Shown here: positions 1 through 64,000 of the stretch, one piece after another | Layout: each line of letters begins with the position of its first letter | Numbering within the stretch: the stretch's first letter is position 1 | IMG/VR virus record: IMGVR_UViG_3300035520_000451 | Reading direction: 5' to 3' (one strand) | Length of the DNA stretch: 64,000 bases | Source: a virus | Taxonomy: Duplodnaviria > Heunggongvirae > Uroviricota > Caudoviricetes | The notes under the pieces: generated by a model | The model's database searches: none | Seen by the model: only the letters and a program-made list of their open reading frames with translations | Told to the model about the DNA's origin: nothing | Position numbers and translations under genes: made by a program

Positions 1-196
1 ATCTATACTGCGACCAACCTTCAATAAATTTTCTAAATTCTTCAGGAGTATTTGGCTTCTTTCGAGCTTCTTTATAACACTTTACTAAATATGGAATAAC
101 ATCATAAGGAATAAATTTACGAGCATTAAAGTCGTATAAAATAACATTAAAAGTTTTCATAATCAATTTTCTTTAAAGGACAATTATTACACTACA

Positions 197-1030
197 TTAT
201 TCTAACCTTTCAATATATCCTAATTTAACAAAATCTTCGTAGATTGGAGTTATTATTTCTAGCATCTGAGGATGAGGTTTTCCTGTTAAAGCTATTTTAG
301 TTCTCAATTTAAATAAATGTTGCCAATCATCTTCAAATCCTGTCATCCATACTTGAGCTTTTATTCCTTGAGGTATAAAAGTGGCAGCTTCTTGAGGCTT
401 CCAACCTTTATCAATCCATTTAAAATAAATAGCTTCAAGAGTTTCAAAATCTTTATATATTTCAGGAATTTCTTCTTCTATTGCCCAACAAGGTTCTATA
501 TATTTAATAGATTTGTTAAATTTATTAGTACTATAATTGCAGTATCTAGTACTTTCTATAGCAAAACTAAATGCTCTATGTCTAGTTAATTCTTTATATA
601 CCTGTAAAGAAGTATTCATACATACTGTGTATCTTTTACAATGTAATTCACTTGGGCATACTGCATAATCCAATACATCTTCCCACCAATTTTCATATAA
701 TACTCTTAAATTAGTGGTTATATAACAGTTTTTAGAATCCATAAATACTCTAGTATAAGGATTATTTATTAAAGAATTCCAAGTAGGATGTTCAACTATA
801 AAAATAGGTACTTCTAAATATATAGTTCCATGTTCTAACATTGCACCATGATTAGCTTCTGGGTTTTCATTTCTAAGAAGAACTCTACGGCACCACTCTT
901 CAGATGTTTCAGAATTGTCCCTACGCTCAGATTGATAACATGTTCTTGTAGCTGCCTCAATAATATCCCAAGAGTCTTTTACACTCTTGGGAATTTCCAT
1001 AATTTTATAGTCTTGATTAATTAATTTCAT
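197..1030 (-). CDS. thyX: FAD-dependent thymidylate synthase ThyX
   Basis: ThyX signature RHRxxSxxxESxRY present as LTRHRAFSFAIESTRY; length 277 aa typical. Confidence 0.8.
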   Translation of the reverse strand: MKLINQDYKIMEIPKSVKDSWDIIEAATRTCYQSERRDNSETSEEWCRRVLLRNENPEANHGAMLEHGTIYLEVPIFIVEHPTWNSLINNPYTRVFMDSKNCYITTNLRVLYENWWEDVLDYAVCPSELHCKRYTVCMNTSLQVYKELTRHRAFSFAIESTRYCNYSTNKFNKSIKYIEPCWAIEEEIPEIYKDFETLEAIYFKWIDKGWKPQEAATFIPQGIKAQVWMTGFEDDWQHLFKLRTKIALTGKPHPQMLEIITPIYEDFVKLGYIERLE

Positions 1031-1401
1031 ACATTATAGTCTTCTAATACACAACAAACATCATCAACAGTCCAATCTTTACAATCTTGTATTTTTGAGC
1101 GTTTTTCACGTTCAGTTAAATGATTATTTTCTAAATCCTTTGCTAATTCATGAGGTAGTTCTATTTGTTCCTGAACATATTCCTCTAAATTACAATTACT
1201 AAAGTCATAATATGTATGCACAGTATTATCGTCTGGATCCTCCTCTATACTAGTTTCATAATCATTTACCCATACTTTAACAGTTTTACTAATAGTTAAA
1301 GATACTGTAACCTCAAGTTCTATTTCAGGTTGCTCATGCCAATTATAAGGAGCATCTGGGTCATTCCACGCCCCTGCTGGATAATAATCAGATTCTTTCA
1401 T
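1027..1401 (-). CDS. hypothetical acidic protein
   Basis: ORF packed against thyX, 4-nt overlap, same strand. Confidence 0.4.
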   Translation of the reverse strand: MKESDYYPAGAWNDPDAPYNWHEQPEIELEVTVSLTISKTVKVWVNDYETSIEEDPDDNTVHTYYDFSNCNLEEYVQEQIELPHELAKDLENNHLTEREKRSKIQDCKDWTVDDVCCVLEDYNV

Positions 1402-1644
1402 ACTAAATTAAAAAGTTTCAAAATGTCCAAAATTAAACAAAATAACACCATAAATTCTAACCAATCGGCAGTTTTCTTTCTATAGTCGTCTATATTCACA
1501 TACCGAAAATATCGTAATGCAGCATAAACTACTGCCCAAAATATTATCATTACCAACCTTTAATTAAAAATATTATTACTACAATTAGTGGAAGTACCAC
1601 CATTCCAAATAAACATCCTAAAAGAAACAATACAGTATCCATTT

Positions 1645-1884
1645 TTATATAATAGCTCTTACTTCAAAAGAATATCCTTTATCATAAACTTCTGCGGTAT
1701 CAAACAAATACTCTGAATTTACAACTTCAAAATCAATATCTAATTTATACAAAGCCATTTCTAAATCATAAATAGTTTTACAATTTTCTGCAATCTTTTT
1801 AAGATCTTCAACTGAGCATTTTCCTATAATATTAATTTTGGTAGTATTCCAGATAGTTTCTTTTTGATCAACGCATATTTTCAT
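1645..1884 (-). CDS. hypothetical protein
   Basis: ORF in tight minus-strand gene array; small TM peptides also readable at 1408-1640. Confidence 0.4.
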   Translation of the reverse strand: MKICVDQKETIWNTTKINIIGKCSVEDLKKIAENCKTIYDLEMALYKLDIDFEVVNSEYLFDTAEVYDKGYSFEVRAII

Positions 1885-2141
1885 AAGTATTCTTTTAAAG
1901 AGTTCACAATGGTATCAATAATATTACAGTAATCATCATCCGATATATCATAATAATTCTCTATAATTTCAGCTAAATAAAAATCACCATTATTATCGAG
2001 TTCACTTATAATAGATTTTTTACTTATTTCTGTACCATTTTTGTTTAATTCTTTCGTTATTCTATCAACCAATTTAGCTAAATCAATACTTGCGGATGTA
2101 TAAACAAGGATAGAATAGTCAACTATAATTTCAGATTTCAT
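1881..2141 (-). CDS. hypothetical protein
   Basis: ORF, 4-nt overlap with downstream gene (translational coupling). Confidence 0.4.
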   Translation of the reverse strand: MKSEIIVDYSILVYTSASIDLAKLVDRITKELNKNGTEISKKSIISELDNNGDFYLAEIIENYYDISDDDYCNIIDTIVNSLKEYL

Positions 2142-2158
2142 AATAATTCAATTTTAAT

Positions 2159-2551
2159 TTATACCTCAAAATATTGTTCTTTCTGCCAATAACCATTTTT
2201 ATAGACATTACAGGCAAAGTAATCAAATCCAGGTTCTTCTGATAGACATCTAAAGTAAATATCCTTTATTCCATTAGGCATAATTTCTTTAAATACTTTA
2301 TCTGGAAAATCCCAAGGTGATTCAAATTCTGCTTCTATCCATCCATAAGGATTTTCTGTAGCTGAGATAAAGTCAACATCTATATTTTTAAATATTTCAG
2401 ACCATTTATTAAAGTCCTTTTGAGGGCACTCAAAGTACATTTTATTATAACATATATTAGCCATAGATGATAACTTTAAGACTGTCATAATACGCAGTAT
2501 CTTTCTGATACCTTTTTTCAGATATTTTTGCAACAGTAATCGTCCCGTCAT
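2159..2551 (-). CDS. hypothetical protein (start probably internal Met)
   Basis: ORF; the first ~30 codons overlap 2457..2675 in another frame, so the true start is likely at an internal Met. Confidence 0.4.
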   Translation of the reverse strand: MTGRLLLQKYLKKGIRKILRIMTVLKLSSMANICYNKMYFECPQKDFNKWSEIFKNIDVDFISATENPYGWIEAEFESPWDFPDKVFKEIMPNGIKDIYFRCLSEEPGFDYFACNVYKNGYWQKEQYFEV

Positions 2552-2675
2552 TTATATCATATTCGTTTACTAGTATATCCCAAAACTTTTCATCGTTTTT
2601 AATTTGATCTACAATATTATTTCCATAGGCTAGAATATGTAAATCATCATTAACTGTTATTAAAAATCTATTCAT
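2457..2675 (-). CDS. hypothetical protein
   Basis: ORF in operon-like array. Confidence 0.35.
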   Translation of the reverse strand: MNRFLITVNDDLHILAYGNNIVDQIKNDEKFWDILVNEYDINDGTITVAKISEKRYQKDTAYYDSLKVIIYG

Positions 2676-2899
2676 ACTACTTTATATTCTTGATTTTTAA
2701 CTTCCCATCCCTCTAAATCAGTTCCAGATATACTAATACCTCTAGATTGTAAAAATTTCATTAAAGTATTTATTACATTCTTAGGAGTTTGAATATCTTG
2801 TTTATATCTTTCTAAAAATTCTTCATCAGATTCTCCTTCGTTTTGCTCAAAATACAGAGTTCTAGACATAGTTAAATCTATTTGAATTCCTTTATACAT
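2672..2899 (-). CDS. hypothetical protein
   Basis: ORF. Confidence 0.4.
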   Translation of the reverse strand: MYKGIQIDLTMSRTLYFEQNEGESDEEFLERYKQDIQTPKNVINTLMKFLQSRGISISGTDLEGWEVKNQEYKVV

Positions 2900-2901
2900 A
2901 A

Positions 2902-3147
2902 TTAAAATTTAATTTCCATTTTACGTTGTGCTTCTATATCATCTCCGATACTTTGAGGTTTTACATCTTTAAGTAATTCTGGATCTATATTCCAATCTGG
3001 AATTTCTGTAGGTAATGGATAATCAGCATCCTGAATATCTATAATTAAATCAAGTGCTTCTAAAGCAGCCTCTTTGTATTCTTGATAAATAATAGTACTA
3101 ATTAAATCCCTAACCTTAGTGATTACTTCTTTTTTAGTAAATAACAT
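2902..3147 (-). CDS. hypothetical protein
   Basis: ORF. Confidence 0.4.
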   Translation of the reverse strand: MLFTKKEVITKVRDLISTIIYQEYKEAALEALDLIIDIQDADYPLPTEIPDWNIDPELLKDVKPQSIGDDIEAQRKMEIKF

Positions 3148-3149
3148 AA

Positions 3150-3332
3150 TTAAAATGAGTCTATATCAGTTATATCATAATCTTTGTCATCGTCCACAGA
3201 AGCTGTAGTGATAGCTCCTACTCCAGGTAGTAATTTGTCTGCCACAGTAATACCTTTATCAGGAAATTGTTTATGAAGCTTAATAATTGCATCCAATTGT
3301 GCTACCGTTAAATAAATTTTACTTTCCATCAA
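3150..3332 (-). CDS. hypothetical protein
   Basis: ORF. Confidence 0.35.
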   Translation of the reverse strand: MMESKIYLTVAQLDAIIKLHKQFPDKGITVADKLLPGVGAITTASVDDDKDYDITDIDSF

Positions 3333-3723
3333 TTAGTTCTGCTAATTTTTTACACATATAATTAAGCATAGATTCATCAGTAAGTTTATGGGTAGCACTG
3401 TCATTATCCACCACTTCTTGCAGCAAGTCTTCTATACCTTTAATTATTTCCTTTAACTTCGGTTCATCTACAAAAGATTCTTTGTAGTTAACCTTTTGGC
3501 TGAAATCATCAAGTATTCTTTTTATATCCGATATACCATCAATAGACCAGTGACCTCCTTCTGGCAAACTTATTCTTATAAAAGGAGATACTCCATTATT
3601 TTCAGTTTCTAATTGAATGGTTTGCCAATTATCATCATCTTCACAGCAATCTCCAGGTTGGGTATATTGAGCTATTACCTTTTCAACCTCTAAACCTTCA
3701 TATTTATTCTGAAAATCAATCAT
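3319..3723 (-). CDS. hypothetical acidic protein
   Basis: ORF. Confidence 0.4.
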   Translation of the reverse strand: MIDFQNKYEGLEVEKVIAQYTQPGDCCEDDDNWQTIQLETENNGVSPFIRISLPEGGHWSIDGISDIKRILDDFSQKVNYKESFVDEPKLKEIIKGIEDLLQEVVDNDSATHKLTDESMLNYMCKKLAELIDGK

Positions 3724-3958
3724 AATTTAAATTATTTTATGTTCTTGTAACCATGTAACTCTTGCAAAGTAAGCCTTATTACCATACTCGCTTTGTAATA
3801 TTGAACTATCCACAAAGAAACAATTCTCTAAGAAACCTTCTTTAGTCATTAATATTCCTTTTGGGTCATTAACAGGAACAAATAAATCACAATTATTTAA
3901 GTTCATTTTTATGTTTTGTTAAATTGTTGTAGTAGGTAAATAATATTCATTTAAAACC

Positions 3959-4612
3959 TTAAGATTTGCGCCAAGCCTCTAAGAAATCAAATTTAGATAT
4001 TCTTTCCATATGTCCCAGATAATCCCGTGCACTACACACATAATCTGGGGTGATTAATTCAAATTCTGGAGTAATAATTCTACATATTCGTTCATATTCT
4101 TTACCAGCATAATCAAACTTTTGAATATAAAGTCTATACTTTTCAACCTTTGGTAAATAGGGTAAAGTTATTGGAAAGTTTTTATTTAACCAATCCCTAA
4201 ATACTGAATTTATAGGTTCTTCTATTTCAGGATATGATATATTTACACAAATAGCTCTTTTAAAATCTTCGTATTCTATAGTACCATCCTCATACTCATA
4301 TTTAGTTACGGGATAATCTCTAATGCAGGGAGTTTCAAACTTTATACCATCTCTAGGAGATATAAATTTATCATCCTCACAAAAATCCGATTCTGTAATA
4401 GGGCTTAATGGTAAATGCAGTAATAGCCGCCGCAATATATTAACCATTCTAACTTTTGTAAAACTAGAAGGGCCGATTATAAAGCTATCGGTTATTTCTT
4501 CATATGCGTTTAAAACCATTTTATAAATATCTTCTGCATGTGCATCAGTTGATTTATTATATGTAATAGCTTTAATTACCTCTAATTCTGCCCATTGCTT
4601 ATTAGTAGCCAT
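3959..4612 (-). CDS. hypothetical protein
   Basis: 217-aa ORF. Confidence 0.45.
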   Translation of the reverse strand: MATNKQWAELEVIKAITYNKSTDAHAEDIYKMVLNAYEEITDSFIIGPSSFTKVRMVNILRRLLLHLPLSPITESDFCEDDKFISPRDGIKFETPCIRDYPVTKYEYEDGTIEYEDFKRAICVNISYPEIEEPINSVFRDWLNKNFPITLPYLPKVEKYRLYIQKFDYAGKEYERICRIITPEFELITPDYVCSARDYLGHMERISKFDFLEAWRKS

Positions 4613-5153
4613 TTTCAGTCTCTATATTTTTTACATTATTAAATATAATATCTTCTCTAGTCCAATATTTAGGAATTTTTTGAAGTCTTTCTACATTATA
4701 CCATAAATAGAGCATCTGACCCTCTCCAATTTCATTCCAAGCGGTTTCAACTTGCACCGAGTTAGATTCAGAATCTACTTTAGTAACTTTACCTATGTAA
4801 TCAAACGTATCACTACTATGTATAGGTTTTACAACTACTGTATCGCCAATTTTAATTTTAGTGCGATCTAGAATTTCATTTTCTAAGTATAATTCAAAAT
4901 CCTTATACCATTCCTGTAGGATAGCCTCATAAGGAGAATCCTTATATCCAAGTCTTTCTATAAAAGATAAAACACTGAATTTAAATCCAGAACGCTCTTC
5001 AAGGTAGAATACAGTAGGATGACTAATAAGTATGGATAAAATATTTCTACTAAAAAATAAACCATTCTTTATATAGGAGAAAAGTGAATTTCCCCAGCGT
5101 TTAAAATCTATTTCATAAGTATGATTATCAATTGTATATTTCATGTTAAGCAC
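4602..5153 (-). CDS. hypothetical protein
   Basis: 183-aa ORF; a ~50-aa TM peptide ORF is readable just upstream (about 5148-5297). Confidence 0.45.
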   Translation of the reverse strand: MLNMKYTIDNHTYEIDFKRWGNSLFSYIKNGLFFSRNILSILISHPTVFYLEERSGFKFSVLSFIERLGYKDSPYEAILQEWYKDFELYLENEILDRTKIKIGDTVVVKPIHSSDTFDYIGKVTKVDSESNSVQVETAWNEIGEGQMLYLWYNVERLQKIPKYWTREDIIFNNVKNIETENGY

Positions 5154-5388
5154 ATTAAAATTATTAAAATATATAAAACTAATATTGTAATGAAAGTTCC
5201 TATAGACTGAAGATATTCTCCTTTATATATACTATAAAGAAGATCTCCCGTTATAAGTAAAGCTACGATTATATACCCGGATAACAATCCTACCATATAT
5301 TACTGAAAATTATTATCAACCAAAATATTATACTACTTATAAATATAATAATAAAAAAGATAATTAAAAGATTTGCTAACATAAATTT

Positions 5389-6333
5389 TTAATGAATCCA
5401 GTGATCACTTATAGTTTTATCAGCTCCTAAAAATACATTCGGACAAAAAGGTTTTCCTCCTGCAATCATACATTTGACTAATATATCTCCAATATATTCT
5501 GCCATATCTTCTGGGCACTCTAGATTAAATTCATCATGTGCTACTACACATATTTTGACTACATTAAGTAAATTATTATCTTTTATCCAATTAAATAGTT
5601 TAATTGCAGATAATTTGAAAGCGCAGGCCCCACGATTTTGTATTCTGTAGTTTATGGATTGCTTTTCACAGTCTGATTTCCGACTAAGATAATGACTAAC
5701 ATTTCTAACAGTGTCACAATGTGGAGATTCTATTTTCATTTCTTGATAATATTGCCAATATTCAGGATCTTTACATTTCTCATGCATTTGTATAATCCAA
5801 TCTGCATCATAAATATGGGCTCTATGCTTTAGTATAGAGTTCATTAAGATATATCCTTTTTCCATTACATTTTGCCTACAATACTCTTGATATTGAGCTA
5901 CTCCTGGAAAACCCCTCATAAAATCAGAATATATCTTTTCTGCAGCTCGCAACGGAATACCTTTATTATTAGCTATAGTTTTAGCATCCCCGCCATAATT
6001 AACTGAAAACTCAATTCCTTTTGCATCCTGTCTTTGATCGTGATATAGTTCATTTATATCTTCTATTTTAGTGTCTCTGGGAATTATATTAGGATAAGAC
6101 ATATAGGCAACCAAACTATGAACATCTCCACATCCAGATTCAAATAATTCTACCATAGCTTTATCTTTAGAAACAGATGCAATAATTCTACTTTCTTGAC
6201 TTTGGTAATCACAAGAAATCCATTTATTACCTTTTTCTGAAGTAAAACATGCTCTAGTTATTTTATCATGTGGTAAATTCTGTTGGTTTAATTTATACTG
6301 ACCACCACCACTAGATACTCGCAACATTTCCAT
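5389..6333 (-). CDS. family-A DNA polymerase, C-terminal part (polymerase motifs A, B, C)
   Basis: Motif A DYQSQESRIIA (DYSQIELR-like), motif B RQDAKGIEFSVNYGG (RxxxKxxxFGxxYG), motif C VVAHDEF (HDE); start MEMLRVSS aligns to Pol I RLSSTDPNLQNIP. Confidence 0.8.
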   Translation of the reverse strand: MEMLRVSSGGGQYKLNQQNLPHDKITRACFTSEKGNKWISCDYQSQESRIIASVSKDKAMVELFESGCGDVHSLVAYMSYPNIIPRDTKIEDINELYHDQRQDAKGIEFSVNYGGDAKTIANNKGIPLRAAEKIYSDFMRGFPGVAQYQEYCRQNVMEKGYILMNSILKHRAHIYDADWIIQMHEKCKDPEYWQYYQEMKIESPHCDTVRNVSHYLSRKSDCEKQSINYRIQNRGACAFKLSAIKLFNWIKDNNLLNVVKICVVAHDEFNLECPEDMAEYIGDILVKCMIAGGKPFCPNVFLGADKTISDHWIH

Positions 6334-6368
6334 GCCGGACTATACCTCAACCTTATAACAATTACTTA

Positions 6369-7187
6369 TTACTTAGGTTCTCCGTTTCTAGTCTCTGCAC
6401 CTTCCTCAATATTAAGGCTTGGCTCAGTCTTCTGGTTTTCCCTCCCATTAACTGAATTTACGGAGTTACACTTAGCAAATTTCTCTACTAAGGGGCCGAA
6501 TTTTTCTTTCTTTCTAGACAGAAAGAAAGAGGAGTCTTTATATAAATTACAATATATTTTATATATATGTTCACCTTTAGTTACATATATATTATACCAA
6601 TGTCCACTATCTGTATTATATTCTTGTATATTTGGAGAGATATTCTCTTTTTCTAAAAACTTCTTAACTTGATTAATAAAATTAATACTTCCAGAAGTAA
6701 TAGTAAATTTAAAACAGCACTCATATCTTTTATCTTTAGTAATACTACCATCTCCATCAAAAATTCCTAATAATATATTCCAATTTATATATGGAAGCAT
6801 TAGTATGTTAGATTTTCTTGGCACTATACCATATTCAGATAAAAAGTTAACTATTTCTTTATTTTTATACTTAATATTATAATAGACATTGCCATTAACT
6901 TTAGATTTTCTTGAATTAATATTACATCGAAAACCTAAAAATTTATTATAATTTTCTATTAATTCTAAATCTTTAACTTCTAAAGCTGTACAAGTATCAA
7001 CAATACAACCATCCGAGGCTAGTATTCCAATAAAATAGTCAAATTCTGGACTGCCTATTTTATCTGTCCATGCTTGTAACGGAACAATAGCTTTCGATTT
7101 ATAAGTTCGATTAAGGGCAGTTTTTCTTAAAACAATCCCCTTATCTTTTAATTTATTTCTAATTTGATACTTAGAACAATTAAACAT
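6369..7187 (-). CDS. LAGLIDADG homing endonuclease (two-motif)
   Basis: Two LAGLIDADG-like motifs: FIGILASDGCI and LGIFDGDGSI; inserted between the two DNA polymerase parts. Confidence 0.8.
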   Translation of the reverse strand: MFNCSKYQIRNKLKDKGIVLRKTALNRTYKSKAIVPLQAWTDKIGSPEFDYFIGILASDGCIVDTCTALEVKDLELIENYNKFLGFRCNINSRKSKVNGNVYYNIKYKNKEIVNFLSEYGIVPRKSNILMLPYINWNILLGIFDGDGSITKDKRYECCFKFTITSGSINFINQVKKFLEKENISPNIQEYNTDSGHWYNIYVTKGEHIYKIYCNLYKDSSFFLSRKKEKFGPLVEKFAKCNSVNSVNGRENQKTEPSLNIEEGAETRNGEPK

Positions 7188-7377
7188 AACTGCTAATTCT
7201 CCAGTATCTTTACCTGAGTTATACTCAGATACTAAATTTTCTATTTCCTACTCAGTCCATTTTTTAATCATAATACATATATTTAATTTAAATTTATTAT
7301 ATGCAAATATAATAATTATTTAGGACAGATTAAAATAGTTAATACCTTAGAAATAAAATTAATAGAAAAATTGTAAT

Positions 7378-8682
7378 TTATGGAAATTTTTCACCTGTAT
7401 CTGTTCCAATAGAATGTAGATCAACATGAATTCTTCCAGTTACTGGATTAATAGCGTCTAACCAGTTTTGACCATAAGTAGATACAACTTTTGAGGCGGC
7501 TTGATACTTTAAAAATATAGCAAGAATAGGAAATTTATCAACTTGAGAACTAATTAACGTAGCATTAATGGACTTCTTTTCTTTTTTAGTCTTTTTATCA
7601 AAAGTTGTAACTTGTATCCCAAGAAGTTCAAATAATTTTATAACTTGAGTAGAACTACTCCAATTTATAGTGCATTGTGGCCCTATGTCATTACATTCTT
7701 CAAATAAGGATAATTGTAAATTTATAGATACAAATTTTCCTTTTATTTTATATCTGTAACACTCCATAGAATCATCTTTTTCGGGAAATCGAATAAATCC
7801 TAATGCTACTAATTTTTCTTTTTCTTTTTTATTTTTAGCATATCTATATAAATATTCTTTAGCATCTAAATCTATAACAAATTTATTTAATTGTGACTCA
7901 GCTTCTCTTAAAGAAGCTTGATCATTTTTCATTTTTTCTTTCCATTTAGAAATATCCAAATGAACTCCACAGAATTTTACATATGCTAAAAATTTAATAA
8001 ATTCACATTCAAATTCTGCAGCCTTTAAAAGATCTTGAGTAGATAATTCTTCTAGTTGCTTTTCTTTTATAGGCTCTAGCCACATTACATCCCCAGCAGC
8101 ATATACTACAACATCTTCTGTTAAACCTTCATTTATAATTTTTCCTCGAACAGTTTTGTCAATATCTACTCCAAGTCTTCTTTTTGCAGTAGCTCGTAAA
8201 GAATAAGATAATTCCCAATGTTCTTTAGTTTTTTCGTCGGGAGCAATATATTCATAACAAGAAGGTTTAATTCCATATGTCTGTACTATTTCGGTAGCTA
8301 ATACTCTAGGATACCCTAAATATATTAATTGTTCTACTACCATAGTATCATAAACATGATTGGGCCAAATATTTTGTTTATATAAAAAGGTTAAATCAAA
8401 CATTATATTATGCCCCAAGAACACTCTATCAGACTCTAGATATTCTTTTAAAATAGACTTTTCAGAAGGACTTATAGTTCTCCAATCAAATACAACTTGA
8501 TTTTCAGTACACCCTAATTGCAAAGTAAGTAATTCCTTCGTAAAACAATCTAATCCTTTAGTTTCTGTATCTAATTGTACCTCTTTTAAAGGATATAAAA
8601 TATCCATAGCCTCCTTAAAGTCTACTTCTCTATATCTTTCTGGAGAATATAGTTTTTTATCTTTACTTACTAAATAAATCAT
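7378..8682 (-). CDS. family-A DNA polymerase, N-terminal part (3'-5' exonuclease domain and thumb)
   Basis: Exo I motif LDTETKGLD; C-terminus NPVTGRIHVDLHSIGTDTG aligns to Pol I NPKTGRLHTSYHQAVTATG immediately before the motif-A region. Confidence 0.8.
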   Translation of the reverse strand: MIYLVSKDKKLYSPERYREVDFKEAMDILYPLKEVQLDTETKGLDCFTKELLTLQLGCTENQVVFDWRTISPSEKSILKEYLESDRVFLGHNIMFDLTFLYKQNIWPNHVYDTMVVEQLIYLGYPRVLATEIVQTYGIKPSCYEYIAPDEKTKEHWELSYSLRATAKRRLGVDIDKTVRGKIINEGLTEDVVVYAAGDVMWLEPIKEKQLEELSTQDLLKAAEFECEFIKFLAYVKFCGVHLDISKWKEKMKNDQASLREAESQLNKFVIDLDAKEYLYRYAKNKKEKEKLVALGFIRFPEKDDSMECYRYKIKGKFVSINLQLSLFEECNDIGPQCTINWSSSTQVIKLFELLGIQVTTFDKKTKKEKKSINATLISSQVDKFPILAIFLKYQAASKVVSTYGQNWLDAINPVTGRIHVDLHSIGTDTGEKFP

Positions 8683-8758
8683 TTTAATTGAAATACTTCT
8701 AAAGGTGCAGTTTCGATTTCTCTTCCTCGGGATTCTCGGAATGCTAATATAGTTTTAA

Positions 8759-9616
8759 TCATAATAATTCTTTTAATAAATCACTATATCTATCTCTAAT
8801 TTTTTTAATAGCTTCATGTTGAATTTGACGAACTCTTTCACATCCTATACCAAATCTACTAGCTATTTCTTCATGTTGCATAGCTTGCATACCTAAACCA
8901 TAAGACATTCTAAGAACATCTCGCTCTCTATAAGATAATTTAGATAAAACTACTTCCAATTCTTTAGATATTCCGTCTTTTATTAAAGAGGAATCTGTAG
9001 ATTCTGCATTTTCATTAGGAATAATATCTACTAGACTTCCTGCGTCTTCATCCATACTAAAAGGAGTATCTAATGATACAGACCTATTAAAAGATGCTGT
9101 TGCCAAATTAATATCATAAACAGGAATATCTAGCAAGTCCTCTAATTCTTCTGGAGAGGGTTTTCTAATATGCTCTTGTTCAAATTTAGCAGTTACTTTA
9201 TTTATTTTATTAACATTAGCAATTTGATTCATCGGAACACGTATTGTTCTACATTGATCCGATATAGCGTGCATAATAGATTGTCTTATCCACCAAACCG
9301 CATAAGAAATAAATCTAAATCCTCTAGTTTCATCATAACTTTGGGCTGCTTTTATTAAACCAATATTAGCCTCTTGTATTAAATCTACTAAAGGTAGTCC
9401 TTTATTTTGATATTGTTTGGCAACTGAAATTGCAAATCTTAAATTGGCATTTACTAATTCCTGTAAAGCCTCCTTATCTCCTTGCTTTATACGTTTGGCA
9501 AGACTTACTTCTTTATCTGCATTTATCATAGACTGCTTAGATACATCCTTGAAATATAATCCCAAGGATGCATCTTGTCTATCAGTTATTAATTGTGAAA
9601 TTTTAAAGCTCTTCAT
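8759..9616 (-). CDS. sigma-70 family RNA polymerase sigma factor
   Basis: Region 2 (LRFAISVAKQY, IQEANIGLIKAAQSYD, FISYAVWWIRQSI) and region 4 HTH (ERDVLRMSYGL...EIASRFGIGCERVRQIQHEAIKKI) recognisable. Confidence 0.8.
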   Translation of the reverse strand: MKSFKISQLITDRQDASLGLYFKDVSKQSMINADKEVSLAKRIKQGDKEALQELVNANLRFAISVAKQYQNKGLPLVDLIQEANIGLIKAAQSYDETRGFRFISYAVWWIRQSIMHAISDQCRTIRVPMNQIANVNKINKVTAKFEQEHIRKPSPEELEDLLDIPVYDINLATASFNRSVSLDTPFSMDEDAGSLVDIIPNENAESTDSSLIKDGISKELEVVLSKLSYRERDVLRMSYGLGMQAMQHEEIASRFGIGCERVRQIQHEAIKKIRDRYSDLLKELL

Positions 9617-9800
9617 TTTACCAGAAATTTAAATAAGTGAGTCTGGGTTTAATACGAAAGAACATTTTTCAATGAATATTGTGCCATAATAAAATCTAAA
9701 TTATTCATTATTGATTTTATCGAATTTACTTGTTTTCTTTTTAAATGTTTCTTAACTTGTCGATGCTTTTGTAATGTTACAAAATTCTTTTTCTTCATGT

Positions 9801-10319
9801 TTATCCAATATTAACTCTTATAAAAGTTAAGTTATCCAGATCGTAAGCACTTAAATGATCAAACCAAGTCATATAATCGCAATCCTCTAATTCTTGAGGA
9901 GTTAATTTGGTAACAATAATATCAACTCCGTAATCGTCATCTTCTAAATCTTCATACATTTCATATTCTTCATGAGAGTCTTCTAAAAATTCGTCTGGGT
10001 AAAGATTTAATTTATCAGTAAGTTCTTCTTCGGTCATTTCCGAATCCGAAAATCCGGCATAATGCAGACTAAATCGATCATCTCCATTCAATTTAGTAGT
10101 AATAAGAAATTTATTATCTTTCTCCAGATCCCATTCATAAGAAGATATGGCATCAATTTTAAAAGATTTTACTTTATATTCTAAATGTTTTTTATTATTA
10201 GGAATACACATAATATCTCCATCTGCTGTACGATAATATATTCTTTTAATATTATTTAAAGTCAGAGATACTCTATGACCCCATAAAAGATGGGTATAAG
10301 CTTGTGCAAAATCAAACAT
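9801..10319 (-). CDS. hypothetical protein
   Basis: 172-aa ORF with acidic C-terminal half. Confidence 0.4.
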   Translation of the reverse strand: MFDFAQAYTHLLWGHRVSLTLNNIKRIYYRTADGDIMCIPNNKKHLEYKVKSFKIDAISSYEWDLEKDNKFLITTKLNGDDRFSLHYAGFSDSEMTEEELTDKLNLYPDEFLEDSHEEYEMYEDLEDDDYGVDIIVTKLTPQELEDCDYMTWFDHLSAYDLDNLTFIRVNIG

Positions 10320-10614
10320 TTTCTTTGGTATTTAAAAATTCTAAAAATAATCCAGCATAAGATTGAGCTTCGCTTTCATCGTAGGAACCTCTTATATGAA
10401 ATTGAAAGCAATGCAGAAGTTCGTGAACGAATGTATGCTCTATTTGATATTGTTTAAGTTCTATCGCCTTAGTACCTTCAAGTACTTTAGTAGCAATTGT
10501 AATTTCCTCTAGAACTGAATTATAGCACCCAAATTCACCTGGGTCATCACAAAACTCTACTATATTTACAGTAACAGTGTGCCCATGTATAATAAATTTA
10601 CTAGGAATTATCAT
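10312..10614 (-). CDS. small HExxH-motif protein (putative metallopeptidase-like)
   Basis: HELLH motif in a 100-aa ORF. Confidence 0.35.
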   Translation of the reverse strand: MIIPSKFIIHGHTVTVNIVEFCDDPGEFGCYNSVLEEITIATKVLEGTKAIELKQYQIEHTFVHELLHCFQFHIRGSYDESEAQSYAGLFLEFLNTKENV

Positions 10615-10868
10615 TTAATACCTAAAATTAAATTCCATATATCAATTTCTTCATCGTAATCTAAAGAAATGACATATGAATTATCAAACTTTTTAATAAT
10701 AGTCTCTAACTGTTTAATATACAGTGTCCAAGTTCCTTTTCCGTGCAATCCTCCCATAATATTTAAAGTAATAATATTATTATTTTCAAGAGCACTTGCC
10801 AGAACTACTTTTTCTAAATTTAAATTGTCAATTAACTTTTCATATTTCTTTATTAAAATCTCATTCAT
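10611..10868 (-). CDS. hypothetical protein
   Basis: ORF. Confidence 0.4.
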   Translation of the reverse strand: MNEILIKKYEKLIDNLNLEKVVLASALENNNIITLNIMGGLHGKGTWTLYIKQLETIIKKFDNSYVISLDYDEEIDIWNLILGIK

Positions 10869-10884
10869 AGTCTCTAATGGCTAT

Positions 10885-11274
10885 TTAACAATTATTAATC
10901 TGTTCCATAAAGGTTTTATATTTTTTAGTACTTTTTACTTTTTCTAATTTTTCGGTGAGTAATTTTTCTGAAAAATCTGTTTCGTATATCCAAATGTAAC
11001 CATATAATTGAGCATCTCTACCTGAGGCAGCACTACTTACTGTAATTTTACCAAGTGCTTTTCCGGCTTCAGCACAACTAATATATTTAGATATAAAATT
11101 TCCGAGAAAATCGTATTGCAATACGGATTTATCATTTGATTTACATTTTGCCCTAGATTTATATTTTTGTAGGTACCCTTCATAATATAAATCTTTCTTA
11201 ACCCATATGTAACCTTTATAAGTATCTATTTTATTATTACAACATCTAGATATATTATTACTTTTATAATCCAT
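10885..11274 (-). CDS. hypothetical protein, possibly a detached DNA-binding module of the adjacent GIY-YIG endonuclease
   Basis: Its ATG directly abuts the stop codon of 11275..12003; SAASGRDAQLYGYIW motif resembles the N-terminus of 33605..34144. Confidence 0.35.
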   Translation of the reverse strand: MDYKSNNISRCCNNKIDTYKGYIWVKKDLYYEGYLQKYKSRAKCKSNDKSVLQYDFLGNFISKYISCAEAGKALGKITVSSAASGRDAQLYGYIWIYETDFSEKLLTEKLEKVKSTKKYKTFMEQINNC

Positions 11275-12003
11275 CTAACGCTCTATTTCTTTCATACTGT
11301 CCCATTCTTTAATTAAATTAAAATCAAGATCAAATTGTAAAATTGCGCAACCTCCATAATTATTTTTGCCATATTTCCAATGTTTTTCTCCAGAATGAGT
11401 TTCTGATAAAGTTTTTAGAGTTTTTTCTGAATGCTTATAGCCAACAATTCCATCACCTCCATTAGTTAAATTATAACCAAATTTATGATCAGAAGTTTTA
11501 TATTTATTAATATAATATATTTCTTTTTCGTTAACAATATCATTCAATAATTTTTTGTTCTCCGGCGTATTATCTAGAACGTCTGTTTGAAACAATATTA
11601 CTTTATCAAATTTATCCCAGCCATACTTTCTTATAGCTTTGTAAAAATAATTATTACCTTTTTCTGCTTTATTTCTATGCTCACTGAAACGTTCCTCATA
11701 ATTAGATTTTACTGTTTCTCCTATATATAATTTATTATTAATAGTATTTATAAAACAGTAAACTGTTCCTATAATTTTTTCTTTTAATACAATTATGGGA
11801 GATTCAATAATTAACATATCTGGTAAAGAATTTGTAACAATATTATTTAAATCACTTTTACTATTTCTCCCTTTTAAAAATCTAGCACAGGTAGGACATC
11901 CATATTTTCCATCTAAAAATGTTCTTGGGGTAGTTCTAAACTCACCATGATCTTTACAAACAATCGTAACATAATTTTTTTCCTGATTTGAAAAAGGCTC
12001 CAC
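11275..12003 (-). CDS. GIY-YIG homing endonuclease with N-terminal zinc finger and NUMOD3-like repeat
   Basis: GTVYCFIN...KLYIGET (GIY-YIG), RFSEHR, C-x2-C...CPTC zinc finger, HSEKTLKTLSETHSG NUMOD3-like. Confidence 0.7.
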   Translation of the reverse strand: MEPFSNQEKNYVTIVCKDHGEFRTTPRTFLDGKYGCPTCARFLKGRNSKSDLNNIVTNSLPDMLIIESPIIVLKEKIIGTVYCFINTINNKLYIGETVKSNYEERFSEHRNKAEKGNNYFYKAIRKYGWDKFDKVILFQTDVLDNTPENKKLLNDIVNEKEIYYINKYKTSDHKFGYNLTNGGDGIVGYKHSEKTLKTLSETHSGEKHWKYGKNNYGGCAILQFDLDFNLIKEWDSMKEIER

Positions 12004-12168
12004 TTTTGAATAATCAAATTGTGGAAACTTTTCATTAGCCTTCTACAAAAATTTAACTAATTTTTCTTCTTTATTCATAATATTTTATTTAATACATTAT
12101 TACTCTTCATGTGTAAAGATATTGAATTTTTAATTATCCATCAAATAAAATTTTTATAAATAATAATA

Positions 12169-13371
12169 TTAGTTTAAATCCCAACGAAATGCTATAAATT
12201 TAGGTTGCTGAGGAATACCGTATGGGGATATTTCAAAATATTTACAATCTCCTAATTGATTTTTATATTTTTCTTCAAAATTATCTACATATTCTTGTTT
12301 AATTTCTCTAGATCCCATTGGAGAAGCTTTAAAAGTTTTACCATCTTTCATTTCACAAATAAATACCATATCTTCAGAACCTCTAAGACCAAGTTCATAT
12401 CCTATAACTTTATAAGTATCATCAAAATAGCATTTTATTTTGATCCAATCATTTCCTCTGGCTCCTGGTTTATAAGTAGAAGAAGCTAATCGTATAACTA
12501 AGCCCTCCCATCCTTCTGCTACATAGGAATCATGTAATTTTTTCATATTATCATATCCTGTAATTTCTACTTGTGGTAAAAATTGGATATGCAGTATGTC
12601 CTCAGAATAATGCCTATATGGGTCAAATTCAGACAGCTGGAGCTCTTTTGACCACTCTTGCATAAGTTTGTACCTTTCAGTAAAAGGCTTCTCCAGATCG
12701 ACTATATCGTACCAATAAAACTCTAAATCTTTACCATCATTTACAGTAGATTGGCTTCTACATATACCACTAATTTTATTAAGAGTGTATCCCATTTTAA
12801 AGATTTCTCCATCTAAAATAGCTTCTGGATGATTTTTAAAGAATTCTTCTACCAAAGGATGCTGAATAATATGAATAATAGCTATATTATAATTTACAGC
12901 ACCTCTGGAAGCTGTTTGAATTTTACCATCTTTATAATAAATTAAACATCTAACTCCATTTACTTTTCGCGACCCATAATAGTCTTTATCAAAAGTTTTG
13001 GCAGACACTTTATCTGCTTGCTTGGCTAGCATAGGCTTAATTATACCATCTCCTCTAGTTTTAACATCTCCATATATTTCATTTAATTCTTCATCAGTAT
13101 ACTCGTTAGGATGTTTTTCTACTTCTTTATATCCTTTATCCAAGAATTTCTTTACTTCAGAATTAAATTGTAAAGTATATTGTTCTTTCCAATTTCTTTT
13201 CTGTTTAGTTTGAGAAACTACAATGGCTGGGGAAAGAGTATTCTTTCCCCGAACCTGACCATAGCTTCTTTGGATAACATATCCAGTATCTTCCCATTCC
13301 TCACTACATTCTACTACCGCATATCTGAATTTACCAGTAGAAGATTTTCCTAAAAGATATTTCTTAAGCAT
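12169..13371 (-). CDS. ATP-dependent polynucleotide ligase (DNA ligase-like nucleotidyltransferase)
   Basis: Motif I KVNGVR (KxDG/KxNG), motif III AILDGEIF, motif IV EGLVIR, motif V DWIKIK. Confidence 0.65.
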   Translation of the reverse strand: MLKKYLLGKSSTGKFRYAVVECSEEWEDTGYVIQRSYGQVRGKNTLSPAIVVSQTKQKRNWKEQYTLQFNSEVKKFLDKGYKEVEKHPNEYTDEELNEIYGDVKTRGDGIIKPMLAKQADKVSAKTFDKDYYGSRKVNGVRCLIYYKDGKIQTASRGAVNYNIAIIHIIQHPLVEEFFKNHPEAILDGEIFKMGYTLNKISGICRSQSTVNDGKDLEFYWYDIVDLEKPFTERYKLMQEWSKELQLSEFDPYRHYSEDILHIQFLPQVEITGYDNMKKLHDSYVAEGWEGLVIRLASSTYKPGARGNDWIKIKCYFDDTYKVIGYELGLRGSEDMVFICEMKDGKTFKASPMGSREIKQEYVDNFEEKYKNQLGDCKYFEISPYGIPQQPKFIAFRWDLN

Positions 13372-13677
13372 TTATTTACGACAGTCTTCTATTAATTCCC
13401 ATATATCATCTATAGTTTCTGTAGGTAATTCTTCTCCATCACACCACATTTTTAGATCTGGATTTTCTTTCTTTTCATAAAGCCACCAATATAAAGTATC
13501 TAAACCTTCATCATTAAATATTACTTTTAAGGCTTTATCAAATATTTTTAAAGCGGCATCTACTGCTTTATTCTCATATATACAGATATTAAGAGTATCA
13601 GAAATTTTATCCAATTCATTTACTAGTTCTGTATGTGTTTCTAGTAAACTTTTTAATTCTTCTTTAGTTATCACCAA
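13372..13677 (-). CDS. hypothetical protein
   Basis: ORF. Confidence 0.4.
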   Translation of the reverse strand: MVITKEELKSLLETHTELVNELDKISDTLNICIYENKAVDAALKIFDKALKVIFNDEGLDTLYWWLYEKKENPDLKMWCDGEELPTETIDDIWELIEDCRK

Positions 13678-13922
13678 TCGTAACTTTTAATATTTTTATT
13701 TACTTTATGATACTTAAAATTATGGTTAGCAATTATACATTCTAATAAATAATTTTCAACATCTTCATCTCTAAGATAAAAACTAATAGTATCAAGTATA
13801 TAATCTTTATCTTTAGAATTAAAATGTTGACCAGTAGAATGTATAAATTGGTAAAAGAAATCTTCTGCTGTCATATTACTTAGTTCCAGTATGTCCAAAA
13901 CCTCCTTTACGAGAAGTTTCAT
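13671..13922 (-). CDS. hypothetical protein
   Basis: ORF. Confidence 0.4.
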   Translation of the reverse strand: MKLLVKEVLDILELSNMTAEDFFYQFIHSTGQHFNSKDKDYILDTISFYLRDEDVENYLLECIIANHNFKYHKVNKNIKSYDW

Positions 13923-14385
13923 CTAGAGAATCTACTTGATTCCAATTAATTTGTTCTACTTTATTTAGTACAAATTGTGCTATTCTTTCACCGTCTTCAA
14001 TCCAAGCAGTTTCAGTACCTAGATTTATTAATATAACACCTATTTCGCTACGATAATCGCTGTCCACAGTCCCCACGCAGTTAGCACACGTGAGTCCTTC
14101 TTTTAAAGATAGCCCAGAACGAGGTCTTACTTGTATTTCATAACCTTCGGGAATAGCAGTAAATAAACCAGTTGGAATTAATGCTCTAGAACCAGGTTCT
14201 AGTCTTAACATAGTCATTTTATGCGCATCTCCTTTAAAAATTATCTCTCCCTCCCCATAAAGCTTAATAGGATTTTGAGGAGTTATTCTACTAAAATCAG
14301 CACGTACATCCATACCAGCTGATTGAGAAGTTTCATACTTAGGAAGATTATTATTTGAAATATTAATTACATTTACTGTTGTCAT
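13876..14385 (-). CDS. dut: dUTP diphosphatase (dUTPase)
   Basis: dUTPase motifs AGMDVRA, IPTGL, RPRSGLSLK, GVILINLG. Confidence 0.8.
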   Translation of the reverse strand: MTTVNVINISNNNLPKYETSQSAGMDVRADFSRITPQNPIKLYGEGEIIFKGDAHKMTMLRLEPGSRALIPTGLFTAIPEGYEIQVRPRSGLSLKEGLTCANCVGTVDSDYRSEIGVILINLGTETAWIEDGERIAQFVLNKVEQINWNQVDSLDETSRKGGFGHTGTK

Positions 14386-14387
14386 AA

Positions 14388-14798
14388 TTATAAAATACTT
14401 TTAGGAATAAATTTATTATTATCAATAACTAAATACTGTTTGTTTTCGAGACAATCACACGCATAAATTAATTGTCCATTATCTGCTACCATGCTTGTAA
14501 TTTCTTCTACAGGACTATGACCAATTACTTGATCATATCCATCTATATTACATGATATTAACTTAGTGGGTCGAATCCAAGTAATAGATTGTGTTACTGA
14601 TTCTCCACAGAAATCATAGCGATTATCAGGAATAAATCCAAATATTTCTGAAGGGGGTAATTTATTAACATCCTCTAGCTTAACTTTAGCACTTTGTTCT
14701 AACCAAACCTTAGAAACTCCAGCATGTGAAAAGATTATATTATTTTCAATATGTATCCATTGAGTATCTTCTAGAAATCTATCCTTCATAGCAGTCAT
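14388..14798 (-). CDS. calcineurin-like metallophosphoesterase, C-terminal part (interrupted gene)
   Basis: FSHAG and VIGHSPVE (GHxx) motifs; continues the N-terminal part at 15889..16113 across an HE-containing insertion. Confidence 0.55.
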   Translation of the reverse strand: MTAMKDRFLEDTQWIHIENNIIFSHAGVSKVWLEQSAKVKLEDVNKLPPSEIFGFIPDNRYDFCGESVTQSITWIRPTKLISCNIDGYDQVIGHSPVEEITSMVADNGQLIYACDCLENKQYLVIDNNKFIPKSIL

Positions 14799-14916
14799 AT
14801 GTTTAGCTACATATGAATCATATCCAGAACATTCACCCCAACTATATCCAAGTTCTTGATTATCCTTTTTGTTTAGATTAATTCGTTAAATTAATCCCAA
14901 TTTTAACGCTGCAACT

Positions 14917-15825
14917 TCATTTTGTTGCAGAACTGACTATATCTTCATCCTTCTCTTTTACAGAGTTAGGAGCCTCGCATTTCGAATCACTTGATTCTAC
15001 TCCCATTTCAGGGATAGTCGATGAACCTTCAACAGATATATTATCTGAAGCTTGGCTGCTGATTATCATCTCAGACGTTCCAGCAATTAACGAGGTGTCC
15101 TCTAAGGATTTCTCCTTAGACGCACAAAATATTTGTTCAAATTTTAATTTTTTTTCATTACACCAAATAGGTGATTTAGAATACATATATTCATACAAAT
15201 TTCGCATTTGTTTTCTACCAGAATATTCCATTGTGCAAACTTTATCACACGTAGGAGTGTTAGGATTCTTCGCTTTACTAAAATTTAATTTAGTTTTTTT
15301 AGAAACAATACCCTGTTGAATTAAAAAATCCTGTAAAGAACTTATAAATTCAGAATTGCCAGTAAAAGTAAATTTTACATTATGAACTATTCTATTTCTA
15401 TATTCTCCAGGCTTCTTTTCATTTTTTACAGTCATTACTTTACGTTTACCGTTCCAAACACAACCATCCCCGTCAAAATATCCTAAAATAAAAGAAGACA
15501 TTAATTCAATAGGAATAAAAGTTGGAAAAGTAAGAGTTAAAGATTTATTGCGGATTGCTCCTAGTTTTATCAAATCGGAACATAATTTTACACTATTAAA
15601 AGTAAGTCTATAAATATTGGGACTGTAACTCTTTATAGGATATTCGGAATTTAATGCTTTATTAATTTTTTCTAATATATCAATTCTTTCACCTAATTGA
15701 TCTAATTCTAGACAATCTTCTCGATTATACCCATCTGCATATATAAAGCCTAATATATATGCTTGTTCATGAGTTTTTAACTCATTAAAATAATTTTCAT
15801 TAAAATAGTATTTTCTAGTACTCAT
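14917..15825 (-). CDS. LAGLIDADG homing endonuclease
   Basis: ILGFIYADGY and ILGYFDGDGCV motifs. Confidence 0.8.
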   Translation of the reverse strand: MSTRKYYFNENYFNELKTHEQAYILGFIYADGYNREDCLELDQLGERIDILEKINKALNSEYPIKSYSPNIYRLTFNSVKLCSDLIKLGAIRNKSLTLTFPTFIPIELMSSFILGYFDGDGCVWNGKRKVMTVKNEKKPGEYRNRIVHNVKFTFTGNSEFISSLQDFLIQQGIVSKKTKLNFSKAKNPNTPTCDKVCTMEYSGRKQMRNLYEYMYSKSPIWCNEKKLKFEQIFCASKEKSLEDTSLIAGTSEMIISSQASDNISVEGSSTIPEMGVESSDSKCEAPNSVKEKDEDIVSSATK

Positions 15826-15888
15826 ATATATTTGAATTTTATTATTACAAATATAATATGATTACCTCAGATTGCCAATTAAAAATTT

Positions 15889-16113
15889 TTAAAATTTGTT
15901 AATTTTATGGTTTCCTCGTAGAAGTATTACTTTGTCAGGATTATTTTCTTTATATGTTAGGATCTCTTTTAAATTTTCTATTTGTGTTTCTGATGAAATA
16001 CCATAATGGGTAGTTACATAATCTCCAAGAAATATTACCTTATCTGGATGCTCTATTTCTAGAATTTTCTTCCATATAGTTCTGCCGTGTATGTCTCCTA
16101 AAACTACTATCAT
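15889..16113 (-). CDS. calcineurin-like metallophosphoesterase, N-terminal part (lambda-PPase-like motifs I-III)
   Basis: VVLGDIHGR (GDxHG), FLGDYV (GDxxD), LLRGNHK (GNH[DE]); ORF stops 4 codons after GNH. Confidence 0.6.
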   Translation of the reverse strand: MIVVLGDIHGRTIWKKILEIEHPDKVIFLGDYVTTHYGISSETQIENLKEILTYKENNPDKVILLRGNHKINKF

Positions 16114-16367
16114 TGATTTAAATAATTAATTAAAGATTTAATTACATCTTCCCCAGTTTCTGAATAAAACGCCTTAATGGGTTTATCATTCTCAAATATT
16201 GCTACAAATGGAGTTAATCTAGCTCCAAAACTACCTTTTAATTTCCAAGCTTCCTTCTTGCCATATCTAGTTTGATCATCTATAAAATGAAAGAAAGGAG
16301 ATACTTTAAAAGTACCGTCTATTCTCTTTATTGTAGATTCATCATTATAAACAATAAATATATCCAT
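16110..16367 (-). CDS. hypothetical small protein (paralog of 22111..22398)
   Basis: KLKGSFGARLTPFVAIFENDKPIKAFYSE versus KLKSEYGARLNPFILVMKDGNLNKLFYKE; no CxxC. Confidence 0.45.
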   Translation of the reverse strand: MDIFIVYNDESTIKRIDGTFKVSPFFHFIDDQTRYGKKEAWKLKGSFGARLTPFVAIFENDKPIKAFYSETGEDVIKSLINYLNQ

Positions 16368-16370
16368 ATA

Positions 16371-16883
16371 TTAATATTTCTTTAATACTAAATGATATTG
16401 TGCTAAAGATTCTTTAACATCTATAATTCTTTGATTGCTTGAACCTCTAAAAGGTAATGATACATCTCTATCTTCTAAATAAAATTCCCCATCTATTAAA
16501 ATATCTATATTACACAATACTGTATGCCAATTAAAGTTTTTAAGAATCTGTTCTATTGTATATCCTGTGTAAATCCAAATATCTTTAGTTGGAAATTTTT
16601 CTCTTATCTCAAGTATAAGATTTTCTAACTCTTGTGCATATTTAGAATTATCGAGTTTTATAGGTTCTCCACCAGAAAATGTTATACCTTTAATATAAGG
16701 TAATTCAAGAATTTTAAATAATTGCTTCTTAGTTTCTTCTGTAAAAGGTTTTCCATTATTTTCAATCCACGATTCTGGATTATGACACCCTATACAATGA
16801 TGCGGACACCCAGCAACCCAAAGAGTTACTCGACATCCGCATCCGTTATTAATATCAGGATAAGTTATTTTAAGATAGTTCAT
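16371..16883 (-). CDS. nrdG: anaerobic ribonucleotide reductase activating protein (radical SAM)
   Basis: GCGCRVTLWVAGCPHHCIGCHNPESW radical-SAM cysteine cluster, 170 aa. Confidence 0.85.
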   Translation of the reverse strand: MNYLKITYPDINNGCGCRVTLWVAGCPHHCIGCHNPESWIENNGKPFTEETKKQLFKILELPYIKGITFSGGEPIKLDNSKYAQELENLILEIREKFPTKDIWIYTGYTIEQILKNFNWHTVLCNIDILIDGEFYLEDRDVSLPFRGSSNQRIIDVKESLAQYHLVLKKY

Positions 16884-17051
16884 TCTCTTCTACATAATTT
16901 CGCATACCTTTTAGCACCGTTTCAGAACAAAATGAATGCCCCACCATTAAACCATGCAATCCTTGCAATATTTCTCCAACAGAACAATCATTACAATTTG
17001 TTTCCCAAGAAAAAATTGTATTTTCTACCTGTAAAGTAAGTTTAGTCATTT

Positions 17052-18065
17052 TTATAATTCTTTTATATGTTTAACTCGTTGTTCGACCTCCTGTTGCTTA
17101 CCAACGTTAAATGACGTCTTGTAGTCTCCGGTAAGGTAGCCTGTTACACGACGTAATCGTTTGATATTTTTACTACCGCACATAGGACAAGTATCATTCA
17201 ATTCATCAATATAACCACAGTCTTGACAAGAATCATTTGGTACATTAATGGCAAAGTATGGAATATCATGATCCATTGCATAATTAACAATCTCTTCAAT
17301 AGCTTCTGGATTATGCTTAGTAGAAGCAGGTAATTCAACATAAGTTATACAACCTGCACTACTGAAACCAGTAAGCTGTGATTCAATTTCAATTTTCTCA
17401 AATGGAGTGCATTCATGCCATACAGGTACGTGCATACTATTAGTAAAGAACTCACGTTCTGTAATTCCTGGAACTTCGCCAAATTGCTTCTTAAATTTCT
17501 GCATTGCTGTATAACACAGATTTTCAGCAGGAGTATAGTAAACACCAAAATTAAGTTTATAAGCTTCTTTGAATTCACTACATCTCTTCTTAAAGAGAGC
17601 TTCTAATTCTTTAGCTTTATCCATAATTTCTGAATCAGTGTGGTCTTTACCGAAAATAATTCTCAAAGCTTCTGATAATCCTAATTGACCAATAGCTAAA
17701 GTACCATGTTTTAATGCTGAACGGATACCTTCTTCAGGTTTATATCCATACATTACATTATTTTGATACATAAACTTAGCGGATGCAGCATCTTGACTAC
17801 ATATCCAATCAAATCGTTCAATTAGCATATCTTTTGCTTCATGAATCTTAGTATCCAACAATTCAATAAATTTATTCCATACTAAATCCTTGATATTTAC
17901 ATCTGCATTATCCATATTAGATATAGCTTGCAGTTTAGAATTCATTGCAAGTGTAGGAAGTATGATTGTAACAGGACAGATATTACCTCTACCATCTTTA
18001 AGTTGACCAAAACCATTAATATCCCAGCCATTCGCAGTTCTACACATTTTACCCAATGTCACCAT
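17052..18065 (-). CDS. nrdD: anaerobic ribonucleotide reductase NrdD, exon 2 (glycyl-radical domain)
   Basis: C-terminal Zn ribbon CQDCGYIDELNDTCPMCG and glycyl radical motif RVTGYL; MCRTANG aligns to E. coli NrdD MGCRSFLG. Confidence 0.85.
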   Translation of the reverse strand: MVTLGKMCRTANGWDINGFGQLKDGRGNICPVTIILPTLAMNSKLQAISNMDNADVNIKDLVWNKFIELLDTKIHEAKDMLIERFDWICSQDAASAKFMYQNNVMYGYKPEEGIRSALKHGTLAIGQLGLSEALRIIFGKDHTDSEIMDKAKELEALFKKRCSEFKEAYKLNFGVYYTPAENLCYTAMQKFKKQFGEVPGITEREFFTNSMHVPVWHECTPFEKIEIESQLTGFSSAGCITYVELPASTKHNPEAIEEIVNYAMDHDIPYFAINVPNDSCQDCGYIDELNDTCPMCGSKNIKRLRRVTGYLTGDYKTSFNVGKQQEVEQRVKHIKEL

Positions 18066-18331
18066 CGGAACTGACTATATGTTCATTCCTTGTTTCACAA
18101 CAAAGAGTTGTCTCTTGTTTGGAATCGGTGCTTATCTCCGATCCTACAGGGCTACACTCATCACCCTTAGTCGATACACATTCTGTACTAATATAACTAT
18201 AAGTACATTAGCACGGTCTCATCTTATTATTTACACTGCAATTATATAATAAGACCTAACCGTTAGCTTCTACGCTTAAATAGAAACACCCCTTAAGCAG
18301 GGTTAAAGAGATTTTAAATGGGCTGCAGTTT
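18066..18331 (-). other. ORF-less group-I-like intron interrupting nrdD (approximate bounds)
   Basis: 266-nt GC-richer, stem-rich segment with no ORF between two halves of one NrdD reading frame. Confidence 0.55.
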
Positions 18332-19549
18332 TCACTTACCCATTGTACTGAAATAAGTGCGAGGATCGTTTATATCATACCCTTCATTACCAGACCAATC
18401 TACATTGGCATAATTAGGGTATAACCTAAGACTCGTAACCTTAGTAGCTTCTTGGAATATATCATAATTCGGATCTCCAGGTTTTCGATTAACACCTTTC
18501 ATTAATTGAACGATACAGCACGGAAAAATCGGAGTGCTATGATGGCTACCAATACCATTCTTACTTACTTCAAGTAAAGCTAGACTAATAAGACGTCCTT
18601 CAGGTTGTGTACAAGTACCATAATTAATAGAAGTAAAAGGTAATTGATTACCACTTCTACTTTGTAGAGTATTTAAATTATGATACATACCTTCAACAGC
18701 TTGATGAATTTCTCGTTTAGTCATATCCAAAGCATATTCATAAGAATTAGGATGTTCTTTATACAAACTATCTTCTATAGACAAATCTGTTTGATCGTAT
18801 TTTTCATTACGAATGTGATCAATATACTTCAATCCAGTTCTATAATGCTTATTAAAAGATAGTCTTACATAGGGAACCATAGTCCAATCTAAATGAGTTG
18901 CAGATACACCACCAAATTGTTGTAAACTTTGTACTTGGAATATTACAGCTAATAATTGAAATGCTGTATTAATACTCTTAGCAGGTCTAACATCAGTTTG
19001 CTTTAGCTTAAACCCGTTAGCAAGTAAGTCATCTACTGGTATGCTCAAACAGTTGTGCATCCCTACAGCGTAAGAATCCAAATCATGAATGTATATTTCA
19101 TTATTTTCATGATTATGCTTAGCCATTTCAGACATACAATAATTAAGAGCATAATCTTTAGTTACAACTCTACCTGCTTCGCCAATACGTCCACCAAATG
19201 AATGCTCATCAATATTAGCATTTTGATTTTTTACATTAGAAGCTTCAAGTTTAGATTTAATACCTTTAATGAGTTTATCTTTTTCAGCACGGATCATCTT
19301 ACGTTCTTCTCTATAAAGAATATAAGCTTTAGCTACATCTGAATATCCATAATCCATTAAAAGTTCTTCAACTTGATCTTGTATATCTTCAATACTGATA
19401 TTATCCCAAATCTGGACTTCATCTACAATTTCCTCAATAGTTTTAGGGATACTTTCGTACCCACATTCTTTAAATGCTGCTGAAACTGCATTTACAATTT
19501 TACTTCTATTAAACTCAGCGGGCTCACCGTTTCTTTTTGTTACTTTCAT
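18332..19549 (-). CDS. nrdD: anaerobic ribonucleotide reductase NrdD, exon 1 (ATP-cone plus barrel)
   Basis: N-terminal ATP cone (VTKRNGEPAEFNRSKI); C-terminus ends FSTMGK, continuing into exon 2. Confidence 0.85.
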   Translation of the reverse strand: MKVTKRNGEPAEFNRSKIVNAVSAAFKECGYESIPKTIEEIVDEVQIWDNISIEDIQDQVEELLMDYGYSDVAKAYILYREERKMIRAEKDKLIKGIKSKLEASNVKNQNANIDEHSFGGRIGEAGRVVTKDYALNYCMSEMAKHNHENNEIYIHDLDSYAVGMHNCLSIPVDDLLANGFKLKQTDVRPAKSINTAFQLLAVIFQVQSLQQFGGVSATHLDWTMVPYVRLSFNKHYRTGLKYIDHIRNEKYDQTDLSIEDSLYKEHPNSYEYALDMTKREIHQAVEGMYHNLNTLQSRSGNQLPFTSINYGTCTQPEGRLISLALLEVSKNGIGSHHSTPIFPCCIVQLMKGVNRKPGDPNYDIFQEATKVTSLRLYPNYANVDWSGNEGYDINDPRTYFSTMGK

Positions 19550-19609
19550 TATTATTTATTTTAGGGTTAATTGATAAATATACACAATTATTCCCATATA
19601 ACAAAATGT

Positions 19610-20404
19610 TTATAGAGTAAGAATATTCTTCAACAGCAAGGTCTTTTCACATTTATTTAATATGTCTTTAGATCCCTCTCCTTTAGTTCCATCATTAGTT
19701 ATAAGCTCGGTAAAAGCATTATAAACATTAAACATATTTGTGGTTTCTCCAGGTTTTACATAATATGGAGAATCTTTTTTCTCATAAAGTAATTTGTAAG
19801 CATCTATTGCAGTACTAGCTGCTAATTTTACTTTACCAAATCCGGTATCATAAGAACAACTAAGAGATTTTCTAACCCACAATCCCAGATTTTCATTTAT
19901 GGATTCTTCATTATATTCTACTTCAGTATTAGTTAATTGATTTAACCAATCTGTTATATCAGAAGTATATTCCAATAAACTATTTAGTACATTATAATTA
20001 ATAGTCTTCTCAGGTTCAATTTCTTGAACATTTAAAAATATTGGATCAAATACGCATAAATTTAAGCAAGCCATATTTAAAGCACCTCGATATATTTTAA
20101 ATACTGGTTTTCTAGTATCTAATCCATATACCATCCCAATTACTTCTTGATGATTGTGAAAAGAATATTCCTCTGGAAGAACAGCTTGAACCCATACTCT
20201 ATTAAATACAGTATCTTCAAGATTCATGTCGTCATCTTTTGTAAGACTTATTTGACTTGGAAGTTTAGCCTGTACTCTAAAATCACTAGTTAATTTAGAC
20301 ATTCTTTCTAAAAATGGAGTTACAAATGCTTCAGTACTCAAATATTCCTTATCCTTAATGATAGTGGCTTTACCTTTTAATAGTTCGTTTACAGTTAAAA
20401 TCAT
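19610..20404 (-). CDS. hypothetical protein
   Basis: 264-aa ORF. Confidence 0.45.
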   Translation of the reverse strand: MILTVNELLKGKATIIKDKEYLSTEAFVTPFLERMSKLTSDFRVQAKLPSQISLTKDDDMNLEDTVFNRVWVQAVLPEEYSFHNHQEVIGMVYGLDTRKPVFKIYRGALNMACLNLCVFDPIFLNVQEIEPEKTINYNVLNSLLEYTSDITDWLNQLTNTEVEYNEESINENLGLWVRKSLSCSYDTGFGKVKLAASTAIDAYKLLYEKKDSPYYVKPGETTNMFNVYNAFTELITNDGTKGEGSKDILNKCEKTLLLKNILTL

Positions 20405-20410
20405 TATTTT

Positions 20411-20445
20411 ATAAAATTAAAAAGAGGGAGTTATTAGCTCCCTCT
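20411..20445 (-). terminator. rho-independent terminator (minus strand)
   Basis: AGAGGGAG/CTCCCTCT 8-bp stem with 7-nt loop followed by a U-run on the minus strand; sits after an unlisted 56-aa ORF (about 20460-20630). Confidence 0.6.
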
Positions 20446-20648
20446 AAAATTAATTACGCATTTTTAAGATACTCGTCCAATTCTTTTCTGGTTATTCCTT
20501 CAAGAGCCATACATTGTGCTTTGGAAAGGTACTCTGTCCCTTTATAAGTAACAGCTTTAGCATTCTTGTTGGGTTTATAATTTTTAAACCAATACTTCTC
20601 GTTAGATTTTGTTTCTTTCATAATTACTAAAATTTATTTATTATTGAA

Positions 20649-20864
20649 TTAAATATCTTCACAATACCAATCATAATTATAAAAAACTGTTGTATCGTCT
20701 TCTGCTTCTCTTTCAAAAATATCTATAATTGGTTTATCTGCAGAATTACTAAGATAATTTTTATTTACTTGTTCTATTTCTTTCTCAGCGAGTTCTTTAT
20801 CTGTAGTAACAAGAAGAGGAGTCCAATCCCCTTGAAATATAATTTGAACTGTGTATAATGTCAT
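20649..20864 (-). CDS. hypothetical protein
   Basis: ORF. Confidence 0.4.
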   Translation of the reverse strand: MTLYTVQIIFQGDWTPLLVTTDKELAEKEIEQVNKNYLSNSADKPIIDIFEREAEDDTTVFYNYDWYCEDI

Positions 20865-20887
20865 AATTTATTATTTTTAAAAATATT

Positions 20888-21136
20888 TTAGTAAAGCCAA
20901 GCATAAATTCCACACATAAAGGGAATACATAATAATACTAGTATTCCTACTTTAACTAATATAACATAAGATTGCGCTATTTTAGGATTATCTTTTAGAA
21001 ATTTAAGCAAATATTCTGCATCCTCGTCTTTACTTTTAAATTCCATAAAATCCTCTAATGTCATATTAGCAGTATTTAGCATACAATAAAGAGTATATAT
21101 TACTAAACAGATTCCGCATATTTTTATTAAAATCAT
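20888..21136 (-). CDS. hypothetical membrane protein
   Basis: Two hydrophobic segments. Confidence 0.4.
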   Translation of the reverse strand: MILIKICGICLVIYTLYCMLNTANMTLEDFMEFKSKDEDAEYLLKFLKDNPKIAQSYVILVKVGILVLLCIPFMCGIYAWLY

Positions 21137-21405
21137 TTATTTCTATAATAATTAATTATATCATAAACTAACGATTCCGCATCTGAAGCAACATAAACAG
21201 TTGTATATTTATCACTTACATCACAAGCTAAACCAACTAATGGAGCGTAGTTTTCTTCGTAATCATCAACACGCTCTTCAAAGAAGTCTTCATCTATAAA
21301 ATACGGTTCTTGAGTACATTCAAGCACTTCACCAATATTTTTAGTTTGTGTATACTGTGCATCATACACAACTTCTACACCATTTAAACTCTTAAAATTA
21401 ATCAT
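21133..21405 (-). CDS. hypothetical protein
   Basis: ORF. Confidence 0.4.
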   Translation of the reverse strand: MINFKSLNGVEVVYDAQYTQTKNIGEVLECTQEPYFIDEDFFEERVDDYEENYAPLVGLACDVSDKYTTVYVASDAESLVYDIINYYRNK

Positions 21406-21683
21406 AGAAAACCAACATTTAAATTAGAAATTTCTGTAGTTTTAGATGCTTCATGATTATTTCTGTAATAATCAATCACATCTCTTAATGGATTGTAATA
21501 ATCACTAATATACAGTAATGAATAATGTTGTGCATCACCTGCCCAGAAAATACCACTTTGCCATTCCTCACCTTTTTCCTGTTCAAAAATATCTACGTTA
21601 CCGTATATATGATTTCTAATCCACTTTTTATTCACAGCAAACATGGTTATAGCTCCTTTAATATTTCTGAAGTTATTTTCCAT
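21402..21683 (-). CDS. hypothetical protein
   Basis: ORF. Confidence 0.4.
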   Translation of the reverse strand: MENNFRNIKGAITMFAVNKKWIRNHIYGNVDIFEQEKGEEWQSGIFWAGDAQHYSLLYISDYYNPLRDVIDYYRNNHEASKTTEISNLNVGFL

Positions 21684-21731
21684 TTAGGTTTTACTTTTTG
21701 CAACTCTTTACAGAATTGCTCTTCAAGTTCT

Positions 21732-22124
21732 TCATAAGTCATTTTGCACTTCGATTGAGGCTTTAGCCCATTCATCTAAGTCAATATGCAAACAATTATC
21801 CAATTTAAAGTAATATTTAGAATTCTGAGTAGTAAAATACTCAGAATTCCAATTAATAGACTCTATATTAGAAGTTCTATACCATTCACTTCCGGCATCT
21901 ATGTAAAGAGATACACCTTCAGCAAAGATAGCACACCAACCTTCAAATCTAAAACCATCATCTTTCCATATAACTATATAACCACAAGAGCTATGCTGAA
22001 TATTATAGATTTGTTCTGTAGACAAACCCTTCTCAGCTAATTCTATGGAATTACAATGCCATAAATTATTAAGAGGTATTAAATTAGATATTGCTATTAA
22101 ATCCGTAAATTTAAGTTCTCGCAT
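21732..22124 (-). CDS. hypothetical protein
   Basis: ORF. Confidence 0.4.
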   Translation of the reverse strand: MRELKFTDLIAISNLIPLNNLWHCNSIELAEKGLSTEQIYNIQHSSCGYIVIWKDDGFRFEGWCAIFAEGVSLYIDAGSEWYRTSNIESINWNSEYFTTQNSKYYFKLDNCLHIDLDEWAKASIEVQNDL

Positions 22125-22398
22125 CCTTTAAGTAATTAATTAAATCTTCTATAGGGTCTTCGCAAGCTTCTTTGTAAAAGAGTTTATTTAAATTCCCATC
22201 TTTCATAACTAGAATAAATGGATTTAATCTAGCACCATATTCACTTTTTAATTTATAAGCACGGTTTTTATCCGAGTGATATTCCGTATTTAAAATAGTG
22301 AAATAAATAGACTCCTTTTCTTTATTTACAGGTATGATAGCATCTGTAAACTTTTTAGATTCTTTAGAATTATTGACTACTATAGTTATGTTTAACAT
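22111..22398 (-). CDS. hypothetical small protein (paralog of 16110..16367)
   Basis: Shared GARL-PF motif block with 16110..16367. Confidence 0.45.
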   Translation of the reverse strand: MLNITIVVNNSKESKKFTDAIIPVNKEKESIYFTILNTEYHSDKNRAYKLKSEYGARLNPFILVMKDGNLNKLFYKEACEDPIEDLINYLKDART

Positions 22399-22399
22399 T

Positions 22400-22825
22400 T
22401 TAATCCAAAGGTGTTAAATAGAAATGTTTATAATCTATATTTAAATGATAAGCACCATCAAGAACATGATCCAGTTCAAAGTCACTAAAATAGCTAGCCC
22501 AATCAACCTTAATATAAGGTCTTAAACTAGCAGGTTCTATAGCCTCTTCATACTCTTCTTTAAGTTGCTGAATACAGTTAAATACTACTTCATCAGCATC
22601 TTTACTATCAAGAACTTGAAAGCTTCTAGTTAAGTGCCCGTCATTTATAGTTACCATATTAGGAAGAATTTCCTCTGTAACTTTTAAAGCGTCAAGATTT
22701 TCAGTATCTGCTTCTATAAATAACAAAGCAGCTACTACTTTATTGGGCTTCTCAAATTCTTGCTTTTTAGCAAAATCTTTATAAATTTTAGCTACGGTCT
22801 CATCAACAAAATAGTCTGTAATCAT
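22400..22825 (-). CDS. hypothetical protein, paralog family member 1
   Basis: Similar to 23795..24271 and 24216..24644 (ALLFIEADTENLDA block). Confidence 0.45.
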   Translation of the reverse strand: MITDYFVDETVAKIYKDFAKKQEFEKPNKVVAALLFIEADTENLDALKVTEEILPNMVTINDGHLTRSFQVLDSKDADEVVFNCIQQLKEEYEEAIEPASLRPYIKVDWASYFSDFELDHVLDGAYHLNIDYKHFYLTPLD

Positions 22826-23079
22826 TTTTCAAAATATTTAAATTTGTTCATTTGATCATTAATATTTTCTAATTCTTTTTCATAGAAATTTAAACGTCTT
22901 TTTAAATATCTAGTCCAGTCTTTTTTATCATATTCGGCAAGATATAACATAGAATGTTTATATTCTTCCTTAATATCTGGATCCCAAAAATCAGGATGGT
23001 CTAGTAACCATTCTAATTCTTTAATTAAAAGTTGGCATTGACCATCTTTAATTAAAAGTTTTTTTAATCTATCGTCCAT
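22822..23079 (-). CDS. hypothetical protein
   Basis: ORF. Confidence 0.4.
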   Translation of the reverse strand: MDDRLKKLLIKDGQCQLLIKELEWLLDHPDFWDPDIKEEYKHSMLYLAEYDKKDWTRYLKRRLNFYEKELENINDQMNKFKYFEK

Positions 23080-23689
23080 TTTCTATCCATTCATAATTAT
23101 CATATTGTCCATATACAGCGTCAAAGATTTCCTTAGCGAAATACCTACCTATATGCTTTGCTATCTCTAGTGATTCACACCTTAGTAACCCTAAATTAGC
23201 ATCTATAGCACCAAATCTGCCATAAAAACTACCTAAACCTACCGAACTTACAATATAATCACCCCCAACTAAATAGTAAGAAGTGCCCTCAAGCTTAACC
23301 TTGCCACAGATCTCCAAGTCACTATTTTTTATTACATCCTGGATATCGTCGTAGTCCTTACATAACCTAACCCAAGGGTAATAAATTTTATCATCAATCA
23401 ATGAAGGTTTATAGCCTTTATTTAATGCTTGTCTAATGATGTCAAGCTTGTAGAGAGCTGAAAGATGCTTTCTGAAACAATACTTAGATATTGCACCACC
23501 TAACAAAAATGAACTATCAACATTCAAGGTATTGCAAGCATCTTCAAAGGTTTTGATATTTTTCCAGTCTTTTGTTATAAGCTCTTGTTTATTAAAGGCT
23601 CGTAATGCTACCTCCTTGAGTGTTGCATTACCACTATTATACCACTCTTTAGCCTTCTCAAGAGTTAGTGAAATATATCTTGTTTCCAT
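23069..23689 (-). CDS. hypothetical protein
   Basis: 206-aa ORF. Confidence 0.4.
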   Translation of the reverse strand: METRYISLTLEKAKEWYNSGNATLKEVALRAFNKQELITKDWKNIKTFEDACNTLNVDSSFLLGGAISKYCFRKHLSALYKLDIIRQALNKGYKPSLIDDKIYYPWVRLCKDYDDIQDVIKNSDLEICGKVKLEGTSYYLVGGDYIVSSVGLGSFYGRFGAIDANLGLLRCESLEIAKHIGRYFAKEIFDAVYGQYDNYEWIENGR

Positions 23690-23794
23690 TTTTTAATTTA
23701 ATATTTTATTCGTGGGCCTCTTTTTAAACCCATTTCTAAAAAGATTTCTTTTAACCATTTTAATAAAATAGAATTAGTTATATTATCAATTTTC

Positions 23795-24271
23795 TTATCC
23801 ATTACGGGGAAGTATATAATAATTCTGGCAATCAACAATTACTCTATAAAACCCATCTAAAACATCTTCTAATTGTCCAAAATCCGCATCCTTCCAAAAA
23901 TCTCCCCAATTTACAGTTATATAATTAGAAAGAAAATCTGGAGTGATTTGTACTGTACAAGTATTTTCAAATTCACTTTGATAATTATAAACAGCACTTT
24001 TAGCTTCTTGCTCATCTAGTACTCGATAACTGCGAATAAAGAAATGATCCTTAACAGTAATTAAATTTGTTAATAAAGATTCTGAAATATCATAAGCATT
24101 AAGATCCTCAATATCAGCACTAATAAATAAAAGTACTGCAATAATTTTTTCAGACATTAGAAAATTATGTTTTGAAACCCATTCTTTAATGACTTTTTCA
24201 TTACTTCCAATACAATCAACGATCATTATCAATATTTTTAATATACAAAGTTTCGTAGAAATCCTCATCAA
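23795..24271 (-). CDS. hypothetical protein, paralog family member 2
   Basis: VLLFISADIEDLNAYDISESLLTNLITVKD aligns with 22400..22825. Confidence 0.45.
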   Translation of the reverse strand: MMRISTKLCILKILIMIVDCIGSNEKVIKEWVSKHNFLMSEKIIAVLLFISADIEDLNAYDISESLLTNLITVKDHFFIRSYRVLDEQEAKSAVYNYQSEFENTCTVQITPDFLSNYITVNWGDFWKDADFGQLEDVLDGFYRVIVDCQNYYILPRNG

Positions 24272-24644
24272 CTGCTACATAAACAGCACAGAATTCATAA
24301 ATATCTGGATAATGAGTATCCCAATAATCATCCCAATCAATATAAGAATGCATTTCTACAGGAATTCGCACCAGCCAATTCTTTTCAGTTTCTCTTTGAT
24401 ACGAAGTTATCATATTATCAAGCTCATCATTATCAAATACTTTATAAATATGATTATCATATTTAATTTCCGCTAAACTTTTAGTTGATTTTAGAATTTT
24501 AAAATTATCATTTTTAGTATAATCAAAATCATAAGCTAAAATTAACGCAGCTACAAATTTATTATAACCGTGTTCATCGCACCAATTAAGAACTTCTTTA
24601 TTATGCTTCTTTTCTGCTTCTAAATCAATAAGTTCACCAATCAT
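24216..24644 (-). CDS. hypothetical protein, paralog family member 3
   Basis: VAALILAYDFDYTKNDNFKILK block similar to family; overlaps the previous ORF start. Confidence 0.4.
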   Translation of the reverse strand: MIGELIDLEAEKKHNKEVLNWCDEHGYNKFVAALILAYDFDYTKNDNFKILKSTKSLAEIKYDNHIYKVFDNDELDNMITSYQRETEKNWLVRIPVEMHSYIDWDDYWDTHYPDIYEFCAVYVAVDEDFYETLYIKNIDNDR

Positions 24645-24952
24645 AAGCTAAGTATTATATTAGTTAAATATTCTCTAGTTCCTTGGACACAAGCTTCTTC
24701 TAATTCATTAATCAAGAGTTTTATACGTAAACCATCTTCTTTAAGAATAATCATATTCATAGATTGAAGGTGCTCCGGTTCAATAATTAAAATAAAATCA
24801 TCTATCGGCATCCTTTCTAAAGTTATTTTTACATGAATAGGATAATTAAATTCAACGCATTTAGAATTCGAGGCTACATTTCTAACTCTTGTCCAATATT
24901 TAGTAGGATTCTTAGTAAGCTTTTTAATAATAGTTTCTACTGTCTGTATCAT
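24641..24952 (-). CDS. hypothetical protein
   Basis: ORF. Confidence 0.4.
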   Translation of the reverse strand: MIQTVETIIKKLTKNPTKYWTRVRNVASNSKCVEFNYPIHVKITLERMPIDDFILIIEPEHLQSMNMIILKEDGLRIKLLINELEEACVQGTREYLTNIILSL

Positions 24953-24963
24953 ATCTTTTAAGA

Positions 24964-25152
24964 TTATGGTAAGAGTTTCACAAAATAACGTCCTCTATAG
25001 CTTTCAGAAATATCATCTGTGTCAAAATCATACACATCGGATAAATCGGGTAGATTATTGTCTGCCAAATAATCATCCCAATTTATATAAGCAAAGAATT
25101 TATCGGGAATTTCTTTTGCTGCTTGCTCTCTTATTTGCTCTATGCCTTCCAT
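24964..25152 (-). CDS. hypothetical protein
   Basis: ORF. Confidence 0.35.
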   Translation of the reverse strand: MEGIEQIREQAAKEIPDKFFAYINWDDYLADNNLPDLSDVYDFDTDDISESYRGRYFVKLLP

Positions 25153-25357
25153 CCATATTGTTTCCCAAACAACTTCATCAACGACTATGTAGGTCTTTAA
25201 ATTAATAATGACTTTCCAGCGATGAAAATTTATTTTTTTTTCTACATGTATATCAGCTTGCTTGTAGTTTTCGATATTATAATACTTTATAATATCAGCT
25301 ACAAATTCAGGATATCCCTAGATTTGCAAAATTTAATAAGTTTTTTATCATTCATAA

Positions 25358-26722
25358 CTACTGATAAATTAGAACATTCTTTTTAGTTCTAGATAAAGCT
25401 ACATATTGGAGTTGCCTTCTTACCGCTTCATCTCTACAACTGTTTATATTACGAATATCGACAAATACACTGTCATAAGTACTACCTTGAGCTTTATGTG
25501 TGCTTATAGCATAGCTATAGTCAAAAGATTTCTTTCTAATCAATCGGCCGTCAACGTATAAATCTATTGGAGTAGTAAAACTTTCGACCATTTCAAAATA
25601 TCTTCTCCAATATTTATTTGCCTGAGCTTTATTCCCGGCTTGTTTACTTGAAATTGCACTTTGCCTAAATTCCTCGATTTTGTATGCTAACATATCTAAA
25701 TAATCTTTAGAAATATCTTTTGACAACATAGCAATATTTCCACTACTTTTAGTTAGAGAATCATAAAGTTCTAATCTAATAGCTGGCAATATTCCAAAGT
25801 TAGGAATGCCTAAGTCTATTTTCTCTGGCTCATTTATAATAACATAATCCATAGAATTATAGAACTTAAAATTATTAAACTCTAGATTTTCACAACCTAT
25901 AAGAAATTCATTTTTATGATACTGACAATCTTCTCCAAATAATGCCTTATGAAAGCCTGCATTATACGCCTGCACTCTTTCATTAGTATAACATAAAATT
26001 TTAGTTTTTAGCACATCTGACTCCTTTAAAGCTTTCTCAATCTCAATTTTTGCTTCTTTTAAAAATTCAGACATATTAGACGTTACAAGAAGACTTCCAT
26101 CTTCACCTATAGAATTATCGAAACGTAGTATGGAATGCTTTCTGAGAGTCTGTAATACATCGAGAAGTCCACTCTTGTCCGATTGTCTATATATTTTTTG
26201 TAATTCAATACTAGGTTTAGTATGAATAATTTTAGTTAAAGAATCTTGTTTTACAGGTTGAAGTTGACAAAAATCTCCCGTAAAGATAATCTGAGATTTA
26301 AATTCTTGCGCTTTAGTTAATAAAACTTCATATAAATCATCATTTATCATTGAAGATTCATCACAAATTATAACACCCTTGTAAGGCATACTTCCATTAG
26401 TATTGCCGCATTTAAACATAAGATTGCGAAAATCCAACATAAAAATGTCAAGATTAGGAGAAAGCGCGAGTAATTTATGTAGTGTAATTGCTTCTCTATT
26501 TGTGTATCTAGAGATAACCAACGCTGCCTTATGCGTTGGCGCACATAATGTATATTCAATATCTTGTTGTTCACACCACTTAATAATATAATTTACTAAT
26601 ATACTTTTACCTGTACCAGCACTACCATAATATAAACAAGCTATATCTTTATGATCATTAACAAAGTCTTTAACCATATTAAAAGCTTTTTCTTGATCTT
26701 CTCCTAGTATTATATTTTTCAT
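25358..26722 (-). CDS. SF1 DNA helicase, Dda/RecD-like
   Basis: Walker A YYGSAGTGKS, motif II IICDESSM, FTGDFCQLQPV, motif VI-like ISTHKAQGSTYDSVFV. Confidence 0.75.
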   Translation of the reverse strand: MKNIILGEDQEKAFNMVKDFVNDHKDIACLYYGSAGTGKSILVNYIIKWCEQQDIEYTLCAPTHKAALVISRYTNREAITLHKLLALSPNLDIFMLDFRNLMFKCGNTNGSMPYKGVIICDESSMINDDLYEVLLTKAQEFKSQIIFTGDFCQLQPVKQDSLTKIIHTKPSIELQKIYRQSDKSGLLDVLQTLRKHSILRFDNSIGEDGSLLVTSNMSEFLKEAKIEIEKALKESDVLKTKILCYTNERVQAYNAGFHKALFGEDCQYHKNEFLIGCENLEFNNFKFYNSMDYVIINEPEKIDLGIPNFGILPAIRLELYDSLTKSSGNIAMLSKDISKDYLDMLAYKIEEFRQSAISSKQAGNKAQANKYWRRYFEMVESFTTPIDLYVDGRLIRKKSFDYSYAISTHKAQGSTYDSVFVDIRNINSCRDEAVRRQLQYVALSRTKKNVLIYQ

Positions 26723-26846
26723 TTATATTGTACAAATTGGTACTTTCATTATTAATGCCATAATAGGAAGAGACAGTATCATGCCTATGATTATTCCCAA
26801 TAACATTATTTGTAAAGTATTTCTAAATATTTTTAATATCTGCATT

Positions 26847-27287
26847 TTAATAATTATAATAAACAAACCATTTTAAAGGAGTACTTATATTTAACAACCT
26901 AGTTAAGTAAGATTTATCAATAATATCTGAAGGCTGTTCCATATGTTTAACATTACTTAAATAAGAAAATAAATTATTTAGTTGTACTATATAACTATTA
27001 AGCTCATAATCATATCTTATAATATTATATTCCGAAATATCAGAATTAGTAAATTCAAAAGAATCTATATCATATAATTGAGCCATTATAATAGGCAAAT
27101 ATTCACACCCAACTAATCCTATTAACCATTTACGTAAATCATAAGTGTAGGGTAATTGTCTAAATTCAAAATGTTTTTCAATTAAATCCAGTTCTGCAGA
27201 AGATAAGTTATTAACAAATCTTTGAATATTTCTATAATCTGGATAATATGAATTTAATAAGTCTTCAAAAGCTTCAATATGAGTCAT
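26847..27287 (-). CDS. hypothetical protein
   Basis: ORF. Confidence 0.4.
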   Translation of the reverse strand: MTHIEAFEDLLNSYYPDYRNIQRFVNNLSSAELDLIEKHFEFRQLPYTYDLRKWLIGLVGCEYLPIIMAQLYDIDSFEFTNSDISEYNIIRYDYELNSYIVQLNNLFSYLSNVKHMEQPSDIIDKSYLTRLLNISTPLKWFVYYNY

Positions 27288-27472
27288 TCTACAATAAATT
27301 TAAAATCATTAGTTTGATTAAGATGATCTGCTAATAGATATTTAGTATAATAATAAGAACAAATCGGACCTTTTACTAGTTTCTCCAAATCTTCTTTATA
27401 ATATTCAAGAAGCTCATTTATATAAGATATAAGGGAGTCAAGTGATACTTTATAAGTGTTAGCTTTATACAA
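27284..27472 (-). CDS. hypothetical protein
   Basis: ORF. Confidence 0.35.
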   Translation of the reverse strand: MYKANTYKVSLDSLISYINELLEYYKEDLEKLVKGPICSYYYTKYLLADHLNQTNDFKFIVE

Positions 27473-27763
27473 ATCTTCTACAAAATCTCGACCAGGATAT
27501 TCATAAAAAACTCCTCTTTCTTCTAGAATATCCCATACAGGGCCACTATTATCCTTAAAGAAATATTCAAAAGCAAAATATAATACATCACCACTTACTT
27601 CTCTAATTATAAAATTTGTGAAATCTTCGAAATTATCAGGAATTTCTCCCCCAACATTTATTTGAAATATAATCTAATTGTAAATCAGATAAACTATCAA
27701 CATAATTGAGTACCTTATCATAATCCTCGCAATATCTACTAATTAATTCTTCTTTATCCATTT

Positions 27764-28000
27764 TTAAATATTTTCAAAAGTTCCACTAATTAAATTATCA
27801 TTAATTATCAAATCATAAGAAAGTCCATAAGAATTTCTAGAGAAATTATAATTTGAATAATCAGATGCTCCAAATAAACTTAACACATTACGATAAGTAA
27901 ATTTCTTGCAAGAATTCATATTATTAGAATGCAAATCACCTTTAACAATATGAATATTATCACCTGTAATCCCTCTAGAATCTAGCCATTCATATAACAA
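27764..28000 (-). CDS. metallophosphoesterase, 3' exon (interrupted gene)
   Basis: KGDLHS (GDxH-type motif) continuing the phosphoesterase that stops at 29353. Confidence 0.5.
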   Translation of the reverse strand: MLYEWLDSRGITGDNIHIVKGDLHSNNMNSCKKFTYRNVLSLFGASDYSNYNFSRNSYGLSYDLIINDNLISGTFENI

Positions 28001-29352
28001 TACCTTAGACTTTTCATCTAAGTTGAGAGGAAGTCCCTTTTTACAGAACTGGTCGTCTTTCAGTTATGTTATCGCCAAGTTTTTTATCTTGACTTCTATA
28101 GTTTCCTATTCACTATAGCTCAGCGTACCTTTTCATCCACTTATTTCAGTTGGGATGGAAACCACTCTTGGGACTATTTTATTCTTTTACAAGTTTCAAG
28201 TCCTACGCGTTACGGTGTTACAGACTTTTTAATTTCTGTAATTACCTCGGGATTAACATCTCAGTATTCCCCGATTTTGGTTTCTAATTATCTATATGAT
28301 TCCTCATATAGACGGCAATATTCTAAAAATTTTTCATATTTTCTCGATAAATATATTGTAGAATTTTTATAAAGTTTGCACATACTTTCATAGGCGTCCT
28401 TTCCAGTTAAATTAAAATATTTAATAATACTTTGTTGTTCTGGGTGATTAATATGTAAAGTAGGTGTTTTAGAACAAATAAATTTAATAATAGAATTTAA
28501 TATTTCATCTGTTCCTAAGACAGAAACTTCTGGGCGAGTATGCTCTTTATCATTCCAAGTTAAACAGCCGTCCCCATCCCAATATCCTCTAATAAAATGA
28601 TATATCAATTCTTTAGATTTAAATAATTCAATTCTAGGAAATTTCAAAGTTAATGATTTCTTAGGAGTACAGCCATTAACATTTAAAATATTCCATAAAT
28701 GTTTAGAATATACACTTAATCTACACCTAATTTCATCTTTATATAAAGATTGCTTATATTCTAAAAATTTAGCAAACTTTTCAAGATGTTCCAAGTCTTT
28801 GATAGATAAAGATAATTCAATTTGATATTGAGTTTTAACTTCTTTTCTTAAAGGTGAAGAACTAATAGTTCCATCAGCAAATAAAAATCCTAGCCAATAC
28901 GCTTTTTCTTCAGTATCAATTGAATCAAATATATATTCATTAAAATTCGCTTTTCCTAAAATTTTTATATCAGGATAATAAGTAGAAATATAGTCAGATA
29001 GTTCATTAGCACTAATTTTAAATTCTGACGCTAATTCTTTAATATTTGTATTAGGAAAACCTCCCAATTCAACATATTTATCAGCTGCATATTTATATTT
29101 AGCACAGGAAACTATATTCTTTCCTTTTTCTATTTTATAAAATCCTAATTCCTTAAATCTATTTATAATTATTTGTTCTGTATCTTTATAATTTCTAGTT
29201 ACTTCTGAAAGAGTTTTTTCACCTCTTAAAAGTAAGTTAATAAGATCATCAAGATTTAAATTTTTATAAAATTTCATATTTCTATATATTAATTACTATT
29301 TCCATATAAATATACGAAATATGTTTTATAAAACAAAATTAATTTTTAGATT
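28001..29352 (-). mobile_element. group-I-like intron carrying a LAGLIDADG homing endonuclease gene
   Basis: GC-richer, stem-rich 290-nt non-coding core (28001-28287) plus HE ORF, located between two halves of one phosphoesterase frame. Confidence 0.55.
28288..29277 (-). CDS. LAGLIDADG homing endonuclease
   Basis: YWLGFLFADGTI and IRGYWDGDGCL motifs. Confidence 0.8.
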   Translation of the reverse strand: MKFYKNLNLDDLINLLLRGEKTLSEVTRNYKDTEQIIINRFKELGFYKIEKGKNIVSCAKYKYAADKYVELGGFPNTNIKELASEFKISANELSDYISTYYPDIKILGKANFNEYIFDSIDTEEKAYWLGFLFADGTISSSPLRKEVKTQYQIELSLSIKDLEHLEKFAKFLEYKQSLYKDEIRCRLSVYSKHLWNILNVNGCTPKKSLTLKFPRIELFKSKELIYHFIRGYWDGDGCLTWNDKEHTRPEVSVLGTDEILNSIIKFICSKTPTLHINHPEQQSIIKYFNLTGKDAYESMCKLYKNSTIYLSRKYEKFLEYCRLYEESYR

Positions 29353-30657
29353 TTAATTACCATGGGCACAGACAAAGGTATGACCACTTTGTTTAAATAC
29401 TCCGTAGAATTCTTCCCACATAGTAGTTTTAGCATCTGGAAATTTAGCATTTATACTTGCCATTAATGCCTTATTGCACATATACTCAAAATTTCCTCCA
29501 TGATTTCCGCATGGAACTGAATATATATTTATATTAGAACCTATTTTGGAAACATACAAAGATTCCACAAACCACATAATAAGTTTAATAAAACTATTAG
29601 CTTGCTCACGAGGATCCATATTTTCTGGCATATCGTGATCTAATCTGGCAGTTTTGCCAAAGAATCCAGGACAATCAACATTATCTCCTAAAAGTACTAC
29701 ATTTATGGTATCAAATAATGATTCAAAACATTCTAATTTATGCAAGATAGTAACTAGACGACGTTTAGCTTCATTATACCCATAATTTATATTTTCTTGA
29801 TACAATGCTCCACTATTTATTTTAGCACCTAGATGAATATCAGATAAATATAAATTTAAGTTCAATCCCGTAGAGGGAGAACTCTCTGTAAAATGTAAAG
29901 GCTCTAAATCTTTAGGAATTGAAATTGAAAATTCTGTATATTTTTCTATTTTCTTTTTCAGTTCTATATTTTCTTGAGCATACTTTTTAAGAAGTTTCTC
30001 CGTATTTCTAATATTGTCTTCTTCAGCTTTTCTAAGGAAACTGTTTTCCTTTTCACGAAGCTGTATTTCTCTTAGCTCCTCCTCGGATTTTTCTTCAAAC
30101 ATATGGGGAGCGAAAGGAGAGGAAGCTTTAGTAATATTAAATGCACGAAGAATTCTCTTAAAGTCTATTAGAGATAATTCTACAAAATATCTAGAAATAA
30201 CTCTTTGAGTTAAAGAATCTCCATAATATGAATACAATCTATAAATAGTATCCATTTCTTCTCTGGACAATCTTCCACACAATGGAGTTTTGTTTTTTCT
30301 AAATATTTGATACCTATAATTCTGAATATGTCCATTCTCATCTCTATCACAAGATGTCTCAGCTACTGCATCTGTTTCAATTTCACAATTAGTAATTGTC
30401 TGTGTTTGTTTAGTCACCTGACTATAAAGTGTCAAAATATCTGAAACTATTTTAGATTCTTCTTCATGTAATTCTCTAATTTTAGATATTGTTTGCACTA
30501 TTGATTTATAAGACATATCAGAATGTGCATCACAATATTGTTTTAGAGTTTTACCACTTTTCTTTACACTCTTTAAAATACCCAGATATTTCTTTAATGT
30601 TGTTTGTTTCATATATATACAAAAATAGGGTGATACCCGAAGATACCACCCTGTCAA
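29353..30657 (-). CDS. metallophosphoesterase (Mre11/SbcD-like fold) with N-terminal extension, 5' exon
   Basis: YLSDIHLG (DxH), LLGDNVD (GDxxD), CGNHGGN (GNH), VCAHGN; probable real start at MKQTTLKKYLG. Confidence 0.55.
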   Translation of the reverse strand: MTGWYLRVSPYFCIYMKQTTLKKYLGILKSVKKSGKTLKQYCDAHSDMSYKSIVQTISKIRELHEEESKIVSDILTLYSQVTKQTQTITNCEIETDAVAETSCDRDENGHIQNYRYQIFRKNKTPLCGRLSREEMDTIYRLYSYYGDSLTQRVISRYFVELSLIDFKRILRAFNITKASSPFAPHMFEEKSEEELREIQLREKENSFLRKAEEDNIRNTEKLLKKYAQENIELKKKIEKYTEFSISIPKDLEPLHFTESSPSTGLNLNLYLSDIHLGAKINSGALYQENINYGYNEAKRRLVTILHKLECFESLFDTINVVLLGDNVDCPGFFGKTARLDHDMPENMDPREQANSFIKLIMWFVESLYVSKIGSNINIYSVPCGNHGGNFEYMCNKALMASINAKFPDAKTTMWEEFYGVFKQSGHTFVCAHGN

Positions 30658-30699
30658 GCAATTATCAATTTTAAATTAAATCACTAATTTTATTTTAAA

Positions 30700-31257
30700 T
30701 TAGTCTCTTTCAATACCAAATACAATGTATGTGCCCATTTGTGAACTCTTTGAAGGAGTATAATCTACTGTAAATGCAGTAGGTTCACCGTCAACAACCT
30801 GCTTAGTATAAGTACAAACCAAATTACCCTTATACGGATTCTCTGCATTTGTATAAAGAGCTTTAGCAAGTTCCTTAGCCTTAGCCTTGGTTTCATTAGT
30901 TTCAGCGAGAACAGCACCAGTAGCTGCATCCTTAATTTGATAAACAGTCTTATAATGACGAGTACCCTTCTCATTCTTTACATCATTAATACGATAAGGA
31001 CGCTCACGAGTGTCAGCTACAGCTGACTCTACTACAATATAAAAACCAACATTAGCACAATTCTTAGACTTATTTGCAAGATAATCAAGCATAAACTGCT
31101 TCTTATCAGACTCAGTAATACCGTTTACTTGCTTCTTACGCCATAGCTTATATGCCGGAGTTGCATTACCCATAATATCAAAAGGTGCCTTTGCCAATGC
31201 CTCTTCCTTTGTTGCACCATTTACTTCAAGCTTCTTAAAATTCAAAATTTTGTCCAT
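30700..31257 (-). CDS. hypothetical protein (GC-richer codon usage, likely abundant)
   Basis: 185-aa ORF with markedly higher GC than its neighbours. Confidence 0.5.
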   Translation of the reverse strand: MDKILNFKKLEVNGATKEEALAKAPFDIMGNATPAYKLWRKKQVNGITESDKKQFMLDYLANKSKNCANVGFYIVVESAVADTRERPYRINDVKNEKGTRHYKTVYQIKDAATGAVLAETNETKAKAKELAKALYTNAENPYKGNLVCTYTKQVVDGEPTAFTVDYTPSKSSQMGTYIVFGIERD

Positions 31258-31526
31258 AATTCAATAAATATTTTTAAACATTAGTTCGTATTATCATCTC
31301 CATTCTAACTATATACAAATTTACTACTTTTTATCGAATTATCAAAAGAATAAATTGTAAAATAATCTAAAATTTCTCATTTTTATCTCTACCCCTCTAA
31401 GCAATCGGAGTACTTGCAAATATAATATTATTATCAAATACTCAAAAATAAAATCAATATTTTAATTGTTAAAAGGTGTTAATAGATTGTATCTATACGA
31501 ACTGTAAAGCCTATGTAACATAGACT

Positions 31527-31868
31527 TTAAAATGGAAGATAAGAATCCAATAACTCTTTTATTTTAGCTGGAATTTTCTTATCCTCTATTCCAAAAGTTG
31601 GAAATGAAGTGCATCCATATGCGAAATCAGAACATATTACTGCCAAACCTTTTAAAAAATCTTCTGGAACAGATCCTTTATTTATACTATATAAAGTTTT
31701 CCAATGTGTCCAATCAGGTTTCTTTTCTTTTAATTTTTCAGTAATATAACAAACTAGACTTATTAATGCAAATTTACTATTAATATCTTTTCCTAAATAT
31801 TTAAGAGAAAAATATGTATTATAAAGTCTTTGCATTGTTTCATACGGAGGTGTGGTTATTATATCCAT
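31527..31868 (-). CDS. hypothetical protein
   Basis: ORF. Confidence 0.4.
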   Translation of the reverse strand: MDIITTPPYETMQRLYNTYFSLKYLGKDINSKFALISLVCYITEKLKEKKPDWTHWKTLYSINKGSVPEDFLKGLAVICSDFAYGCTSFPTFGIEDKKIPAKIKELLDSYLPF

Positions 31869-32878
31869 ATTCCAAAATCATGATGTGTTTCGGACACTGT
31901 TTGTGCTACTAATTTTAGTAATTTTACAAATTCCGACCATCCTTCTTTATACATTTGCTTGGTCATAGGAACTACTTTAGTATAATTTTTAGGAAGAGTA
32001 GAAACTACTAAATAATTTCCTTTTATAGTAGGATTATCTAGATTATAGAATTTTTTAGCACATAAACTTAAAAGCCAACTATACATAGCAATTTCTCTAT
32101 TATAATGGAATTTAGATATATTATTTCCCATTTCAGAAACTACTTTACCAATTGTCTTTACGTCATTCACAGTAATGATATTAGATTCACAATCAATTGA
32201 ATAGTGATCTAATTTAGACTTTAATCTCAATTTAAATTTAGGGCAATTTTCTATTTCAATTTCAACATCTAATAGAATTGCTTGTTCTGTTTCAGATACT
32301 GGAGTCGTTAACAATCCTGTAGGATGAAGTAATTGTTGTATTCGCATATTCTTAGCCAATGCATCTACACAATCCTTTACAATACTTCTACTTCTAGGAT
32401 CAAAAAATAATAATTCCTTAGTACCTTTATATTGAGATTCACATTGTTGTCGATCTTTCCAATATTGTTCACATTTATCTTTTACTTTTTGTATTCCAGA
32501 CTCAGATAGTTGTCCTCCATAATAATCTATAATAGTAGCTTGTTCTAGTATATCTTGATCTGTAAGATTTCCATCTTTAAAAATCGGATATAATCTATCT
32601 GCTAATGCTCCCATTTTAGCTGTAGGTTTATCTGCATCCCAGCATACTTCAAAGAGATTTTCTTGTAATGTAAGTTCATGCACCCCACTACCTAAATCGA
32701 ATGCTGCACTATACATAGGTTTAAATCCTTCAAAGAACTTTTCAACAGAACCATCTTGTTCTGGATTTATTAATCCTAATCTAGAATTACTAATATAATT
32801 ACTATACTTTTCAGAAAAGTATTCTGCATCACTAATTTTCTCTAGTCTTAAAGTATCTAATAATGGAGTTATTTTCAT
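31859..32878 (-). CDS. hypothetical protein (possible recombination-associated nuclease)
   Basis: 339-aa ORF in the SSB/primase neighbourhood; weak D...E.K pattern only. Confidence 0.3.
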   Translation of the reverse strand: MKITPLLDTLRLEKISDAEYFSEKYSNYISNSRLGLINPEQDGSVEKFFEGFKPMYSAAFDLGSGVHELTLQENLFEVCWDADKPTAKMGALADRLYPIFKDGNLTDQDILEQATIIDYYGGQLSESGIQKVKDKCEQYWKDRQQCESQYKGTKELLFFDPRSRSIVKDCVDALAKNMRIQQLLHPTGLLTTPVSETEQAILLDVEIEIENCPKFKLRLKSKLDHYSIDCESNIITVNDVKTIGKVVSEMGNNISKFHYNREIAMYSWLLSLCAKKFYNLDNPTIKGNYLVVSTLPKNYTKVVPMTKQMYKEGWSEFVKLLKLVAQTVSETHHDFGIWI

Positions 32879-33396
32879 AGAAGTTCTTTAAAATAGGGAA
32901 ATAAAGTTTGTTTAAATAACCAATATGAATCTTCTATTTCATCAGCATCCAATGAATAAATTCTACCTATAGGCCCCCAATTTTGATTAGTAGGACTATC
33001 TAGCAATAAACATGGAATTCCTTTTGAATTTAAGTCTTTAAATACAGAAAGGCTATCATCTATATGCAGATGACAGCCCCCCATTTTAATTTTAGCATAT
33101 TTACTTAAACCATATCCATAAACCTGATAGATTGGTGCTTTAGGAAATTGTTTGTTATCCAAATACTCTCTAGTCCAACTCTTATGTATAATTCGAGCAG
33201 TAGTATATTGTCTTGGAATCCAATTTAATGTATTTAGTACTGGAAGATTCATCCAGAACTCTTTATCTTTAATTAGTATTGTTGTAACGTTTTTTGTTAT
33301 TGCGGAGTCTTTAGATGCTTTTCCGAACCTAGAGAAATAGGCACCATAAAAGTCACATAGACAGCCATCAAGATCCATAGATACTTTTAAATTCAT
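32875..33396 (-). CDS. HAD-superfamily 5'(3')-deoxyribonucleotidase-like hydrolase
   Basis: N-terminal SMDLDGCLCDF (DxDG) resembles the NT5C-family MDGVLADF motif. Confidence 0.5.
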   Translation of the reverse strand: MNLKVSMDLDGCLCDFYGAYFSRFGKASKDSAITKNVTTILIKDKEFWMNLPVLNTLNWIPRQYTTARIIHKSWTREYLDNKQFPKAPIYQVYGYGLSKYAKIKMGGCHLHIDDSLSVFKDLNSKGIPCLLLDSPTNQNWGPIGRIYSLDADEIEDSYWLFKQTLFPYFKELL

Positions 33397-33608
33397 AGTT
33401 CTTCTATATCTTTTATATCTCCTATAAGGATATTATATTTAGAATCTGCAACTTGTACAAATTCTCTATAATTATTACATTCTTCTATATCATACCTGTC
33501 TGTTAAATTTTCTATAATTTTATCTTGACAAGCAGATGTAGAGCGTGCCATTATAGTAAGAATCCATACTTCTTCAAGATCACAAATAGGAATTATATAT
33601 TTATTCAT
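33393..33608 (-). CDS. hypothetical protein
   Basis: ORF. Confidence 0.35.
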   Translation of the reverse strand: MNKYIIPICDLEEVWILTIMARSTSACQDKIIENLTDRYDIEECNNYREFVQVADSKYNILIGDIKDIEEL

Positions 33609-34144
33609 TTGTTTTTATGATAAGTCTCTAATAATTTGTAAAATAAATCAACGTCCATTACAGCTAGTGTGCCTTTACTTATAGAACCAGCTTCAGCACT
33701 TTTCTTCCATATCATTACTAATTCTCTAGGATCAGTACAGCTAGAACGAATATTAAAATAATTAGGAAAATTAGCATAGTGTTTAGCTTGAATTGCTACT
33801 TCTAATTCATTGTTAGTATCTGCAATATCCACTTTATTATTATCTAAAGCCTTACTTTCGCCTGCTGATCTACAAACTCCAGAATATCCTATAGATTTTA
33901 ATCGTTCTACGATCTCATATTCTAAATCTTTTCCTTTAGATTTAGATTTTTTAGCTCTATAATGCGCTGCAGTTTTTGGATCTAACCATTCAAATACAGT
34001 TTTATCCTTTCCTCCAGTTCCAGGTTTATTACACCGTATTTTAATAGATGCTATACTAATACCTGTTTCTAAACTAGCTTCTTCAATAGAAGAATATTCT
34101 TTACTAGTCCCACTTTTAAAAGTTGCTTTACACGATGTATTCAA
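33605..34144 (-). CDS. putative PD-(D/E)XK nuclease, Hjc-like Holliday junction resolvase with N-terminal HTH-like module
   Basis: GYSGVCRSAGES ... VDIAD ... ELEVAIQAKH resembles Hjc GxxxxRxxGS...DxxA...ExK. Confidence 0.4.
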   Translation of the reverse strand: MNTSCKATFKSGTSKEYSSIEEASLETGISIASIKIRCNKPGTGGKDKTVFEWLDPKTAAHYRAKKSKSKGKDLEYEIVERLKSIGYSGVCRSAGESKALDNNKVDIADTNNELEVAIQAKHYANFPNYFNIRSSCTDPRELVMIWKKSAEAGSISKGTLAVMDVDLFYKLLETYHKNK

Positions 34145-35151
34145 TTCTTTCTATGATTTCTTAGCCATAATACAAAACTCTTTATTAAATTTAATGTTTT
34201 ACTTCTTCCATTTTCTTTATAATAATCACTAATATCTTTTGCTCCACTTTTTCTGGGCAACCAAGTATAAATTAATTCTGGATGCTTCTTTTTTATTTTA
34301 GACATAAATGAAATTCCGGTATAATCATTATCAAATAATACTACAATATATTTAAATCTTTGTTTTAGATTTTCCAATACTGTATCTGATATAAATTGGG
34401 TTTCAGAATTAGGAGCAATAGCTGTAATGCCCATAGAATATAAGCACATACAGTCTTTCATGGATTTTGTGATTACTAATAATTTTCCTTCTTTAGGAAG
34501 TTGGTCAAATCCTTGTATTTTCTTACTGGGCCAATTTGTTATAAATCTAAAAGAAGTTCTTTTTGGAAAATAACATCTCCAAAGTTCCATACCTTGATAT
34601 TTCTTACCATAATATCCAAATATAGGACAATGTTGTTGGGATTTAGCAAAAACTTGATCATTAAGAAATATATATTTACAAGAATAAACATCAAATCTTT
34701 TTAAAATATCCAAAGTTATACCATACTTCTTCCACCATTTTAATTCTAATTCAGTGAAATCTTGTACTTCAACTTGGATTTTAGACATCTCTTTATCTTT
34801 AATTGTTACTGGATTTTCATTAATCTTTCCAGGATTCCGAGTAATAGAACTATTCTTTACAATTCCTAAATCATTTGCTATTATACGTAAAGCCTCATAG
34901 TAGGAACAACCAAACATACTTTGAACTATGCCAAATATATTTAAATGTTGTCCAGTTGCAAAATCTTTAAAAATTAATTCTCCTGATTTGTTTCTATAAA
35001 AACTACAAGTTGGTTGTTTATCTCTTCTTAAGGGAGATCTAAACAATCCATGCTTTACAGGGACTCGTAAATAATATTCCATTATTTGTTCCTCGGAAAA
35101 CCTAGAAAGTATTAATTCCTTGGTTACCTTAGTTTCAAACTGGAAATTCAT
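34141..35151 (-). CDS. DNA primase (TOPRIM domain)
   Basis: TOPRIM signatures LVITKSMKDCMCLYS (Exx) and VVLFDNDYTG (DxD). Confidence 0.6.
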   Translation of the reverse strand: MNFQFETKVTKELILSRFSEEQIMEYYLRVPVKHGLFRSPLRRDKQPTCSFYRNKSGELIFKDFATGQHLNIFGIVQSMFGCSYYEALRIIANDLGIVKNSSITRNPGKINENPVTIKDKEMSKIQVEVQDFTELELKWWKKYGITLDILKRFDVYSCKYIFLNDQVFAKSQQHCPIFGYYGKKYQGMELWRCYFPKRTSFRFITNWPSKKIQGFDQLPKEGKLLVITKSMKDCMCLYSMGITAIAPNSETQFISDTVLENLKQRFKYIVVLFDNDYTGISFMSKIKKKHPELIYTWLPRKSGAKDISDYYKENGRSKTLNLIKSFVLWLRNHRKN

Positions 35152-35225
35152 AAACTATATTATATTTTAATGCAAATTTATATAATTTCTAGCAAAAACC
35201 AAAGTTTCCAAAATTCAACTAATCA

Positions 35226-35921
35226 TTAGAGAAGGGATGAGAAATCAATGTCTTCGGAACCAGCATTATCAATCTCTAGATTTTCGGCAGGCTTAGAAGG
35301 CATTGCAGTTGGTTTTGCATTTTCATATTCTGCTTTCTTAGATTCCTCATATGCAGAAAAGAACAATTTATCCCCAATAAAATTATCACAAGTAAATTTA
35401 TTTCCTTGCTTATCAATAGCTACAAACTTAGGAAGAACTGCTTGAACTTGATTATCTTTGGTTTTACCTACAAGTTTAAGTTTAGTCTCCTTACCTTTAA
35501 CTTTATCAAGGATTGCAATAAAAGCTTTTGCAACATCATCAAAACTCTTAAAACGTACACTTGCTGCTTGCAATTTCTTCCAACCTTCTGGATTAAGAAC
35601 TTCACTTACTTGTGCAATAAAAGTCATAGTACGATCAAATGAAGATGCTCCCGGATACTCATGACCATCCTTACTAGTGTACATAGGACGTTGGTCATCT
35701 CCTTCTTTAGGGAAGAAAATAGACTCTTCATAATATCCATCTTCACCGTCAAATCTTACTTTAAGAATATTATAGGTTGCATTAGGGTCTTTCTTGCCCT
35801 GAATAACGTCAATACGAGCACCTGTAAACTTTACATTATAAATATTCCAAGGTTTAAGACGTTGTTGAACATTAGAAACTGCCTGAGTGTTTGCGAGTGA
35901 ACCAAAATTAAATTCTGCCAT
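35226..35921 (-). CDS. putative single-stranded DNA-binding protein (acidic C-terminal tail)
   Basis: Acidic tail ending GSEDIDFSSLL; high-expression-like GC-richer codon usage; replication-module context. Confidence 0.35.
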   Translation of the reverse strand: MAEFNFGSLANTQAVSNVQQRLKPWNIYNVKFTGARIDVIQGKKDPNATYNILKVRFDGEDGYYEESIFFPKEGDDQRPMYTSKDGHEYPGASSFDRTMTFIAQVSEVLNPEGWKKLQAASVRFKSFDDVAKAFIAILDKVKGKETKLKLVGKTKDNQVQAVLPKFVAIDKQGNKFTCDNFIGDKLFFSAYEESKKAEYENAKPTAMPSKPAENLEIDNAGSEDIDFSSLL

Positions 35922-35938
35922 AATTATATTACTTTTTA

Positions 35939-36499
35939 TTATAAATTAAATGAAAAATCGGATGAGTTTATGTCTTCTTCTAAATCTAAACTAGATAAAT
36001 CAACAGGAAGTTCTTCATCGAGATCCTCTATTGAAATATTTTCATCTCCTTTAGATATTTCTTCAGGTTGAGAATCTCCATGTAAAACAAATAGATTCTC
36101 TTTACTTTCATGCGTGGTAATAGTAAAAATAGAACCATACTTAGAAAGTTCATCATTTTTACTGCCCCTACATGCTACAGTGTTACTTTTAGTAAGGCGA
36201 TTGCCTCCTTTTGTTCCAAAGGCTTCATCAGTTCCTATAATAGGAACCATGTTAGAACCTCTTTTTTCATACTTAATATCAACTTTATCATCTGGAGAAA
36301 GCCCCATTAAATCAATAGCTGCACTATTAAGTTTGTACTTGTTATCCTCCAAGATTAATTGTGGATTTTCATCCTCATTATTCTTTTTGGTTTTTGGTTT
36401 GTCTATTGTACGACTGATACATTTTGTAGTCATCTCTCCAGTATCACTATTTATTGATACTTGATACTTAAGAGTCAATGTGAATTCTTCAACTATCAT
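35939..36499 (-). CDS. hypothetical acidic protein
   Basis: 186-aa ORF with acidic DF-containing C-terminus. Confidence 0.4.
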   Translation of the reverse strand: MIVEEFTLTLKYQVSINSDTGEMTTKCISRTIDKPKTKKNNEDENPQLILEDNKYKLNSAAIDLMGLSPDDKVDIKYEKRGSNMVPIIGTDEAFGTKGGNRLTKSNTVACRGSKNDELSKYGSIFTITTHESKENLFVLHGDSQPEEISKGDENISIEDLDEELPVDLSSLDLEEDINSSDFSFNL

Positions 36500-36918
36500 T
36501 ATTCTCCTTCGTTATATGCGTCTATAATCTTAATAATCTCTGCAACATCATTATCTATTAGTTGTTCTTCAAACATTCCTAGAGGAGTTTTAGCGACATG
36601 CTCACCATCTGTATTAGTAAGAAATTTATATTCCATTTTATTATCTCCTGGTATAGCCATCGCGTAGAAAACATAAGTAAACAAACCTTCTGGAGTAATC
36701 TTTTCATTAACCATTTTGCCAATTGTTTTCAAACTCCAGTGTGGGTTCATAGCATCTCCGACATTCTCACTGTGTCCTGTGAAGATAAGTTTAATATCAT
36801 CTCTAATAATATCTGCAACTCTTAAAAGATCAGTAAAGTCTCCACCAATATCAGAAAACTTAGTAAATCCAGTTTCAGACCTACGATCCATGTATTCGAA
36901 AGACATGGTATATTGCAA
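36499..36918 (-). CDS. hypothetical protein
   Basis: ORF. Confidence 0.4.
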   Translation of the reverse strand: MQYTMSFEYMDRRSETGFTKFSDIGGDFTDLLRVADIIRDDIKLIFTGHSENVGDAMNPHWSLKTIGKMVNEKITPEGLFTYVFYAMAIPGDNKMEYKFLTNTDGEHVAKTPLGMFEEQLIDNDVAEIIKIIDAYNEGE

Positions 36919-36966
36919 ATCCGTGCAACCTTATATTTTTCAATATAAGACCGACTATATCTTAAT

Positions 36967-37893
36967 TTAGATTGTATCAACAATATAATTATTACATGAA
37001 AACGATCCGTTATATTTCTTTAACCACTGATTAACAGCAGATTTAGATATACATAAATACTCAGCAACTTCTTTTTGTTCTATTAATTGAATTACTTCCT
37101 CTCCATTTTTAGTAATCTTATATTTAAATGGAGATACATACTCGGAAATATTTATTTTATCAGTTAATGCCCAAAAGAACCTTTTATATTCAGTTTTATT
37201 TTTTATGGCTTTATCCAACGCGTGGTGGCTATTTTTATTAAGGAATTGAATTACACACTTTTTACTTTCAAATTCTCTTAATAAATTTCCATATAAATCA
37301 AACTGATATATTTTAATTCCAATAGATTCTTTTTTATAAGAATCTATTTTTTCTTCTTCTGTTTTATATTTCCATATAAAACCACAAGCTGATTTAGAAT
37401 TACCATTTAATACACTATCTATATTAGTTATTGATCCGTTTAATTCAGCTGCTGCTTCAGTAATAGAATCAAAATCTTTATATTTAGTGCCATCTAAATT
37501 AAATGCTGTTATCGGTTTTTTATGGGCATTTCCTGCTCTTGTAAGAGAATCAATACTTCTTTTTTCTTTAGTTATTACACCTTTTCCTCCTTTGTCAATA
37601 TTCATTAATTTATGTCCAAGGTTTTTATAATAACTAATCCAGTATTGCTCTCTAGCTTCCCAAGCTTCTTCTGAGCATTCGTCTATTTTCTCTATAATAA
37701 CTGAGCCCCCATTTTTATATACAGAGTATATCCATTTATGAACAGGTAATCCTCTTTTTTCTGGATGGTTAGCACAGTATTTATGTTGAGAAAATCTTCT
37801 ATCTAATTTTTGAGTAGTTACTCCTACATAACGAATTTCGTCTGGCGATATGTCCGATTTAAGAACATAAAATGAATAATTATTTTGTTGCAT
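36967..37893 (-). CDS. free-standing GIY-YIG homing endonuclease (Seg-like)
   Basis: FYVLKS...IRYVGVT (GIY-YIG), RFSQH, EQYWISYY; C-terminal NUMOD/IENR-like repeats (ITAFNLDGTKYKDFDSITEAA, CGFIWKY). Confidence 0.75.
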   Translation of the reverse strand: MQQNNYSFYVLKSDISPDEIRYVGVTTQKLDRRFSQHKYCANHPEKRGLPVHKWIYSVYKNGGSVIIEKIDECSEEAWEAREQYWISYYKNLGHKLMNIDKGGKGVITKEKRSIDSLTRAGNAHKKPITAFNLDGTKYKDFDSITEAAAELNGSITNIDSVLNGNSKSACGFIWKYKTEEEKIDSYKKESIGIKIYQFDLYGNLLREFESKKCVIQFLNKNSHHALDKAIKNKTEYKRFFWALTDKINISEYVSPFKYKITKNGEEVIQLIEQKEVAEYLCISKSAVNQWLKKYNGSFSCNNYIVDTI

Positions 37894-38166
37894 ATTTTGA
37901 AATAAATTTATTATTAATAATTTACTTCAAATATACTCTAAATTTCCCGCTTTTCAAAATTAAAAAGCAAATATTTGTTTTTCAATTTTTACTCCATAAA
38001 GGATAGTCTGTGAACCTTATTCTATTTCGCCATATAGAATCTTGGCTGCTGATTGTCCAATCTTTATAATTTTTAAACATTCACGTTCATTATTACTAAT
38101 CATCGTTGTAGTTTATAAAGCTCTAAGGATGTCCCAGCAATTAACGGGATTTAAAGTCGACAATTT

Positions 38167-38439
38167 TTACTTATCGACTACGATATTCTTTATCTCCGGT
38201 CTCTTAGAGTTAACATATTTAACAATAGTAATTATATTAGAAGATTTAGAAGTTTGATACCAATTACCCTCTGGACTAGTTTTAGGATCCCATTTCTTAA
38301 AGTGCTTTTTCCAACCTCTCCAAGGAAGAGGTTTAGAAGTAGTAGAAATAATAAATGTTTCTTCCGCATTTAAATTTCTTAAACTAGAACTTTTACCTTG
38401 TCCACTTTCACCTAAAATTAATATTGTCTGCGCTGCCAT
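38167..38439 (-). CDS. small P-loop protein
   Basis: GESGQGKSS Walker A; ATG overlaps the stop codon of the helicase exon 2. Confidence 0.4.
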   Translation of the reverse strand: MAAQTILILGESGQGKSSSLRNLNAEETFIISTTSKPLPWRGWKKHFKKWDPKTSPEGNWYQTSKSSNIITIVKYVNSKRPEIKNIVVDK

Positions 38440-38753
38440 TATAATACAAAATTGTGTTTTGATTGTTTTTCTTCTGTATCTTCTTTACTATTAGCTAAAA
38501 GCCATTCGGAACTTTTATACTTTGCATAATCATAAATTTCATCTGGTTTTGGAAGTTCTGAAAATATTGAAACTGCACCATAAAAGGCACATCCTACTTC
38601 TACATCAGATTCTCCATATCTATTCTTTAAAACTGTTATACTTCTAAAATTAGCACCTAACTGTTTTATGTCATATCCTCTATAACTAGCTAATTTTTCT
38701 CTATGAGGATTAAAAATAGATATAATTATTTCCGAATCCTGGGCTGCATAATG
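38438..38753 (-). CDS. DnaB-like replicative helicase, exon 2 (not in ORF track; no Met start)
   Basis: Open frame HYAAQDSEIIISIFNP...VLKNRYGESD continues the DnaB H3/H4 region; ends at TAA overlapping the next ATG. Confidence 0.55.
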
Positions 38754-38999
38754 TTATCGTATAAGTTCTTTATCTTATACTTCTATATATTACTATATAG
38801 TTCAGACTATCTCTTTAACTTACAAATGTAAGCAGTGCCCCGCTTTCGTGGAAGATTTTATAGCTACAGCTCTACCTGTTTAGCATCACTTCTAGTCGTT
38901 AGGCGTTTTCCTTTATTTCTAAAGGATTTAGCACGGGATTGTCCTATTTAGGAGTTTCCCCGTTTAACGGAGTTTTAGGTGCGTCTAGCCCTAATTTGG
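38754..38999 (-). other. ORF-less group-I-like intron in the dnaB-like helicase gene (approximate bounds)
   Basis: About 245-nt GC-richer, hairpin-rich non-coding segment (e.g. GGTGCGTCTAGCCCTAATTTGGCGCACC) between two in-frame halves of one helicase. Confidence 0.55.
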
Positions 39000-39770
39000 C
39001 GCACCAGTATCTTTGGTATCATCAATTCTTAAGTTATTTAATCCTTCTTTTCTTCTATCCATAGAAGTAGAATTTCGATTTGCTTGCATAATTACAAGCG
39101 GACTAATTTTACATATATTTCTTAATGTTACCAAATAGGAGGATATTAAATCCATTTCTTCTTTTAGAGTACGTCCATTAGACCTTCTTACTAAACTTAA
39201 ATGGTCTATAACTACTAAATGAGTAAGTTCTTCATTACTAGGATGATATATTTTTCTACCATCTGTTTCTTCAAACTTGCCATCTTTTTCTAGTTGAGCC
39301 ATTAAGATTGTATATAAACTACTAGCATTTAATGCTTTATCATAAATAACTAAAATCTTTTCAACCTTCTGTAACCAAGGTAAACATTCTTGAGTTATTT
39401 TATAATAATCATCAGATAATTTATAATTACGTTTTCTAGAAAGAAGTTCTCCAGTAGACAACTCTATTCCATAAGTTTCAAAGATATACATACTTAATAT
39501 CTTAGCATAGATCATTTCGGCGCTCATCTCTAATGAAAAATAACTAACTTTAAAATTACCATCATCAAGATGTTCCATTAATGGTCTATATACATAAGAA
39601 TATAAAGCAAGTGAACTCTTACCACTACCAGTAGGACTAAATACTAAAGTATAAATTCCTCTAGATACTCCATCTATTATCTCTTCTAATTTTGGGAGAC
39701 CCATTGAGTATCCCCACTGCTTACCTAATCTACCTACTTCAATCTGATGAAGTAATGATTCTGCAATCAT
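38991..39770 (-). CDS. DnaB-like replicative helicase, exon 1 (RecA-like core: H1, H1a, H2)
   Basis: GLPKLEEIIDGVSRGIYTLVFSPTGSGKSS (DnaB loader-facing motif plus Walker A), Walker B VVIDHLSLV, ending DTKDTGA. Confidence 0.65.
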   Translation of the reverse strand: MIAESLLHQIEVGRLGKQWGYSMGLPKLEEIIDGVSRGIYTLVFSPTGSGKSSLALYSYVYRPLMEHLDDGNFKVSYFSLEMSAEMIYAKILSMYIFETYGIELSTGELLSRKRNYKLSDDYYKITQECLPWLQKVEKILVIYDKALNASSLYTILMAQLEKDGKFEETDGRKIYHPSNEELTHLVVIDHLSLVRRSNGRTLKEEMDLISSYLVTLRNICKISPLVIMQANRNSTSMDRRKEGLNNLRIDDTKDTGAPN

Positions 39771-40387
39771 AAAATTCTAACTGCATCATAATTAATATTT
39801 GCCACATCTTTACCATTTCTGAGAGCCTCTAAATCGTGCCACCCTTCATTAACTATAAATGAAGCTAAAGAACAATTTAAGATATTATTGTCTTTTGCCC
39901 ATTTAACTAATTCTATAATTTTCTCATGCTTTTCTGGATTAAATCCAATTGCTCTACCATATTTAAGATAAGCTTGTTCTAATGAATCAAACTTCTTAGC
40001 AACAGTACGTAGGGGTACTACACAACCGTTAATAGTAGCGAACTGAGGATAATTATCAAATAATTCTTTACCTATTTCAAAAGAACATTTATAAAAATGC
40101 TTTACAAAATTCTTATTAATAGGAATAGCAAAAGGATCAAATTTAGTTCCTTCAGATGGTACTTTATATGTTTTTAAAATTACACCCTTCTCTTGTAAAC
40201 TAATAAGAATATCTCGCAATGCAAGCCCAATATGTTTTATAGTTGTTATTAAATTATAAAACAATTCTTCTTCTTCATTATCTTGCAATAATAGAAGAAC
40301 TTTAACTATTAGGAATTCATTAGGAGTTAAATTATATTTGTCCAAGAGATTTATTTCCTCTTCTAAACTTAGAGTTAAATGTTTCAA
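39767..40387 (-). CDS. hypothetical protein (possibly helicase N-terminal domain or loader, separate ORF)
   Basis: 206-aa ORF, 4-nt overlap with the helicase start. Confidence 0.35.
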   Translation of the reverse strand: MKHLTLSLEEEINLLDKYNLTPNEFLIVKVLLLLQDNEEEELFYNLITTIKHIGLALRDILISLQEKGVILKTYKVPSEGTKFDPFAIPINKNFVKHFYKCSFEIGKELFDNYPQFATINGCVVPLRTVAKKFDSLEQAYLKYGRAIGFNPEKHEKIIELVKWAKDNNILNCSLASFIVNEGWHDLEALRNGKDVANINYDAVRIL

Positions 40388-40477
40388 ATTTCTAGTTTAA
40401 AGATATTTACTTAAAAAGTTGCAATCTCTAAACTGTAAAATGTTTATTCTCCTTTCGGAGCGGAATCACTACATACG

Positions 40478-41755
40478 TTAATATCTAAATGTAAAATCTT
40501 TTATTTTCTTTACATATGGTTCTGGTTCTTTACCATCTAATACATTATCAAGACCTTTTTCGTCTATAGTAACATATTCTGTAGTCTGGTGAGAATTAGA
40601 AAACCATTTTGTTTCTACTGTTTGGTCAATTACCAAATTAAATATCTCTGCTATCTTATCGCCTTCCTTTCTAACGACCCTACCTCTTCTTTGAACAGAT
40701 TTAGTTTCAGAGGAATCTCGTCCAAGAACAATAGCAACTGACAAACCTTTTATATCTGCACCTTCGTTGAGTTTGGCGCACGAATTTATTACACCAAAGG
40801 GCATTTCATTGAATTCTTCCAATGTTATACGACCTTTTTTCTTGCTATCTTTACCTGTGTAGACCATTCCGAGACCTATAGCCTCAGCCATTGCTACATT
40901 ATTTGAAAAAGTAATTATTTTTGCAGTTGGTCGTGCATTAATAATCTTTCTAGCAAGTTCCAGCTTCTTAGGATGATTATTTATGAAAGCTTTTCGTTTT
41001 TGAATAGTTCTCATAAAAGCAGTAGCGTGATAAGTAATGTTCTTGAATACTTGTTTACGTTGCTCTTCTGTGCCAGTTGGACACATCATATCTCTAAGTT
41101 TAGCTCTATTAATAAATCCTTTCGGGCCAATACAAGACATAGCTAGATTAAAATCAAATCCAAAAAACTCATAATGTTCTGTAAACTCTCTGTTGTATTG
41201 TTTATATACATCAATATCGTCTACATCTATTAATACTTGATATTCCTTGAATTCTGAAATCCAACCATTAGCTAAAGCTTCCTCAGTAGTAATTTTATCA
41301 ATAACAGGACAATACTTTTCCATTATTGCATGTTTATCATCTAAACGTTCAAATGTTGCTGTAAGTCCTAAAATATATCGATATCTTACTTTATGGAAGA
41401 TTTCTTTAAAGGTATCCGAGTTATAGCGATGGCATTCATCTAATACCAATATGTCAGCTTGCCAATTTCGTTTAACAACAGTGTTTATAATTTGAACCTC
41501 AGAATTATAACCCAATCCCCAGGTATCTAATTGAGGAATCCACTGTGATTTTAAATTATCTGTAGGAACAACTACTAAAATTCTTAATTCTGGGTACTTA
41601 TCTAAGACAGAACTCAAACATTTAAGAGCAGTTCTTGTTTTACCTACCCCAGTTGGAAATTCTAAGGTTCCTCTACATTTATTTTTAATCCATTTTACTC
41701 TTCCTTGTTCTTGTCGCTCGTCCCTACTTATATTAGTAAAAAGAGACTCCTGCAT
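40478..41755 (-). CDS. SF2 DEAH-type helicase (UvsW-like or type III res-like)
   Basis: Motif I FPTGVGKT, II VLDECHRY, III LTATF, VI QRRGRVVR. Confidence 0.7.
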   Translation of the reverse strand: MQESLFTNISRDERQEQGRVKWIKNKCRGTLEFPTGVGKTRTALKCLSSVLDKYPELRILVVVPTDNLKSQWIPQLDTWGLGYNSEVQIINTVVKRNWQADILVLDECHRYNSDTFKEIFHKVRYRYILGLTATFERLDDKHAIMEKYCPVIDKITTEEALANGWISEFKEYQVLIDVDDIDVYKQYNREFTEHYEFFGFDFNLAMSCIGPKGFINRAKLRDMMCPTGTEEQRKQVFKNITYHATAFMRTIQKRKAFINNHPKKLELARKIINARPTAKIITFSNNVAMAEAIGLGMVYTGKDSKKKGRITLEEFNEMPFGVINSCAKLNEGADIKGLSVAIVLGRDSSETKSVQRRGRVVRKEGDKIAEIFNLVIDQTVETKWFSNSHQTTEYVTIDEKGLDNVLDGKEPEPYVKKIKDFTFRY

Positions 41756-41831
41756 AATTGTCTATAACATATATTAAAGCTGCATAATTTTCTATAGGTA
41801 TATTATGACAGTATAAGATAAGTGTAAACAT

Positions 41832-42698
41832 TTACTCTAGAACAACACCCTTTACTTTTGCTACTTTTTCAAGTTCGTCTATTTTCTTTTCCCATTGAGA
41901 AACATGGAAAGTAACTTCATTTTCAAGTCTAAACAATACTTTATTTCTAAGCACTGTAAGTTGCTCTGTAGTAAGTTCAGAATATTTCTTAGTACGAAGA
42001 TTAACCATAGCTCTCAATTCGCTGAAGTTTAGTCCTCCAGGTTTTACTGTAAGCTTAACGGAATCCTTAATATTAAGACGTTCCTTAATTAAAGCTAGTT
42101 TACTCTTAGCATTACCTTCACTATCCTTTTCATTGAATTCTTTCATTTCTTCTGGGGTAAGATATACACCCATATTTAAAATGAAGCTAAATGTAATGTG
42201 TTTATTATTAAATAATCCTAGTTGGTCCAAACAAGCATTCATTACAGAATCAATAGAGATATTCTCAAATTCTCTAGGAAGCTTTCCAGTAAAAATACTA
42301 ATAGGAGAAGATGCAAAATCATGCTCTGCAAAATAGTCTGCATTCTTCTTCTTAAAGTCCAAAATATTCTGTAAATACATAAACTTAGGATAGCCTTTAC
42401 CATCTGCACTTATACTACCCAATTCCATCTTACGCATGAATAATTCAATATTGCATTTATCACGTTGCTCTTTAATAATATCCAATAATACATAACGCCC
42501 TGGATTATTTTTATCAGTACTATACAACATTGAGTTACAATGTGCGTAGAATGTTTTCAACTGTTCTGGAGTTGCATCCATTAACTTAATCTCTGGTTGT
42601 GTACCATCAGACTTGCGAGCAAATTTCCACACAAAAGACTTTACATCATTATTCTTTGCGTTAATAGCTTCGGTTAGTTTTTCTTTCATCACTGTCAT
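41832..42698 (-). CDS. hypothetical protein
   Basis: 288-aa ORF. Confidence 0.4.
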   Translation of the reverse strand: MTVMKEKLTEAINAKNNDVKSFVWKFARKSDGTQPEIKLMDATPEQLKTFYAHCNSMLYSTDKNNPGRYVLLDIIKEQRDKCNIELFMRKMELGSISADGKGYPKFMYLQNILDFKKKNADYFAEHDFASSPISIFTGKLPREFENISIDSVMNACLDQLGLFNNKHITFSFILNMGVYLTPEEMKEFNEKDSEGNAKSKLALIKERLNIKDSVKLTVKPGGLNFSELRAMVNLRTKKYSELTTEQLTVLRNKVLFRLENEVTFHVSQWEKKIDELEKVAKVKGVVLE

Positions 42699-42736
42699 AA
42701 TTCAAATTTTCATAATATTTATACTTCTCTGTTATC

Positions 42737-43042
42737 TTACATAACATATTCCACATCTAATTTCTTTGGTTTTTCAATAAACTTTTCAAATCTAATAGCA
42801 TCATATTTATAAGGTATATTTTTAGAACCATCAAACCAAGTATCTTTTCCAGCTATTACTTCTATAAAGAATAGAAATCCAACTTCTCCAAGTTTCAAAG
42901 GTCTGTGATTCCAATTAGGGTACCTAACACACATGATGTATTTGCTTTCTTTGGCTACATCTTCTTCTAAATTCTCAAATACATAAGTTATGTATCCTCC
43001 ATTGTCAGTATACGTTGCTAATAATTGTGCTAAAACCGTCAT
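42737..43042 (-). CDS. hypothetical protein
   Basis: ORF. Confidence 0.4.
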   Translation of the reverse strand: MTVLAQLLATYTDNGGYITYVFENLEEDVAKESKYIMCVRYPNWNHRPLKLGEVGFLFFIEVIAGKDTWFDGSKNIPYKYDAIRFEKFIEKPKKLDVEYVM

Positions 43043-43205
43043 AATTCAATTAAAGGTTCAGAATAATATATACAACCATATTTAGCAAAATCACTAGAAC
43101 ACTTATCTATCCCAGTAAAACATGGATACTTTCTACAAGTAGCACATGTTCTATCAGGATATTTAAGTTTTACTCCGAATTTGTCTTTCTTAACTTTTAA
43201 TGGAT

Positions 43206-43610
43206 TCACTTTAAAAGTAATAATAATAGTAACCCAGCACTAACAGTAATTCCTCCAATCTTCCATCCTGTAACAGTTTTCTTTTGTTTCAGAATTTTCT
43301 TATTTAAATCTTCTACTTGTTTAGCATAACTTTCATTAATATCTTTATAAGAATTAATTTGAAGTAGTCTTAAAGAATCAGTTTTTTCTAGAAATTTAGA
43401 TTTATAAATATAATTCTGCACTTGTATATTTAATAAATCATTTTCTTTTAATAACTTATCATGCTCTACAAATATTAAATTTGCATATTTAAGCTGTTCA
43501 GAGGTTATTGATACTGTCGAGTCTCGACTTGTTAGCTTGAATGTAGTCGAGGAAAAACACATAGTCTTCGCTAGTACTATTATTGATAATAGTGTTACGA
43601 TCTTTTTCAT
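43206..43610 (-). CDS. hypothetical secreted/membrane coiled-coil protein
   Basis: N-terminal signal-like segment and C-terminal poly-Leu TM; its first 113 nt overlap 43498..43818 in another frame. Confidence 0.35.
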   Translation of the reverse strand: MKKIVTLLSIIVLAKTMCFSSTTFKLTSRDSTVSITSEQLKYANLIFVEHDKLLKENDLLNIQVQNYIYKSKFLEKTDSLRLLQINSYKDINESYAKQVEDLNKKILKQKKTVTGWKIGGITVSAGLLLLLLLK

Positions 43611-43818
43611 ATTGGATATGAGTTTTTTCTATTGTTATTGTTATTGTATCAATTCGCTCATCTATACTGTCTCTCTTAGTTGCTAATTTACTAATTTCAG
43701 TTTCTAAAGAATCTATAACTTTTGTATTGTCAATAAAAGTATTGTCCCTCTTGTGAAGGACAATACAAATTATAATTACTATACCAACAAATATTATTAC
43801 AATTTCTCTGCGGGACAC
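43498..43818 (-). CDS. hypothetical N-terminal TM, coiled-coil protein
   Basis: TM IVIIFVGIVIIICIVL followed by coiled-coil-like sequence. Confidence 0.35.
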   Translation of the reverse strand: MSRREIVIIFVGIVIIICIVLHKRDNTFIDNTKVIDSLETEISKLATKRDSIDERIDTITITIEKTHIQYEKDRNTIINNSTSEDYVFFLDYIQANKSRLDSINNL

Positions 43819-44414
43819 TTATTTCCACCTTTTATTTGATTTTCTTTCCATGTTAAGTACTTCTTAACATTATCAAAAATCTTTGGATTCACTTGTAAGG
43901 CTGCAAGCACTTCTTTTTCAAGCTTGTTAAAATTATCTTTTAACTCTAGCATTTCTTCACGTAGTTCAAGTCTTCTTTTCCTTTCCGTATATCCTGGAAT
44001 TAATAGTTCGGGATTCTTTTTAAGGTATTCAGCTTCCTGAATTAATAGTGCCTTAACTACTCGATTATTAATGACTCCAGCACTACTAGCATAAAGAATA
44101 GGAGTATTAATACGAGCACGAGCAACTGCTTTTAGCTTGCCAGTCTGAAAATCGAAGTCATCCTCTGGATTACATACCGAAAAGCCAACACGAAGTACTT
44201 TTACAATTGTACTTAAACAATCATTACAGCCATAATCTTCAATGTATTCATTTACTTCATAAGTTAATTCCTCACCTTGATCAGTGTATTTAGGAAGAAC
44301 CTGGCTAATTGCAGCCACAACAAAACGATGTTCTTTACCTGAAAAATCAACAAAGGAACTTTCAATAGCGTCAATATATTCTTTCATATTATTTAAAATT
44401 ATTTTACTCCCCAA
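43797..44414 (-). CDS. hypothetical protein
   Basis: 205-aa ORF. Confidence 0.4.
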   Translation of the reverse strand: MGSKIILNNMKEYIDAIESSFVDFSGKEHRFVVAAISQVLPKYTDQGEELTYEVNEYIEDYGCNDCLSTIVKVLRVGFSVCNPEDDFDFQTGKLKAVARARINTPILYASSAGVINNRVVKALLIQEAEYLKKNPELLIPGYTERKRRLELREEMLELKDNFNKLEKEVLAALQVNPKIFDNVKKYLTWKENQIKGGNKCPAEKL

Positions 44415-44833
44415 TAAGGAAATTCATTACTATTATAAGTTTTACCATTCCAGCTATATTTCATTACAACATTTTTAAAAGAATCTTTACTTCTAACTGT
44501 GTATGAAGAAATAATATTTGGAATATCATGTTGCCAACATTTAGTTGAGTATGTAGATTTACTAAATTTATTATTCTTAAACAAATAAATTATTAGCTTA
44601 CCCCATACTGGAATATGCTTTTGTGGAATATTATGAAAATGCCCATTAATATGCTTAAATTGGCGTCTTAGCTTTTTTAAGAGTTTAGTCTCTTGAGATG
44701 TTTTTGTCCAGACACTTTTATCTCTAGGCTCTCTATCCTTAGGTCTAATTCCCAATTCTACCATAAGTGCATCATTGTGCACATCAACCCAGCGATCGTC
44801 TTCGCGCTTGTTTGTCTTTTTGTTATTGTTCAT
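44399..44833 (-). CDS. hypothetical basic protein (possible HNH-like)
   Basis: HINGHFHNIPQKH histidine-rich segment; weak. Confidence 0.3.
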   Translation of the reverse strand: MNNNKKTNKREDDRWVDVHNDALMVELGIRPKDREPRDKSVWTKTSQETKLLKKLRRQFKHINGHFHNIPQKHIPVWGKLIIYLFKNNKFSKSTYSTKCWQHDIPNIISSYTVRSKDSFKNVVMKYSWNGKTYNSNEFPYWGVK

Positions 44834-45290
44834 ATTCTTTAAAAAAATGTTTTAGTATATTATCAACAGTTTTATTATGTTTTACATCATAAATTTGATT
44901 CCAAGAACCAGTTTTATAAATCCAACATATATTTTTAGAGTTTATTCCTTTAATGTCGTATTTAAAAAGACAATAATCACTATTAGCATTTATCATTCCA
45001 ATCCCATCTACCTGCAAGCAATAATGTATACAAGTATTTCTCCCTGTAATAGAATCTGGAGAACAAGTATTGGAACGAAAATTAGTAATTTCTTCAGTAA
45101 TACTTTGTTGATTCTTAGTGGAATCATTAAAGACAACTAAATCATACTTTATACCTATTTTATCAAAATGTTTAGCTAGCACATAAGCTAAAAAACAGCA
45201 GCCTCCACAATTTATATCATAACTAGAATTCAGACAATCGCAGAACAAATTTAAGGAGTCTACTAATTTTCGAAGGTTCATCCCACGCAT
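44823..45290 (-). CDS. hypothetical Cys-rich protein
   Basis: CDCLNSSYDINCGGCC cluster. Confidence 0.35.
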   Translation of the reverse strand: MRGMNLRKLVDSLNLFCDCLNSSYDINCGGCCFLAYVLAKHFDKIGIKYDLVVFNDSTKNQQSITEEITNFRSNTCSPDSITGRNTCIHYCLQVDGIGMINANSDYCLFKYDIKGINSKNICWIYKTGSWNQIYDVKHNKTVDNILKHFFKEYEQ

Positions 45291-45550
45291 AATTTTGTTA
45301 TTTCTGCTAGAATAATTCGATACTCTTTTAGATAGGTTTTCAAATCTATAATATCAGGGCATTTATTAGTAATCCTAAAATTAGCAATTTTACGAATGGC
45401 AGAGTCTAATCTAATTCCGTAAGCAGCATTTTTAAATTCCTGCTTTTCATTGCTTTTACCTTTATTTACAATATAAAGAAGTTCTAGATTAAATTTGTCA
45501 CTACATTCGTTAACTGGTATTAATTTAAAATCCTTTTCTTCAATAATCAT
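45278..45550 (-). CDS. hypothetical protein
   Basis: ORF. Confidence 0.35.
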   Translation of the reverse strand: MIIEEKDFKLIPVNECSDKFNLELLYIVNKGKSNEKQEFKNAAYGIRLDSAIRKIANFRITNKCPDIIDLKTYLKEYRIILAEITKLCVG

Positions 45551-45701
45551 CGACTTCCTGTTATAATACGTTGTTTAACACTACCTGGACGCTTAGTCGC
45601 AGATTTAACTTTCTCGGGCAACTTATCCCACCAGGATTGCGCCAACTTCAAGTTTTCTACTTTTTTACGATACTTCATATATTTTAAAATTTAAAATGTT
45701 A

Positions 45702-46115
45702 TTAAATCTCTTGACTTGCTTTTACTGCTAATTTATCTACTAATTCATTATATTTATCACCTGCATGTCCTTTTACATGAATAAAAGAAATATTAAAGCA
45801 AAGTTTAGAAACTCTTTCATATTGTAAATCAAATTCTTTCCATAGTGTCAAGTTCTTTTTACGTTTCCATCCTTTAATTGCACATCCTATACAGTATTGA
45901 GAATCGGAATAAATAGTTAAAGAATCAATTGGTTTATGAATCATTCTAAATGCTAGTATAATGGCTCCTAATTCCATTTTATTATTACTAGTATTTCTAT
46001 ACATATGAGAATATTCTAATATTTTTTTATCACCCCTAAGAATGACAATGCCTATTCCCCCTTGATTTCTAGAAGAGGAATAGGCACCATCCGTATAAAT
46101 ATTATAGTTAAGCAT
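45702..46115 (-). CDS. rnh: ribonuclease H
   Basis: IYTDGA (DG), E in MELGAIILA, IYSDSQYCIGC, GHAGDKYNELVDKLA: DEDD(H) RNase H arrangement. Confidence 0.75.
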   Translation of the reverse strand: MLNYNIYTDGAYSSSRNQGGIGIVILRGDKKILEYSHMYRNTSNNKMELGAIILAFRMIHKPIDSLTIYSDSQYCIGCAIKGWKRKKNLTLWKEFDLQYERVSKLCFNISFIHVKGHAGDKYNELVDKLAVKASQEI

Positions 46116-46353
46116 CTTCTAAATATTTAGCTATATTATAAAATTTAGAAGAATCTTCTTTCTTTAGTATAATTTCATCAAAGTGCCCATTAGAACGATA
46201 ATTAAATATATATAATATAGCTATCCAAATTCTTTTTAAAATATTCTTTTCAGGTTTTAAATAAATTTGCATAAATACCATATTGTCTATATAACTAAAT
46301 AATATTTGATGTTCCACATTTTCACATTGACAAATTACTATTTCATATTGCAT
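46108..46353 (-). CDS. hypothetical protein
   Basis: ORF. Confidence 0.35.
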   Translation of the reverse strand: MQYEIVICQCENVEHQILFSYIDNMVFMQIYLKPEKNILKRIWIAILYIFNYRSNGHFDEIILKKEDSSKFYNIAKYLEDA

Positions 46354-46772
46354 TAATTATATTTCTTAATAAACACTTTATAAAATCTACTTCTTTTTGC
46401 TGCTTTTTTAGTTTTAAAATAATTTCCAGATTTCCATCTAAGAGTATCTAATAAATCATTTGAATCAGTTTCTCCTGTAATTATACCAGTAGATTCTACA
46501 TAATAATAAAATTCTAGATCCTCTGCAGCTCTCCATCTAGGAAGTTTAAATTTATCCCAAGATTGTATTTCTTTAGAAGGAAATAACATACATAAGGTCT
46601 CATCTAATCCTACAATAGTCCCCTCTTTAGTAAAAGAGTATTCTTTTCCAGATAATGTTTGAACTATTATAGTTGAGGAATTTTGTATGCTTTTAAATAA
46701 AACATCCCCGAATAATGGGGAATACAATAATAAATCACTTTTTGCATCTTTTAAAATTTTTGTCAAATCCAT
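46353..46772 (-). CDS. hypothetical protein
   Basis: ORF. Confidence 0.4.
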   Translation of the reverse strand: MDLTKILKDAKSDLLLYSPLFGDVLFKSIQNSSTIIVQTLSGKEYSFTKEGTIVGLDETLCMLFPSKEIQSWDKFKLPRWRAAEDLEFYYYVESTGIITGETDSNDLLDTLRWKSGNYFKTKKAAKRSRFYKVFIKKYN

Positions 46773-46786
46773 CTTATTTTAAATTA

Positions 46787-47383
46787 TTATAAAAAATCTA
46801 CAAATACATAAGAATTCTCCTTAAAATTATGGTTTCCATAAAATTTATTCCATAACCAAGGGATAGGTAAATAAGTATGCCAAGAAGAACCATCTAAATT
46901 TTTATATCCTTGTTCATATTTAGGACAATATTCTCCTTGCCATATCGAATGCCATTCTGGTTTCTTTACATTAATAGAAGTTAGATTAAATGTTCCAAAA
47001 ACATATCCATCATAACTACTGATATAACTATCTACGAAATTTTTTATATCTTCTATAAACACAGATTCCGTAATAAATTCAGGAAGTTTACCTTCATAAG
47101 TCACCATTAAATTTACATTATCAGAACCACCTAAAGCGTATAAAATACTATTTAAAGCATCTGAAAAAGTACATTTAGACTTCCATAATCCGTGACATAC
47201 CCTAAATCTACCAATATCCATATACCCATCATATTTAATTCTTATATCAAAATAGGTACATCCAGATAATACTTGGTCTCTCAATGTTTTAGATTGAGTT
47301 CTGGCAAATGGAATTAATAAGCTATATAGAATATTCTTAGAAGATTCTCCAGTACCTGAATTGTGAGTTGCTATTAAATTCAT
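46787..47383 (-). CDS. putative PI-PLC X-domain-like phosphodiesterase
   Basis: LIATHNSGTGE resembles the bacterial PI-PLC IPGTHDSGT active-site motif. Confidence 0.35.
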   Translation of the reverse strand: MNLIATHNSGTGESSKNILYSLLIPFARTQSKTLRDQVLSGCTYFDIRIKYDGYMDIGRFRVCHGLWKSKCTFSDALNSILYALGGSDNVNLMVTYEGKLPEFITESVFIEDIKNFVDSYISSYDGYVFGTFNLTSINVKKPEWHSIWQGEYCPKYEQGYKNLDGSSWHTYLPIPWLWNKFYGNHNFKENSYVFVDFL

Positions 47384-47408
47384 TTTTTATTTAATTTAAA
47401 TTATATTG

Positions 47409-47494
47409 TAGCGAAAGCGGGACTCGAACCCGCAAGATCATAATGATCGGGGGATTTTAAGTCCCCTATGTTTACCAACTTTCATCATTTCGCC
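47409..47494 (-). tRNA. tRNA-Leu (anticodon TAA), type II with long variable arm
   Basis: Hand-folded: acceptor GGCGAAA/TTTCGCT (1-72 G-U), D loop with GG, anticodon stem GGGGA/TCCCC, loop CTTAAAA, variable hairpin GATCATTATGATC, T arm GCGGGTTCGAGTCCCGC. Confidence 0.7.
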
Positions 47495-47538
47495 CCTTTC
47501 GTATTGCAATACTACGAAAAATTTATTTATTCCCCAAG

Positions 47539-47940
47539 TTAAAAAGTGTTAAAGATATATACTAATCTCTTTAAGTTTGGCTCAAAAATTTGATAAAAAT
47601 CTTCTCTAATTCTAGCAGTAGGAAATTTCAACCACGCATAATTAAACAAAGGATCGTATCTATCAATTTTGCATACTTCACAAGCATGATTTTTAGTAAT
47701 AGCACATGTTAAAATATCAAATTTATCATACTTTGACCAAATTTCTTTCCATGCTTGATAGATACCTAGAATTTCTTTAAAAAGTCTAATACTTTTTTCG
47801 TCGGTTGCAGAAATTGAAACTTTACTAATATCTCTTGGAAATTCCTGTTTTAAATCAGTGATAATATATTGGGGATTTCCATTTACTTCGTTATATTCTA
47901 ATTGAAGATTTTCTCCTTTAATCGTATATTCTTTATTCAT
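47539..47940 (-). CDS. hypothetical protein
   Basis: 133-aa ORF. Confidence 0.4.
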   Translation of the reverse strand: MNKEYTIKGENLQLEYNEVNGNPQYIITDLKQEFPRDISKVSISATDEKSIRLFKEILGIYQAWKEIWSKYDKFDILTCAITKNHACEVCKIDRYDPLFNYAWLKFPTARIREDFYQIFEPNLKRLVYIFNTF

Positions 47941-47985
47941 ATTTTAAACAAAAATGGAGGAACTATAAAAGTCCCTCCAGTATAA

Positions 47986-49914
47986 TTATTTAGTACTTCC
48001 AAACACTTTCTTAACAGTATCTGCAATAGGCAAATTACCAAGAATATCCATTGCAGGACTGAGATTCTTAGCCATATTAGACATAAAGTTACCAGCAGTA
48101 TTTTCACCACCATAAACAGTAACTTGACCAAGCTGAATATGCTCATATATCTTAGCTTGTGCTGTAGCAATATCTGCTAATTGATCTACTGTTTTATAAT
48201 TTACAACAAGTTCAGGAGTCAATCCAGCTTCAATCATTTGCTTAACAGCAAGCGCAGGAGCCATCTCAATAGCTTGTACCTTATCTGCCTCAGCCATTAA
48301 AGAAGCTCTTTTACCCTCTGCTTCTGCTAAAAGTTTCTTTTTAGTACCCTCTGCTTCTGCTTCTAACTTAGTTTGAGTAGCATTTGCTTCAGCATAAGCT
48401 TTAGTTCGAATAGCTTCTGCTTCTGCCTGTGCTTCTAGAATAGCTTTTTGTTTAATCGCTTCAGCTTCAATACGAATTTTCTCCTTCTCAGTTTCAGCTG
48501 GAACAATAACTTCAGCATTCAATTTAGCTTGTTCTGCTAAAGCTTTAGCTTCGTTTACTTCTATTTGTTTCTCTTGTTCAATTTTAGCAATTGACATTTG
48601 AGCCTCTACTTTAGAAGTACCAGCAACTTTTATTGCTTCTGCTTCTGCTTTGGCTGCTTCTCCTTTAGCTTGTGCTACTTCAATAGTTGCGCGTTGCTCT
48701 GCTACTCCAGCTTTCTTATTAGCTTCTGCTGCTTTCTGTCTCTTAGTAGATTCATACTCTGCAACTTTAGCTTGCTGGTCATTAATTGCTTTTTGAGTTT
48801 CAGCTTCTTTTTCTTGCTGTGCTTTAGCAATTCTAATTTGTTTCTGAGCTTCTGCTTCTGCTTTTGCAGATTCTGCTTCTGAATTAGACTTGGCTACTGA
48901 CGCAATAGCTTCTGCTTTTCTAGCTGCTTTAGCTGATTCAGCTTCAGATTCTGCTTTAGCAACATTAGCTTCTTTAATCGCATCTGCTTCTGCTTGTGCA
49001 GTTATTGCTTTAGTTTTAGCATTAGCTACATTAGCAGCCTGTTCAGCTTGTTGTTCTGCGACTCCAGTAGTCTTAATCTTTTCAGCTTCTGCCAATTTAA
49101 TTTGCTTATCCTGATTAATTTCAGCTACTCTTACTTCCTGCTCTTGCTGAGTCTGAGCTACTTGAGTAGCACGCTCTTTTTCAGCACTAGCAACAGCAAT
49201 TTCCCTTTCCTTGTTAGTTTCGGCAATTTGAATTTGACCCTTCTTTTCTTCTTCTGCAATATCTGCTTCTGCTTGAGCTTGAGCTTTAGTGGCTGCTTTC
49301 TTACCTAAATTCTTAATATAATTTGCATCATCAGAAATATCTGCATTATTAATATTAATAATAGTGAAACCTACTTTATTAATTTCAGTTTCAATGTTCT
49401 CTTTTGCTTTACCTAAGAATTTACCGCGATCAGCATTAATTTCTTCAATGGTCATAGTAGCCATAAGACTACGCATTTCACCAATAAGAATATCCTTAAT
49501 TTGATTAGCAATTTCTTCTAATTCAGCATTTAAGAAACGACTAGCAGCATTTTGCATAAGCTCCTGAGTAGTACCAATACCAGTAGTTAATGTTACAGGA
49601 ATAGTTACTTTAATCATTTGGCTAGATACTCCAACTACAGAAGTTTGAATCTGTATAGGAGTTAAAGACATTTTTTGCCAATCTTGAATAATCGGAAATA
49701 CAAATGTACCTCCGCCATGAATAATTTTAGAAGGCAAAACAACTGTTTCGCTCTTGCCAGTTTCTGGATTAATCTGGGTTTTCTTTCCAGCTTTACCAAA
49801 TACTACAAGAATTTCATCACTTGCGCATCTACGATAACGCGACATTAGACCAATTACGGTCAACACTACAAGAACTACAAGAATTCCTGCAACAATAAAA
49901 CTAGTTTGTAACAT
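47986..49914 (-). CDS. SPFH/band-7 flotillin-like membrane protein with long Ala/Glu/Lys-rich coiled coil
   Basis: N-terminal TM, SPFH-like core, then about 300 aa of AKAEAEA-type repeats (flotillin YqiK/FloT-like architecture). Confidence 0.65.
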   Translation of the reverse strand: MLQTSFIVAGILVVLVVLTVIGLMSRYRRCASDEILVVFGKAGKKTQINPETGKSETVVLPSKIIHGGGTFVFPIIQDWQKMSLTPIQIQTSVVGVSSQMIKVTIPVTLTTGIGTTQELMQNAASRFLNAELEEIANQIKDILIGEMRSLMATMTIEEINADRGKFLGKAKENIETEINKVGFTIININNADISDDANYIKNLGKKAATKAQAQAEADIAEEEKKGQIQIAETNKEREIAVASAEKERATQVAQTQQEQEVRVAEINQDKQIKLAEAEKIKTTGVAEQQAEQAANVANAKTKAITAQAEADAIKEANVAKAESEAESAKAARKAEAIASVAKSNSEAESAKAEAEAQKQIRIAKAQQEKEAETQKAINDQQAKVAEYESTKRQKAAEANKKAGVAEQRATIEVAQAKGEAAKAEAEAIKVAGTSKVEAQMSIAKIEQEKQIEVNEAKALAEQAKLNAEVIVPAETEKEKIRIEAEAIKQKAILEAQAEAEAIRTKAYAEANATQTKLEAEAEGTKKKLLAEAEGKRASLMAEADKVQAIEMAPALAVKQMIEAGLTPELVVNYKTVDQLADIATAQAKIYEHIQLGQVTVYGGENTAGNFMSNMAKNLSPAMDILGNLPIADTVKKVFGSTK

Positions 49915-49925
49915 TTAAAAGTTTT

Positions 49926-50447
49926 TTAGATAAAATAAATACCATCCCTATAATTAAGAATAGTTCTGATGTCTCCGGCACTAACGGGATCTCGTGATAT
50001 ACAATTTATTTCACAAGAGCCATTTACGATACAAATACATTTATAAGGATCTGCCATTGTTAAATAAACGGTTACCTTAGTACCTATCAAGTCTTTTCCC
50101 GATTTAGAAACAGGTTCATAGTTTAATTTTAAAATAAATCTATAAATGTAATATAAAATAACTACAAATATTAAACCTATTGCAATAGCTATAATATTAT
50201 TAAGTAATGTAGTAGAATTTGTTAAAATAATCCACCCAGAATAACCCATTAAGAAATGAATTAGTCCTTTAAATGAACACAAATCACTTACATTAAAATC
50301 TATATTACCATCAAGATCAATATCAAGATCAATATCTCCTAGAGCTAAGGCAGCAATAAATTGTATTATAAAAGTACAATAGGAAAATATTCCTATTATG
50401 TAATATATGTCCATATTATTTTGTGTTAAAACAATATCCAAAACCAA
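49926..50447 (-). CDS. NfeD-like membrane protein (SPFH partner)
   Basis: N-terminal TM helices plus C-terminal beta-rich soluble domain (GTKVTVYL...), encoded immediately upstream of the flotillin-like gene as in nfeD-floT operons. Confidence 0.5.
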   Translation of the reverse strand: MVLDIVLTQNNMDIYYIIGIFSYCTFIIQFIAALALGDIDLDIDLDGNIDFNVSDLCSFKGLIHFLMGYSGWIILTNSTTLLNNIIAIAIGLIFVVILYYIYRFILKLNYEPVSKSGKDLIGTKVTVYLTMADPYKCICIVNGSCEINCISRDPVSAGDIRTILNYRDGIYFI

Positions 50448-50727
50448 GTCTAGTTGTTATATTGGAACTATACTCTTTTATCTTCTTCCGCAGTCTAGAA
50501 ATTGTAGTATCTACTGTTCTTAAAGATGTGGGGCTTTTCCAAATTTCTTTAATCAAAGTTCCCCTAGAATGTACATAATTTGGATGTTCTAATAAAAAAG
50601 TTAATAATTCATATTCCTTTTTAGAGAGGGGAATTTCTTCTTCATCAATTAAACATAACTTTCTATCAGAATCTATTGTTAATGTTTTGTATTGCATGGT
50701 AATTATAAATAATATTTCTAATTCCAC
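50416..50727 (-). CDS. stand-alone OmpR/PhoB-type winged-helix DNA-binding protein
   Basis: LSKKEYELLTFLLEHPNYVHSRGTLIKEIW...LRTVDTTISRLRKKI...TRLGFGYCF matches the trans_reg_C domain pattern; no receiver domain. Confidence 0.6.
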   Translation of the reverse strand: MELEILFIITMQYKTLTIDSDRKLCLIDEEEIPLSKKEYELLTFLLEHPNYVHSRGTLIKEIWKSPTSLRTVDTTISRLRKKIKEYSSNITTRLGFGYCFNTK

Positions 50728-51011
50728 ATCTGTTCTCGTATATAATCTTTTACTTTATGATGCGAACCTTCTTTTAAAAGTTCTTTAATTACATCTTGGC
50801 CTACCATAATATTAAAATAGCATTGAATTTCAGTTGCTAAATCATAATATGTTAAATCATTATACTTCCTAAGTGGACATCTAACAAGATGTAAATTTCT
50901 TAATACTCTTTCATAAATAGTATCGACACTATCCACTGTAAACTCAAATTCTTCATATTTATATAAACTTTTATCTTTTAAATCTAAAATCCTTAAGGTC
51001 GGATAAACCAC
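50718..51011 (-). CDS. hypothetical protein
   Basis: ORF. Confidence 0.4.
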   Translation of the reverse strand: MVYPTLRILDLKDKSLYKYEEFEFTVDSVDTIYERVLRNLHLVRCPLRKYNDLTYYDLATEIQCYFNIMVGQDVIKELLKEGSHHKVKDYIREQMWN

Positions 51012-51069
51012 ACATTAAGCTGATTTTTTAAGGTGGGACGCTCTAATTTGTTTTTCAAACCCACTGTAT

Positions 51070-52665
51070 TTATATTGTTAACCTATTAAGAAGTTCTTGA
51101 TCCATAGCAGATTCAAACAATTCTAATGCGTTTTTAGGAGTACTTTTCTTCTTAGTTCCTAATATAAATGATATAATAGAAGGATCATATCCAGACAAAT
51201 GATAAAAATTGGGAGCATCTGCAAAATCTTCAAACTTAGGTTTAGAAGATGTCCAAGTTGGAATATCCCATAGTATAATTTTAAAATTATCTATATATTC
51301 TTTATCAAATCCAGCTCTTCTAAGTCTATCAATTGCCTTATTAAAATTAGAAACAGTACCACAACTATCAAATTGCCCGTCTGAAATGCAAAGAATACCT
51401 TCTGGAAAAGATGTACAACCAAGCATTTTCATGTTAATAAACAAATCAATAACACTTTGAAAATTAGTATTTCCAATGCTATAGTGCGTGTCATTTAAAT
51501 ATTTATCAACGGGAGTTAAACCTTTCCATTTGTGTAAAACACAAGTATCATTAAATTCGGCATAAGTATCTTTAAATTTACCTGTTAAAGCAGTTGAAAA
51601 ATATAATGCAAGAGCTTTAGCAATGGTAAATGCAGTTACTTTACAACCAGGAACCATACTCATCATAGAACCTGAAGTATCTCTAACAACTAATAATTTA
51701 GAAGGAGATTCTTGCAATAAATTCTTGAATTGTGCATTAATAGTGTACTTTACATATTCTGGAACTTGGGTAACATTTTCACAAGGTTTAAAGAGTTCAA
51801 ATACATATCCAGTATATTTAGCTATAGGTTGATTTTTAATCCATTCTAAGTATTTGTTAGAAAGATTTTGATTTTCTAAAAATTTAGAATTAACTAAAAG
51901 GGATAAAGCACGCCCAGAAACGGAATTAAAATCTATTTTATCAAATAATCGTTTAGATATTAATTGCTGCCATTTATGAGCAGAACCTTTACTTTTAAGT
52001 TTTCTATATTCTTTAAAAGATTCTTTAGAATTAAATAAACTTTTAGCTATCCATCTGCCTATTATAGTATCTGCTTGTGATTTTATTGTAGTTGCTTTAG
52101 AATTAGTCTTTATAGTAGGAAGATATTTTCTAACAAGATTAGTACAATTTTTATTACTTAATCCAGCTTGAATAACTCCTAGCATAAAATTCCAATCTAA
52201 AACACGATTATTCCAACCATGATATTGTAAATCTAAATTTAGCATTGTGAAAATATCTTTCCAAGAACCCGCTAATATAAATATAGAAATATTAGATTTA
52301 AAAGTATTAGGATGATTAATTGCAATCCAGATTATTCTTAGAATGCCCTCATTTTTCAATCCTTGTCCTTTTTGTACTTCTAATATTTCATCATCATTTT
52401 TAGTAGCTCTTGTAATCATTCGGATATAAACTGCTAATTTAAGACACTTTAAAGGATCTACATTCCATAAAAGTTCCATGTCATTAGCTACTTCAGAATA
52501 TGCTCTAGGATCTCTAAAAGAACCAATACTAGCAAAATTATCTATAAAAGCATTTCCAGAAGTTGAATATTTTACAGCTCCGTTTTCTGAAACTGTTTCA
52601 TATTGATTTTTTACATCAATAGACTCATCAAAGAGATTTGTTAATTTTTTGTCAAACATAATCAT
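51070..52665 (-). CDS. vWA-domain protein (MIDAS DxSGS), possible Ro60/TROVE-like architecture
   Basis: VVRDTSGSMMS (MIDAS) and ILCISDGQFD vWA motifs in the C-terminal third; about 330-aa N-terminal domain of unknown type; total 531 aa. Confidence 0.4.
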   Translation of the reverse strand: MIMFDKKLTNLFDESIDVKNQYETVSENGAVKYSTSGNAFIDNFASIGSFRDPRAYSEVANDMELLWNVDPLKCLKLAVYIRMITRATKNDDEILEVQKGQGLKNEGILRIIWIAINHPNTFKSNISIFILAGSWKDIFTMLNLDLQYHGWNNRVLDWNFMLGVIQAGLSNKNCTNLVRKYLPTIKTNSKATTIKSQADTIIGRWIAKSLFNSKESFKEYRKLKSKGSAHKWQQLISKRLFDKIDFNSVSGRALSLLVNSKFLENQNLSNKYLEWIKNQPIAKYTGYVFELFKPCENVTQVPEYVKYTINAQFKNLLQESPSKLLVVRDTSGSMMSMVPGCKVTAFTIAKALALYFSTALTGKFKDTYAEFNDTCVLHKWKGLTPVDKYLNDTHYSIGNTNFQSVIDLFINMKMLGCTSFPEGILCISDGQFDSCGTVSNFNKAIDRLRRAGFDKEYIDNFKIILWDIPTWTSSKPKFEDFADAPNFYHLSGYDPSIISFILGTKKKSTPKNALELFESAMDQELLNRLTI

Positions 52666-52814
52666 TTAATTTTTACAGCTCAAAAAAGTATTAATGACGA
52701 TTGTCACTAATACTGTAAGGAATAAAACCAGATGGCATCATAGCATAAGGTGCATTCTCGAAATACCACTTAACGAATTTTTTGAGTCTTTTCATAATCT
52801 TTAATTTTAAAATG

Positions 52815-53324
52815 TTAATTATAGATGCCATTACGCATCAATTTATATTCTCTGTTTCTTCTTAACTTATGTCCTTTTGTTGGACATCTTAAGGATTTCA
52901 CTGCTGCTAATGTAAATTCAAAATCTTGGATATTAAAAGTGCCATTAGAAACTCTACAATTTGATAATCTACGATAGAATTCTGAACTTGCTACCCCATA
53001 TTCACCGCAATTATAAATTAAACTTCCTAAACCGTCAATAAAACCTTGAGTATATTTAACTTTAGGAAGTTCTTTTAAGAGCCTACTAATAGCATTATTA
53101 ACTTCTGTAATATCTTGAACAAATAATTGCTCTGCTTTAGCTTTAGTTATTCTTTTATATGATTCACCTTTTTTATTAAGATGTCCATATCCAATTTGAT
53201 TTCTTGCATCAACAGTAAGAATTAATCCTTCATGCTCTTTGATAAATTCATGTCCTTTAACAGACACTTGTTGAGCATACCCATTTAATGTAAAAAATAC
53301 TAAAATCTGTAAAATCTTCTTCAT
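52815..53324 (-). CDS. GH24 (T4-type) lysozyme with N-terminal signal or SAR segment
   Basis: EHEGLILTVDARNQIGYGHL resembles T4 lysozyme [22 protein letters not shown]; N-terminal hydrophobic MKKILQILVFFTLNGYA. Confidence 0.65.
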   Translation of the reverse strand: MKKILQILVFFTLNGYAQQVSVKGHEFIKEHEGLILTVDARNQIGYGHLNKKGESYKRITKAKAEQLFVQDITEVNNAISRLLKELPKVKYTQGFIDGLGSLIYNCGEYGVASSEFYRRLSNCRVSNGTFNIQDFEFTLAAVKSLRCPTKGHKLRRNREYKLMRNGIYN

Positions 53325-53341
53325 AATCTAAAATATTATTG

Positions 53342-53410
53342 TTTCCTTATTGGGATTCGAACCCAAAACTCAATACTATATTGCGCTTTATCCAGTTAAG
53401 CTATAAGGAA
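53342..53410 (-). tRNA. tRNA-like gene with aberrant anticodon arm (possible pseudo-tRNA)
   Basis: Acceptor TTCCTTA/TAAGGAA, D arm GCTT-AACTGGATA-AAGC, T arm TTGGGTTCGAATCCCAA all canonical, but the 18-nt anticodon region GCAATATAGTATTGAGTT cannot form a 5-7-5 arm; 69 nt total. Confidence 0.4.
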
Positions 53411-53633
53411 TTAAGAGATCTTATTCTACATATCGGAAACCTCACCAATACAATAAAACCTCTTTTACCAATAGACATTGGTCAGTTCACTTTTAGGTTG
53501 TGCTAAACCCTAGTTTTCTTGTTGAAAATTCGAAAAGTCACTAGTTTACAGATTACTAGAAACTGAGGTTTTAAAAAGATAGCTTATTACAGCTATTAAG
53601 GCAATGCCTAAAATATTTAAGCATAACGTAAAA

Positions 53634-53825
53634 TCAATCAAAATTTCCACTTATTATTGATATTATACATTTTCCTAATATGTGATTTATAGTAGCTGCC
53701 ATTTTCATAGCATCTCCTATTTTTTCATACTGGTTAGCTCTTGTATAATCATAAGTAAAAATAATTTCTTTTCCACTTTCTATAATCACAAAAGCTTTCT
53801 GATTTGTAGTTCCTAGAATATACAT
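53634..53825 (-). CDS. hypothetical protein
   Basis: 63-aa ORF. Confidence 0.3.
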   Translation of the reverse strand: MYILGTTNQKAFVIIESGKEIIFTYDYTRANQYEKIGDAMKMAATINHILGKCIISIISGNFD

Positions 53826-54180
53826 AAAGGATTGAGTTTAATAGATATGGGAACACTTAACACTAACATATTAATAAACGTAATGTTCGTTGATGGCTAA
53901 ACATTAACATAGGCATCAAAAGGACTAACCATTTGAGTGTTTCATTACGACCTCACCTTACAAACCTTAATATTTACAAGTCAGATTTAGAAGGTGGTTA
54001 GGAACAGGACTAAATGACTTGGGCGTACTCTACCCTTTTTATTTGCCGTTTTAAAAAGCGCATTTTCAGAAATAGGCAATCTAGCATTTTCTGAAAAACT
54101 TTACTTAATACCTAAAAGTAGTGAGTAACGTTACCCATCATGGGTAACTAAAGGATTAAACTAGAATACTATCCTTTTTG

Positions 54181-54223
54181 CACTCTAAGCGAGAATCGAA
54201 CTCGCTAAATTGCCATTTAGAGT
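54181..54223 (-). ncRNA. tRNA-like minihelix 1 (acceptor stem plus T-arm, no D or anticodon arm)
   Basis: Minus-strand RNA ACTCTAA-ATGGCAATTTA-GCGAG-TTCGATT-CTCGC-TTAGAGT-G: perfect 7-bp acceptor, canonical T arm. Confidence 0.5.
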
Positions 54224-54357
54224 TGAACAGTTGAATCAACTGCTACAGAATCAACAACAACGGAATCTGTTGAATCAGTACTAGATTCTGTAGAAGAACC
54301 ATTACAGCAAGCACTCATAAGAAGCGCAACACCAAAAACTAACAATAACTTTTTCAT
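54217..54357 (-). CDS. small putative lipoprotein (46 aa, not in ORF track)
   Basis: MKKLLLVFGVALLMSAC CNGSS...: signal peptide with lipobox-like MSAC; its stop codon lies inside minihelix 1. Confidence 0.35.
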   Translation of the reverse strand: MKKLLLVFGVALLMSACCNGSSTESSTDSTDSVVVDSVAVDSTVQL

Positions 54358-54395
54358 AATTTAAAAAATTAAAATTAATATTTTTAATCTAATGT

Positions 54396-54466
54396 TGGGA
54401 TATTTGGATTCAAACCAAATCTGAAACATCCAAAATGTCTAGTGCTAATCGTTACACCATATCCCA
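54396..54466 (-). tRNA. tRNA-Gln (anticodon TTG)
   Basis: Hand-folded: acceptor TGGGATA/TATCCCA, D arm with GG loop, anticodon stem AGACA/TGTTT, loop TTTTGGA, T arm TTTGG-TTTGAAT-CCAAA. Confidence 0.7.
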
Positions 54467-54901
54467 ATTTAATATTTTTATAATAAGAGAATTTTTAGGT
54501 TTTGAATCTATCTCCTAACACCATTTTAATAACTATTCCATACTTTTTAAAATTAAAACTATTGGATCTTCACAGAGGCAATAGTAAAAAACTTAAACAC
54601 ATGAAGAGTATATTTAGGTGGCACTGCCCCACACTCACTAATTGTAATATTCCAAATTAATGCGAGTTTCTAATTACTCCTAAATACCTTTAACAGTAAA
54701 ATACAAGTTTCCTCGGAACTATTTAAAGTTTGTTTCAAACATTAAGTGTATTTTTACTGTATAGCTAAATTTGAAATTTTAATCGGGTTAACAAAATTAG
54801 CAAACAAACCCATCGCCTTTAACAGTAAGCGACCTAACTTCCATACTCTCTGGCGGATGGCGATCCCTCCAATTTTTAATAGCTGGAGAAACTATGAGGA
54901 G

Positions 54902-54946
54902 TGGGAAGAGTAAGATTCGAACTTACAAAATAACCAATATCTTCCC
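54902..54946 (-). ncRNA. tRNA-like minihelix 2
   Basis: GGGAAGA-TATTGGTTATTTT-GTAAG-TTCGAAT-CTTAC-TCTTCCC-A: perfect 7-bp acceptor directly joined to a canonical T arm. Confidence 0.5.
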
Positions 54947-55220
54947 AAACATAATTACATATTTTCACAAACCTGTAACTACGAAAATAACAAAAGTATA
55001 TATAACACTTGAAGTATAATCTTTTAAAAGAGGAAAGTAATAATACTCTCCTCTTAAATCTCTGCCTTTCTGTCTAGTACTTCGTACTATCCTAATACCT
55101 ATCATATTGCGCAATGCACCTTTAGTATTAGTAAAGGAATCCCCACGATTTAAAGCTTATTACGTAGTTTACCTTCCCTACAAGGCTGGTATGGTGCTAC
55201 TCGGCGACAAAGATTTTTTG

Positions 55221-55271
55221 TAGCAAGGTAGGAATCGAACCTACTTTTAAAATACCACCACAAATGCTAAC
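55221..55271 (-). ncRNA. T-arm-containing tRNA-like element (weaker minihelix candidate)
   Basis: GTAGG-TTCGATT-CCTAC T arm; flanks TAGCA...CTTGCTA give only a 5-bp acceptor-like pairing; linker contains TGGTGG. Confidence 0.3.
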
Positions 55272-55459
55272 ATTGCCATAATTAACATGTAAGCACTTAA
55301 TACAATTTCTTGCTTTTTCATAAATATAAAATTATTTGATGCCCTTATACCCTCGTGTAGGCTAACACCTCTAAGCAGTTACGTCTTAGAACAAGACTTT
55401 AACATCTAAAAGATGTTCTTGTAGTTACGATTTCTTCATTCGAAGAACCATCATAAGTC

Positions 55460-55503
55460 CTATTTAAAAATACGGGAATAGACTAAAAATATAATCTATT
55501 CCC
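55460..55503 (-). terminator. rho-independent terminator (minus strand)
   Basis: GGGAATAGA/TCTATTCCC 9-bp stem followed by UAUUUUUAAAUA on the minus strand. Confidence 0.55.
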
Positions 55504-55550
55504 TAATTCTATATTCTCACGAACCTAAAACTTATCTTCAAAATACAGTG

Positions 55551-55592
55551 TGGAACTAGAAGGAATCGAACCTTCATATACCATTTAGTTCC
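55551..55592 (-). ncRNA. tRNA-like minihelix 3
   Basis: GGAACTA-AATGGTATAT-GAAGG-TTCGATT-CCTTC-TAGTTCC-A: perfect 7-bp acceptor, perfect 5-bp T stem, canonical T loop; 42 nt. Confidence 0.55.
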
Positions 55593-55721
55593 TTAAAACT
55601 TCACGATATTCACATAGGGTGAAGAACTTTTAATTAAATAATTCACAAATAATGAAATAATAGAATCAGCGATATTCACATAGGGCTGACTTCAATATAA
55701 CATCATAAACAAAAACATAGT

Positions 55722-55793
55722 AGCGGAAGCTAGGATTCGAACCTGCGATCTCTTGGTTATGAGCCAAGCGAGATACCACTTCTCCATTCCGCG
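55722..55793 (-). tRNA. tRNA-Met-like (anticodon CAT) with imperfect T stem and acceptor
   Basis: D arm GAGA-AGTGGTA-TCTC, anticodon stem CTTGG/CCAAG with loop CTCATAA (CAT), T loop TTCGAAT; T stem only 3 bp and the acceptor register is ambiguous when folded by hand. Confidence 0.5.
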
Positions 55794-55862
55794 ATAAAAG
55801 TTCTAACGATATTCACATAGAGTTAGAACAGTGTTAACAATGTTTCGCCAATTTAAAAAATT

Positions 55863-55904
55863 AGGGGAGAGTGTGAGAATCGAACTCACTTTAACCTTTC
55901 TCCC
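55863..55904 (-). ncRNA. tRNA-like minihelix 4
   Basis: GGGAGA(A)-AGGTTAAA-(A)GTGAG-TTCGATT-CTCAC(T)-CTCTCCC: 6-7-bp acceptor plus canonical T arm. Confidence 0.45.
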
Positions 55905-55969
55905 TATTACTCTATATATCACATACCGAGTAATATAAAATGGATCTTTGACAAAAAACAAACAAATTA

Positions 55970-56037
55970 GAGGGGTTGTCGAGAGTCGAACTCGACTAGT
56001 AGTAGAACCGAAGAAATTAATAATACCGATAACCCCT
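55970..56037 (-). tRNA. tRNA-like gene (68 nt; arms other than acceptor and T not resolvable by eye)
   Basis: Acceptor AGGGGTT/AACCCCT and T arm TCGAG-TTCGACT-CTCGA are clear; the central 33 nt do not give obvious D and anticodon arms. Confidence 0.4.
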
Positions 56038-56040
56038 TTG

Positions 56041-56113
56041 TACAGCGTTAGAGATTTGAACTCTAGTTTCCAGAATGAAAATCTGACGTCCTAACCAACT
56101 AGACGAATGCTGC
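56041..56113 (-). tRNA. tRNA-Glu (anticodon TTC)
   Basis: Hand-folded: acceptor GCAGCAT/ACGCTGT (one mismatch), D arm GTCT-AGTTGGTTA-GGAC, anticodon stem TCAGA/TCTGG, loop TTTTCAT, T arm TAGAG-TTCAAAT-CTCTA. Confidence 0.7.
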
Positions 56114-56149
56114 AACTTACAGAATACTTTATATAGATATTTAATTTTA

Positions 56150-56178
56150 ATATTAATTGCTGTAAGTATTCTTGTAAA
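56150..56178 (-). promoter_or_regulatory. sigma-70-type promoter reading into the tRNA/minihelix cluster
   Basis: Minus strand TTTACA-17 nt-TAATAT about 35 nt upstream of tRNA-Glu. Confidence 0.5.
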
Positions 56179-56369
56179 CAGGTGGCAAAATAATCCTTAA
56201 TTTCAAGTTAAGTTTTTATAATTTGCTGTGTGCCACCTTATATTTTATTTCTCTGAGTAAGTAATGCAAAGATACCACTATTTGAGCACAATTCCAAATT
56301 TTTGATGTTAAAAATTGTAAACAAGTGGTATCTTCGCAAACCAACTAAAAACTAAAAAATGAACTCCAT

Positions 56370-56825
56370 TTATAATTTTTTGTAGAAAATCGCAACCTCA
56401 GGCTTATATATTATATAGCCTAGCTCTTTCAGAAGTTTGACTGCATTTTCTTCAGTAAGTTCATGTACAGGTTCTAGTTGAACATGAGCTTCTACAGGTT
56501 TCTCAACTTCTTTTGAGGAATGCTTTTCTCTGTAAGTCTTGCTATAATCACAGACTATCTTACGATAGTCTTTGTGAATTTTAGCCAGCACACTAATATG
56601 TATTGGCTTATCGTTCTTGAATATGTAACAGCCTCTGCTCAGCTGTTGTACAATACCGCTACGTTTCACTGCCATCCAAAAAACATCATTGTCCGGCAGA
56701 CCAATTCCTTTGAGTCCACTTATAAACAGACTTCTACTAAAAGGTCTGTTTAAACACATTAGATTTCTTTTCAGGTTGTTCAAATCAGCGATATGCTCTT
56801 CAGGTTTGAAATCTTTACTTCTCAT
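56370..56825 (-). CDS. hypothetical protein
   Basis: 151-aa ORF. Confidence 0.45.
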   Translation of the reverse strand: MRSKDFKPEEHIADLNNLKRNLMCLNRPFSRSLFISGLKGIGLPDNDVFWMAVKRSGIVQQLSRGCYIFKNDKPIHISVLAKIHKDYRKIVCDYSKTYREKHSSKEVEKPVEAHVQLEPVHELTEENAVKLLKELGYIIYKPEVAIFYKKL

Positions 56826-57036
56826 TTTCTACTGACTTTAAAGTGTTATACATATCTTCTACTAACTCACCAAGAACTCTAGTATCAGTAATCTGACGTC
56901 CGTAGTACTTAGAGAAAATCTCTGGAATTCTCGGCTCTATGTCGATAATTCCATAATTTTTATTTGCTTGGATAGTAATCTTTCCTAAGCCTATAACTTC
57001 AAACTCTTCAAAAATTGAATGCTTACCTAATTGCAT
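56815..57036 (-). CDS. hypothetical protein
   Basis: 73-aa ORF. Confidence 0.4.
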   Translation of the reverse strand: MQLGKHSIFEEFEVIGLGKITIQANKNYGIIDIEPRIPEIFSKYYGRQITDTRVLGELVEDMYNTLKSVENEK

Positions 57037-57188
57037 AGATTTTACTCCGTTAGCTAGAGATTCATTTTAATGCCAACATTATATTCAAGATCTTGCTTGC
57101 CATAGTAGATTTTTAACCGAGAGCTACTATACTTCACTCTACTCAAACCTACAAAAAGGATTATACACATTCTGTTAAAAGCCTTCAT

Positions 57189-57250
57189 ACCTCGTCAAGG
57201 TAGTGTATATTATGAAGGATTTTGAGACCTAAGTCTCGGGAATTTCAACC
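57189..57250 (-). promoter_or_regulatory. repeat element copy A (conserved flanks, variable hairpin)
   Basis: Plus-strand ACCTCGTCAAGGTA...GAAGGATTTT-hairpin(GAGACCTAAGTCTC)-GGGAATTTCAACC; upstream of 56815..57036 on the minus strand. Confidence 0.5.
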
Positions 57251-57260
57251 CTCTGAGGAT

Positions 57261-57500
57261 TTAATCCTCTGGACGACAATATGCTTCTCCTTCGATTTCC
57301 TCGAAGTCTGACATAATATCGTCTATTTGAACCGTAGTCCAAGCACCTTTAAAAGGTATATCATCAATATCAATACTACCACGATTATACTCAGGTAGTT
57401 CAATATCGACTTTATACTTTCTTGTGTGACGAAATGGTTCCCAATGCCCCATTACACCTAATTCGGTATAACCATCGAGCTTAATTGTCTTCTGTATCAT
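57261..57500 (-). CDS. hypothetical protein
   Basis: 79-aa ORF. Confidence 0.4.
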   Translation of the reverse strand: MIQKTIKLDGYTELGVMGHWEPFRHTRKYKVDIELPEYNRGSIDIDDIPFKGAWTTVQIDDIMSDFEEIEGEAYCRPED

Positions 57501-57808
57501 GCCTCTTTAACTATATAAATTCCTTCGTCTATGAATATATGATAAATCGCTTTAACAATTTGAAGATTGTCTGCAATATCATCTTCAAACCAATGATAAG
57601 CTCCTAAATCCCTAACAAATACATGTTGGTACAACTGACCAACAACACCTGCCCAATTAAAGGGCATGTTATATTGTGATAGATTTTCAGCAGCAAGCAT
57701 AATACAATCTACCATGTAACCTGCATTATCATATCCATGCTCTTCGAGAATGTTAATTAGTTCTGGAGCAGTAAAAGAATGTTTCTTATTTTTGAATCTT
57801 ATTTTCAT
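57497..57808 (-). CDS. hypothetical protein, WAGVVGQLY family paralog 1
   Basis: Shares NWAGVVGQLY and LQIVKAIYHIFIDE blocks with 57975..58277 and 59692..60195. Confidence 0.5.
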   Translation of the reverse strand: MKIRFKNKKHSFTAPELINILEEHGYDNAGYMVDCIMLAAENLSQYNMPFNWAGVVGQLYQHVFVRDLGAYHWFEDDIADNLQIVKAIYHIFIDEGIYIVKEA

Positions 57809-57974
57809 TGCTTTCTTCTTTTAAAACCCCCCAATAGACAAATTGTCTAAAGGAGGGAAACACATGAAACTTACTCACTGTAATAAACTGCAAGAGCTTC
57901 CTCTTGAGTTAATGTAGGATGGGCTTCTCTATCTAAAGAGTAAACCTCTGCTGGTACTTTAATATCTTCTTTCT

Positions 57975-58277
57975 TCATGGCTCTTCTTCTAATTTGAATC
58001 CCAATCTCTCGAGATCCATGATTGCAAATACTACTTGAAGGAGAATTGCAGCATTACCTGCATATTCGTTTGGAGTTGCGGTTTCTTTATAGATGGTTTT
58101 ATACAATTGACCAACTACTCCTGCCCAAGAAAGTGGTTCAATATCCATACAAAATCTTTCGGACGCACCAATAATGATGTGCACAATTCTGTCAGATCCA
58201 ATGTATCCTAAATCTTTTAAGACATCAGATACTTTTGATTCGAAGATGATTTCTTTGTCTTTTGTAAATTGTATCAT
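57975..58277 (-). CDS. hypothetical protein, WAGVVGQLY family paralog 2
   Basis: SWAGVVGQLY and AILLQVVFAIMDLE blocks. Confidence 0.5.
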   Translation of the reverse strand: MIQFTKDKEIIFESKVSDVLKDLGYIGSDRIVHIIIGASERFCMDIEPLSWAGVVGQLYKTIYKETATPNEYAGNAAILLQVVFAIMDLERLGFKLEEEP

Positions 58278-58338
58278 TTTTATTGTTTTTAAGTTGATAT
58301 TCTTGTTATTTTATGAGTGTTAGTTAATAAGCCTTCTA

Positions 58339-58408
58339 ACCACGTCAAGGTACTCATATAAGAAGGATTTTAGGGATATTGTGCGCACGATCCCAGGGAA
58401 TTTCAACC
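58339..58408 (-). promoter_or_regulatory. repeat element copy B
   Basis: ACCACGTCAAGGTA...GAAGGATTTT-hairpin(GGGATATTGTGCGCACGATCCC)-AGGGAATTTCAACC; about 60 nt upstream of 57975..58277. Confidence 0.5.
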
Positions 58409-58867
58409 CAGTTTATTTTTAGGTGGAGCTAAAGGGTAAACCAACCTACAGGTTTTGCACAGTAATACAACTTTCCCACTTTGTATACTGCGCTTTGATA
58501 GTGAATGAGAGCCTGCATCATCACAAATAGTTACCAGCTTAATCCTAAAGAGGAGCTAGTATAAAATCCCAGTATAACTTAATTAAGTTACGGCGGGAAT
58601 AAATGATCACAACTTCTAAGAAGTATAACTTAATTAAATAAGTTACTGTGATCCTAACATAATATTTACACCAGAACTCGCGTTAAATAACAGAGTTTGA
58701 ATCTGATGTATTTGAAATTAATAGCTGAGAAGAACTTAATATAGGACTCTTCTCGTATCCTTATTTCCCACCCATAAATGCACGGATAATTATAATAATT
58801 CCCGTGATAAAATAGATGAAAAAAATTATTGTAAAAATAACCGTCAATACAGATTCTATAAATTCCA

Positions 58868-59182
58868 TTATAAACCAGTTTGAGACTTTATTTGATCTTG
58901 TGTCGCTTTAGGCAGATAATACTTATACTCTTTACCAGTCTTTTTACTAATTCTCTTTACATATAAAGAACCAGTTTTAGACTTATAAATTGGATATTTA
59001 TTACCTTCTTTATCTTGCCAAAAATATGCTGTTTTAGTATCAGCAGTAGTAGTTTGAGTAGTAGTAAATGTATTACCAGTACGCACTACTTCTGCATTAA
59101 TATTACAAACCCCCAACAACATTAACACTAAACTAAAAATAATCTTCTTCATAATCTTCTTTATTAAAACTTCCTCAAGCAT
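58868..59182 (-). CDS. small secreted protein
   Basis: Internal start MKKIIFSLVLMLLGVCNINA is a signal peptide; Thr-rich mature part. Confidence 0.45.
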   Translation of the reverse strand: MLEEVLIKKIMKKIIFSLVLMLLGVCNINAEVVRTGNTFTTTQTTTADTKTAYFWQDKEGNKYPIYKSKTGSLYVKRISKKTGKEYKYYLPKATQDQIKSQTGL

Positions 59183-59211
59183 ACGCTCGAGGAGGAAAAC
59201 AATTATAACCC

Positions 59212-59508
59212 TTACGATGCCACGAAAATATAATAGCCATGTTCACGCATCCAAAAAATGAACGCAATGAGATCATCTGTGGCTATTAAATCCACAAAAT
59301 CTTCAAAGCTGTGACTATTAGTGTAACTTTTAAGAATCTCCTGCAAACAATCTGCCCACCGATCAGTGGAATATTTTTGCAGGGAATTCCCAACATAGAG
59401 ACAAAGGCGGAAGATAGTACTCTCATCATAATTTAATTTATCAGAAAGTTCTCTTACCTCTTCCATCTCTAGACATACGTTATTCTTGTTAACGATATAC
59501 CATTTCAT
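59212..59508 (-). CDS. hypothetical protein
   Basis: ORF. Confidence 0.4.
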   Translation of the reverse strand: MKWYIVNKNNVCLEMEEVRELSDKLNYDESTIFRLCLYVGNSLQKYSTDRWADCLQEILKSYTNSHSFEDFVDLIATDDLIAFIFWMREHGYYIFVAS

Positions 59509-59509
59509 A

Positions 59510-59695
59510 TCACCATAATATATATACTATCATGCCTCCAAGGAATAAAAATGCCCAAGAGAACAGGACTAGATTAGTAAAAAAATGATTAAATTTCTCC
59601 AAATCTTCACCAAACAATTTTGTTCCGTAAAGAGACACTAACAACTGGAATGCAAAGATTCCAGCTGCCAGTGTCAAATACCATACAAGTATCAT
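59510..59695 (-). CDS. small two-TM membrane protein
   Basis: Two hydrophobic helices in 61 aa. Confidence 0.4.
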   Translation of the reverse strand: MILVWYLTLAAGIFAFQLLVSLYGTKLFGEDLEKFNHFFTNLVLFSWAFLFLGGMIVYILW

Positions 59696-60195
59696 TTGTT
59701 TCGAAGTAATTCGTCCATTAATATTGATACCAATTCGTCTTTAAAACGTACTGGTTCATCGTATACAGCGATAGCCTTTACTGCCTGAATCAGAATAGCT
59801 GAATCACGGAGAAAATCGTCATAGCGATCCTCGCGAAGGTAGTCAATTCCTCTCTGCATTGCTTCATACGCAGGGAGAGAAAAATGCTTTACAGCATTAT
59901 TACTCTCCAACTTGTAGGCAATAACCAATCCGTCATTGGACAGAATATTGCCTATGTTGTCCTGCAGCTTTTTAGCGCAGTTCATTGCTCGCTTGTTCAG
60001 TGCCTCCATAAGCACTCCTGCATGAGCACGTACTACTGCATCTGAATATGCAGCGTAGTCGAAGTAAGTGTACTGGCTATCCTTTTCTGGAATAATCATC
60101 TCTATGGAAACTGAGTTGTTATTCTCAGTTCTCTTTATATTAGGAAGAGTATTCAGGTTTGGTTTGGTTCTTAGTCCAGCCATAGTATTTCCCAT
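59692..60195 (-). CDS. hypothetical protein, divergent member of the WAGVVGQLY family (GC-richer)
   Basis: C-terminal DSAILIQAVKAIAVYDE aligns with paralog C-terminal blocks; about 42% GC against about 30% background. Confidence 0.45.
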   Translation of the reverse strand: MGNTMAGLRTKPNLNTLPNIKRTENNNSVSIEMIIPEKDSQYTYFDYAAYSDAVVRAHAGVLMEALNKRAMNCAKKLQDNIGNILSNDGLVIAYKLESNNAVKHFSLPAYEAMQRGIDYLREDRYDDFLRDSAILIQAVKAIAVYDEPVRFKDELVSILMDELLRNK

Positions 60196-60537
60196 GCCAT
60201 TGGGTTATCTTTAATGAGGCAAATGTGCAAGATAAATGCTCACACGCATACACCCATATTGGATGCCGTCACAACTCCTATTACCAATTCAGGAGTAAGC
60301 CTACATATTATTCAGCTTTTACGAAAAGTTCTCTGTCTATTCCAGAGTGCCACTTAAGAAATTCTTCTTAAGATACTCTTAATCTGCATAATAAATAGCT
60401 AAAGCTTCTTCATTACTTAGTTTAGAGTGATCTACTCTATCTTCAAAGTAGACTTTACTGATTTTGATATTACTTTTATCCATAATCATAAATTTTTTTT
60501 TCATTATACAAAGGTGCTTTCAGTTTAAAGCCTCTCT

Positions 60538-60597
60538 ACCACGTCAAGGTAGCACCAATCAGAAAGGATTTCGGGCTTATGCCCAGGAATTTCAACC
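60538..60597 (-). promoter_or_regulatory. repeat element copy C
   Basis: ACCACGTCAAGGTA...GAAAGGATTT-hairpin(CGGGCTTATGCCC)-AGGAATTTCAACC; upstream of a 37-aa ORF plus 59692..60195. Confidence 0.5.
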
Positions 60598-60809
60598 TAA
60601 TTCTTTTCACAAATCATAATCATCCCATGCCCTGCACCAATTATTTTAAATATGCAGGTATCTAAATCCAGAAACTTAATATCCTTAATGTTTACACAGT
60701 TACTAAGTTTTTCTACGTGATCTTTTACAAAATCATGTGCTTCTGCATAGGAATCGAAAGCATTTTCAAAATATGCCATCGGATTTACTGTTTTTACAAT
60801 ATATTTCAT
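60597..60809 (-). CDS. hypothetical protein
   Basis: 70-aa ORF. Confidence 0.4.
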   Translation of the reverse strand: MKYIVKTVNPMAYFENAFDSYAEAHDFVKDHVEKLSNCVNIKDIKFLDLDTCIFKIIGAGHGMIMICEKN

Positions 60810-60979
60810 ATTTTTAGTTATTTAGTTTTCAGAAATTAATTTTTTTTACTTATTTAAAAATTACTTTTTAGAACAAAGATAGTTTTTGTAAAATAGTATA
60901 AACTAGATTACAAAATGAAAAATGAAGGAATATGGAAAATAGAGAAAAACGGGCACAGAAAAGTGTACCCGTTCTCTTA

Positions 60980-61282
60980 TCATCTAAAGGAACCTCTCCA
61001 ATCTTCTTTGTGAGATGCTAACCATTCATCAAATGCATATTTAGGTTTCTTTGCGGGCAACACTCTAATAATTTCCCACTCATTACCCTTTTTCATAAGA
61101 GTAAAGAATCCTAATAATACACATCTTCCGTACCAATTTGGGTATATTTTGTATTTTTTGGTTTTGGTAAATATATCCAGATGGTCAAGTCGACCAAATA
61201 CTGTGTGATAAATCATACAAAAAATATACAAAATAAAAAAGGGGAAAGACACTCCTAATGGAGTGTCCACCCTTTTACTCAA
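60980..61282 (-). CDS. hypothetical protein
   Basis: 100-aa ORF. Confidence 0.4.
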   Translation of the reverse strand: MSKRVDTPLGVSFPFFILYIFCMIYHTVFGRLDHLDIFTKTKKYKIYPNWYGRCVLLGFFTLMKKGNEWEIIRVLPAKKPKYAFDEWLASHKEDWRGSFR

Positions 61283-61814
61283 TTACCTTAAATAGGTACC
61301 AGTAGGTTTTCCCATATGAGGCAACACGTTCCGCGCGTGCCACAATTTGCAGCGTGTAGGTCTTGCCTGCATGGTCTTTCTCCCATCCCTTCTTAAGGAG
61401 CATCAACTCCTTTGCAGCATCCGCTACAGTACGCTCATTTAAGTAGAAATAATCTTCCTTGTTGAACGCTTCCGGAACGACGTCATCCAACCACTCAGCC
61501 CCCTCAGTGAAAACTTTCTGGGGCTTAGCAGTCCCGATGAGTCGGGAGATGGAAACGGTGCCTCGGCTGCCGGAGGTTAGGACGTTCATGAAGAACGCTT
61601 TATCTCCGTCGTCAGTGTCGAACGAAGATACGTCCGAAGCCATACCCTTGATATGTAGGATATCTCCTACTGCCAGCTCCTCGTTATTCAAGGAACGGTT
61701 GTCCATAGTTACGACCATACCAACAGCAGCCTCTTCGGTGATACCGACAGCCATGAGCTCGTCAATTTTCTTAGACTGAGCAGGAGTCAAAGACTCAACA
61801 TCATTCTTTTTCAT
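61275..61814 (-). CDS. hypothetical protein with strongly atypical (about 50% GC) composition
   Basis: 179-aa ORF; local GC far above genome background; last minus-strand gene before the strand switch. Confidence 0.5.
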   Translation of the reverse strand: MKKNDVESLTPAQSKKIDELMAVGITEEAAVGMVVTMDNRSLNNEELAVGDILHIKGMASDVSSFDTDDGDKAFFMNVLTSGSRGTVSISRLIGTAKPQKVFTEGAEWLDDVVPEAFNKEDYFYLNERTVADAAKELMLLKKGWEKDHAGKTYTLQIVARAERVASYGKTYWYLFKVIE

Positions 61815-62596
61815 AATCTCTATAATTTAGTAATTAATAAATAAGTTTATTTGTTATTCGAAGCTGGTGGGGGGACTAGGTGCTCAGTATACTCTCTCCC
61901 TCATAATTTCCAAAAATTTTATTTATTGCATAATTTTTATAAATTTTTTCCTTCCCAATTTCAGTCTTAATTTTAATTCTCGGGAATTGGAGAATAGGGG
62001 GGGGGATTAAATTTAAGTACCTAATTATTTTGTGCATATAGATAAAATGGTTATATTTAAATATGCCAACACAAAATAATTATTCGGATTAGGGCATTCA
62101 CTTAATTGACTAGGATACTTTAGAATAGGACTAGTTGTGGGATGCAGATTAGGTAAAGTATTATTAGAATTTATAGAACTTCTACAACAATAATTACTTT
62201 GGATATGGGTTAGTTGGAAATCAAACTCATTTTAATCCTAGAACGTAGTAGAATTAGATTTAGTCCAGTTTTGATTATACTAAAGAGAATGCGAAGTAGC
62301 ATATATTAGTACCATTACTTACATTAGGTGGTGAATAGTTATTGCGATGGGGATTTACACCTGTAGAAATTGGAAGTGGTGCAGAAGCAATAGTAAGCAG
62401 TGCTCCATTATCTTCTACAGTTACTAAAGTAACTACAATTCCTAGAGCAGAAATGCACATTAGAAATATGATTCCAGGAGCTGTAAAGTCTACTTTCGTA
62501 AAAAGAGTTAATAATCTTAATACTTATACTTAGAATAAAGTAAGAATTTTATCTAAGGATTAGTTATAGAAAGCTCTTCAATCTCTAGAAAAGATT

Positions 62597-62800
62597 ATGA
62601 ATAAGAAAGGTTGGACAAAAGTAACTCATCCTAATTTAGATGGAATAGGATTTACAAATGGACGTTTTGTAGTAAGTGATTTAGGTGAAGGAAATGTTGG
62701 AAGAGATATTTTCGGACGAACTAGATTAACCGACTTCACTGTAGAGACAGTTCCAGAATTTAAAGCAGCTATGGAACGTAAAGGAGGTATTTTAAAATAA
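62597..62800 (+). CDS. hypothetical protein
   Basis: 67-aa plus-strand ORF after the strand switch. Confidence 0.35.
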   Translation: MNKKGWTKVTHPNLDGIGFTNGRFVVSDLGEGNVGRDIFGRTRLTDFTVETVPEFKAAMERKGGILK

Positions 62801-62867
62801 TTTAACATAATTCAGTAGCATACTTAAATTTAAAGTATTATATTTGCTTATAAAATGAAATGAAAAT

Positions 62868-63155
62868 ATGGAAGAGTTATTTAAATTATTAGAAGAATTA
62901 TACGGTAATGATCCCGTAGCTGAATTCAAAAAGAATTTGGATGAATTAGATGATGACATCTTCTTAAAAGTAGCAGAAGAGTTATCAGAAAAGAAAGTAG
63001 ATTTACACTTGTTAGACAAAGTTTTAGAAAAAGAAAAGAGAACTGAATCGGAAGATTTGTATCTTGAATATATGATGACTCTTATTAATACAATAGTAAG
63101 AAAGCATCTTAAAAATAGAATTAGCGAGTTAACCAGAATGTTAGATAAATTTTAA
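62868..63155 (+). CDS. hypothetical protein
   Basis: 95-aa ORF with AGGAG-like SD. Confidence 0.45.
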   Translation: MEELFKLLEELYGNDPVAEFKKNLDELDDDIFLKVAEELSEKKVDLHLLDKVLEKEKRTESEDLYLEYMMTLINTIVRKHLKNRISELTRMLDKF

Positions 63156-63173
63156 TAGCTTCGGCTATTAAAC

Positions 63174-63467
63174 TCTCCGATGGTGTAATGGCAGCACAGG
63201 ACACTCTTGAATTAAATAGGAGCTTTATATAGAAATATATAAATGAAAACTTCCCTAATAAACAGAAACCTCGATATTGGAAACTTTATCTTTGGCGATG
63301 GCTTACTAAATTCAGCTTGTCTGATAAATGGCGTAGAGACTATATAGGAAGCACCTTTAAAATGGTGAAGAAATAGTCCAGACTACAATACCTTTAAAAT
63401 GGTAGCTTGTGTAAAAGCAAGTGTGGTACGAAATGTTTTAGTCTAGGTTCGAGTCCTAGTCGGAGGA
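63174..63467 (+). tRNA. candidate intron-containing (split) tRNA; anticodon region CTCTT(G)A, putative Lys-CTT, ambiguous
   Basis: 5' half TCTCCGA-TG-GTGT-AATGGCA-GCAC-A-GGACA-CTCTTGA at 63174-63212; 3' half TGTTT-TAGT-CTAGG-TTCGAGT-CCTAG-TCGGAGG-A at 63434-63467; acceptor strands complementary (one G-U); about 220 nt intervening. Confidence 0.4.
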
Positions 63468-63469
63468 CT

Positions 63470-63787
63470 ATGGGAACAATATTTAAATATAATAATCAAT
63501 TGTATCAATGCAACTCTTTAGAAAAGAAATTAAAGAGGATGAAGATTACCCAAGACGATATAGAGGTAATAATGGATTGTGAAGATGCTGAGAAATGGTT
63601 TAATACACTAGTAAATACTCAAGAAAAAGAATCTGAGGAAGATAATATTTACAAATACTACTTTGTCAATGATAAAGGTGAATCTATTACTTCTATTTAC
63701 AATGAAGTACCAGAAGGTTATAAACCAACAACTTATAAACAATTATTAGAATTATGGAACAAACATGTGAAAGAGTTATTGACTTAG
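63470..63787 (+). CDS. hypothetical protein (start likely at MGTIFKY, not the listed upstream Met)
   Basis: GGAGGA precedes the ATG at 63470; the listed start at 63407 would overlap the tRNA 3' half. Confidence 0.4.
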   Translation: MGTIFKYNNQLYQCNSLEKKLKRMKITQDDIEVIMDCEDAEKWFNTLVNTQEKESEEDNIYKYYFVNDKGESITSIYNEVPEGYKPTTYKQLLELWNKHVKELLT

Positions 63788-64000
63788 TAAAAGAGATATG
63801 GAATAATATTGAGAAGGCTGGGATGCAGGATGCCCAGTTTGCAATTAATTTCCTTGACGAACTTAATAAATTGAGCGTTATTCATTAAATGGGATCTTAT
63901 ACTGACTATGGAGAACTACTTGCCGAGTACAGAAGAGTATAGACAAGACATGTTAAAGAAATTAGAGATGAAATAAAAAGACTTCGCTAGGATTTAGGAG

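Follow-up and report, generated by a model that had tools for sequence, protein, structure and literature searches.

Group I introns with predicted LAGLIDADG endonuclease genes interrupt two predicted metallophosphoesterase genes of a phage at conserved motifs

Homing elements prefer conserved sites, usually inside a single gene family. It is already textbook knowledge that the sites of homing endonucleases often encode functionally critical residues (PMC3984707, PMC2814812). The introns of the phage T4 td, nrdB, and nrdD genes are self-splicing, interrupt genes of nucleotide metabolism, and are mobile via an intron-encoded endonuclease (PMC2988022, PMC3984707), and phage introns mostly encode enzymes of the GIY-YIG, HNH, PD-(D/E)xK, or EDxHD types (PMC3984707). 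Among the group I introns of the Bastillevirinae, which are Bacillus phages, there is one LAGLIDADG-encoding case, in a DNA polymerase gene, and the survey that described it reports ribozyme elements that overlap nuclease genes and partial Rfam matches that are broken by long ORF loops (PMC11878797). Bacterial and organellar LAGLIDADG group I introns, such as that in the Thermotoga 23S rRNA gene, have the ORF inside the intron and a highly conserved target (PMC3984707). Inteins recur at the "classic" P-loop site in non-orthologous ATPases (PMC5050341, PMC4760082).

We analyzed a 64,000-nucleotide stretch of a Caudoviricetes virus (IMG/VR record IMGVR_UViG_3300035520_000451), called the window below, in which two genes for predicted metallophosphoesterases, MPE1 and gene 2, are each interrupted by an insert with a LAGLIDADG ORF. 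Every feature at both loci is on the minus strand. The intron endonucleases of T4 are GIY-YIG or HNH enzymes encoded in P6 or P9 loops, whereas the enzymes in the window are LAGLIDADG proteins encoded in the P1 loop by ORFs that share sequence with the guide and, for intron 1, with the entire core. The hosts also differ, being metallophosphoesterases in the window. Like the T4 td, nrdB, and nrdD (sunY) introns of subgroup IA2, the introns described here have group IA features with P7.1/P7.2, lie at conserved codons, and have a patchy distribution in related phages (PMC2988022, PMC3984707). They resemble the Bastillevirinae introns in being phage group I introns with endonucleases encoded in loops, but phosphoesterases are absent from the text of that survey (PMC11878797), whereas here a LAGLIDADG/IA lineage appears to be tied to phosphoesterase GNH motifs. 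They also have in common with the bacterial and organellar LAGLIDADG introns an ORF inside the intron and a highly conserved target, although most of those introns interrupt rRNA or organellar genes. As with the P-loop inteins, a selfish element that carries a homing endonuclease gene occupies one short catalytic motif in non-orthologous proteins; however, splicing of inteins is at the protein level, while the elements in the window are RNA introns, and the motif of intron 1 is the calcineurin-like GNH.

The MPE1 locus consists of three listed ORFs (15889..16113, 14917..15825, and 14388..14798), the first of which encodes a 74-aa N-terminal part ending in LLRGNHKINKF and a stop codon. Based on the ORF list and a gap-free alignment, exon 1 of MPE1 is 15907..16113, which is 69 codons that encode GDIHG, GDYVTTH, and GNH and that end in ...GGAAACCAT, with His69 as the last codon. 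Exon 2 (14388..14864) is 158 codons plus a stop codon, opens with GATAATCAA (Asp70), and encodes SHAG and GHSP. The split, which is in phase 0, separates His69 from Asp70 of GNHD, and the joined product is 227 aa. Joined MPE1 matches Pfam Metallophos (PF00149) at 4.3e-13 (50.6 bits versus a cut-off of 21.5), and it has all of the motifs DxH, GDxx, GNH(D/E), H, and GH in order. In a 17-sequence alignment, D7, H9, G30, D31, G67, N68, H69, H116, G184, and H185 are invariant. PP1-like PDB entries are weak profile-search matches (7e-5), and by its Pfam match MPE1 has a calcineurin-like metallophosphoesterase fold. There are more than 1,300 homologues without an interruption (55 to 62% identity, 97 to 100% coverage; the best 120 of 1,338 matches include 119 full-length proteins), with which joined MPE1 aligns with no gap across LLRGNH|D.Q.LGY. 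When joined MPE1 is used in tblastn on three intron-bearing loci (L001 to L003), the match breaks exactly at residues 1-69/70-227.

The original prediction, made from the letters of the window, was a metallophosphoesterase interrupted at GNH by a LAGLIDADG gene, and this is borne out by the positions of the ORFs and by the Metallophos match of the joined protein. Alignment of joined exons, which it proposed as a check, shows each of the two genes to be colinear with single uninterrupted proteins, and comparison with intron-less homologues, also proposed, defines the junctions as GNH|D in MPE1 and HG|K in gene 2. Several details had to be revised. The GDIHG and GNH motifs of the N-terminal part are present, but motif II is GDYVTTH and not a literal GDxxD, and the stop codon is five codons (KINKF) rather than four past GNH. 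The C-terminal part, said to supply the remaining histidine motifs, is present as an ORF at 14388-14798, but exon 2 opens at 14864 rather than with the ATG at 14798. The interruption was given as 1,090 nt, while the intron is 1,042 nt (15906..14865). The LAGLIDADG ORF was correctly recognized, but part of what was described as its AT-rich flanks is a ribozyme that matches Rfam RF00028 at 67 bits.

The interruption of MPE1 is a group I intron and not a bare endonuclease gene. Intron 1 (14865..15906) starts with AAAATTAAC, ends with ...AAACAAAAAG (3' end ...AAAAAG, terminal G), and is IA-like, judging from the extra helices P7.1 and P7.2; homologous introns begin directly 3' of CAT in every relative. 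The RF00028 match (gathering score 50; E 2.4e-16) covers the full model (1-253) and places the ribozyme core at 14914..15144, with P3 formed by 15098..15091 and 14977..14971 and P7 within 15020..15011 and 14940..14929. This match was seen with short-region scans only. Both whole-window Rfam scans missed intron 1 owing to filters: the gathering scan returned only an intron in a helicase gene (38783..39040), and the E-value scan returned no intron. The window also holds an ORF-less nrdD intron. The internal guide sequence of intron 1 (15123..15130; AUUUUGUG) has CAU|AAAAU (15909..15902) as its P1 partner, with U.G at the splice site, and P1 shows compensatory changes in relatives (CAU|AAAUUU with AAAUUUGUG in L008, CAU|AGAAU with AUUCUGUG in L022, and CAU|UAA with UUAGUG in L024). 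Across the 14 distinct sequences of this family, the 61 pairs are 98.4% canonical and 30/61 are compensatory, while shifted controls are 30 to 38% canonical. P7 is invariant in the family, which makes it uninformative for covariation. The P7.1/P7.2 region contains CCC/GGG and GAAUC/GAUUC, the latter of which covaries with GGACC/GGUCC in L009. The ribozyme is 263 nt in length and has a GC content of 38%, versus 30% in the window.

Exon 1 of gene 2 (29359..30612) is 418 codons that encode an N-terminal helical/beta region followed by SDIHLG, GDNVD, GNHG, and CAHG, with the end ...GCCCATGGT. Its start is most likely the ATG at 30612 rather than the TTG at 30657, because homologues begin with MKQ(S/T)T. 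Exon 2 (27764..28060) is 98 codons plus a stop codon, opens with AAAGACGAC (Lys), and encodes KGDLHS. Joined gene 2 is colinear with uninterrupted homologues at 75 to 77% identity, which read VCAHGKDDQFCKKGLPLNL (the uninterrupted homologue P0122 reads ...VCAHGKDDQFCKKGLPLNLDDKSKV... across the junction); the joined exons align without gaps to over 800 uninterrupted homologues. D258, H260, G309-D310-N311-x-D313, G369-N370-H371, and H417-G418-K419 are invariant in the gene 2 alignment. A Pfam search with the gene 2 protein of the window gave no match, and a PDB sequence search and profile search gave noise only; phrog_284 ("exonuclease") was matched at 1.6e-10. For an AlphaFold model of P0122, which is 77% identical (pLDDT 74.7), Foldseek places metallophosphoesterases alone in the top 50 PDB matches, including GpdQ, PolD DP1, LpxH, SbcD, Mre11, and Rv0805 (E 3e-6 to about 1e-3), with SbcD and Mre11 not ranked above GpdQ, DP1, or LpxH. 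By this structure search, gene 2 has a metallophosphoesterase fold. The second split phosphoesterase that had been predicted is thus real, but it is cut after VCAHG, with the Asn that had been read as part of the motif encoded by the intron, its exon 2 opens at 28060 and not at 28000, and its exon 1 most likely starts at 30612 and not at 30657.

Intron 2 (28061..29358; 1,298 nt) lies between the Gly and Lys of CAHGK, starts with AATTAAAATC, and ends with ...GATAACATAACTG (3' end ...ACUG). RF00028 has no match to it at E<=1 (27500..30800) or at E<=10 (27990..28300), and none at E<=10 to L086, a short, largely ORF-less relative. Its probable assignment to group I comes from topology (P1 to P9.1, with a P3/P7 pseudoknot and P7.1) and covariation alone. 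In P1, AUGGU|AAU is paired with AUUGCCGU, with U.G at the splice site, and in P7.1, GGACU/AGUCC covaries with GAAAU/AUUUC and GAGAU/AUCUC. Across the 9 sequences of this family, the 65 pairs are 98.3% canonical and 32/65 are compensatory, with shifted controls at 29 to 43% canonical. In both intron families, RNAalifold recovered P2, P3, P4, P5, P6, P7.1, and P9, together with P7.2, P8, and P9.2 in intron 1 and P9.1 in intron 2 (P5 and P6 of intron 1 and P4 of intron 2 were taken from the RNAalifold structures). The helix order P3-[P4-P6]-P7-P7.1(-P7.2)-P3'-P8-P7' is group IA topology. Both introns are preceded by U and end in G, and on inspection by eye P10 pairing is weak or not detected. The two elements have the same architecture, which combines a leader of 81 nt, a P1 loop that holds the endonuclease gene, and a ribozyme of 263 nt.

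Some other readings of the inserts were set aside. A 3' splice site of intron 2 near 28010 was ruled out by alignment to MT835492, which gives the junction as 28061/28060, and a P1 of intron 2 in the 81-nt leader was ruled out when the guide sequence was found inside the end of ORF 2. Stop codons after both 5' junctions led us to reject inteins. Group II introns are unlikely, since Rfam E-value scans of both regions gave no group II family and the fold topology is that of group I.

ORF 1 (14917..15825; 302 aa), in the P1 loop of intron 1, encodes the motifs LGFIYADGY and LGYFDGDGC and matches Pfam LAGLIDADG_3 (28.5 bits versus a cut-off of 22.5; 1.9e-6). ORF 2 (28288..29277; 329 aa), in the P1 loop of intron 2, matches Pfam LAGLIDADG_1 and LAGLIDADG_3. 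Both match phrog_4645 (3.5e-40 for ORF 1 and 3.4e-47 for ORF 2), both keep the acidic residue in both LAGLIDADG motifs, and they are paralogues with 39% identity over 135 aa (E 2e-16). Sequence comparison places both in the LAGLIDADG homing endonuclease family. The final ~70 codons of ORF 1 are encoded by the ribozyme, from P1' through P9, whereas in ORF 2 only the guide sequence (28319..28312) and P2 fall within the coding region, in its final ~10 codons. Since the homologous ORF in L008 and L013 ends just past P2, at a point that in L008 corresponds to about residue 232 of ORF 1, the tail of ORF 1 looks dispensable, and since ORF 1 spans the whole ribozyme, its translation could compete with ribozyme folding. 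Decay of the endonuclease is seen across relatives, with a deletion in L010, a frameshift in L011, and only fragments in L022 and L024, and the 316-nt intron of L056 has lost the ORF but for a remnant while keeping its ribozyme.

Copies of the intron-1 lineage occur on 9 viral (IMG/VR) and 29 metagenome contigs. All of the readable copies are directly 3' of a phosphoesterase (G/S)NH, which is 9/9 in IMG/VR and 29/34 metagenome matches; the remaining 5/34 are different introns in which the shared stretch is P7-P7.1 only. A looser P7 pattern (CGACTATCCC...ATAGTCAGTTCT) was not lineage specific, as it also matched nrdD, ClpB-like, and RecA-like introns, and was excluded from these counts. The hosts of the intron-1 lineage belong to at least three phosphoesterase families that have no mutual BLASTP similarity, and the occupied sites have in common only (GG)NAAYCAT|G. 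Because the exon flanks have nothing in common across host families beyond about 9 to 10 nt, there is little homology for double-strand-break repair. Between L022, where the host is of the gene-2 type, and L007, the ribozymes are 96.4% identical, and the two hosts have no BLASTP similarity. In the window, the GNH site of gene 2 is empty (29495..29508; GGAAATCAT|GGAGG), and the equivalent site holds an intron-1-family ribozyme in L022, L044, L064, L024, and L066. As a candidate target of ORF 1, the empty site reads CCATGCGGAAATCAT|GGAGGAAATTTTG.

The intron-2 lineage is mostly at Gly|Lys junctions, either HG|K or the Walker A G|K(S/T) of P-loop ATPases (at least two ATPase types), with a further site, SRGG|E, in a DNA ligase of the ATP-dependent type. 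Some close homologues of gene 2 have the intron (P0191, P0200, P0237, and loci L016 and L020), and others, P0122 among them, lack it. The preference for metal-binding motifs that had been suggested from the two insertions is supported for intron 1 and does not extend to the intron-2 lineage, given its Walker A and ligase sites. Each lineage appears to be tied to its own short motif, and the rule appears to be conserved catalytic-motif codons rather than metal binding as such. The related contigs measure ~90 to 190 kb, several of them with a human gut label. The MPE1 locus was found identical in five independent metagenome contigs, and megablast of the locus against GenBank phages gave no match. 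Samples in which this phage is present are JGI 3300043107, 3300043025, and 3300043109 and SRR11794512 and SRR11794561. All contigs with exact MPE1 carry the intron, and the nearest intron-less MPE1 among the matches listed is only 62% identical, so that the window's copy is at most a candidate for current mobility.

The analysis shows the exon junctions, both RNA structures by covariation, the endonuclease families, and the patchy distribution at motif-identical sites. These point to a mobile IA-type group I intron in MPE1, and we consider it highly likely that this intron splices, cuts, and homes in the following manner. In the pre-mRNA, the last three exon bases and the first five intron bases (CAU|AAAAU) would pair with the guide AUUUUGUG about 780 nt downstream, with the LAGLIDADG gene looped out in P1, and the 263 nt that extend from the guide to the terminal G would fold into P2-P9.2, with the P3/P7 pseudoknot among these helices. 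Self-splicing initiated by guanosine would then join ...GGAAACCAU to GAUAAUCAA, which would restore GNHD and a 227-aa PP1/NinI-like phosphoesterase. The double-motif LAGLIDADG enzyme would cut intron-less alleles at DNA that encodes G-N-H-(D/G), the predicted target in intron-less MPE1 being CTACGAGGAAACCAT|GATAATCAAGAAC, and upon co-infection, repair from the intron-bearing genome would copy the intron into the cut allele. Gene 2 carries a paralogous element of the same architecture, whose splicing would join GCCCAUGGU to AAAGACGAC.

Could MPE1 instead be permanently split and never spliced, its halves made as two polypeptides that come together as an active enzyme? Some endonuclease-split genes of T4-like phages provide a precedent, both halves are intact ORFs with an in-frame ATG at 14798 in the C-terminal part, and intron 2 is without an Rfam match. 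However, a start at this ATG loses 22 conserved residues (DNQELGYSWGECSGY...), including the invariant L74, Y76, W78, and C81, while the real start of exon 2 at 14864 has no start codon. Together with a covariation-supported ribozyme and the correct U and G splice-site nucleotides at the junctions of both genes, and with ribozymes that are kept where the ORF is lost (L056 and L086), this makes a permanent split very improbable. We give slightly more credence, though still very little, to the idea that the introns are real but dead, with splicing lost and MPE1 and/or gene 2 now pseudogenes. Phage accessory phosphoesterases may be dispensable, and an endonuclease ORF does cover an entire ribozyme, but the exons of both genes have no frameshift and keep every invariant motif residue, the helices of the window copies are all canonical in the family alignments, and the identical locus recurs in the five independent metagenome contigs.

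An ancient intron after GNH in a common ancestor of the phosphoesterase families, followed by vertical descent and many losses, would account for the identical codon position in all families, but this is scarcely credible when 96.4% identical ribozymes are found in hosts that do not align by BLASTP and when the great majority of the members of each family, including the full-length proteins among the best MPE1 matches, are intron-less. A route to the cross-family distribution in which the intron RNA reverse-splices into foreign mRNAs that are then reverse transcribed and recombined is the least improbable of these alternatives, although still unlikely. Cross-family flanks that are alike for ~10 nt at most suit RNA-level insertion better than homology-driven repair. 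Against this, the guide pairs with three exon bases only (CAU) and cannot alone pick GNH codons among CAU sites, the further conserved bases (GGNAAY upstream and G downstream) are outside P1, and a non-systematic look at the window turned up no reverse transcriptase. A tentative reading, to which we give a little less than even probability, is that these are motif-hopping introns, whose homing site is the ~10 nt that selection for a catalytic motif holds constant and which move between genes that share the motif alone. The site may be GGNAAYCAT|G (G-N-H-(D/G)) for lineage 1 and ..GGT|AAR (G|K) for lineage 2, and the reach may extend in lineage 1 to at least three dissimilar phosphoesterase families and in lineage 2 to Walker A ATPases and a DNA ligase as well as a phosphoesterase.

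The introns themselves are a known kind of element, and it is motif-level targeting across families that is of interest. For annotation, the consequence is that gene callers give five ORFs for what are two enzymes and two introns, and that Rfam misses one intron entirely and detects the other only from a short sequence stretch. One ribozyme lineage is found on the same three codons of non-alignable phosphoesterases, with 96% identity between the ribozymes of two such hosts, which is an RNA-intron counterpart of the P-loop inteins and a testable case in which endonuclease specificity for motif-encoding DNA could permit jumps to new genes. The occupied sites also form a natural panel of target-site variants for LAGLIDADG enzymes of a new group; enzymes of this family serve as scaffolds in genome engineering. 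If motif hopping is true, these large phages (~90- to 190-kb contigs) would be a natural system for the reach of homing endonucleases into new genes.

The window has a GC content of 30%, and all genes in the regions examined are on the minus strand. The MPE1 locus (glutaredoxin-like ORF with NrdG upstream, dUTPase downstream) contains three ORFs: an N-terminal phosphoesterase piece (15889..16113, minus strand; 74 aa, ending LLRGNHKINKF-stop), LAGLIDADG ORF 1 (14917..15825, minus; 302 aa), and a C-terminal phosphoesterase piece (14388..14798, minus; 136 aa), whose frame, when read upstream of its ATG, gives ...NLNKK DNQELGYSWGECSGYDSYVAKH M.... For searches, ...GNH was fused to DNQELGY..., and the joined 227-aa protein matches Pfam Metallophos (4.3e-13). 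A search of a 5.8-billion-protein collection found 1338 relatives; among the best 120 of these, 119 are full-length proteins (55-62% identity, 96-100% coverage). The junction is gap-free in an alignment of 17 sequences, in which LLRGNH|D.Q.LGY.WAECSGY is nearly invariant. We therefore place intron 1 in phase 0 within motif III, between His69 and Asp70, with exon 1 ending at 15907 and exon 2 starting at 14864. With its coordinates corrected in this way, the original prediction of a phosphoesterase split by a LAGLIDADG ORF holds.

The same prediction described the insert as an ORF with short AT-rich flanks, and this description does not stand. An Rfam scan limited to 14300..16200 matches the whole group I intron model RF00028 at 14914..15144 with 67 bits (E 2.4e-16; curated threshold, 50 bits), a region that is the 3' quarter of ORF 1. 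Homologous RNA is present in IMG/VR contigs whose endonuclease relatives are 59-64% identical to ORF 1. The RNAalifold consensus fold of an alignment of 14 distinct family members, with P7 entered by hand, has 61 pairs; these are 98.4% canonical, and 30 have changed in both partners. When the partners were shifted by 1-2 columns, 30-38% of pairs were canonical. Judged by this comparative evidence, the MPE1 insert is a group I intron, more than a bare ORF, and its helix order (P2, P3, P4-P6, P7, P7.1, P7.2, P3', P8, P7', P9, P9.2) is that of group IA. P1 pairs CAU|AAAAU (15909..15902) with AUUUUGUG (15130..15123), and is confirmed by compensatory changes in related contig loci L008 (CAU|AAAUUU with AAAUUUGUG), L022 (CAU|AGAAU with AUUCUGUG), and L024. 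This pairing places the endonuclease gene within the P1 loop; in L056, a 316-nt ORF-less derivative, the loop is closed and only an ORF remnant is left. ORF 1 of the window continues through the entire ribozyme. Because the homologous ORF in L008 and L013 ends just after P2, the conserved C-terminal peptide SSTIPEMGVESSDSKC probably reflects a constraint on RNA, not protein. The 81-nt AT-rich leader of intron 1 (15826..15906) has a family-conserved block before the endonuclease start codon (GGAAATCTGAGGAAACC in L007, GGCAATCTGAGGTAATC in the window), which may regulate expression of the endonuclease or serve as its ribosome-binding site.

The second phosphoesterase, gene 2, was predicted to be broken after VCAHGN by a LAGLIDADG insert; the interruption is confirmed, but its position is not. 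The N-piece ORF (29353..30657, minus; 434 aa) and the C-piece ORF (27764..28000, minus; 78 aa) have no Pfam match. Joined, they are colinear end to end with a single ORF of MT835492 and align with >800 proteins, many of which are uninterrupted, are 75-77% identical, and read VCAHGKDDQFCKKGLPLNL. These uninterrupted homologues set the junction between the G and K of HG|K: CATGGT closes exon 1 at 29359, 29358..28061 is intron, and exon 2 opens with AAAGAC at 28060, which makes the Asn the first intron codon. Thus, as proposed, each pair of exons aligns to a single phosphoesterase, and comparison with intron-less homologues fixed both insertion sites. The top 50 PDB matches of the AlphaFold model (pLDDT 74.7) of P0122, an intron-less gene 2 homologue, are metallophosphoesterases only, and its matches include GpdQ, PolD DP1, LpxH, SbcD, Mre11, and Rv0805. 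Gene 2 also matches PHROG families labelled exonuclease, and its invariant residues are DxH, GDNxD, GNH, HGK, and GDLH.

RF00028 does not match intron 2 at any threshold, and the short L086 relative, whose ORF is reduced to a remnant, is likewise without a match. Despite this blindness of Rfam, intron 2 appears from its homologues to be group I, with the full topology backed by RNAs from L016, L020, L017, and further loci. The P1 guide AUUGCCGU (28319..28312, minus) pairs with AUGGU|AAU, P3 is formed by 28284..28278 and 28164..28158 (minus), and P7 lies within 28208..28200 and 28128..28121 (minus); P2, P4-P6, P7.1, P8, P9, P9.1, and the terminal G are also present. Across nine sequences, 98.3% of 65 pairs are canonical and 32 are compensatory. 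The L016 copy has an extra insertion of ~136 nt in the P7.1 loop (about 5455..5592), with the rest of the ribozyme conserved. Introns 1 and 2 are built alike, with an 81-nt leader (11-14% GC), a P1 loop that holds the endonuclease gene, and a ribozyme of 263 nt (35-38% GC). Their endonucleases are paralogues, 39% identical over 135 aa (E 2e-16).

The outcome of Rfam cmscan depends strongly on the length of sequence submitted. The 67-bit intron 1 match, which is above the gathering score, is absent from both 64-kb whole-window scans through filter behaviour. A 70-bit helicase-intron match is present in the whole-window gathering scan and gone in the E-value scan. Routine whole-genome scans are likely to under-call introns in AT-rich phage DNA. 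The helicase intron is a group I intron at 38783..39040 (minus), within or after ORF 38991..39770, which breaks the gene of a DnaB-like helicase near ..KDTG|AAQDSE. At its 3' end, the tail (..GATAACATTATG) is similar to that of the intron-2 family, and we found no splice sites in it that satisfy both the reading frame and the U...G rule. The anaerobic ribonucleotide reductase NrdD is also split on the minus strand (18332..19549, Pfam NRDD positions 2-249; 17052..18065, positions 264-562), by an ORF-less insert of ~293 nt (18045..18337) between ..YFSTMG| and |CRT. This insert has a weak Rfam group I match (21 bits, E 0.003), resembles nrdD introns at ..MG|CR.. in other phage contigs (L032-L041), and is probably another group I intron, the third or fourth of the window. 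Two GIY-YIG/NUMOD ORFs (11275..12003 and 36967..37893, minus), one beside an ATP-dependent DNA ligase (12169..13371) and the other downstream of the helicase intron, are probably free-standing homing endonucleases; with the two LAGLIDADG genes, the 64 kb hold at least four homing-endonuclease genes. There is also a five-tRNA cluster (47409..56113, minus), for which ARAGORN calls Leu-TAA, Gln-TTG, Met-CAT, and Glu-TTC; the fifth tRNA (53342..53410) is seen only in the Rfam E-value scan.

Scanning with 28 nt of the intron-1 core gave matches in 9 IMG/VR contigs and 34 metagenome contigs. Lineage 1, the ribozyme family of intron 1, lies directly after a phosphoesterase (G/S)NH in 9/9 viral and 29/34 metagenome contigs. 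The other 5 metagenome matches are different introns that have only P7-P7.1 in common with lineage 1; they interrupt P-type ATPase TGDG|(V)ND (L053, L063, L072) and topoisomerase II/GyrB-like Toprim ..MADADYD|G (L057, L067), both acidic metal-binding motifs. The lineage 1 hosts are the window type (MPE1), type B (YHDPYGEY...CLLGNH|DLSYF; 27% identical to the window protein), type A (SDLHFGH...LGDFAF...LILGNH|D), the gene-2 type (SVPCGNH|GGNFEY and SIGESNH|GGDYEW), and three further types (IGIRGNH|DNPSIF, FIAGNH|, and SVKEGNH|DGITGY). Pfam Metallophos recognises both type A and type B, and BLASTP among type A, the window/B group, and the gene-2 type finds no mutual similarity (E > 0.9). The only sequence common to occupied sites is (GG)NAAYCAT|G. 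The GNH site of gene 2 in the window (29508..29495) is empty. Lineage 2, the family of intron 2, occupies HG|K of gene-2 orthologues (L016, L020, L080, L086), Walker A GAAGCG|KS (L079, L085, L027), ASSGIG|KSS of a DnaB-like helicase (L083, L077), and SRGG|E of an ATP-dependent DNA ligase (L017-L019); its 5' exon ends GGT wherever the 5' junction is readable, and its 3' exon usually begins AAR. By this list, lineage 2 tracks Gly|Lys-type junctions rather than metal-binding motifs. The predicted homing-site preference for metal-binding motifs is thus supported for lineage 1 and not for lineage 2.

Both inserts are very likely group I introns with LAGLIDADG endonuclease genes inside them. Self-splicing would rebuild GNHD and CAHGK; homing would be driven by cleavage of the motif codons in intron-less DNA by the LAGLIDADG enzymes. 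Among close gene 2 homologues, P0122 is intron-less, whereas P0191, P0200, and P0237 bear the intron, and lineage endonuclease genes are found at every stage of decay. Ancient vertical inheritance of lineage 1 is effectively ruled out, since the ribozymes of L022 (gene-2-type host) and L007 (type A host) are 96.4% identical over 275 nt. For the spread across families we favour DNA-level recognition by the endonuclease: no more than three exon bases (CAU) take part in P1, and an RNA-level mechanism could not tell GNH from every other CAU site. The lack of flanking homology between copies in different families counts against this view, and reverse splicing is an unlikely but live alternative. 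We tentatively propose that the distribution results from motif-directed jumps from one family to another, and give this slightly less than an even chance.

It is established that the sites of homing endonucleases often code for residues critical to function (PMC3984707), and statistics on introns and inteins have shown this (PMC2814812). The enzymes of phage group I introns are mostly of the GIY-YIG, HNH, PD-(D/E)xK, or EDxHD types (PMC3984707), and a 2025 survey of Bastillevirinae reported one LAGLIDADG intron only, located in the gene for a DNA polymerase (PMC11878797). The literature searched, coverage of which was incomplete, yielded no account of a group I intron in a phosphoesterase gene of a phage. 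Recurrent insertion of inteins at the P-loop of non-orthologous proteins is well known (PMC5050341, PMC4760082); as one motif is hit repeatedly there, so lineage 1 occupies one motif in several phosphoesterase families. The point of specialist interest is this combination of one lineage, one motif, and multiple host families.

Follow-up and report, generated by a model that had tools for sequence, protein, structure and literature searches.

An endonuclease-free candidate group I intron abutting the catalytic cysteine codon of a phage nrdD gene

Several interrupted ribonucleotide reductase genes have been described in phages. In Lactococcus phage 949, a 'non-coding intron' divides nrdD into two pieces, nrdD-a plus nrdD-b, of which the second also carries intein remnants (PMC3653736), and group I intron splicing in the nrdD genes of gut phages is backed by RNA reads (PMC12880540). 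Functional split reductase genes are on record as well (PMC3653736), and the nrdA gene of Aeromonas phage Aeh1, which is split by mobE, is reported to give an active enzyme without RNA splicing. The nrdD (sunY) gene of phage T4 contains a group I intron that encodes the endonuclease I-TevII. Here we analyse an interrupted nrdD gene in a 64,000-nucleotide stretch of DNA from a Caudoviricetes virus (IMG/VR record IMGVR_UViG_3300035520_000451), which we call the window. We conclude, with a probability of roughly 90%, that a group I (IA2-like) intron forms the insert and would be removed from the nrdD pre-mRNA, restoring a reductase of 734 amino acids.

On the minus strand, the ORFs at 18332–19549 and 17052–18065 are the two halves of a single class III ribonucleotide reductase (NrdD). 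The first (405 aa) matches the Pfam ATP-cone (5.8e-22) and positions 2–249 of the NRDD profile (2.2e-62), and the second (337 aa) matches NRDD positions 264–562 (6.9e-78) plus the Pfam Gly_radical domain; because these are consecutive stretches of the profile, the ORFs are consecutive parts of one NrdD. Exon 1 (18338–19549, codons 1–404) encodes the ATP-cone together with an N-terminal portion of the NrdD barrel; its final residues are YFSTMG and its last base is U18338. Exon 2 (17052–18044, codons 405–734), which carries the remaining NRDD match and Gly_radical, opens with the catalytic Cys405 (CRTANGW...) and includes the glycyl-radical motif RRVTGY with Gly706. These two residues align with Cys290 and Gly580 of T4 NrdD, making Cys405 the equivalent of the thiyl-radical residue Cys290. 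When the spliced protein is aligned to solved NrdD structures (8p23, 'ATMGCRT', 3.2e-121), no gap opens at the junction, in line with the proposal of the sequence-only reading that the ORFs are the N- and C-terminal parts of one enzyme. Purifying selection acts on both exons: against the 98%-identical relative L136 there are 82 synonymous and 30 non-synonymous codon differences, with 38 and 7, respectively, in exon 2. The two ORFs should be annotated as one gene, complement join(19549..18338, 18044..17052), and the same correction is due for many phage records with two nrdD fragments, among them those of the 949 group and of the AM phages as well as many contigs from metagenomes.

We placed the splice sites from the P1/P10 pairing and the reading frame, which gives an ORF-less intron of 293 nt at 18045–18337 (minus strand), with A18337 as its first base and G18045 as its terminal guanosine. 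The sequence-only reading had recognized the split but had set the insert at 266 nt (18066–18331), a size that covers only the gap between the stop codon of exon 1 and the ATG that follows. Intron sequence supplies the final sense codon (K) and stop of the first ORF as well as the first seven codons of the second (MVTLGKM). Predicted splicing joins Gly404 (GGU) to Cys405 (UGU), directly before the catalytic cysteine codon, with the ligated junction ...ACAAUGGGU-UGUAGAACU... and the intron-less window allele ACAATGGGTTGTAGAACT. Other features of the insert noted from the letters held up. No sense-strand ORF of at least 30 aa was found between the nrdD halves, the two antisense ORFs (46 and 56 aa) being judged mechanical, and the GC content is modestly higher (0.376 for 18066–18331 and 0.375 for the true intron) than in the exons (0.328 and 0.336) or the whole window (0.302). 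The abundance of stems is reflected in a minimum free energy (MFE) of -79.7 kcal/mol, compared to a shuffle mean of -63.1, which 0 of 200 shuffles equalled.

Support for an intron comes from an empty-site allele, homologous introns at the same site, covariation and the folding energy (z = -3.75). In P0001/L136, whose NrdD is the 98%-identical relative used above, the site is empty (DNA ACAATGGGGTGTAGGACA) and reads ...PRTYFSTMGCRTANGWDING..., exactly the predicted ligation STMG-CRTANG, so that presence and absence of the intron at a fixed nrdD site are both seen among close relatives. The synonymous differences between the window and L136 cluster round the site, at codons 396, 397, 400, 404, 406, 407 and 410. 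Homologous introns occupy one site, ATGGGT/...G/TG[TC]AGA (slashes mark exon–intron boundaries), both in Lactococcus phages of the 949 group and in many IMG/VR contigs that encode NrdDs with only 28–69% identity to that of the window; they span at least four divergent NrdD lineages and are also present in Bacillota genome assemblies. All members share this position between the Gly and Cys codons of MGCR (the MG/C site) as well as homology over both intron halves, and by sequence the window intron can be assigned to this known nrdD MG/C family of the phage 949 type.

The P3/P7 pseudoknot and the P3–P8 and P4–P6 domains of a group I intron can be drawn on the window sequence (all elements on the minus strand), and an unconstrained MFE fold finds P3, P3.1, P3.2, P4, P5, P6a, P7.1, P7.2 and P8. 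P1 (18317–18344) pairs the exon bases AAUGGGU (18344–18338) with the internal guide GCCCAUU (18323–18317) and places a U18338·G18323 wobble at the 5' splice site that is invariant in 11/11 sequences. Its outermost pair changes from A-U to G-C or U·G in step with the exon Thr/Cys codon. The adjoining guide strand CUGCA (18324–18328) pairs with UGUAG (18044–18040), the five bases that open exon 2, to form P10; 96% of cells in the family are paired here and one pair is altered on both sides. P1 leads through UAAAA to P3 and P2 is absent. P3 pairs UCUCUU (18306–18311) with AAGAGA (18116–18111), and is 100% paired with both-side changes in 5/6 pairs.

Between P3 and J3/4 lie two extra hairpins (18268–18302), for which we coined the names P3.1 (18302–18290; 97.7% paired, 3/4 pairs covarying) and P3.2 (18285–18268; 88.7%, 5/5), and this layout recurs in related introns of other genes. 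The P4–P6 domain (18178–18263) consists of P4 (ACGGU/ACCGU, 18263–18259 and 18217–18213; 94.5% paired, 2/5 pairs compensatory), P5 (18254–18222), the proximal pairs of which covary, P6 (GC/GU, 18212–18211 and 18179–18178) and the P6a hairpin (18207–18184), which has a 12-nt loop and forms in every member despite differing sequence. The 3' half of the catalytic core (18073–18172) begins and ends with the invariant P7 (GACUA/UAGUC, 18172–18168 and 18077–18073), whose sequence is also found in the RF00028-aligned intron at window positions 38783–39040. The strands of P7 enclose P7.1 (18167–18148; 100% paired, 4/4 pairs covarying) with its conserved loop UGAUGAGUGUAG, P7.2 (18144–18122; 98.7%, 4/7), the P3 3' strand, P8 with a GUGA loop (18105–18088) and J8/7 (AAUGAACAUA, 18087–18078). 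The P9 hairpin (CCGAUG-GUGA-CAUUGG, 18068–18053; 100% paired, 5/6 pairs covarying) and the 3' tail GUAAAAUG, which ends in the terminal G18045, complete the intron (18045–18068). We rejected an alternative P3 built from GCUAAC just upstream of P4, for which inspection revealed no partner in the 3' half and, for a candidate in the P7.1 loop, no covariation. A P4 drawn as GGUC/GACC was dropped for ACGGU/ACCGU, which exhibits G-C to A-U and U-A to A-U compensations.

In an alignment of 11 sequences, 87.2% of cells were paired, compared to 74.4% in shuffles and 34–43% in slid controls, although the alignment was anchored on the structure drawn from the window sequence and so favours that structure in this measure. 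Pairs altered on both sides numbered 41, a count reached by 0/500 shuffles; the 11 sequences correspond to some six to eight lineages and are not 11 independent events. P6a and P8 were poorly aligned by MAFFT (33% and 54% paired), with P6a drawing its support solely from separate folding of each sequence. The covariation thus obtained supports a group I fold of the nrdD insert. The presence of both P7.1 and P7.2 between P7 and the P3 3' strand, which we take to be the mark of subgroup IA2 in the classification of Michel and Westhof, is seen in the window intron. However, its 5' layout departs from the IA2 standard P1-(P2)-P3-J3/4-P4, since P2 is absent and two covarying hairpins separate P3 from J3/4. 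We therefore call the intron IA2-like: it would work as an IA2 intron does, in a non-standard layout.

The sequence-only reading had proposed the Infernal group I model as a check and failure to detect the group I core as grounds for rejection. RF00028 gave only 21.2 bits (E = 0.0033) against a gathering score of 50, and this in a 501-nt local scan; judged by RF00028 alone, the finding would be wrongly rejected. Whole-window scans, by gathering score and by E-value, gave no RF00028 match at the nrdD locus, and the E-value scan also missed a 70-bit intron elsewhere in the window, which makes negatives from E-value scans unreliable. A Rfam E-value scan of six homologous loci, including that of phage 949, also returned no Intron_gpI. 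In the local alignment only the 3' part is placed correctly: the J8/7-P7-P9 consensus falls in the 3' part of the intron, and AUGAACAUAUAGUC aligns with the J8/7-P7 consensus gAAGAUAUAGUC with high posterior probability. The 5' half of the alignment was rejected, as it sets the P6a hairpin as P1/P2, whereas covariation assigns P1 to the exon boundary and P3 to 18311–18306. The model probably misses the intron because P2 is absent and P3.1 and P3.2 are inserted. Two further group I introns in the window do reach the Rfam threshold, one of them at 38783–39040 (70 bits), so this phage supports such introns; the gathering scan of the whole window also found four tRNAs.

We built nhmmer profiles of the 5' and 3' halves of the intron family, which ignore structure. 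The window matched them at 2.7e-28 (5' half) and 8.2e-30 (3' half), values that are not independent since the window is in the seed, and the unseeded members L050, L070, L034, L137 and L143 matched at 1e-12 to 1e-35. Among 50,697 phage records, megablast returned no match to the locus, and relatives were reached only by distant blastn and tblastn. The failure of RF00028 to find the nrdD MG/C family at normal thresholds matters for intron counts in phage genomes. With the core present and covarying, a relative with an empty site that reads the ligated sequence, and core homology to T4 sunY, the original suggestion of a group I intron is borne out.

These features suggest how the nrdD transcript might be processed. 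The gene would be transcribed from the minus strand and the group I core would fold, with the guide pairing to the last seven exon bases in P1 and setting U18338 in the U·G wobble. An exogenous guanosine bound in P7 would attack after U18338; the guide would then hold the first bases of exon 2 in P10, and the 3'-OH of U18338 would attack after G18045, joining GGU (Gly404) to UGU (Cys405). We infer both this chemistry and the ability of the intron to carry it out by itself. Because of an in-frame UGA two codons into the intron (18334–18332, inside the P1 loop), unspliced RNA would give only a 405-aa fragment, without the thiyl-radical cysteine and the glycyl-radical domain.

Splicing might instead take place only with a protein cofactor or in particular conditions, in which case the intron would be no neutral passenger but a switch controlling anaerobic dNTP synthesis. 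The position at the catalytic Cys codon would suit this, as unspliced RNA would lead to a dead enzyme, and contacts might be made through P3.1, P3.2 and the conserved loop of P7.1. The early UGA recalls the T4 td intron, where translation and splicing are reported to be linked. However, insertion at a catalytic codon is what homing into conserved DNA typically produces and does not point to regulation, and the early stop is not conserved in the family, with L104 reading 15 codons into the intron. We therefore consider a switch unlikely.

Less probable still is that the intron has decayed and lost its ability to splice, so that nrdD has become a pseudogene in this phage. In the gain-and-loss model of homing endonucleases, endonuclease-free introns are eventually lost, and the window intron both lacks an endonuclease and scores far under the Rfam threshold. 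Yet every core pairing is intact, including the U·G, the terminal G, P7 and J8/7, both exons remain under purifying selection (82 synonymous to 30 non-synonymous differences from the close relative), and an identical intron is present in L131 and L133, contigs from separate metagenome samples. Furthermore, the Rfam score is low across the family, including the endonuclease-bearing members and the cultured Lactococcus phages, and therefore reflects the model rather than decay. Least probable of all is a truly split gene whose separate polypeptides assemble into an active reductase without splicing, as reported for Aeh1. The second ORF does offer two ATG codons, one at 18065 and one that immediately precedes the Cys codon (18047–18045), but by inspection neither follows a Shine-Dalgarno-like sequence. 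Nor is the ATG conserved, since homologues have ACG or GUG at that end in place of AUG. The break would separate Gly404 from Cys405, the catalytic residue of the MGCR motif, and the 'N-terminal extension' MVTLGKM coincides with the P9 hairpin and the tail of an RNA that covaries. The 293 nt are kept as RNA structure across NrdD lineages that share only 28% protein identity.

An intron spliced from nrdD remains our preferred reading. The absence of an endonuclease gene, already remarked on in the sequence-only reading, agrees with the lack of a sense-strand ORF of at least 30 aa and with the 12-nt P6a loop. In the IMG/VR siblings L014, L108 and L125-129, which have the same site and core, the P6a terminal loop instead holds a GIY-YIG ORF of roughly 215–235 codons. 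With this ORF removed, the siblings are the nearest sequences to the window intron (73–74% identity; L128 is closest, at 74%), and the NrdDs of L108 and L128 are ~69% identical to that of the window over the last 250 residues of exon 1. The window intron most plausibly belongs, as a member without an endonuclease, to a mobile intron family specific to nrdD in which other members have a GIY-YIG gene in the P6a loop; the ORF may have been lost from it or may never have been acquired. As such it can spread only vertically, by recombination or via an endonuclease acting in trans. Empty, endonuclease-bearing and endonuclease-free states at one position make a natural system for studying endonuclease gain and loss. 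Different members of the phage clade carry further nrdD insertions: an intein at GMHN/C, an interruption close to the T4 site, an intron with an HNH ORF that lies 4 nt upstream of the window site and an insert right after the glycyl-radical Gly-Tyr. The window intron is a further case of mobile introns gathering at those codons of ribonucleotide reductase that are most conserved and essential for catalysis.

More tentatively, and with some doubt on our part, the window intron may represent a structural subclass, and a large one, among the group I introns of phages, in which P2 is absent, two extra hairpins lie between P3 and J3/4 and the 12-nt P7.1 loop (UGAUGAGUGUAG) is nearly invariant, and which RF00028 mostly misses. 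One branch of this subclass would have specialised on the boundary of the nrdD thiyl-radical Cys codon across divergent NrdDs. A literature search on group I 'P3.1' or helices between P3 and P4 found nothing relevant. If the subclass is real, intron censuses of phages and gut metagenomes based on RF00028 would undercount it.

Among the closest described systems are the introns of Lactococcus phage 949 and of the Audreyjarvisvirus AM phages. They interrupt nrdD at the same point as in the window (ATGGGT/intron/TGY AGA, MG/CR), have no ORF, share 68–71% identity by blastn over up to 186 nt, and match both half-HMMs strongly. The P3, P3.1, P3.2, P7.1 and P9 pairings are shared with compensatory changes, and the 949 intron is ~67% identical over the aligned core. 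The 949 intron is, however, longer (320–326 nt): an additional hairpin follows P7.1 and the 3' tail is extended. Its host NrdD is of another lineage (CRSYNN... compared to CRTANGW...). The T4 sunY intron, likewise a group I intron in a phage nrdD, shares the P7, J8/7 and P6 motifs and the direct passage from P1 to P3 via UAAAA without P2, and its core matches the 3' half of the window family (nhmmer E = 4e-10). In contrast to the window intron, it is 1033 nt long with a GIY-YIG endonuclease, compared to 293 nt without an ORF, and has no hairpins between P3 and P4. A common insertion site is ruled out: T4 nrdD is split in codon 180 and the window gene at T4-equivalent codons 289/290, about 115 codons downstream. 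The nearest cultured relatives, the Thomasclavelia phages TR-TP1 and TR-TP2 (NrdD 66% identical), also have an intron within the STMGCR codons, which reading frame and sequence place 4 nt upstream of the window site (ACCAU/...G/GGGUUGU). Unlike the window intron, it is ~950 nt long with an HNH ORF; it went undetected by the window-family HMMs, and is therefore of a different intron lineage.

The nrdD gene is divided between two minus-strand ORFs, one of 405 aa (18332-19549), which has an ATP-cone and matches the N-terminal stretch (positions 2-249) of the Pfam NRDD profile, and one of 337 aa (17052-18065), which covers profile positions 264-562 and includes the glycyl-radical domain. Downstream, at 16371-16883, lies an nrdG-like radical-SAM activase gene. 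Between the two nrdD ORFs there is no sense-strand ORF of at least 30 aa, GC content is 0.375, above that of the exons (0.33) and of the whole window (0.30), and the folding energy of the RNA is -79.7 kcal/mol (z = -3.75 relative to dinucleotide shuffles). The sequence-only reading had thus correctly observed a split nrdD with an ORF-free, GC-richer and structured separator.

The 3' end of exon 1 in the RNA reads ...UUC AGU ACA AUG GGU and is followed by AAG UGA AAA CUG CAG CCC AUU. A GCCCAUU guide pairs with the exon AAUGGGU such that the last exon U (18338) falls in a U·G wobble, a hallmark of group I 5' splice sites. The five bases directly 5' of the guide, CUGCA, are complementary to UGUAG (18044-18040), which is immediately preceded by G (18045). 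Excision after U18338 and G18045 takes out 293 nt and keeps the frame, giving ...Y F S T M G | C R T A N G W.... The 266 nt originally proposed holds as the gap from the stop codon to the next ATG and not as the intron length; the K and stop of the first ORF and the MVTLGKM start of the second are intron-derived.

Once spliced, the 734-aa protein can be aligned over its full length with solved class III reductases (8p23, 3.2e-121, 'ATMGCRT'; 9d3x, 'PMGCRS'), and no gap falls at the junction. A protein search also identified P0001, which is 98% identical over the shared parts and uninterrupted at the junction, reading ...PRTYFSTMGCRTANGWDING..., and whose DNA (L136) has an empty site, ACA ATG GGG TGT AGG ACA. 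As had been proposed, the two ORFs are therefore parts of one class III RNR. Of the codon differences between the window exons and P0001/L136, 82 are synonymous and 30 non-synonymous (38 to 7 in exon 2 alone); selection maintains both halves as protein-coding. In T4 NrdD, rebuilt from the genome record, the MGCR Cys is residue 290 and the RxxG[YF] Gly is residue 580; these are the known thiyl-radical and glycyl-radical residues. Their window equivalents are Cys405 and Gly706, and because Cys405 matches Cys290, the window intron lies immediately before the catalytic cysteine codon, a position worth keeping on record.

The fold was drawn on the window sequence and its coordinates checked. P1 (AAUGGGU/GCCCAUU, 18344-18338/18323-18317) is followed by P3 (UCUCUU/AAGAGA, 18311-18306/18116-18111), by two extra hairpins that we call P3.1 and P3.2 (18302-18290 and 18285-18268), and by J3/4 (GCUA, 18267-18264). 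Then come P4 (ACGGU/ACCGU, 18263-18259/18217-18213), P5 (18254-18222), P6 (GC/GU, 18212-18211/18179-18178), P6a (18207-18184), P7 (GACUA/UAGUC, 18172-18168/18077-18073), P7.1 (18167-18148), P7.2 (18144-18122), P8 (18105-18088), J8/7 (AAUGAACAUA, 18087-18078) and P9 (18068-18053), with GUGA loops on both P8 and P9. P3 and P7 cross in the standard group I pseudoknot, and an unconstrained energy fold independently gives P3, P3.1, P3.2, P4, P5, P6a, P7.1, P7.2 and P8.

We scored this window-derived structure on an 11-sequence MAFFT alignment whose rows represent about six to eight lineages. Standard pairs occupy 87.2% of cells, compared with 74.4% in column shuffles (0/500 reach this) and 34-43% with partners displaced by 1-3 columns; in 41 of the 78 pairs both positions change. 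Pairing is complete (100%) in P3, P7.1 and P9 (covarying pairs 5/6, 4/4 and 5/6), and in the extra hairpins 3/4 (P3.1) and 5/5 (P3.2) pairs covary. P7 is invariant. P6a and P8 differ in length between sequences and are poorly aligned; folded singly, the P6a segment forms a hairpin in every sequence. The P1/P10 pairings, fold, covariation and empty site together support the group I reading, with corrected boundaries and site; we put its probability at about 0.9, and we infer splicing itself.

The general Rfam model RF00028, suggested earlier as a check, reached 21.2 bits against a gathering score of 50, and only with 501 nt searched; its alignment is sensible only for the 3' part (J8/7, P7, P9). 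It gave no match for the MG|C family in whole-window scans or at six homologous loci. The layout without P2, with two P3-P4 hairpins and a P7.1 loop UGAUGAGUGUAG, recurs in many IMG/VR introns outside nrdD MG|C flanks and thus marks a broad class on which the general model performs poorly. This blindness of the standard model is itself worth noting. The literature searched yielded no description of these hairpins between P3 and P4, and the layout could conceivably be new.

The window holds other minus-strand elements. A second group I intron (Rfam Intron_gpI, 38783-39040, 70.3 bits), with the standard P3-J3/4-P4 layout, interrupts a DnaB_C-type helicase gene, whose ORF (38991-39770) ends ...DTGAPN at a stop and whose frame resumes ...AAQDSEIIISIFNPHREK below about 38760. 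About 900 nt downstream of this intron on the same strand is a free-standing 308-aa GIY-YIG/NUMOD1/HTH homing-endonuclease-like ORF (36967-37893). A third group I intron (Intron_gpI, 14914-15144, within 14388-16113), missed by both whole-window Rfam scans, scored 67 bits in a local scan; it is situated behind a LAGLIDADG ORF (14917-15825). The gene that it appears to split encodes a metallophosphoesterase: the N-terminal ORF (15889-16113) stops directly after the conserved GNH motif, and the C-terminal exon is probably ORF 14388-14798, which lacks a Pfam match. Five tRNA genes cluster at 47409-56113, and that at 47409-47494 has a long variable arm.

Searching with the window intron by blastn matched nrdD of Lactococcus phage 949 and the AM phages, in which two ORFs are likewise split at the MG|C point, by about 320 nt. 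IMG/VR pattern scans and half-intron HMMs found further members, all exactly at ATGGGT|...G|TG[TC]AGA and in several NrdD lineages: L104, L108 and L128 (67-70% identity to the window NrdD across the final 250 residues of exon 1), L013 (49%), the E. coli/T4-like 'FPCMG|CRSFL' NrdDs of L036, L056, L074 and L034 (28%), and the 'SPMG|CRAFLSPW' NrdDs of L050, L070, L015, L073 and L078. The source contigs come from JGI metagenomes, and L131 and L133 carry identical copies of the intron. A bacterial assembly scan added Eubacterium segne BX4, Thomasclavelia cocleata DSM 1551, Konateibacter massiliensis and two Lachnospirales MAGs; these members (L137-L140, L143) are on large contigs, and the MAGs are Lachnospiraceae/Lachnoclostridium.

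The window intron lacks an endonuclease gene, as originally stated: its P6a loop is 12 nt, at a position where a GIY-YIG ORF of roughly 215-235 codons sits in the introns of loci L014, L108 and L125-129. Its closest sequence is the L128 type with the ORF removed (74%). Empty (L136), endonuclease-bearing and endonuclease-free states, which are those of the homing-endonuclease cycle, thus all occur at one position, a natural series worth keeping. The L108 ORF has three in-frame TGA codons at expected Trp positions, e.g. the 'RW' of the GIY-YIG motif, suggesting that TGA encodes Trp in this phage; one in-frame TAG, identical in four contigs, marks the L125-129 ORF as either recoded or a pseudogene.

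Other insertions occur in related nrdD genes. L136 (4001-7420, a Logan SRR10148554 contig) carries an intein-like insertion that separates GMHN from CLSIP by about 298 aa, and a roughly 340-nt non-coding one directly after the glycyl-radical codons RRVTGY, where the ORF terminates in YN and a stop and the frame resumes ...LYLTGDYKTSFNIGKQQEVEQRVKHIKEL; the latter probably represents a further intron, located at the other catalytic site. In L013 (6270-6350) the exon-1 alignment breaks at HDLDSYSVGMQNC|LARETKFITDKG, which looks like an intein start at GM(H/Q)N|C, the same position as in L136. L011 (2766-4490, IMG/VR 3300008081_000200) has the MG|C intron and, following ...QAVEGLYHNLN, another interruption, some 900 nt long, near the T4 nrdD intron position.

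The nearest cultured relatives, Thomasclavelia phages TR-TP1/TP2 (NrdD 66% identical), differ in having an HNH-encoding intron 4 nt upstream of the window's insertion point. The TR-TP1 record (L001 4240-5200, PQ571309) annotates nrdD as two genes with an HNH endonuclease gene in between; by our reading this is a different intron, inserted at ACCAU|AAAC ... AUUG|GGGUUGUAGA, and the family HMMs did not detect it.

The T4 nrdD intron and I-TevII are textbook (PMC2988022), and nrdD fragmented by group I introns, with splicing supported by RNA reads, is reported from gut jumbo phages (PMC12880540); Dwivedi et al. also belongs to what is already known. The proposed comparison with T4-like sites separates the two: the T4 intron (1033 nt, encoding I-TevII) splits codon 180 (...QAYE|YEVNTL), which corresponds to about residue 289 of the window protein and so lies some 115 codons upstream of the window's site, ruling out a shared insertion site. 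The two cores are related, and the 3' half-HMM matches the T4 core (E = 4e-10). Like the window intron, that of T4 runs from P1 through UAAAA directly to P3, without P2, but it lacks the two hairpins between P3 and P4. The window element joins an already known intron family, that of phage 949, in a metagenomic phage.

Follow-up and report, generated by a model that had tools for sequence, protein, structure and literature searches.

A DnaB-like helicase gene of a tailed virus (Caudoviricetes; IMG/VR record IMGVR_UViG_3300035520_000451) is interrupted by a group I intron of 252 nucleotides that contains no open reading frame (ORF). The DNA analyzed, a stretch of 64,000 nucleotides, is hereafter called the window. 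From the sequence, the segment 38998-38747 can be assigned with high confidence to the ORF-less group I introns, and it is predicted to be active and to splice itself independently of protein. It is a typical phage group I element of a familiar kind, unusual only in the C that stands before its 5' splice site.

The original prediction, made from the letters and a list of ORFs, was of an ORF-less, group-I-like intron in a DnaB-like helicase. The Infernal search that it proposed gave a match to Rfam model RF00028 on the minus strand at 38783-39040, with 70.3 bits against a gathering score of 50 (E 8.6e-16 for the whole window). This match covered the model in full (positions 1-253 of 253) and was reproduced in a local run; with the covariation described below and the lack of any ORF, it bears the prediction out. 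The Rfam 'evalue' mode, run over the whole window, omitted the match, which was listed by the 'gathering' run and by a local 'evalue' run; the omission looks like a filter effect. A spacer of about 245 nucleotides, GC-richer and rich in hairpins, had also been described. Its length is in fact 252 nucleotides, and its character was recognized correctly: the region 38750-38999 is modestly richer in G+C (36.8%, vs 26-31% in most flanking windows) and folds better than shuffled sequence (z = -3.26). No match to the locus was found by megablast among the INPHARED phages. The nearest annotated relative by blastn was the nrdD (sunY) intron region of T4-like phages, with 75-77% identity over intron positions 22-115; these T4-like relatives carry a homing-endonuclease ORF.

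The intron belongs to a family. A conserved 17-mer, CCACGAAAGCGGGGCAC, is present in 26 viral contigs of IMG/VR, which range from about 4 to 282 kb; the 26 loci share a common core, with different guide sequences and flanking exons. Scans with guide-sequence patterns added only locus L014 (IMG/VR) and locus L039 (JGI), and L001 and L002 gave no Rfam intron match at the gathering score. Within the window there is one copy of the subfamily (nhmmer with the family alignment, E 3.8e-70). An alignment of 23 family sequences (A1) was scored against a hand-drawn structure running from P3 to P9.1. Paired cells amounted to 94.2%, as compared with only 31-47% in slid controls, and compensatory changes on both sides were seen in 34 of the 58 core base pairs, a count reached in none of 500 shuffles. 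Helices P4, P5, P6a, P7.1, P7.1a, P7.2, P8, P9 and P9.1 covary (Table 1), while P3, P6 and P7 are invariant, so that P3 and P7 are uninformative for covariation. The P3 element (38838..38972) encloses P4, P5, P6 and P6a, and the P7 element (38805..38897) encloses P7.1, P7.1a, P7.2 and P8. P2 is absent. On the 3' side of P9.1 lies a conserved tail, GAUAACAUUAUG, which ends at the terminal G of the intron (omega-G, 38747); the family-wide form of this tail, GAUAACA..UG, likewise ends at G38747, 12 nt past P9.1.

Table 1 Features of the interrupted helicase locus, the second intron of the window, and copies of the intron at the same site elsewhere
Feature	Position	Strand	Basis or remarks
Helicase exon 1	38999..39770	minus	ORF list and sequence, Pfam DnaB_C; end fixed by homologues and P1/P10 table
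Group I intron, 252 nt, no ORF	38747..38998	minus	RF00028, nhmmer, covariation
Helicase exon 2	38439..38746, including stop TAA 38441-38439	minus	sequence, ORF list, homologues
P1 5' strand: exon GGUGCGC 39005-38999 and intron C38998	38998..39005	minus	six-variant pairing table, hairpin fold
Internal guide sequence GGGCUAGACGCACC	38978..38991	minus	variant comparisons, A1 column 9
P3	38972-38968 with 38842-38838	minus	A1 structure; invariant
P4	38963-38958 / 38938-38933	minus	A1 structure; covaries
P5	38953-38950 / 38945-38942	minus	A1 structure; covaries
P6	38932-31 / 38904-03	minus	A1 structure; invariant
P6a, GAAA loop	38926-38920 / 38915-38909	minus	A1 structure; covaries
P7	GACUA 38897-38893 with UAGUC 38809-38805	minus	A1 structure; invariant
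P7.1	38892-89 / 38854-51	minus	A1; compensatory changes
P7.1a	38884-82 / 38865-63	minus	A1; compensatory changes
P7.2	38878-76 / 38869-67	minus	A1; compensatory changes
P8	38832-28 / 38823-19	minus	A1; compensatory changes
P9, GUAA loop	38800-38794 / 38789-38783	minus	A1; 3 pairs changed on both sides
P9.1	38780-74 / 38765-59	minus	A1; 7/7 pairs changed on both sides
Second group I intron, 1251 nt, in next gene (AAA ATPase)	36922..38172	minus	partial RF00028 matches, homologues
L010	same site		intron ORF intact, 333 aa
L003	same site		intron ORF split, 104 + 126 aa
L006-9	same site		458-nt intron; ORF remnant fused to exon 1 (P0090)

As originally described, an ORF on the minus strand (38991-39770, 259 aa) carries DnaB motifs and stops at PN, its end reading ...DDTKDTGAPN before the stop codon. 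Exon 1 proper runs from the ATG at 39770-39768 to C38999; it encodes residues 1-257, and its last base opens the Pro258 codon. Within it lie Walker A (SPTGSGKSS), Walker B (LVVIDHL) and QANR. The terminal PN and stop are derived from the intron, as are the Y and the A that head the downstream frame. The intron begins with C38998, and an in-frame TAG at 38993-38991 (intron +4 to +6) halts exon-1 translation two codons inside it. The split codon is completed by C38746 and A38745, the last two Pro-codon bases at the head of exon 2, which continues with AQDSEIIISIFNP...LKNRYGESD...NFVL and its stop. No ATG, GTG or TTG start for exon 2 occurs in frame between the TAA at 38756-38754 and the stop TAA, and the program-made ORF list contains no minus-strand ORF of at least 30 aa in this frame; both the missing start codon and the absence of exon 2 from the ORF track had been pointed out. 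The start-less frame had been given as 38438-38753, with an end coordinate that is off by one. Its TAA does overlap the ATG of the next gene (38439-37), A38439 belonging to both. The helicase had rightly been seen as split, although its exact exon borders, 38999 and 38746, differ slightly from those proposed.

The second check that had been suggested, alignment of the joined exons, gave a continuous helicase. The joined protein matched Pfam DnaB_C in a single stretch (E 2.3e-14, profile positions 1-253 of 255), a match computed on a provisional join of 358 aa that is one residue short of the final 359 aa. That provisional join, DTGA/AQDSE (the slash marks the junction here and below), was one residue too short in comparison with the homologues and was replaced by DTGAP/AQDSE. 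The joined helicase has 835 homologues at E<=1e-10, and its final junction matches those that are uninterrupted: the closest of these (P0001-P0003, 84-86% identical) read DTGAPAQDSEIIISIFNPHREKLASY, and an intron-less allele of the locus, L011, reads GGTGCACCT/GCTCAAGAT, the sequence of its intron-less site being GGTGCACCTGCTCAAGAT. From these sequences the spliced mRNA must read GGUGCGCCAGCCCAGGAU, with an exon-exon junction that would be ...GATACTGGTGCGC/CAGCCCAGGATTCG... in spliced RNA. The joined protein also aligns across the junction with Helicobacter pylori DnaB (PDB 4a1f, E 1e-5), through QANR and DTGAPAQDSE; at the junction, in motif H4, DIKDSGGIEQDADIVLFLY of the joined protein stands opposite DDTKDTGAPAQDSEIIISIF. 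Motifs H1, H2, H3 and H4 and the Arg finger of the RecA-like core are found in one joined polypeptide. The N-terminal primase-binding domain of cellular DnaB is absent in a Pfam scan of this polypeptide. With 359 aa, a DnaB_C match from residue 20 and no other domain, the protein is accordingly classed as a 'DnaB-like, C-terminal-domain-only' phage helicase. Interruption at the intron site was seen in four of the 120 best helicase clusters (P0033, P0090, P0111 and P0115).

Motif H4 of DnaB is known as a hotspot for inteins (sites a and c; Novikova et al. 2016, PMC4760082), and metagenome contigs tend to break inside this intron repeat family. The insert could on these grounds be taken for an intein, a site of programmed ribosomal bypass or frameshift, a gap between two helicase halves that are translated separately, or a chimera of the assembly. 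Any of these is extremely improbable, since the exon frame is closed by stops in the insert, which encodes no intein, matches the ribozyme model with covariation and is followed by an exon that has no start codon, and since the junction is common to independent assemblies and the window. Inteins at DnaB H4 splice as protein, whereas the element of the window is an RNA intron with in-frame stops.

The splice sites were placed from the homologues and from P1 and P10; the P1 partners were read by hand, the automated search having given noisy results. In P1, exon GGUGCG pairs with guide CGCACC (38983-38978), A38984 lies opposite C38999 (position -1), and C38998 then pairs with G38985, a base that pairs with intron +1 or, after the first step, with exon-2 +1. 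P10 is formed by guide GGGCU (38991-38987) and exon-2 AGCCC (38745-38741). The 5' splice site falls between C38999 and C38998. Since CA is present at both intron borders, three pairs of cuts yield the same spliced product; only one of them, with the first cut after C38999, leaves a G at the 3' end of the intron, and no G other than this omega-G, 38747, fits the frame in which the homologues are read. The same register gives an in-frame GAPAQD in L003 (GGAGCAC/C...AAUG/CGGCCC), L006-9 and L039 despite different junction bases. The changes in L003 are compensatory both in P1 (U-A to A-U and G-C to A-U, GGAGCA with UGCUCU) and in P10 (A-U to G-C, GGCCC with GGGCC).

A U.G pair is near-universal, if not strictly defining, at the 5' splice sites of group I introns, and several U residues lie within 10 nt of the site. 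Cleavage after a canonical U, either U39003 (GGU/GCG) or U38994/38993, would give DTGAAQDSE, DTGAPNSQDSE or DTGAPNDSE and is very unlikely. U39003 pairs in P1 with A38980, not with a G, and its use would also make the intron end in U38748, again not a G; U38994 and U38993 are in the P1 loop and have no guide pairing. QANR was located in 91 of the 120 best-scoring homologues, and once the four interrupted alleles were set aside, all 87 that could be read had exactly three residues between the G and the following Q/E/N. Close homologues have Pro at the junction position, and GAPAQD is in frame in L003, L006 and L039 by the register with C at -1.

The -1 base of the preferred splice site is therefore C38999, and there is no U.G wobble. 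By positional homology the partner of C38999 is A38984; alternatively it is G38985, with A38984 bulged. ViennaRNA, a tool that cannot model C.A pairs, prefers the pair with G38985, or, when the hairpin is folded alone, a register in which GCC pairs with GGC of the P10 guide. A continuous helix is favored by the covariation in L003, where the pair adjoining the splice site has changed from G-C to A-U. All six variants at this site, including some with an intact endonuclease gene, have C(-1) opposite A. In column 9 of A1, which holds the partner of the -1 base, A occurs only in the helicase lineage (window, L014, L006 and L003), and G occurs in the 19 other members; L010 and L039 agree with the helicase lineage in having C(-1) opposite A. 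An ORF-less member of the family interrupts a 51%-identical helicase at the same codon position (L015, L020 and L025; DTNSS/IEDAE), with Ser UCA as the codon and U.G, the canonical pair, at the splice site (AAUUCGU/C with GCGAAUU). Canonical U.G was read in relatives L015, L022, L028, L033 and others. In L031, located in a further DnaB-like helicase (SGNT/VNDC), C(-1) is paired to G if the omega-G is respected; its splice site would lie in the same motif of the helicase, shifted one nucleotide downstream.

The C at -1 is present because the Pro codon CCA dictates the base, and the difference between the C.A and U.G pairs is explained by a Pro (CCA) rather than a Ser (UCA) codon in the host gene. 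The likeliest arrangement of C38999 and A38984 is a C.A wobble that would have kept the geometry of the helix when the codon differed, the chemistry of the pair being putative. That a natural phage group I lineage splices after C in a C.A (A+.C) wobble, and has co-evolved with its host gene, is favored, if modestly. Searches of the literature for 5' splice sites with a natural C.A or C.G pair gave nothing usable. Altering the U.G pair reportedly lowers activity in model ribozymes (work attributed to Doudna in 1989 and to Knitt and Pyle in 1994). C.A mutants of the Tetrahymena intron are said to have been functional in the hands of Doudna, Cormack and Szostak in 1989, and a natural C.G in Aspergillus nidulans mitochondrial introns was reportedly described by Hur and Waring in 1995. 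The intron of the window resembles both in that C(-1) would be tolerated if helix geometry is kept, and differs from them in that its pair is natural and conserved in a phage lineage.

The 252-nt copy is a recent deletion derivative of a mobile intron with an HTH-LAGLIDADG protein in its P1 loop. No homing endonuclease ORF is present in the 252 nt. The flanks of L014 are 99% identical to the window, and its intron is 1245 nt long as compared with 252 nt. The extra 993 nt lie within the P1 loop and encode an HTH and LAGLIDADG_2 protein (Pfam 3.6e-29), the end of its ORF overlapping the guide sequence and the P3/P4 strands. This combination of domains is carried by the sister copies L014, L010 and L039. 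Where the deletion lies, the BLAST pieces aligning the window with L014 have 4 nt (CAAA) in common, so the copy in the window arose by deletion at microhomology. The 5' junction of the ORF-less form, with its diagnostic ...APN ending before the stop, is identical in the Logan assemblies of three other sequencing runs, so it represents a circulating allele rather than an assembly artefact.

Loss of the LAGLIDADG ORF might also mark a decayed intron that no longer splices, the helicase being a pseudogene, or a truncated protein of 259 aa in a defective or helper-dependent phage. The non-canonical 5' splice site, with C at -1, fits such decay, as does the JGI annotation, in which the 259-aa exon-1 product (P0033) is called as the gene, a truncated 'replicative DNA helicase', and exon 2 is missed. 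Decay is nonetheless quite unlikely. Every core helix is intact in the copy of the window, and its differences from L014 in P7.1a and P7.2 are compensatory. Exon 2 is open over all of its 101 codons (100%), its first 51 residues are 96% identical to L011, and the Arg-finger region LKNRYGE is conserved. C opposite A has been kept in six diverged variants, some of them with an intact endonuclease gene, and the allele recurs in several samples.

An active intron would work as follows. The ribozyme, interrupting the Pro258 codon inside helicase motif H4, would form P1 by pairing of the exon-1 end GGUGCGC with the internal guide sequence, and an exogenous guanosine bound in P7 would attack the bond 3' of C38999. 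Guide GGGCU would then align exon-2 AGCCC as P10, the terminal G38747 would take the G site, and ligation of the exons would produce an mRNA for a 359-aa DnaB-family helicase containing ...DTGAPAQDSE.... The exact restoration of the frame of the homologues supports such splicing indirectly. The copy in the window can no longer home by itself but still occupies, and so protects, the endonuclease target site. Its persistence may be explained by the rarity of precise loss and by the blocked target of the cognate endonuclease. It is conceivable that the lost LAGLIDADG protein served as a maturase; splicing of the ORF-less copy might then be poor.

T4-type introns (nrdD/sunY, td and nrdB; subgroup IA2) are similarly group I introns in phage genes for DNA or nucleotide metabolism, have a P7.1/P7.2 extension between P7 and P3', and have a stop codon just inside the intron. 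The P7.1/P7.2 helices in this position are typical of subgroup IA. The intron of the window differs from T4-type introns in its host, a DnaB-family helicase, in having no ORF and no P2, and in having C rather than U at -1. The endonucleases of T4 introns are GIY-YIG or HNH proteins encoded in P6, P7 or P9, whereas the ancestral endonuclease of the window's intron was a LAGLIDADG protein in the P1 loop.

There are three or more group I introns in the window, and one further gene is split. The second intron (Table 1) is located in an AAA ATPase gene like the crAss 'ATP_43b', intact homologues of which have 231 aa. It carries a GIY-YIG/NUMOD ORF at 37893-36967 (Pfam) and gave partial RF00028 matches at 37989-38142 (28.5 bits) and 36933-36965 (24.6 bits). 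Its P1 (GUCGAU with GUCGAC, including U.G), its omega-G (36922) and its junction (IVVD/DLQY) were read from the sequence. By eye, the gap in nrdD reads as a third group I intron, although neither this gap nor the one in PolA was matched to group I by Rfam. The genes follow one another as SNF2 helicase (40478-41755), a 206-aa ORF, the DnaB-like helicase, the AAA ATPase and primase (34141-35151), and the primase is 36-39% identical to those of crAss-like phages. The source is a crAss-like gut phage, and this order is the crAss-like replication block, SNF2-DnaB-AAA ATPase-primase, of Yutin et al. 2021 (PMC7886860). In that work a high density of group I introns was reported for Delta and Zeta crAss-like phages, including introns in ATP_43b, the host of the second intron here. 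Those introns were found through their endonuclease domains, a route by which the ORF-less intron of the window would escape detection. As ORF-less introns are invisible to surveys of endonuclease domains, the intron load of crAss-like phages is probably underestimated.

In annotation, phages of this group are consequently credited with a truncated helicase of 259 aa, and exon 2 is overlooked. The step of the homing cycle in which the ORF is lost, together with the microhomology used for the deletion, is captured by genomes that are nearly identical but differ in having or lacking the endonuclease ORF. With its conserved C opposite A at the cleavage site, the lineage offers a natural test of the way in which group I ribozymes recognize the splice-site pair. 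If splicing does proceed through a C.A wobble, the lineage would be a natural counterpart of the rule drawn in vitro in 1989 that the 5' splice site is fixed by structure rather than by sequence, and it would mean that the coding constraints of an exon can reshape the active-site pair of a ribozyme.

A second interrupted gene was found directly downstream of the helicase, in a gene encoding an AAA ATPase that resembles crAss 'ATP_43b'. The intron splitting it carries an endonuclease ORF, has a P1 helix (GUCGAU/GUCGAC) containing the canonical U.G pair, and ends at an omega-G, its 3' terminal G, at position 36922, with the exons joining as IVVD|DLQYTMSFEY. In Rfam this intron returned two half-matches only, of 28.5 and 24.6 bits, each below the gathering score. 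The same intron is present in L003, a locus of the same helicase lineage, at 6694-7084. The ORF-less insert in nrdD is, judging from its sequence features, a probable group I intron. Its P1 (AAUGGGU/GCCCAUU) also contains a U.G pair, its P7 strands are CGACUAAGG...AUAUAGUCAG, its omega-G is at 18045, and the junction across it reads STMG|CRTAN. No match to RF00028, the Rfam group I intron model, was obtained for this insert at E<=0.1, and the standard model therefore overlooks this probable intron. The Rfam modes also disagree with each other, since a fifth tRNA (53342-53410, minus strand, 50.9 bits) was reported in 'evalue' mode and was absent from both the gathering-mode run and the ARAGORN output, while that 'evalue' run omitted the 70-bit match of the helicase intron.

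Coordinates of interrupted genes, inserts and endonuclease ORFs (window positions unless a locus is named)
Feature	Coordinates	Strand	Remarks
AAA ATPase gene, two pieces	38439-38173 + 36921-36499	-	next gene after helicase
Group I intron, 1251 nt	36922-38172	-	splits AAA ATPase gene
GIY-YIG/NUMOD/HTH endonuclease ORF	37893-36967	-	inside the 1251-nt intron
nrdD, two pieces	19549-18338 + 18044-17052	-	separated by 293-nt insert
nrdD insert, 293 nt	18045-18337	-	ORF-less; group I features
Sigma-70 family gene	8759-9616	-	complete (regions 1.2, 2, 3, 4); adjoins polymerase gene
Polymerase ORF	7378-8682	-	exonuclease domain, polymerase profile 29-119
LAGLIDADG_3 ORF	6369-7187	-	between both family A polymerase ORFs
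Polymerase ORF	5389-6333	-	polymerase profile 127-379
LAGLIDADG-domain ORF	14917-15825	-	Pfam
LAGLIDADG-domain ORF	28288-29277	-	Pfam
GIY-YIG/NUMOD ORF	622-1521 (L006-L009)		after SNF2/ResIII helicase gene

The family A DNA polymerase is split over two ORFs (5389-8682, minus strand), and an Rfam search of the interruption gave no group I match. The two other LAGLIDADG ORFs may mark further introns or be free-standing endonucleases. The sigma-70 family gene was unexpected in a crAss-like replication module.

Relatives of the same helicase lineage (L006-L009) carry a GIY-YIG/NUMOD element with no counterpart in the window; it may belong to another intron or be a free-standing endonuclease, and the SNF2/ResIII helicase gene preceding it appears to be cut off at the locus start. 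A member of the helicase-intron family also lies in another DnaB-like helicase (L031, IMGVR_UViG_7000000331_000050, reverse strand, about 539-845), inserted one nucleotide off the site used in the window and in the same motif (SGNT|VNDC). If the omega-G is respected there, a C precedes the 5' splice site, Watson-Crick paired to G (GGAAUAC/GUAUUCC). The helicase genes of L002 (MT835492.1) and of three loci with a 51%-identical helicase (L015, L020 and L025) appear to be interrupted at further sites as well. In L015 the helicase frame opens only at ...YSKSS, directly past the P-loop, a start that coincides with intein site b of DnaB. In L002 the gene was recovered as two tblastn pieces, and 3454-3520 weakly matches the intron family in its 3' portion. 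Three contigs of this phage from the Logan short-read assemblies (L040-L042) stop 43-167 nt inside the helicase intron, consistent with a multi-copy intron family that breaks assembly graphs.
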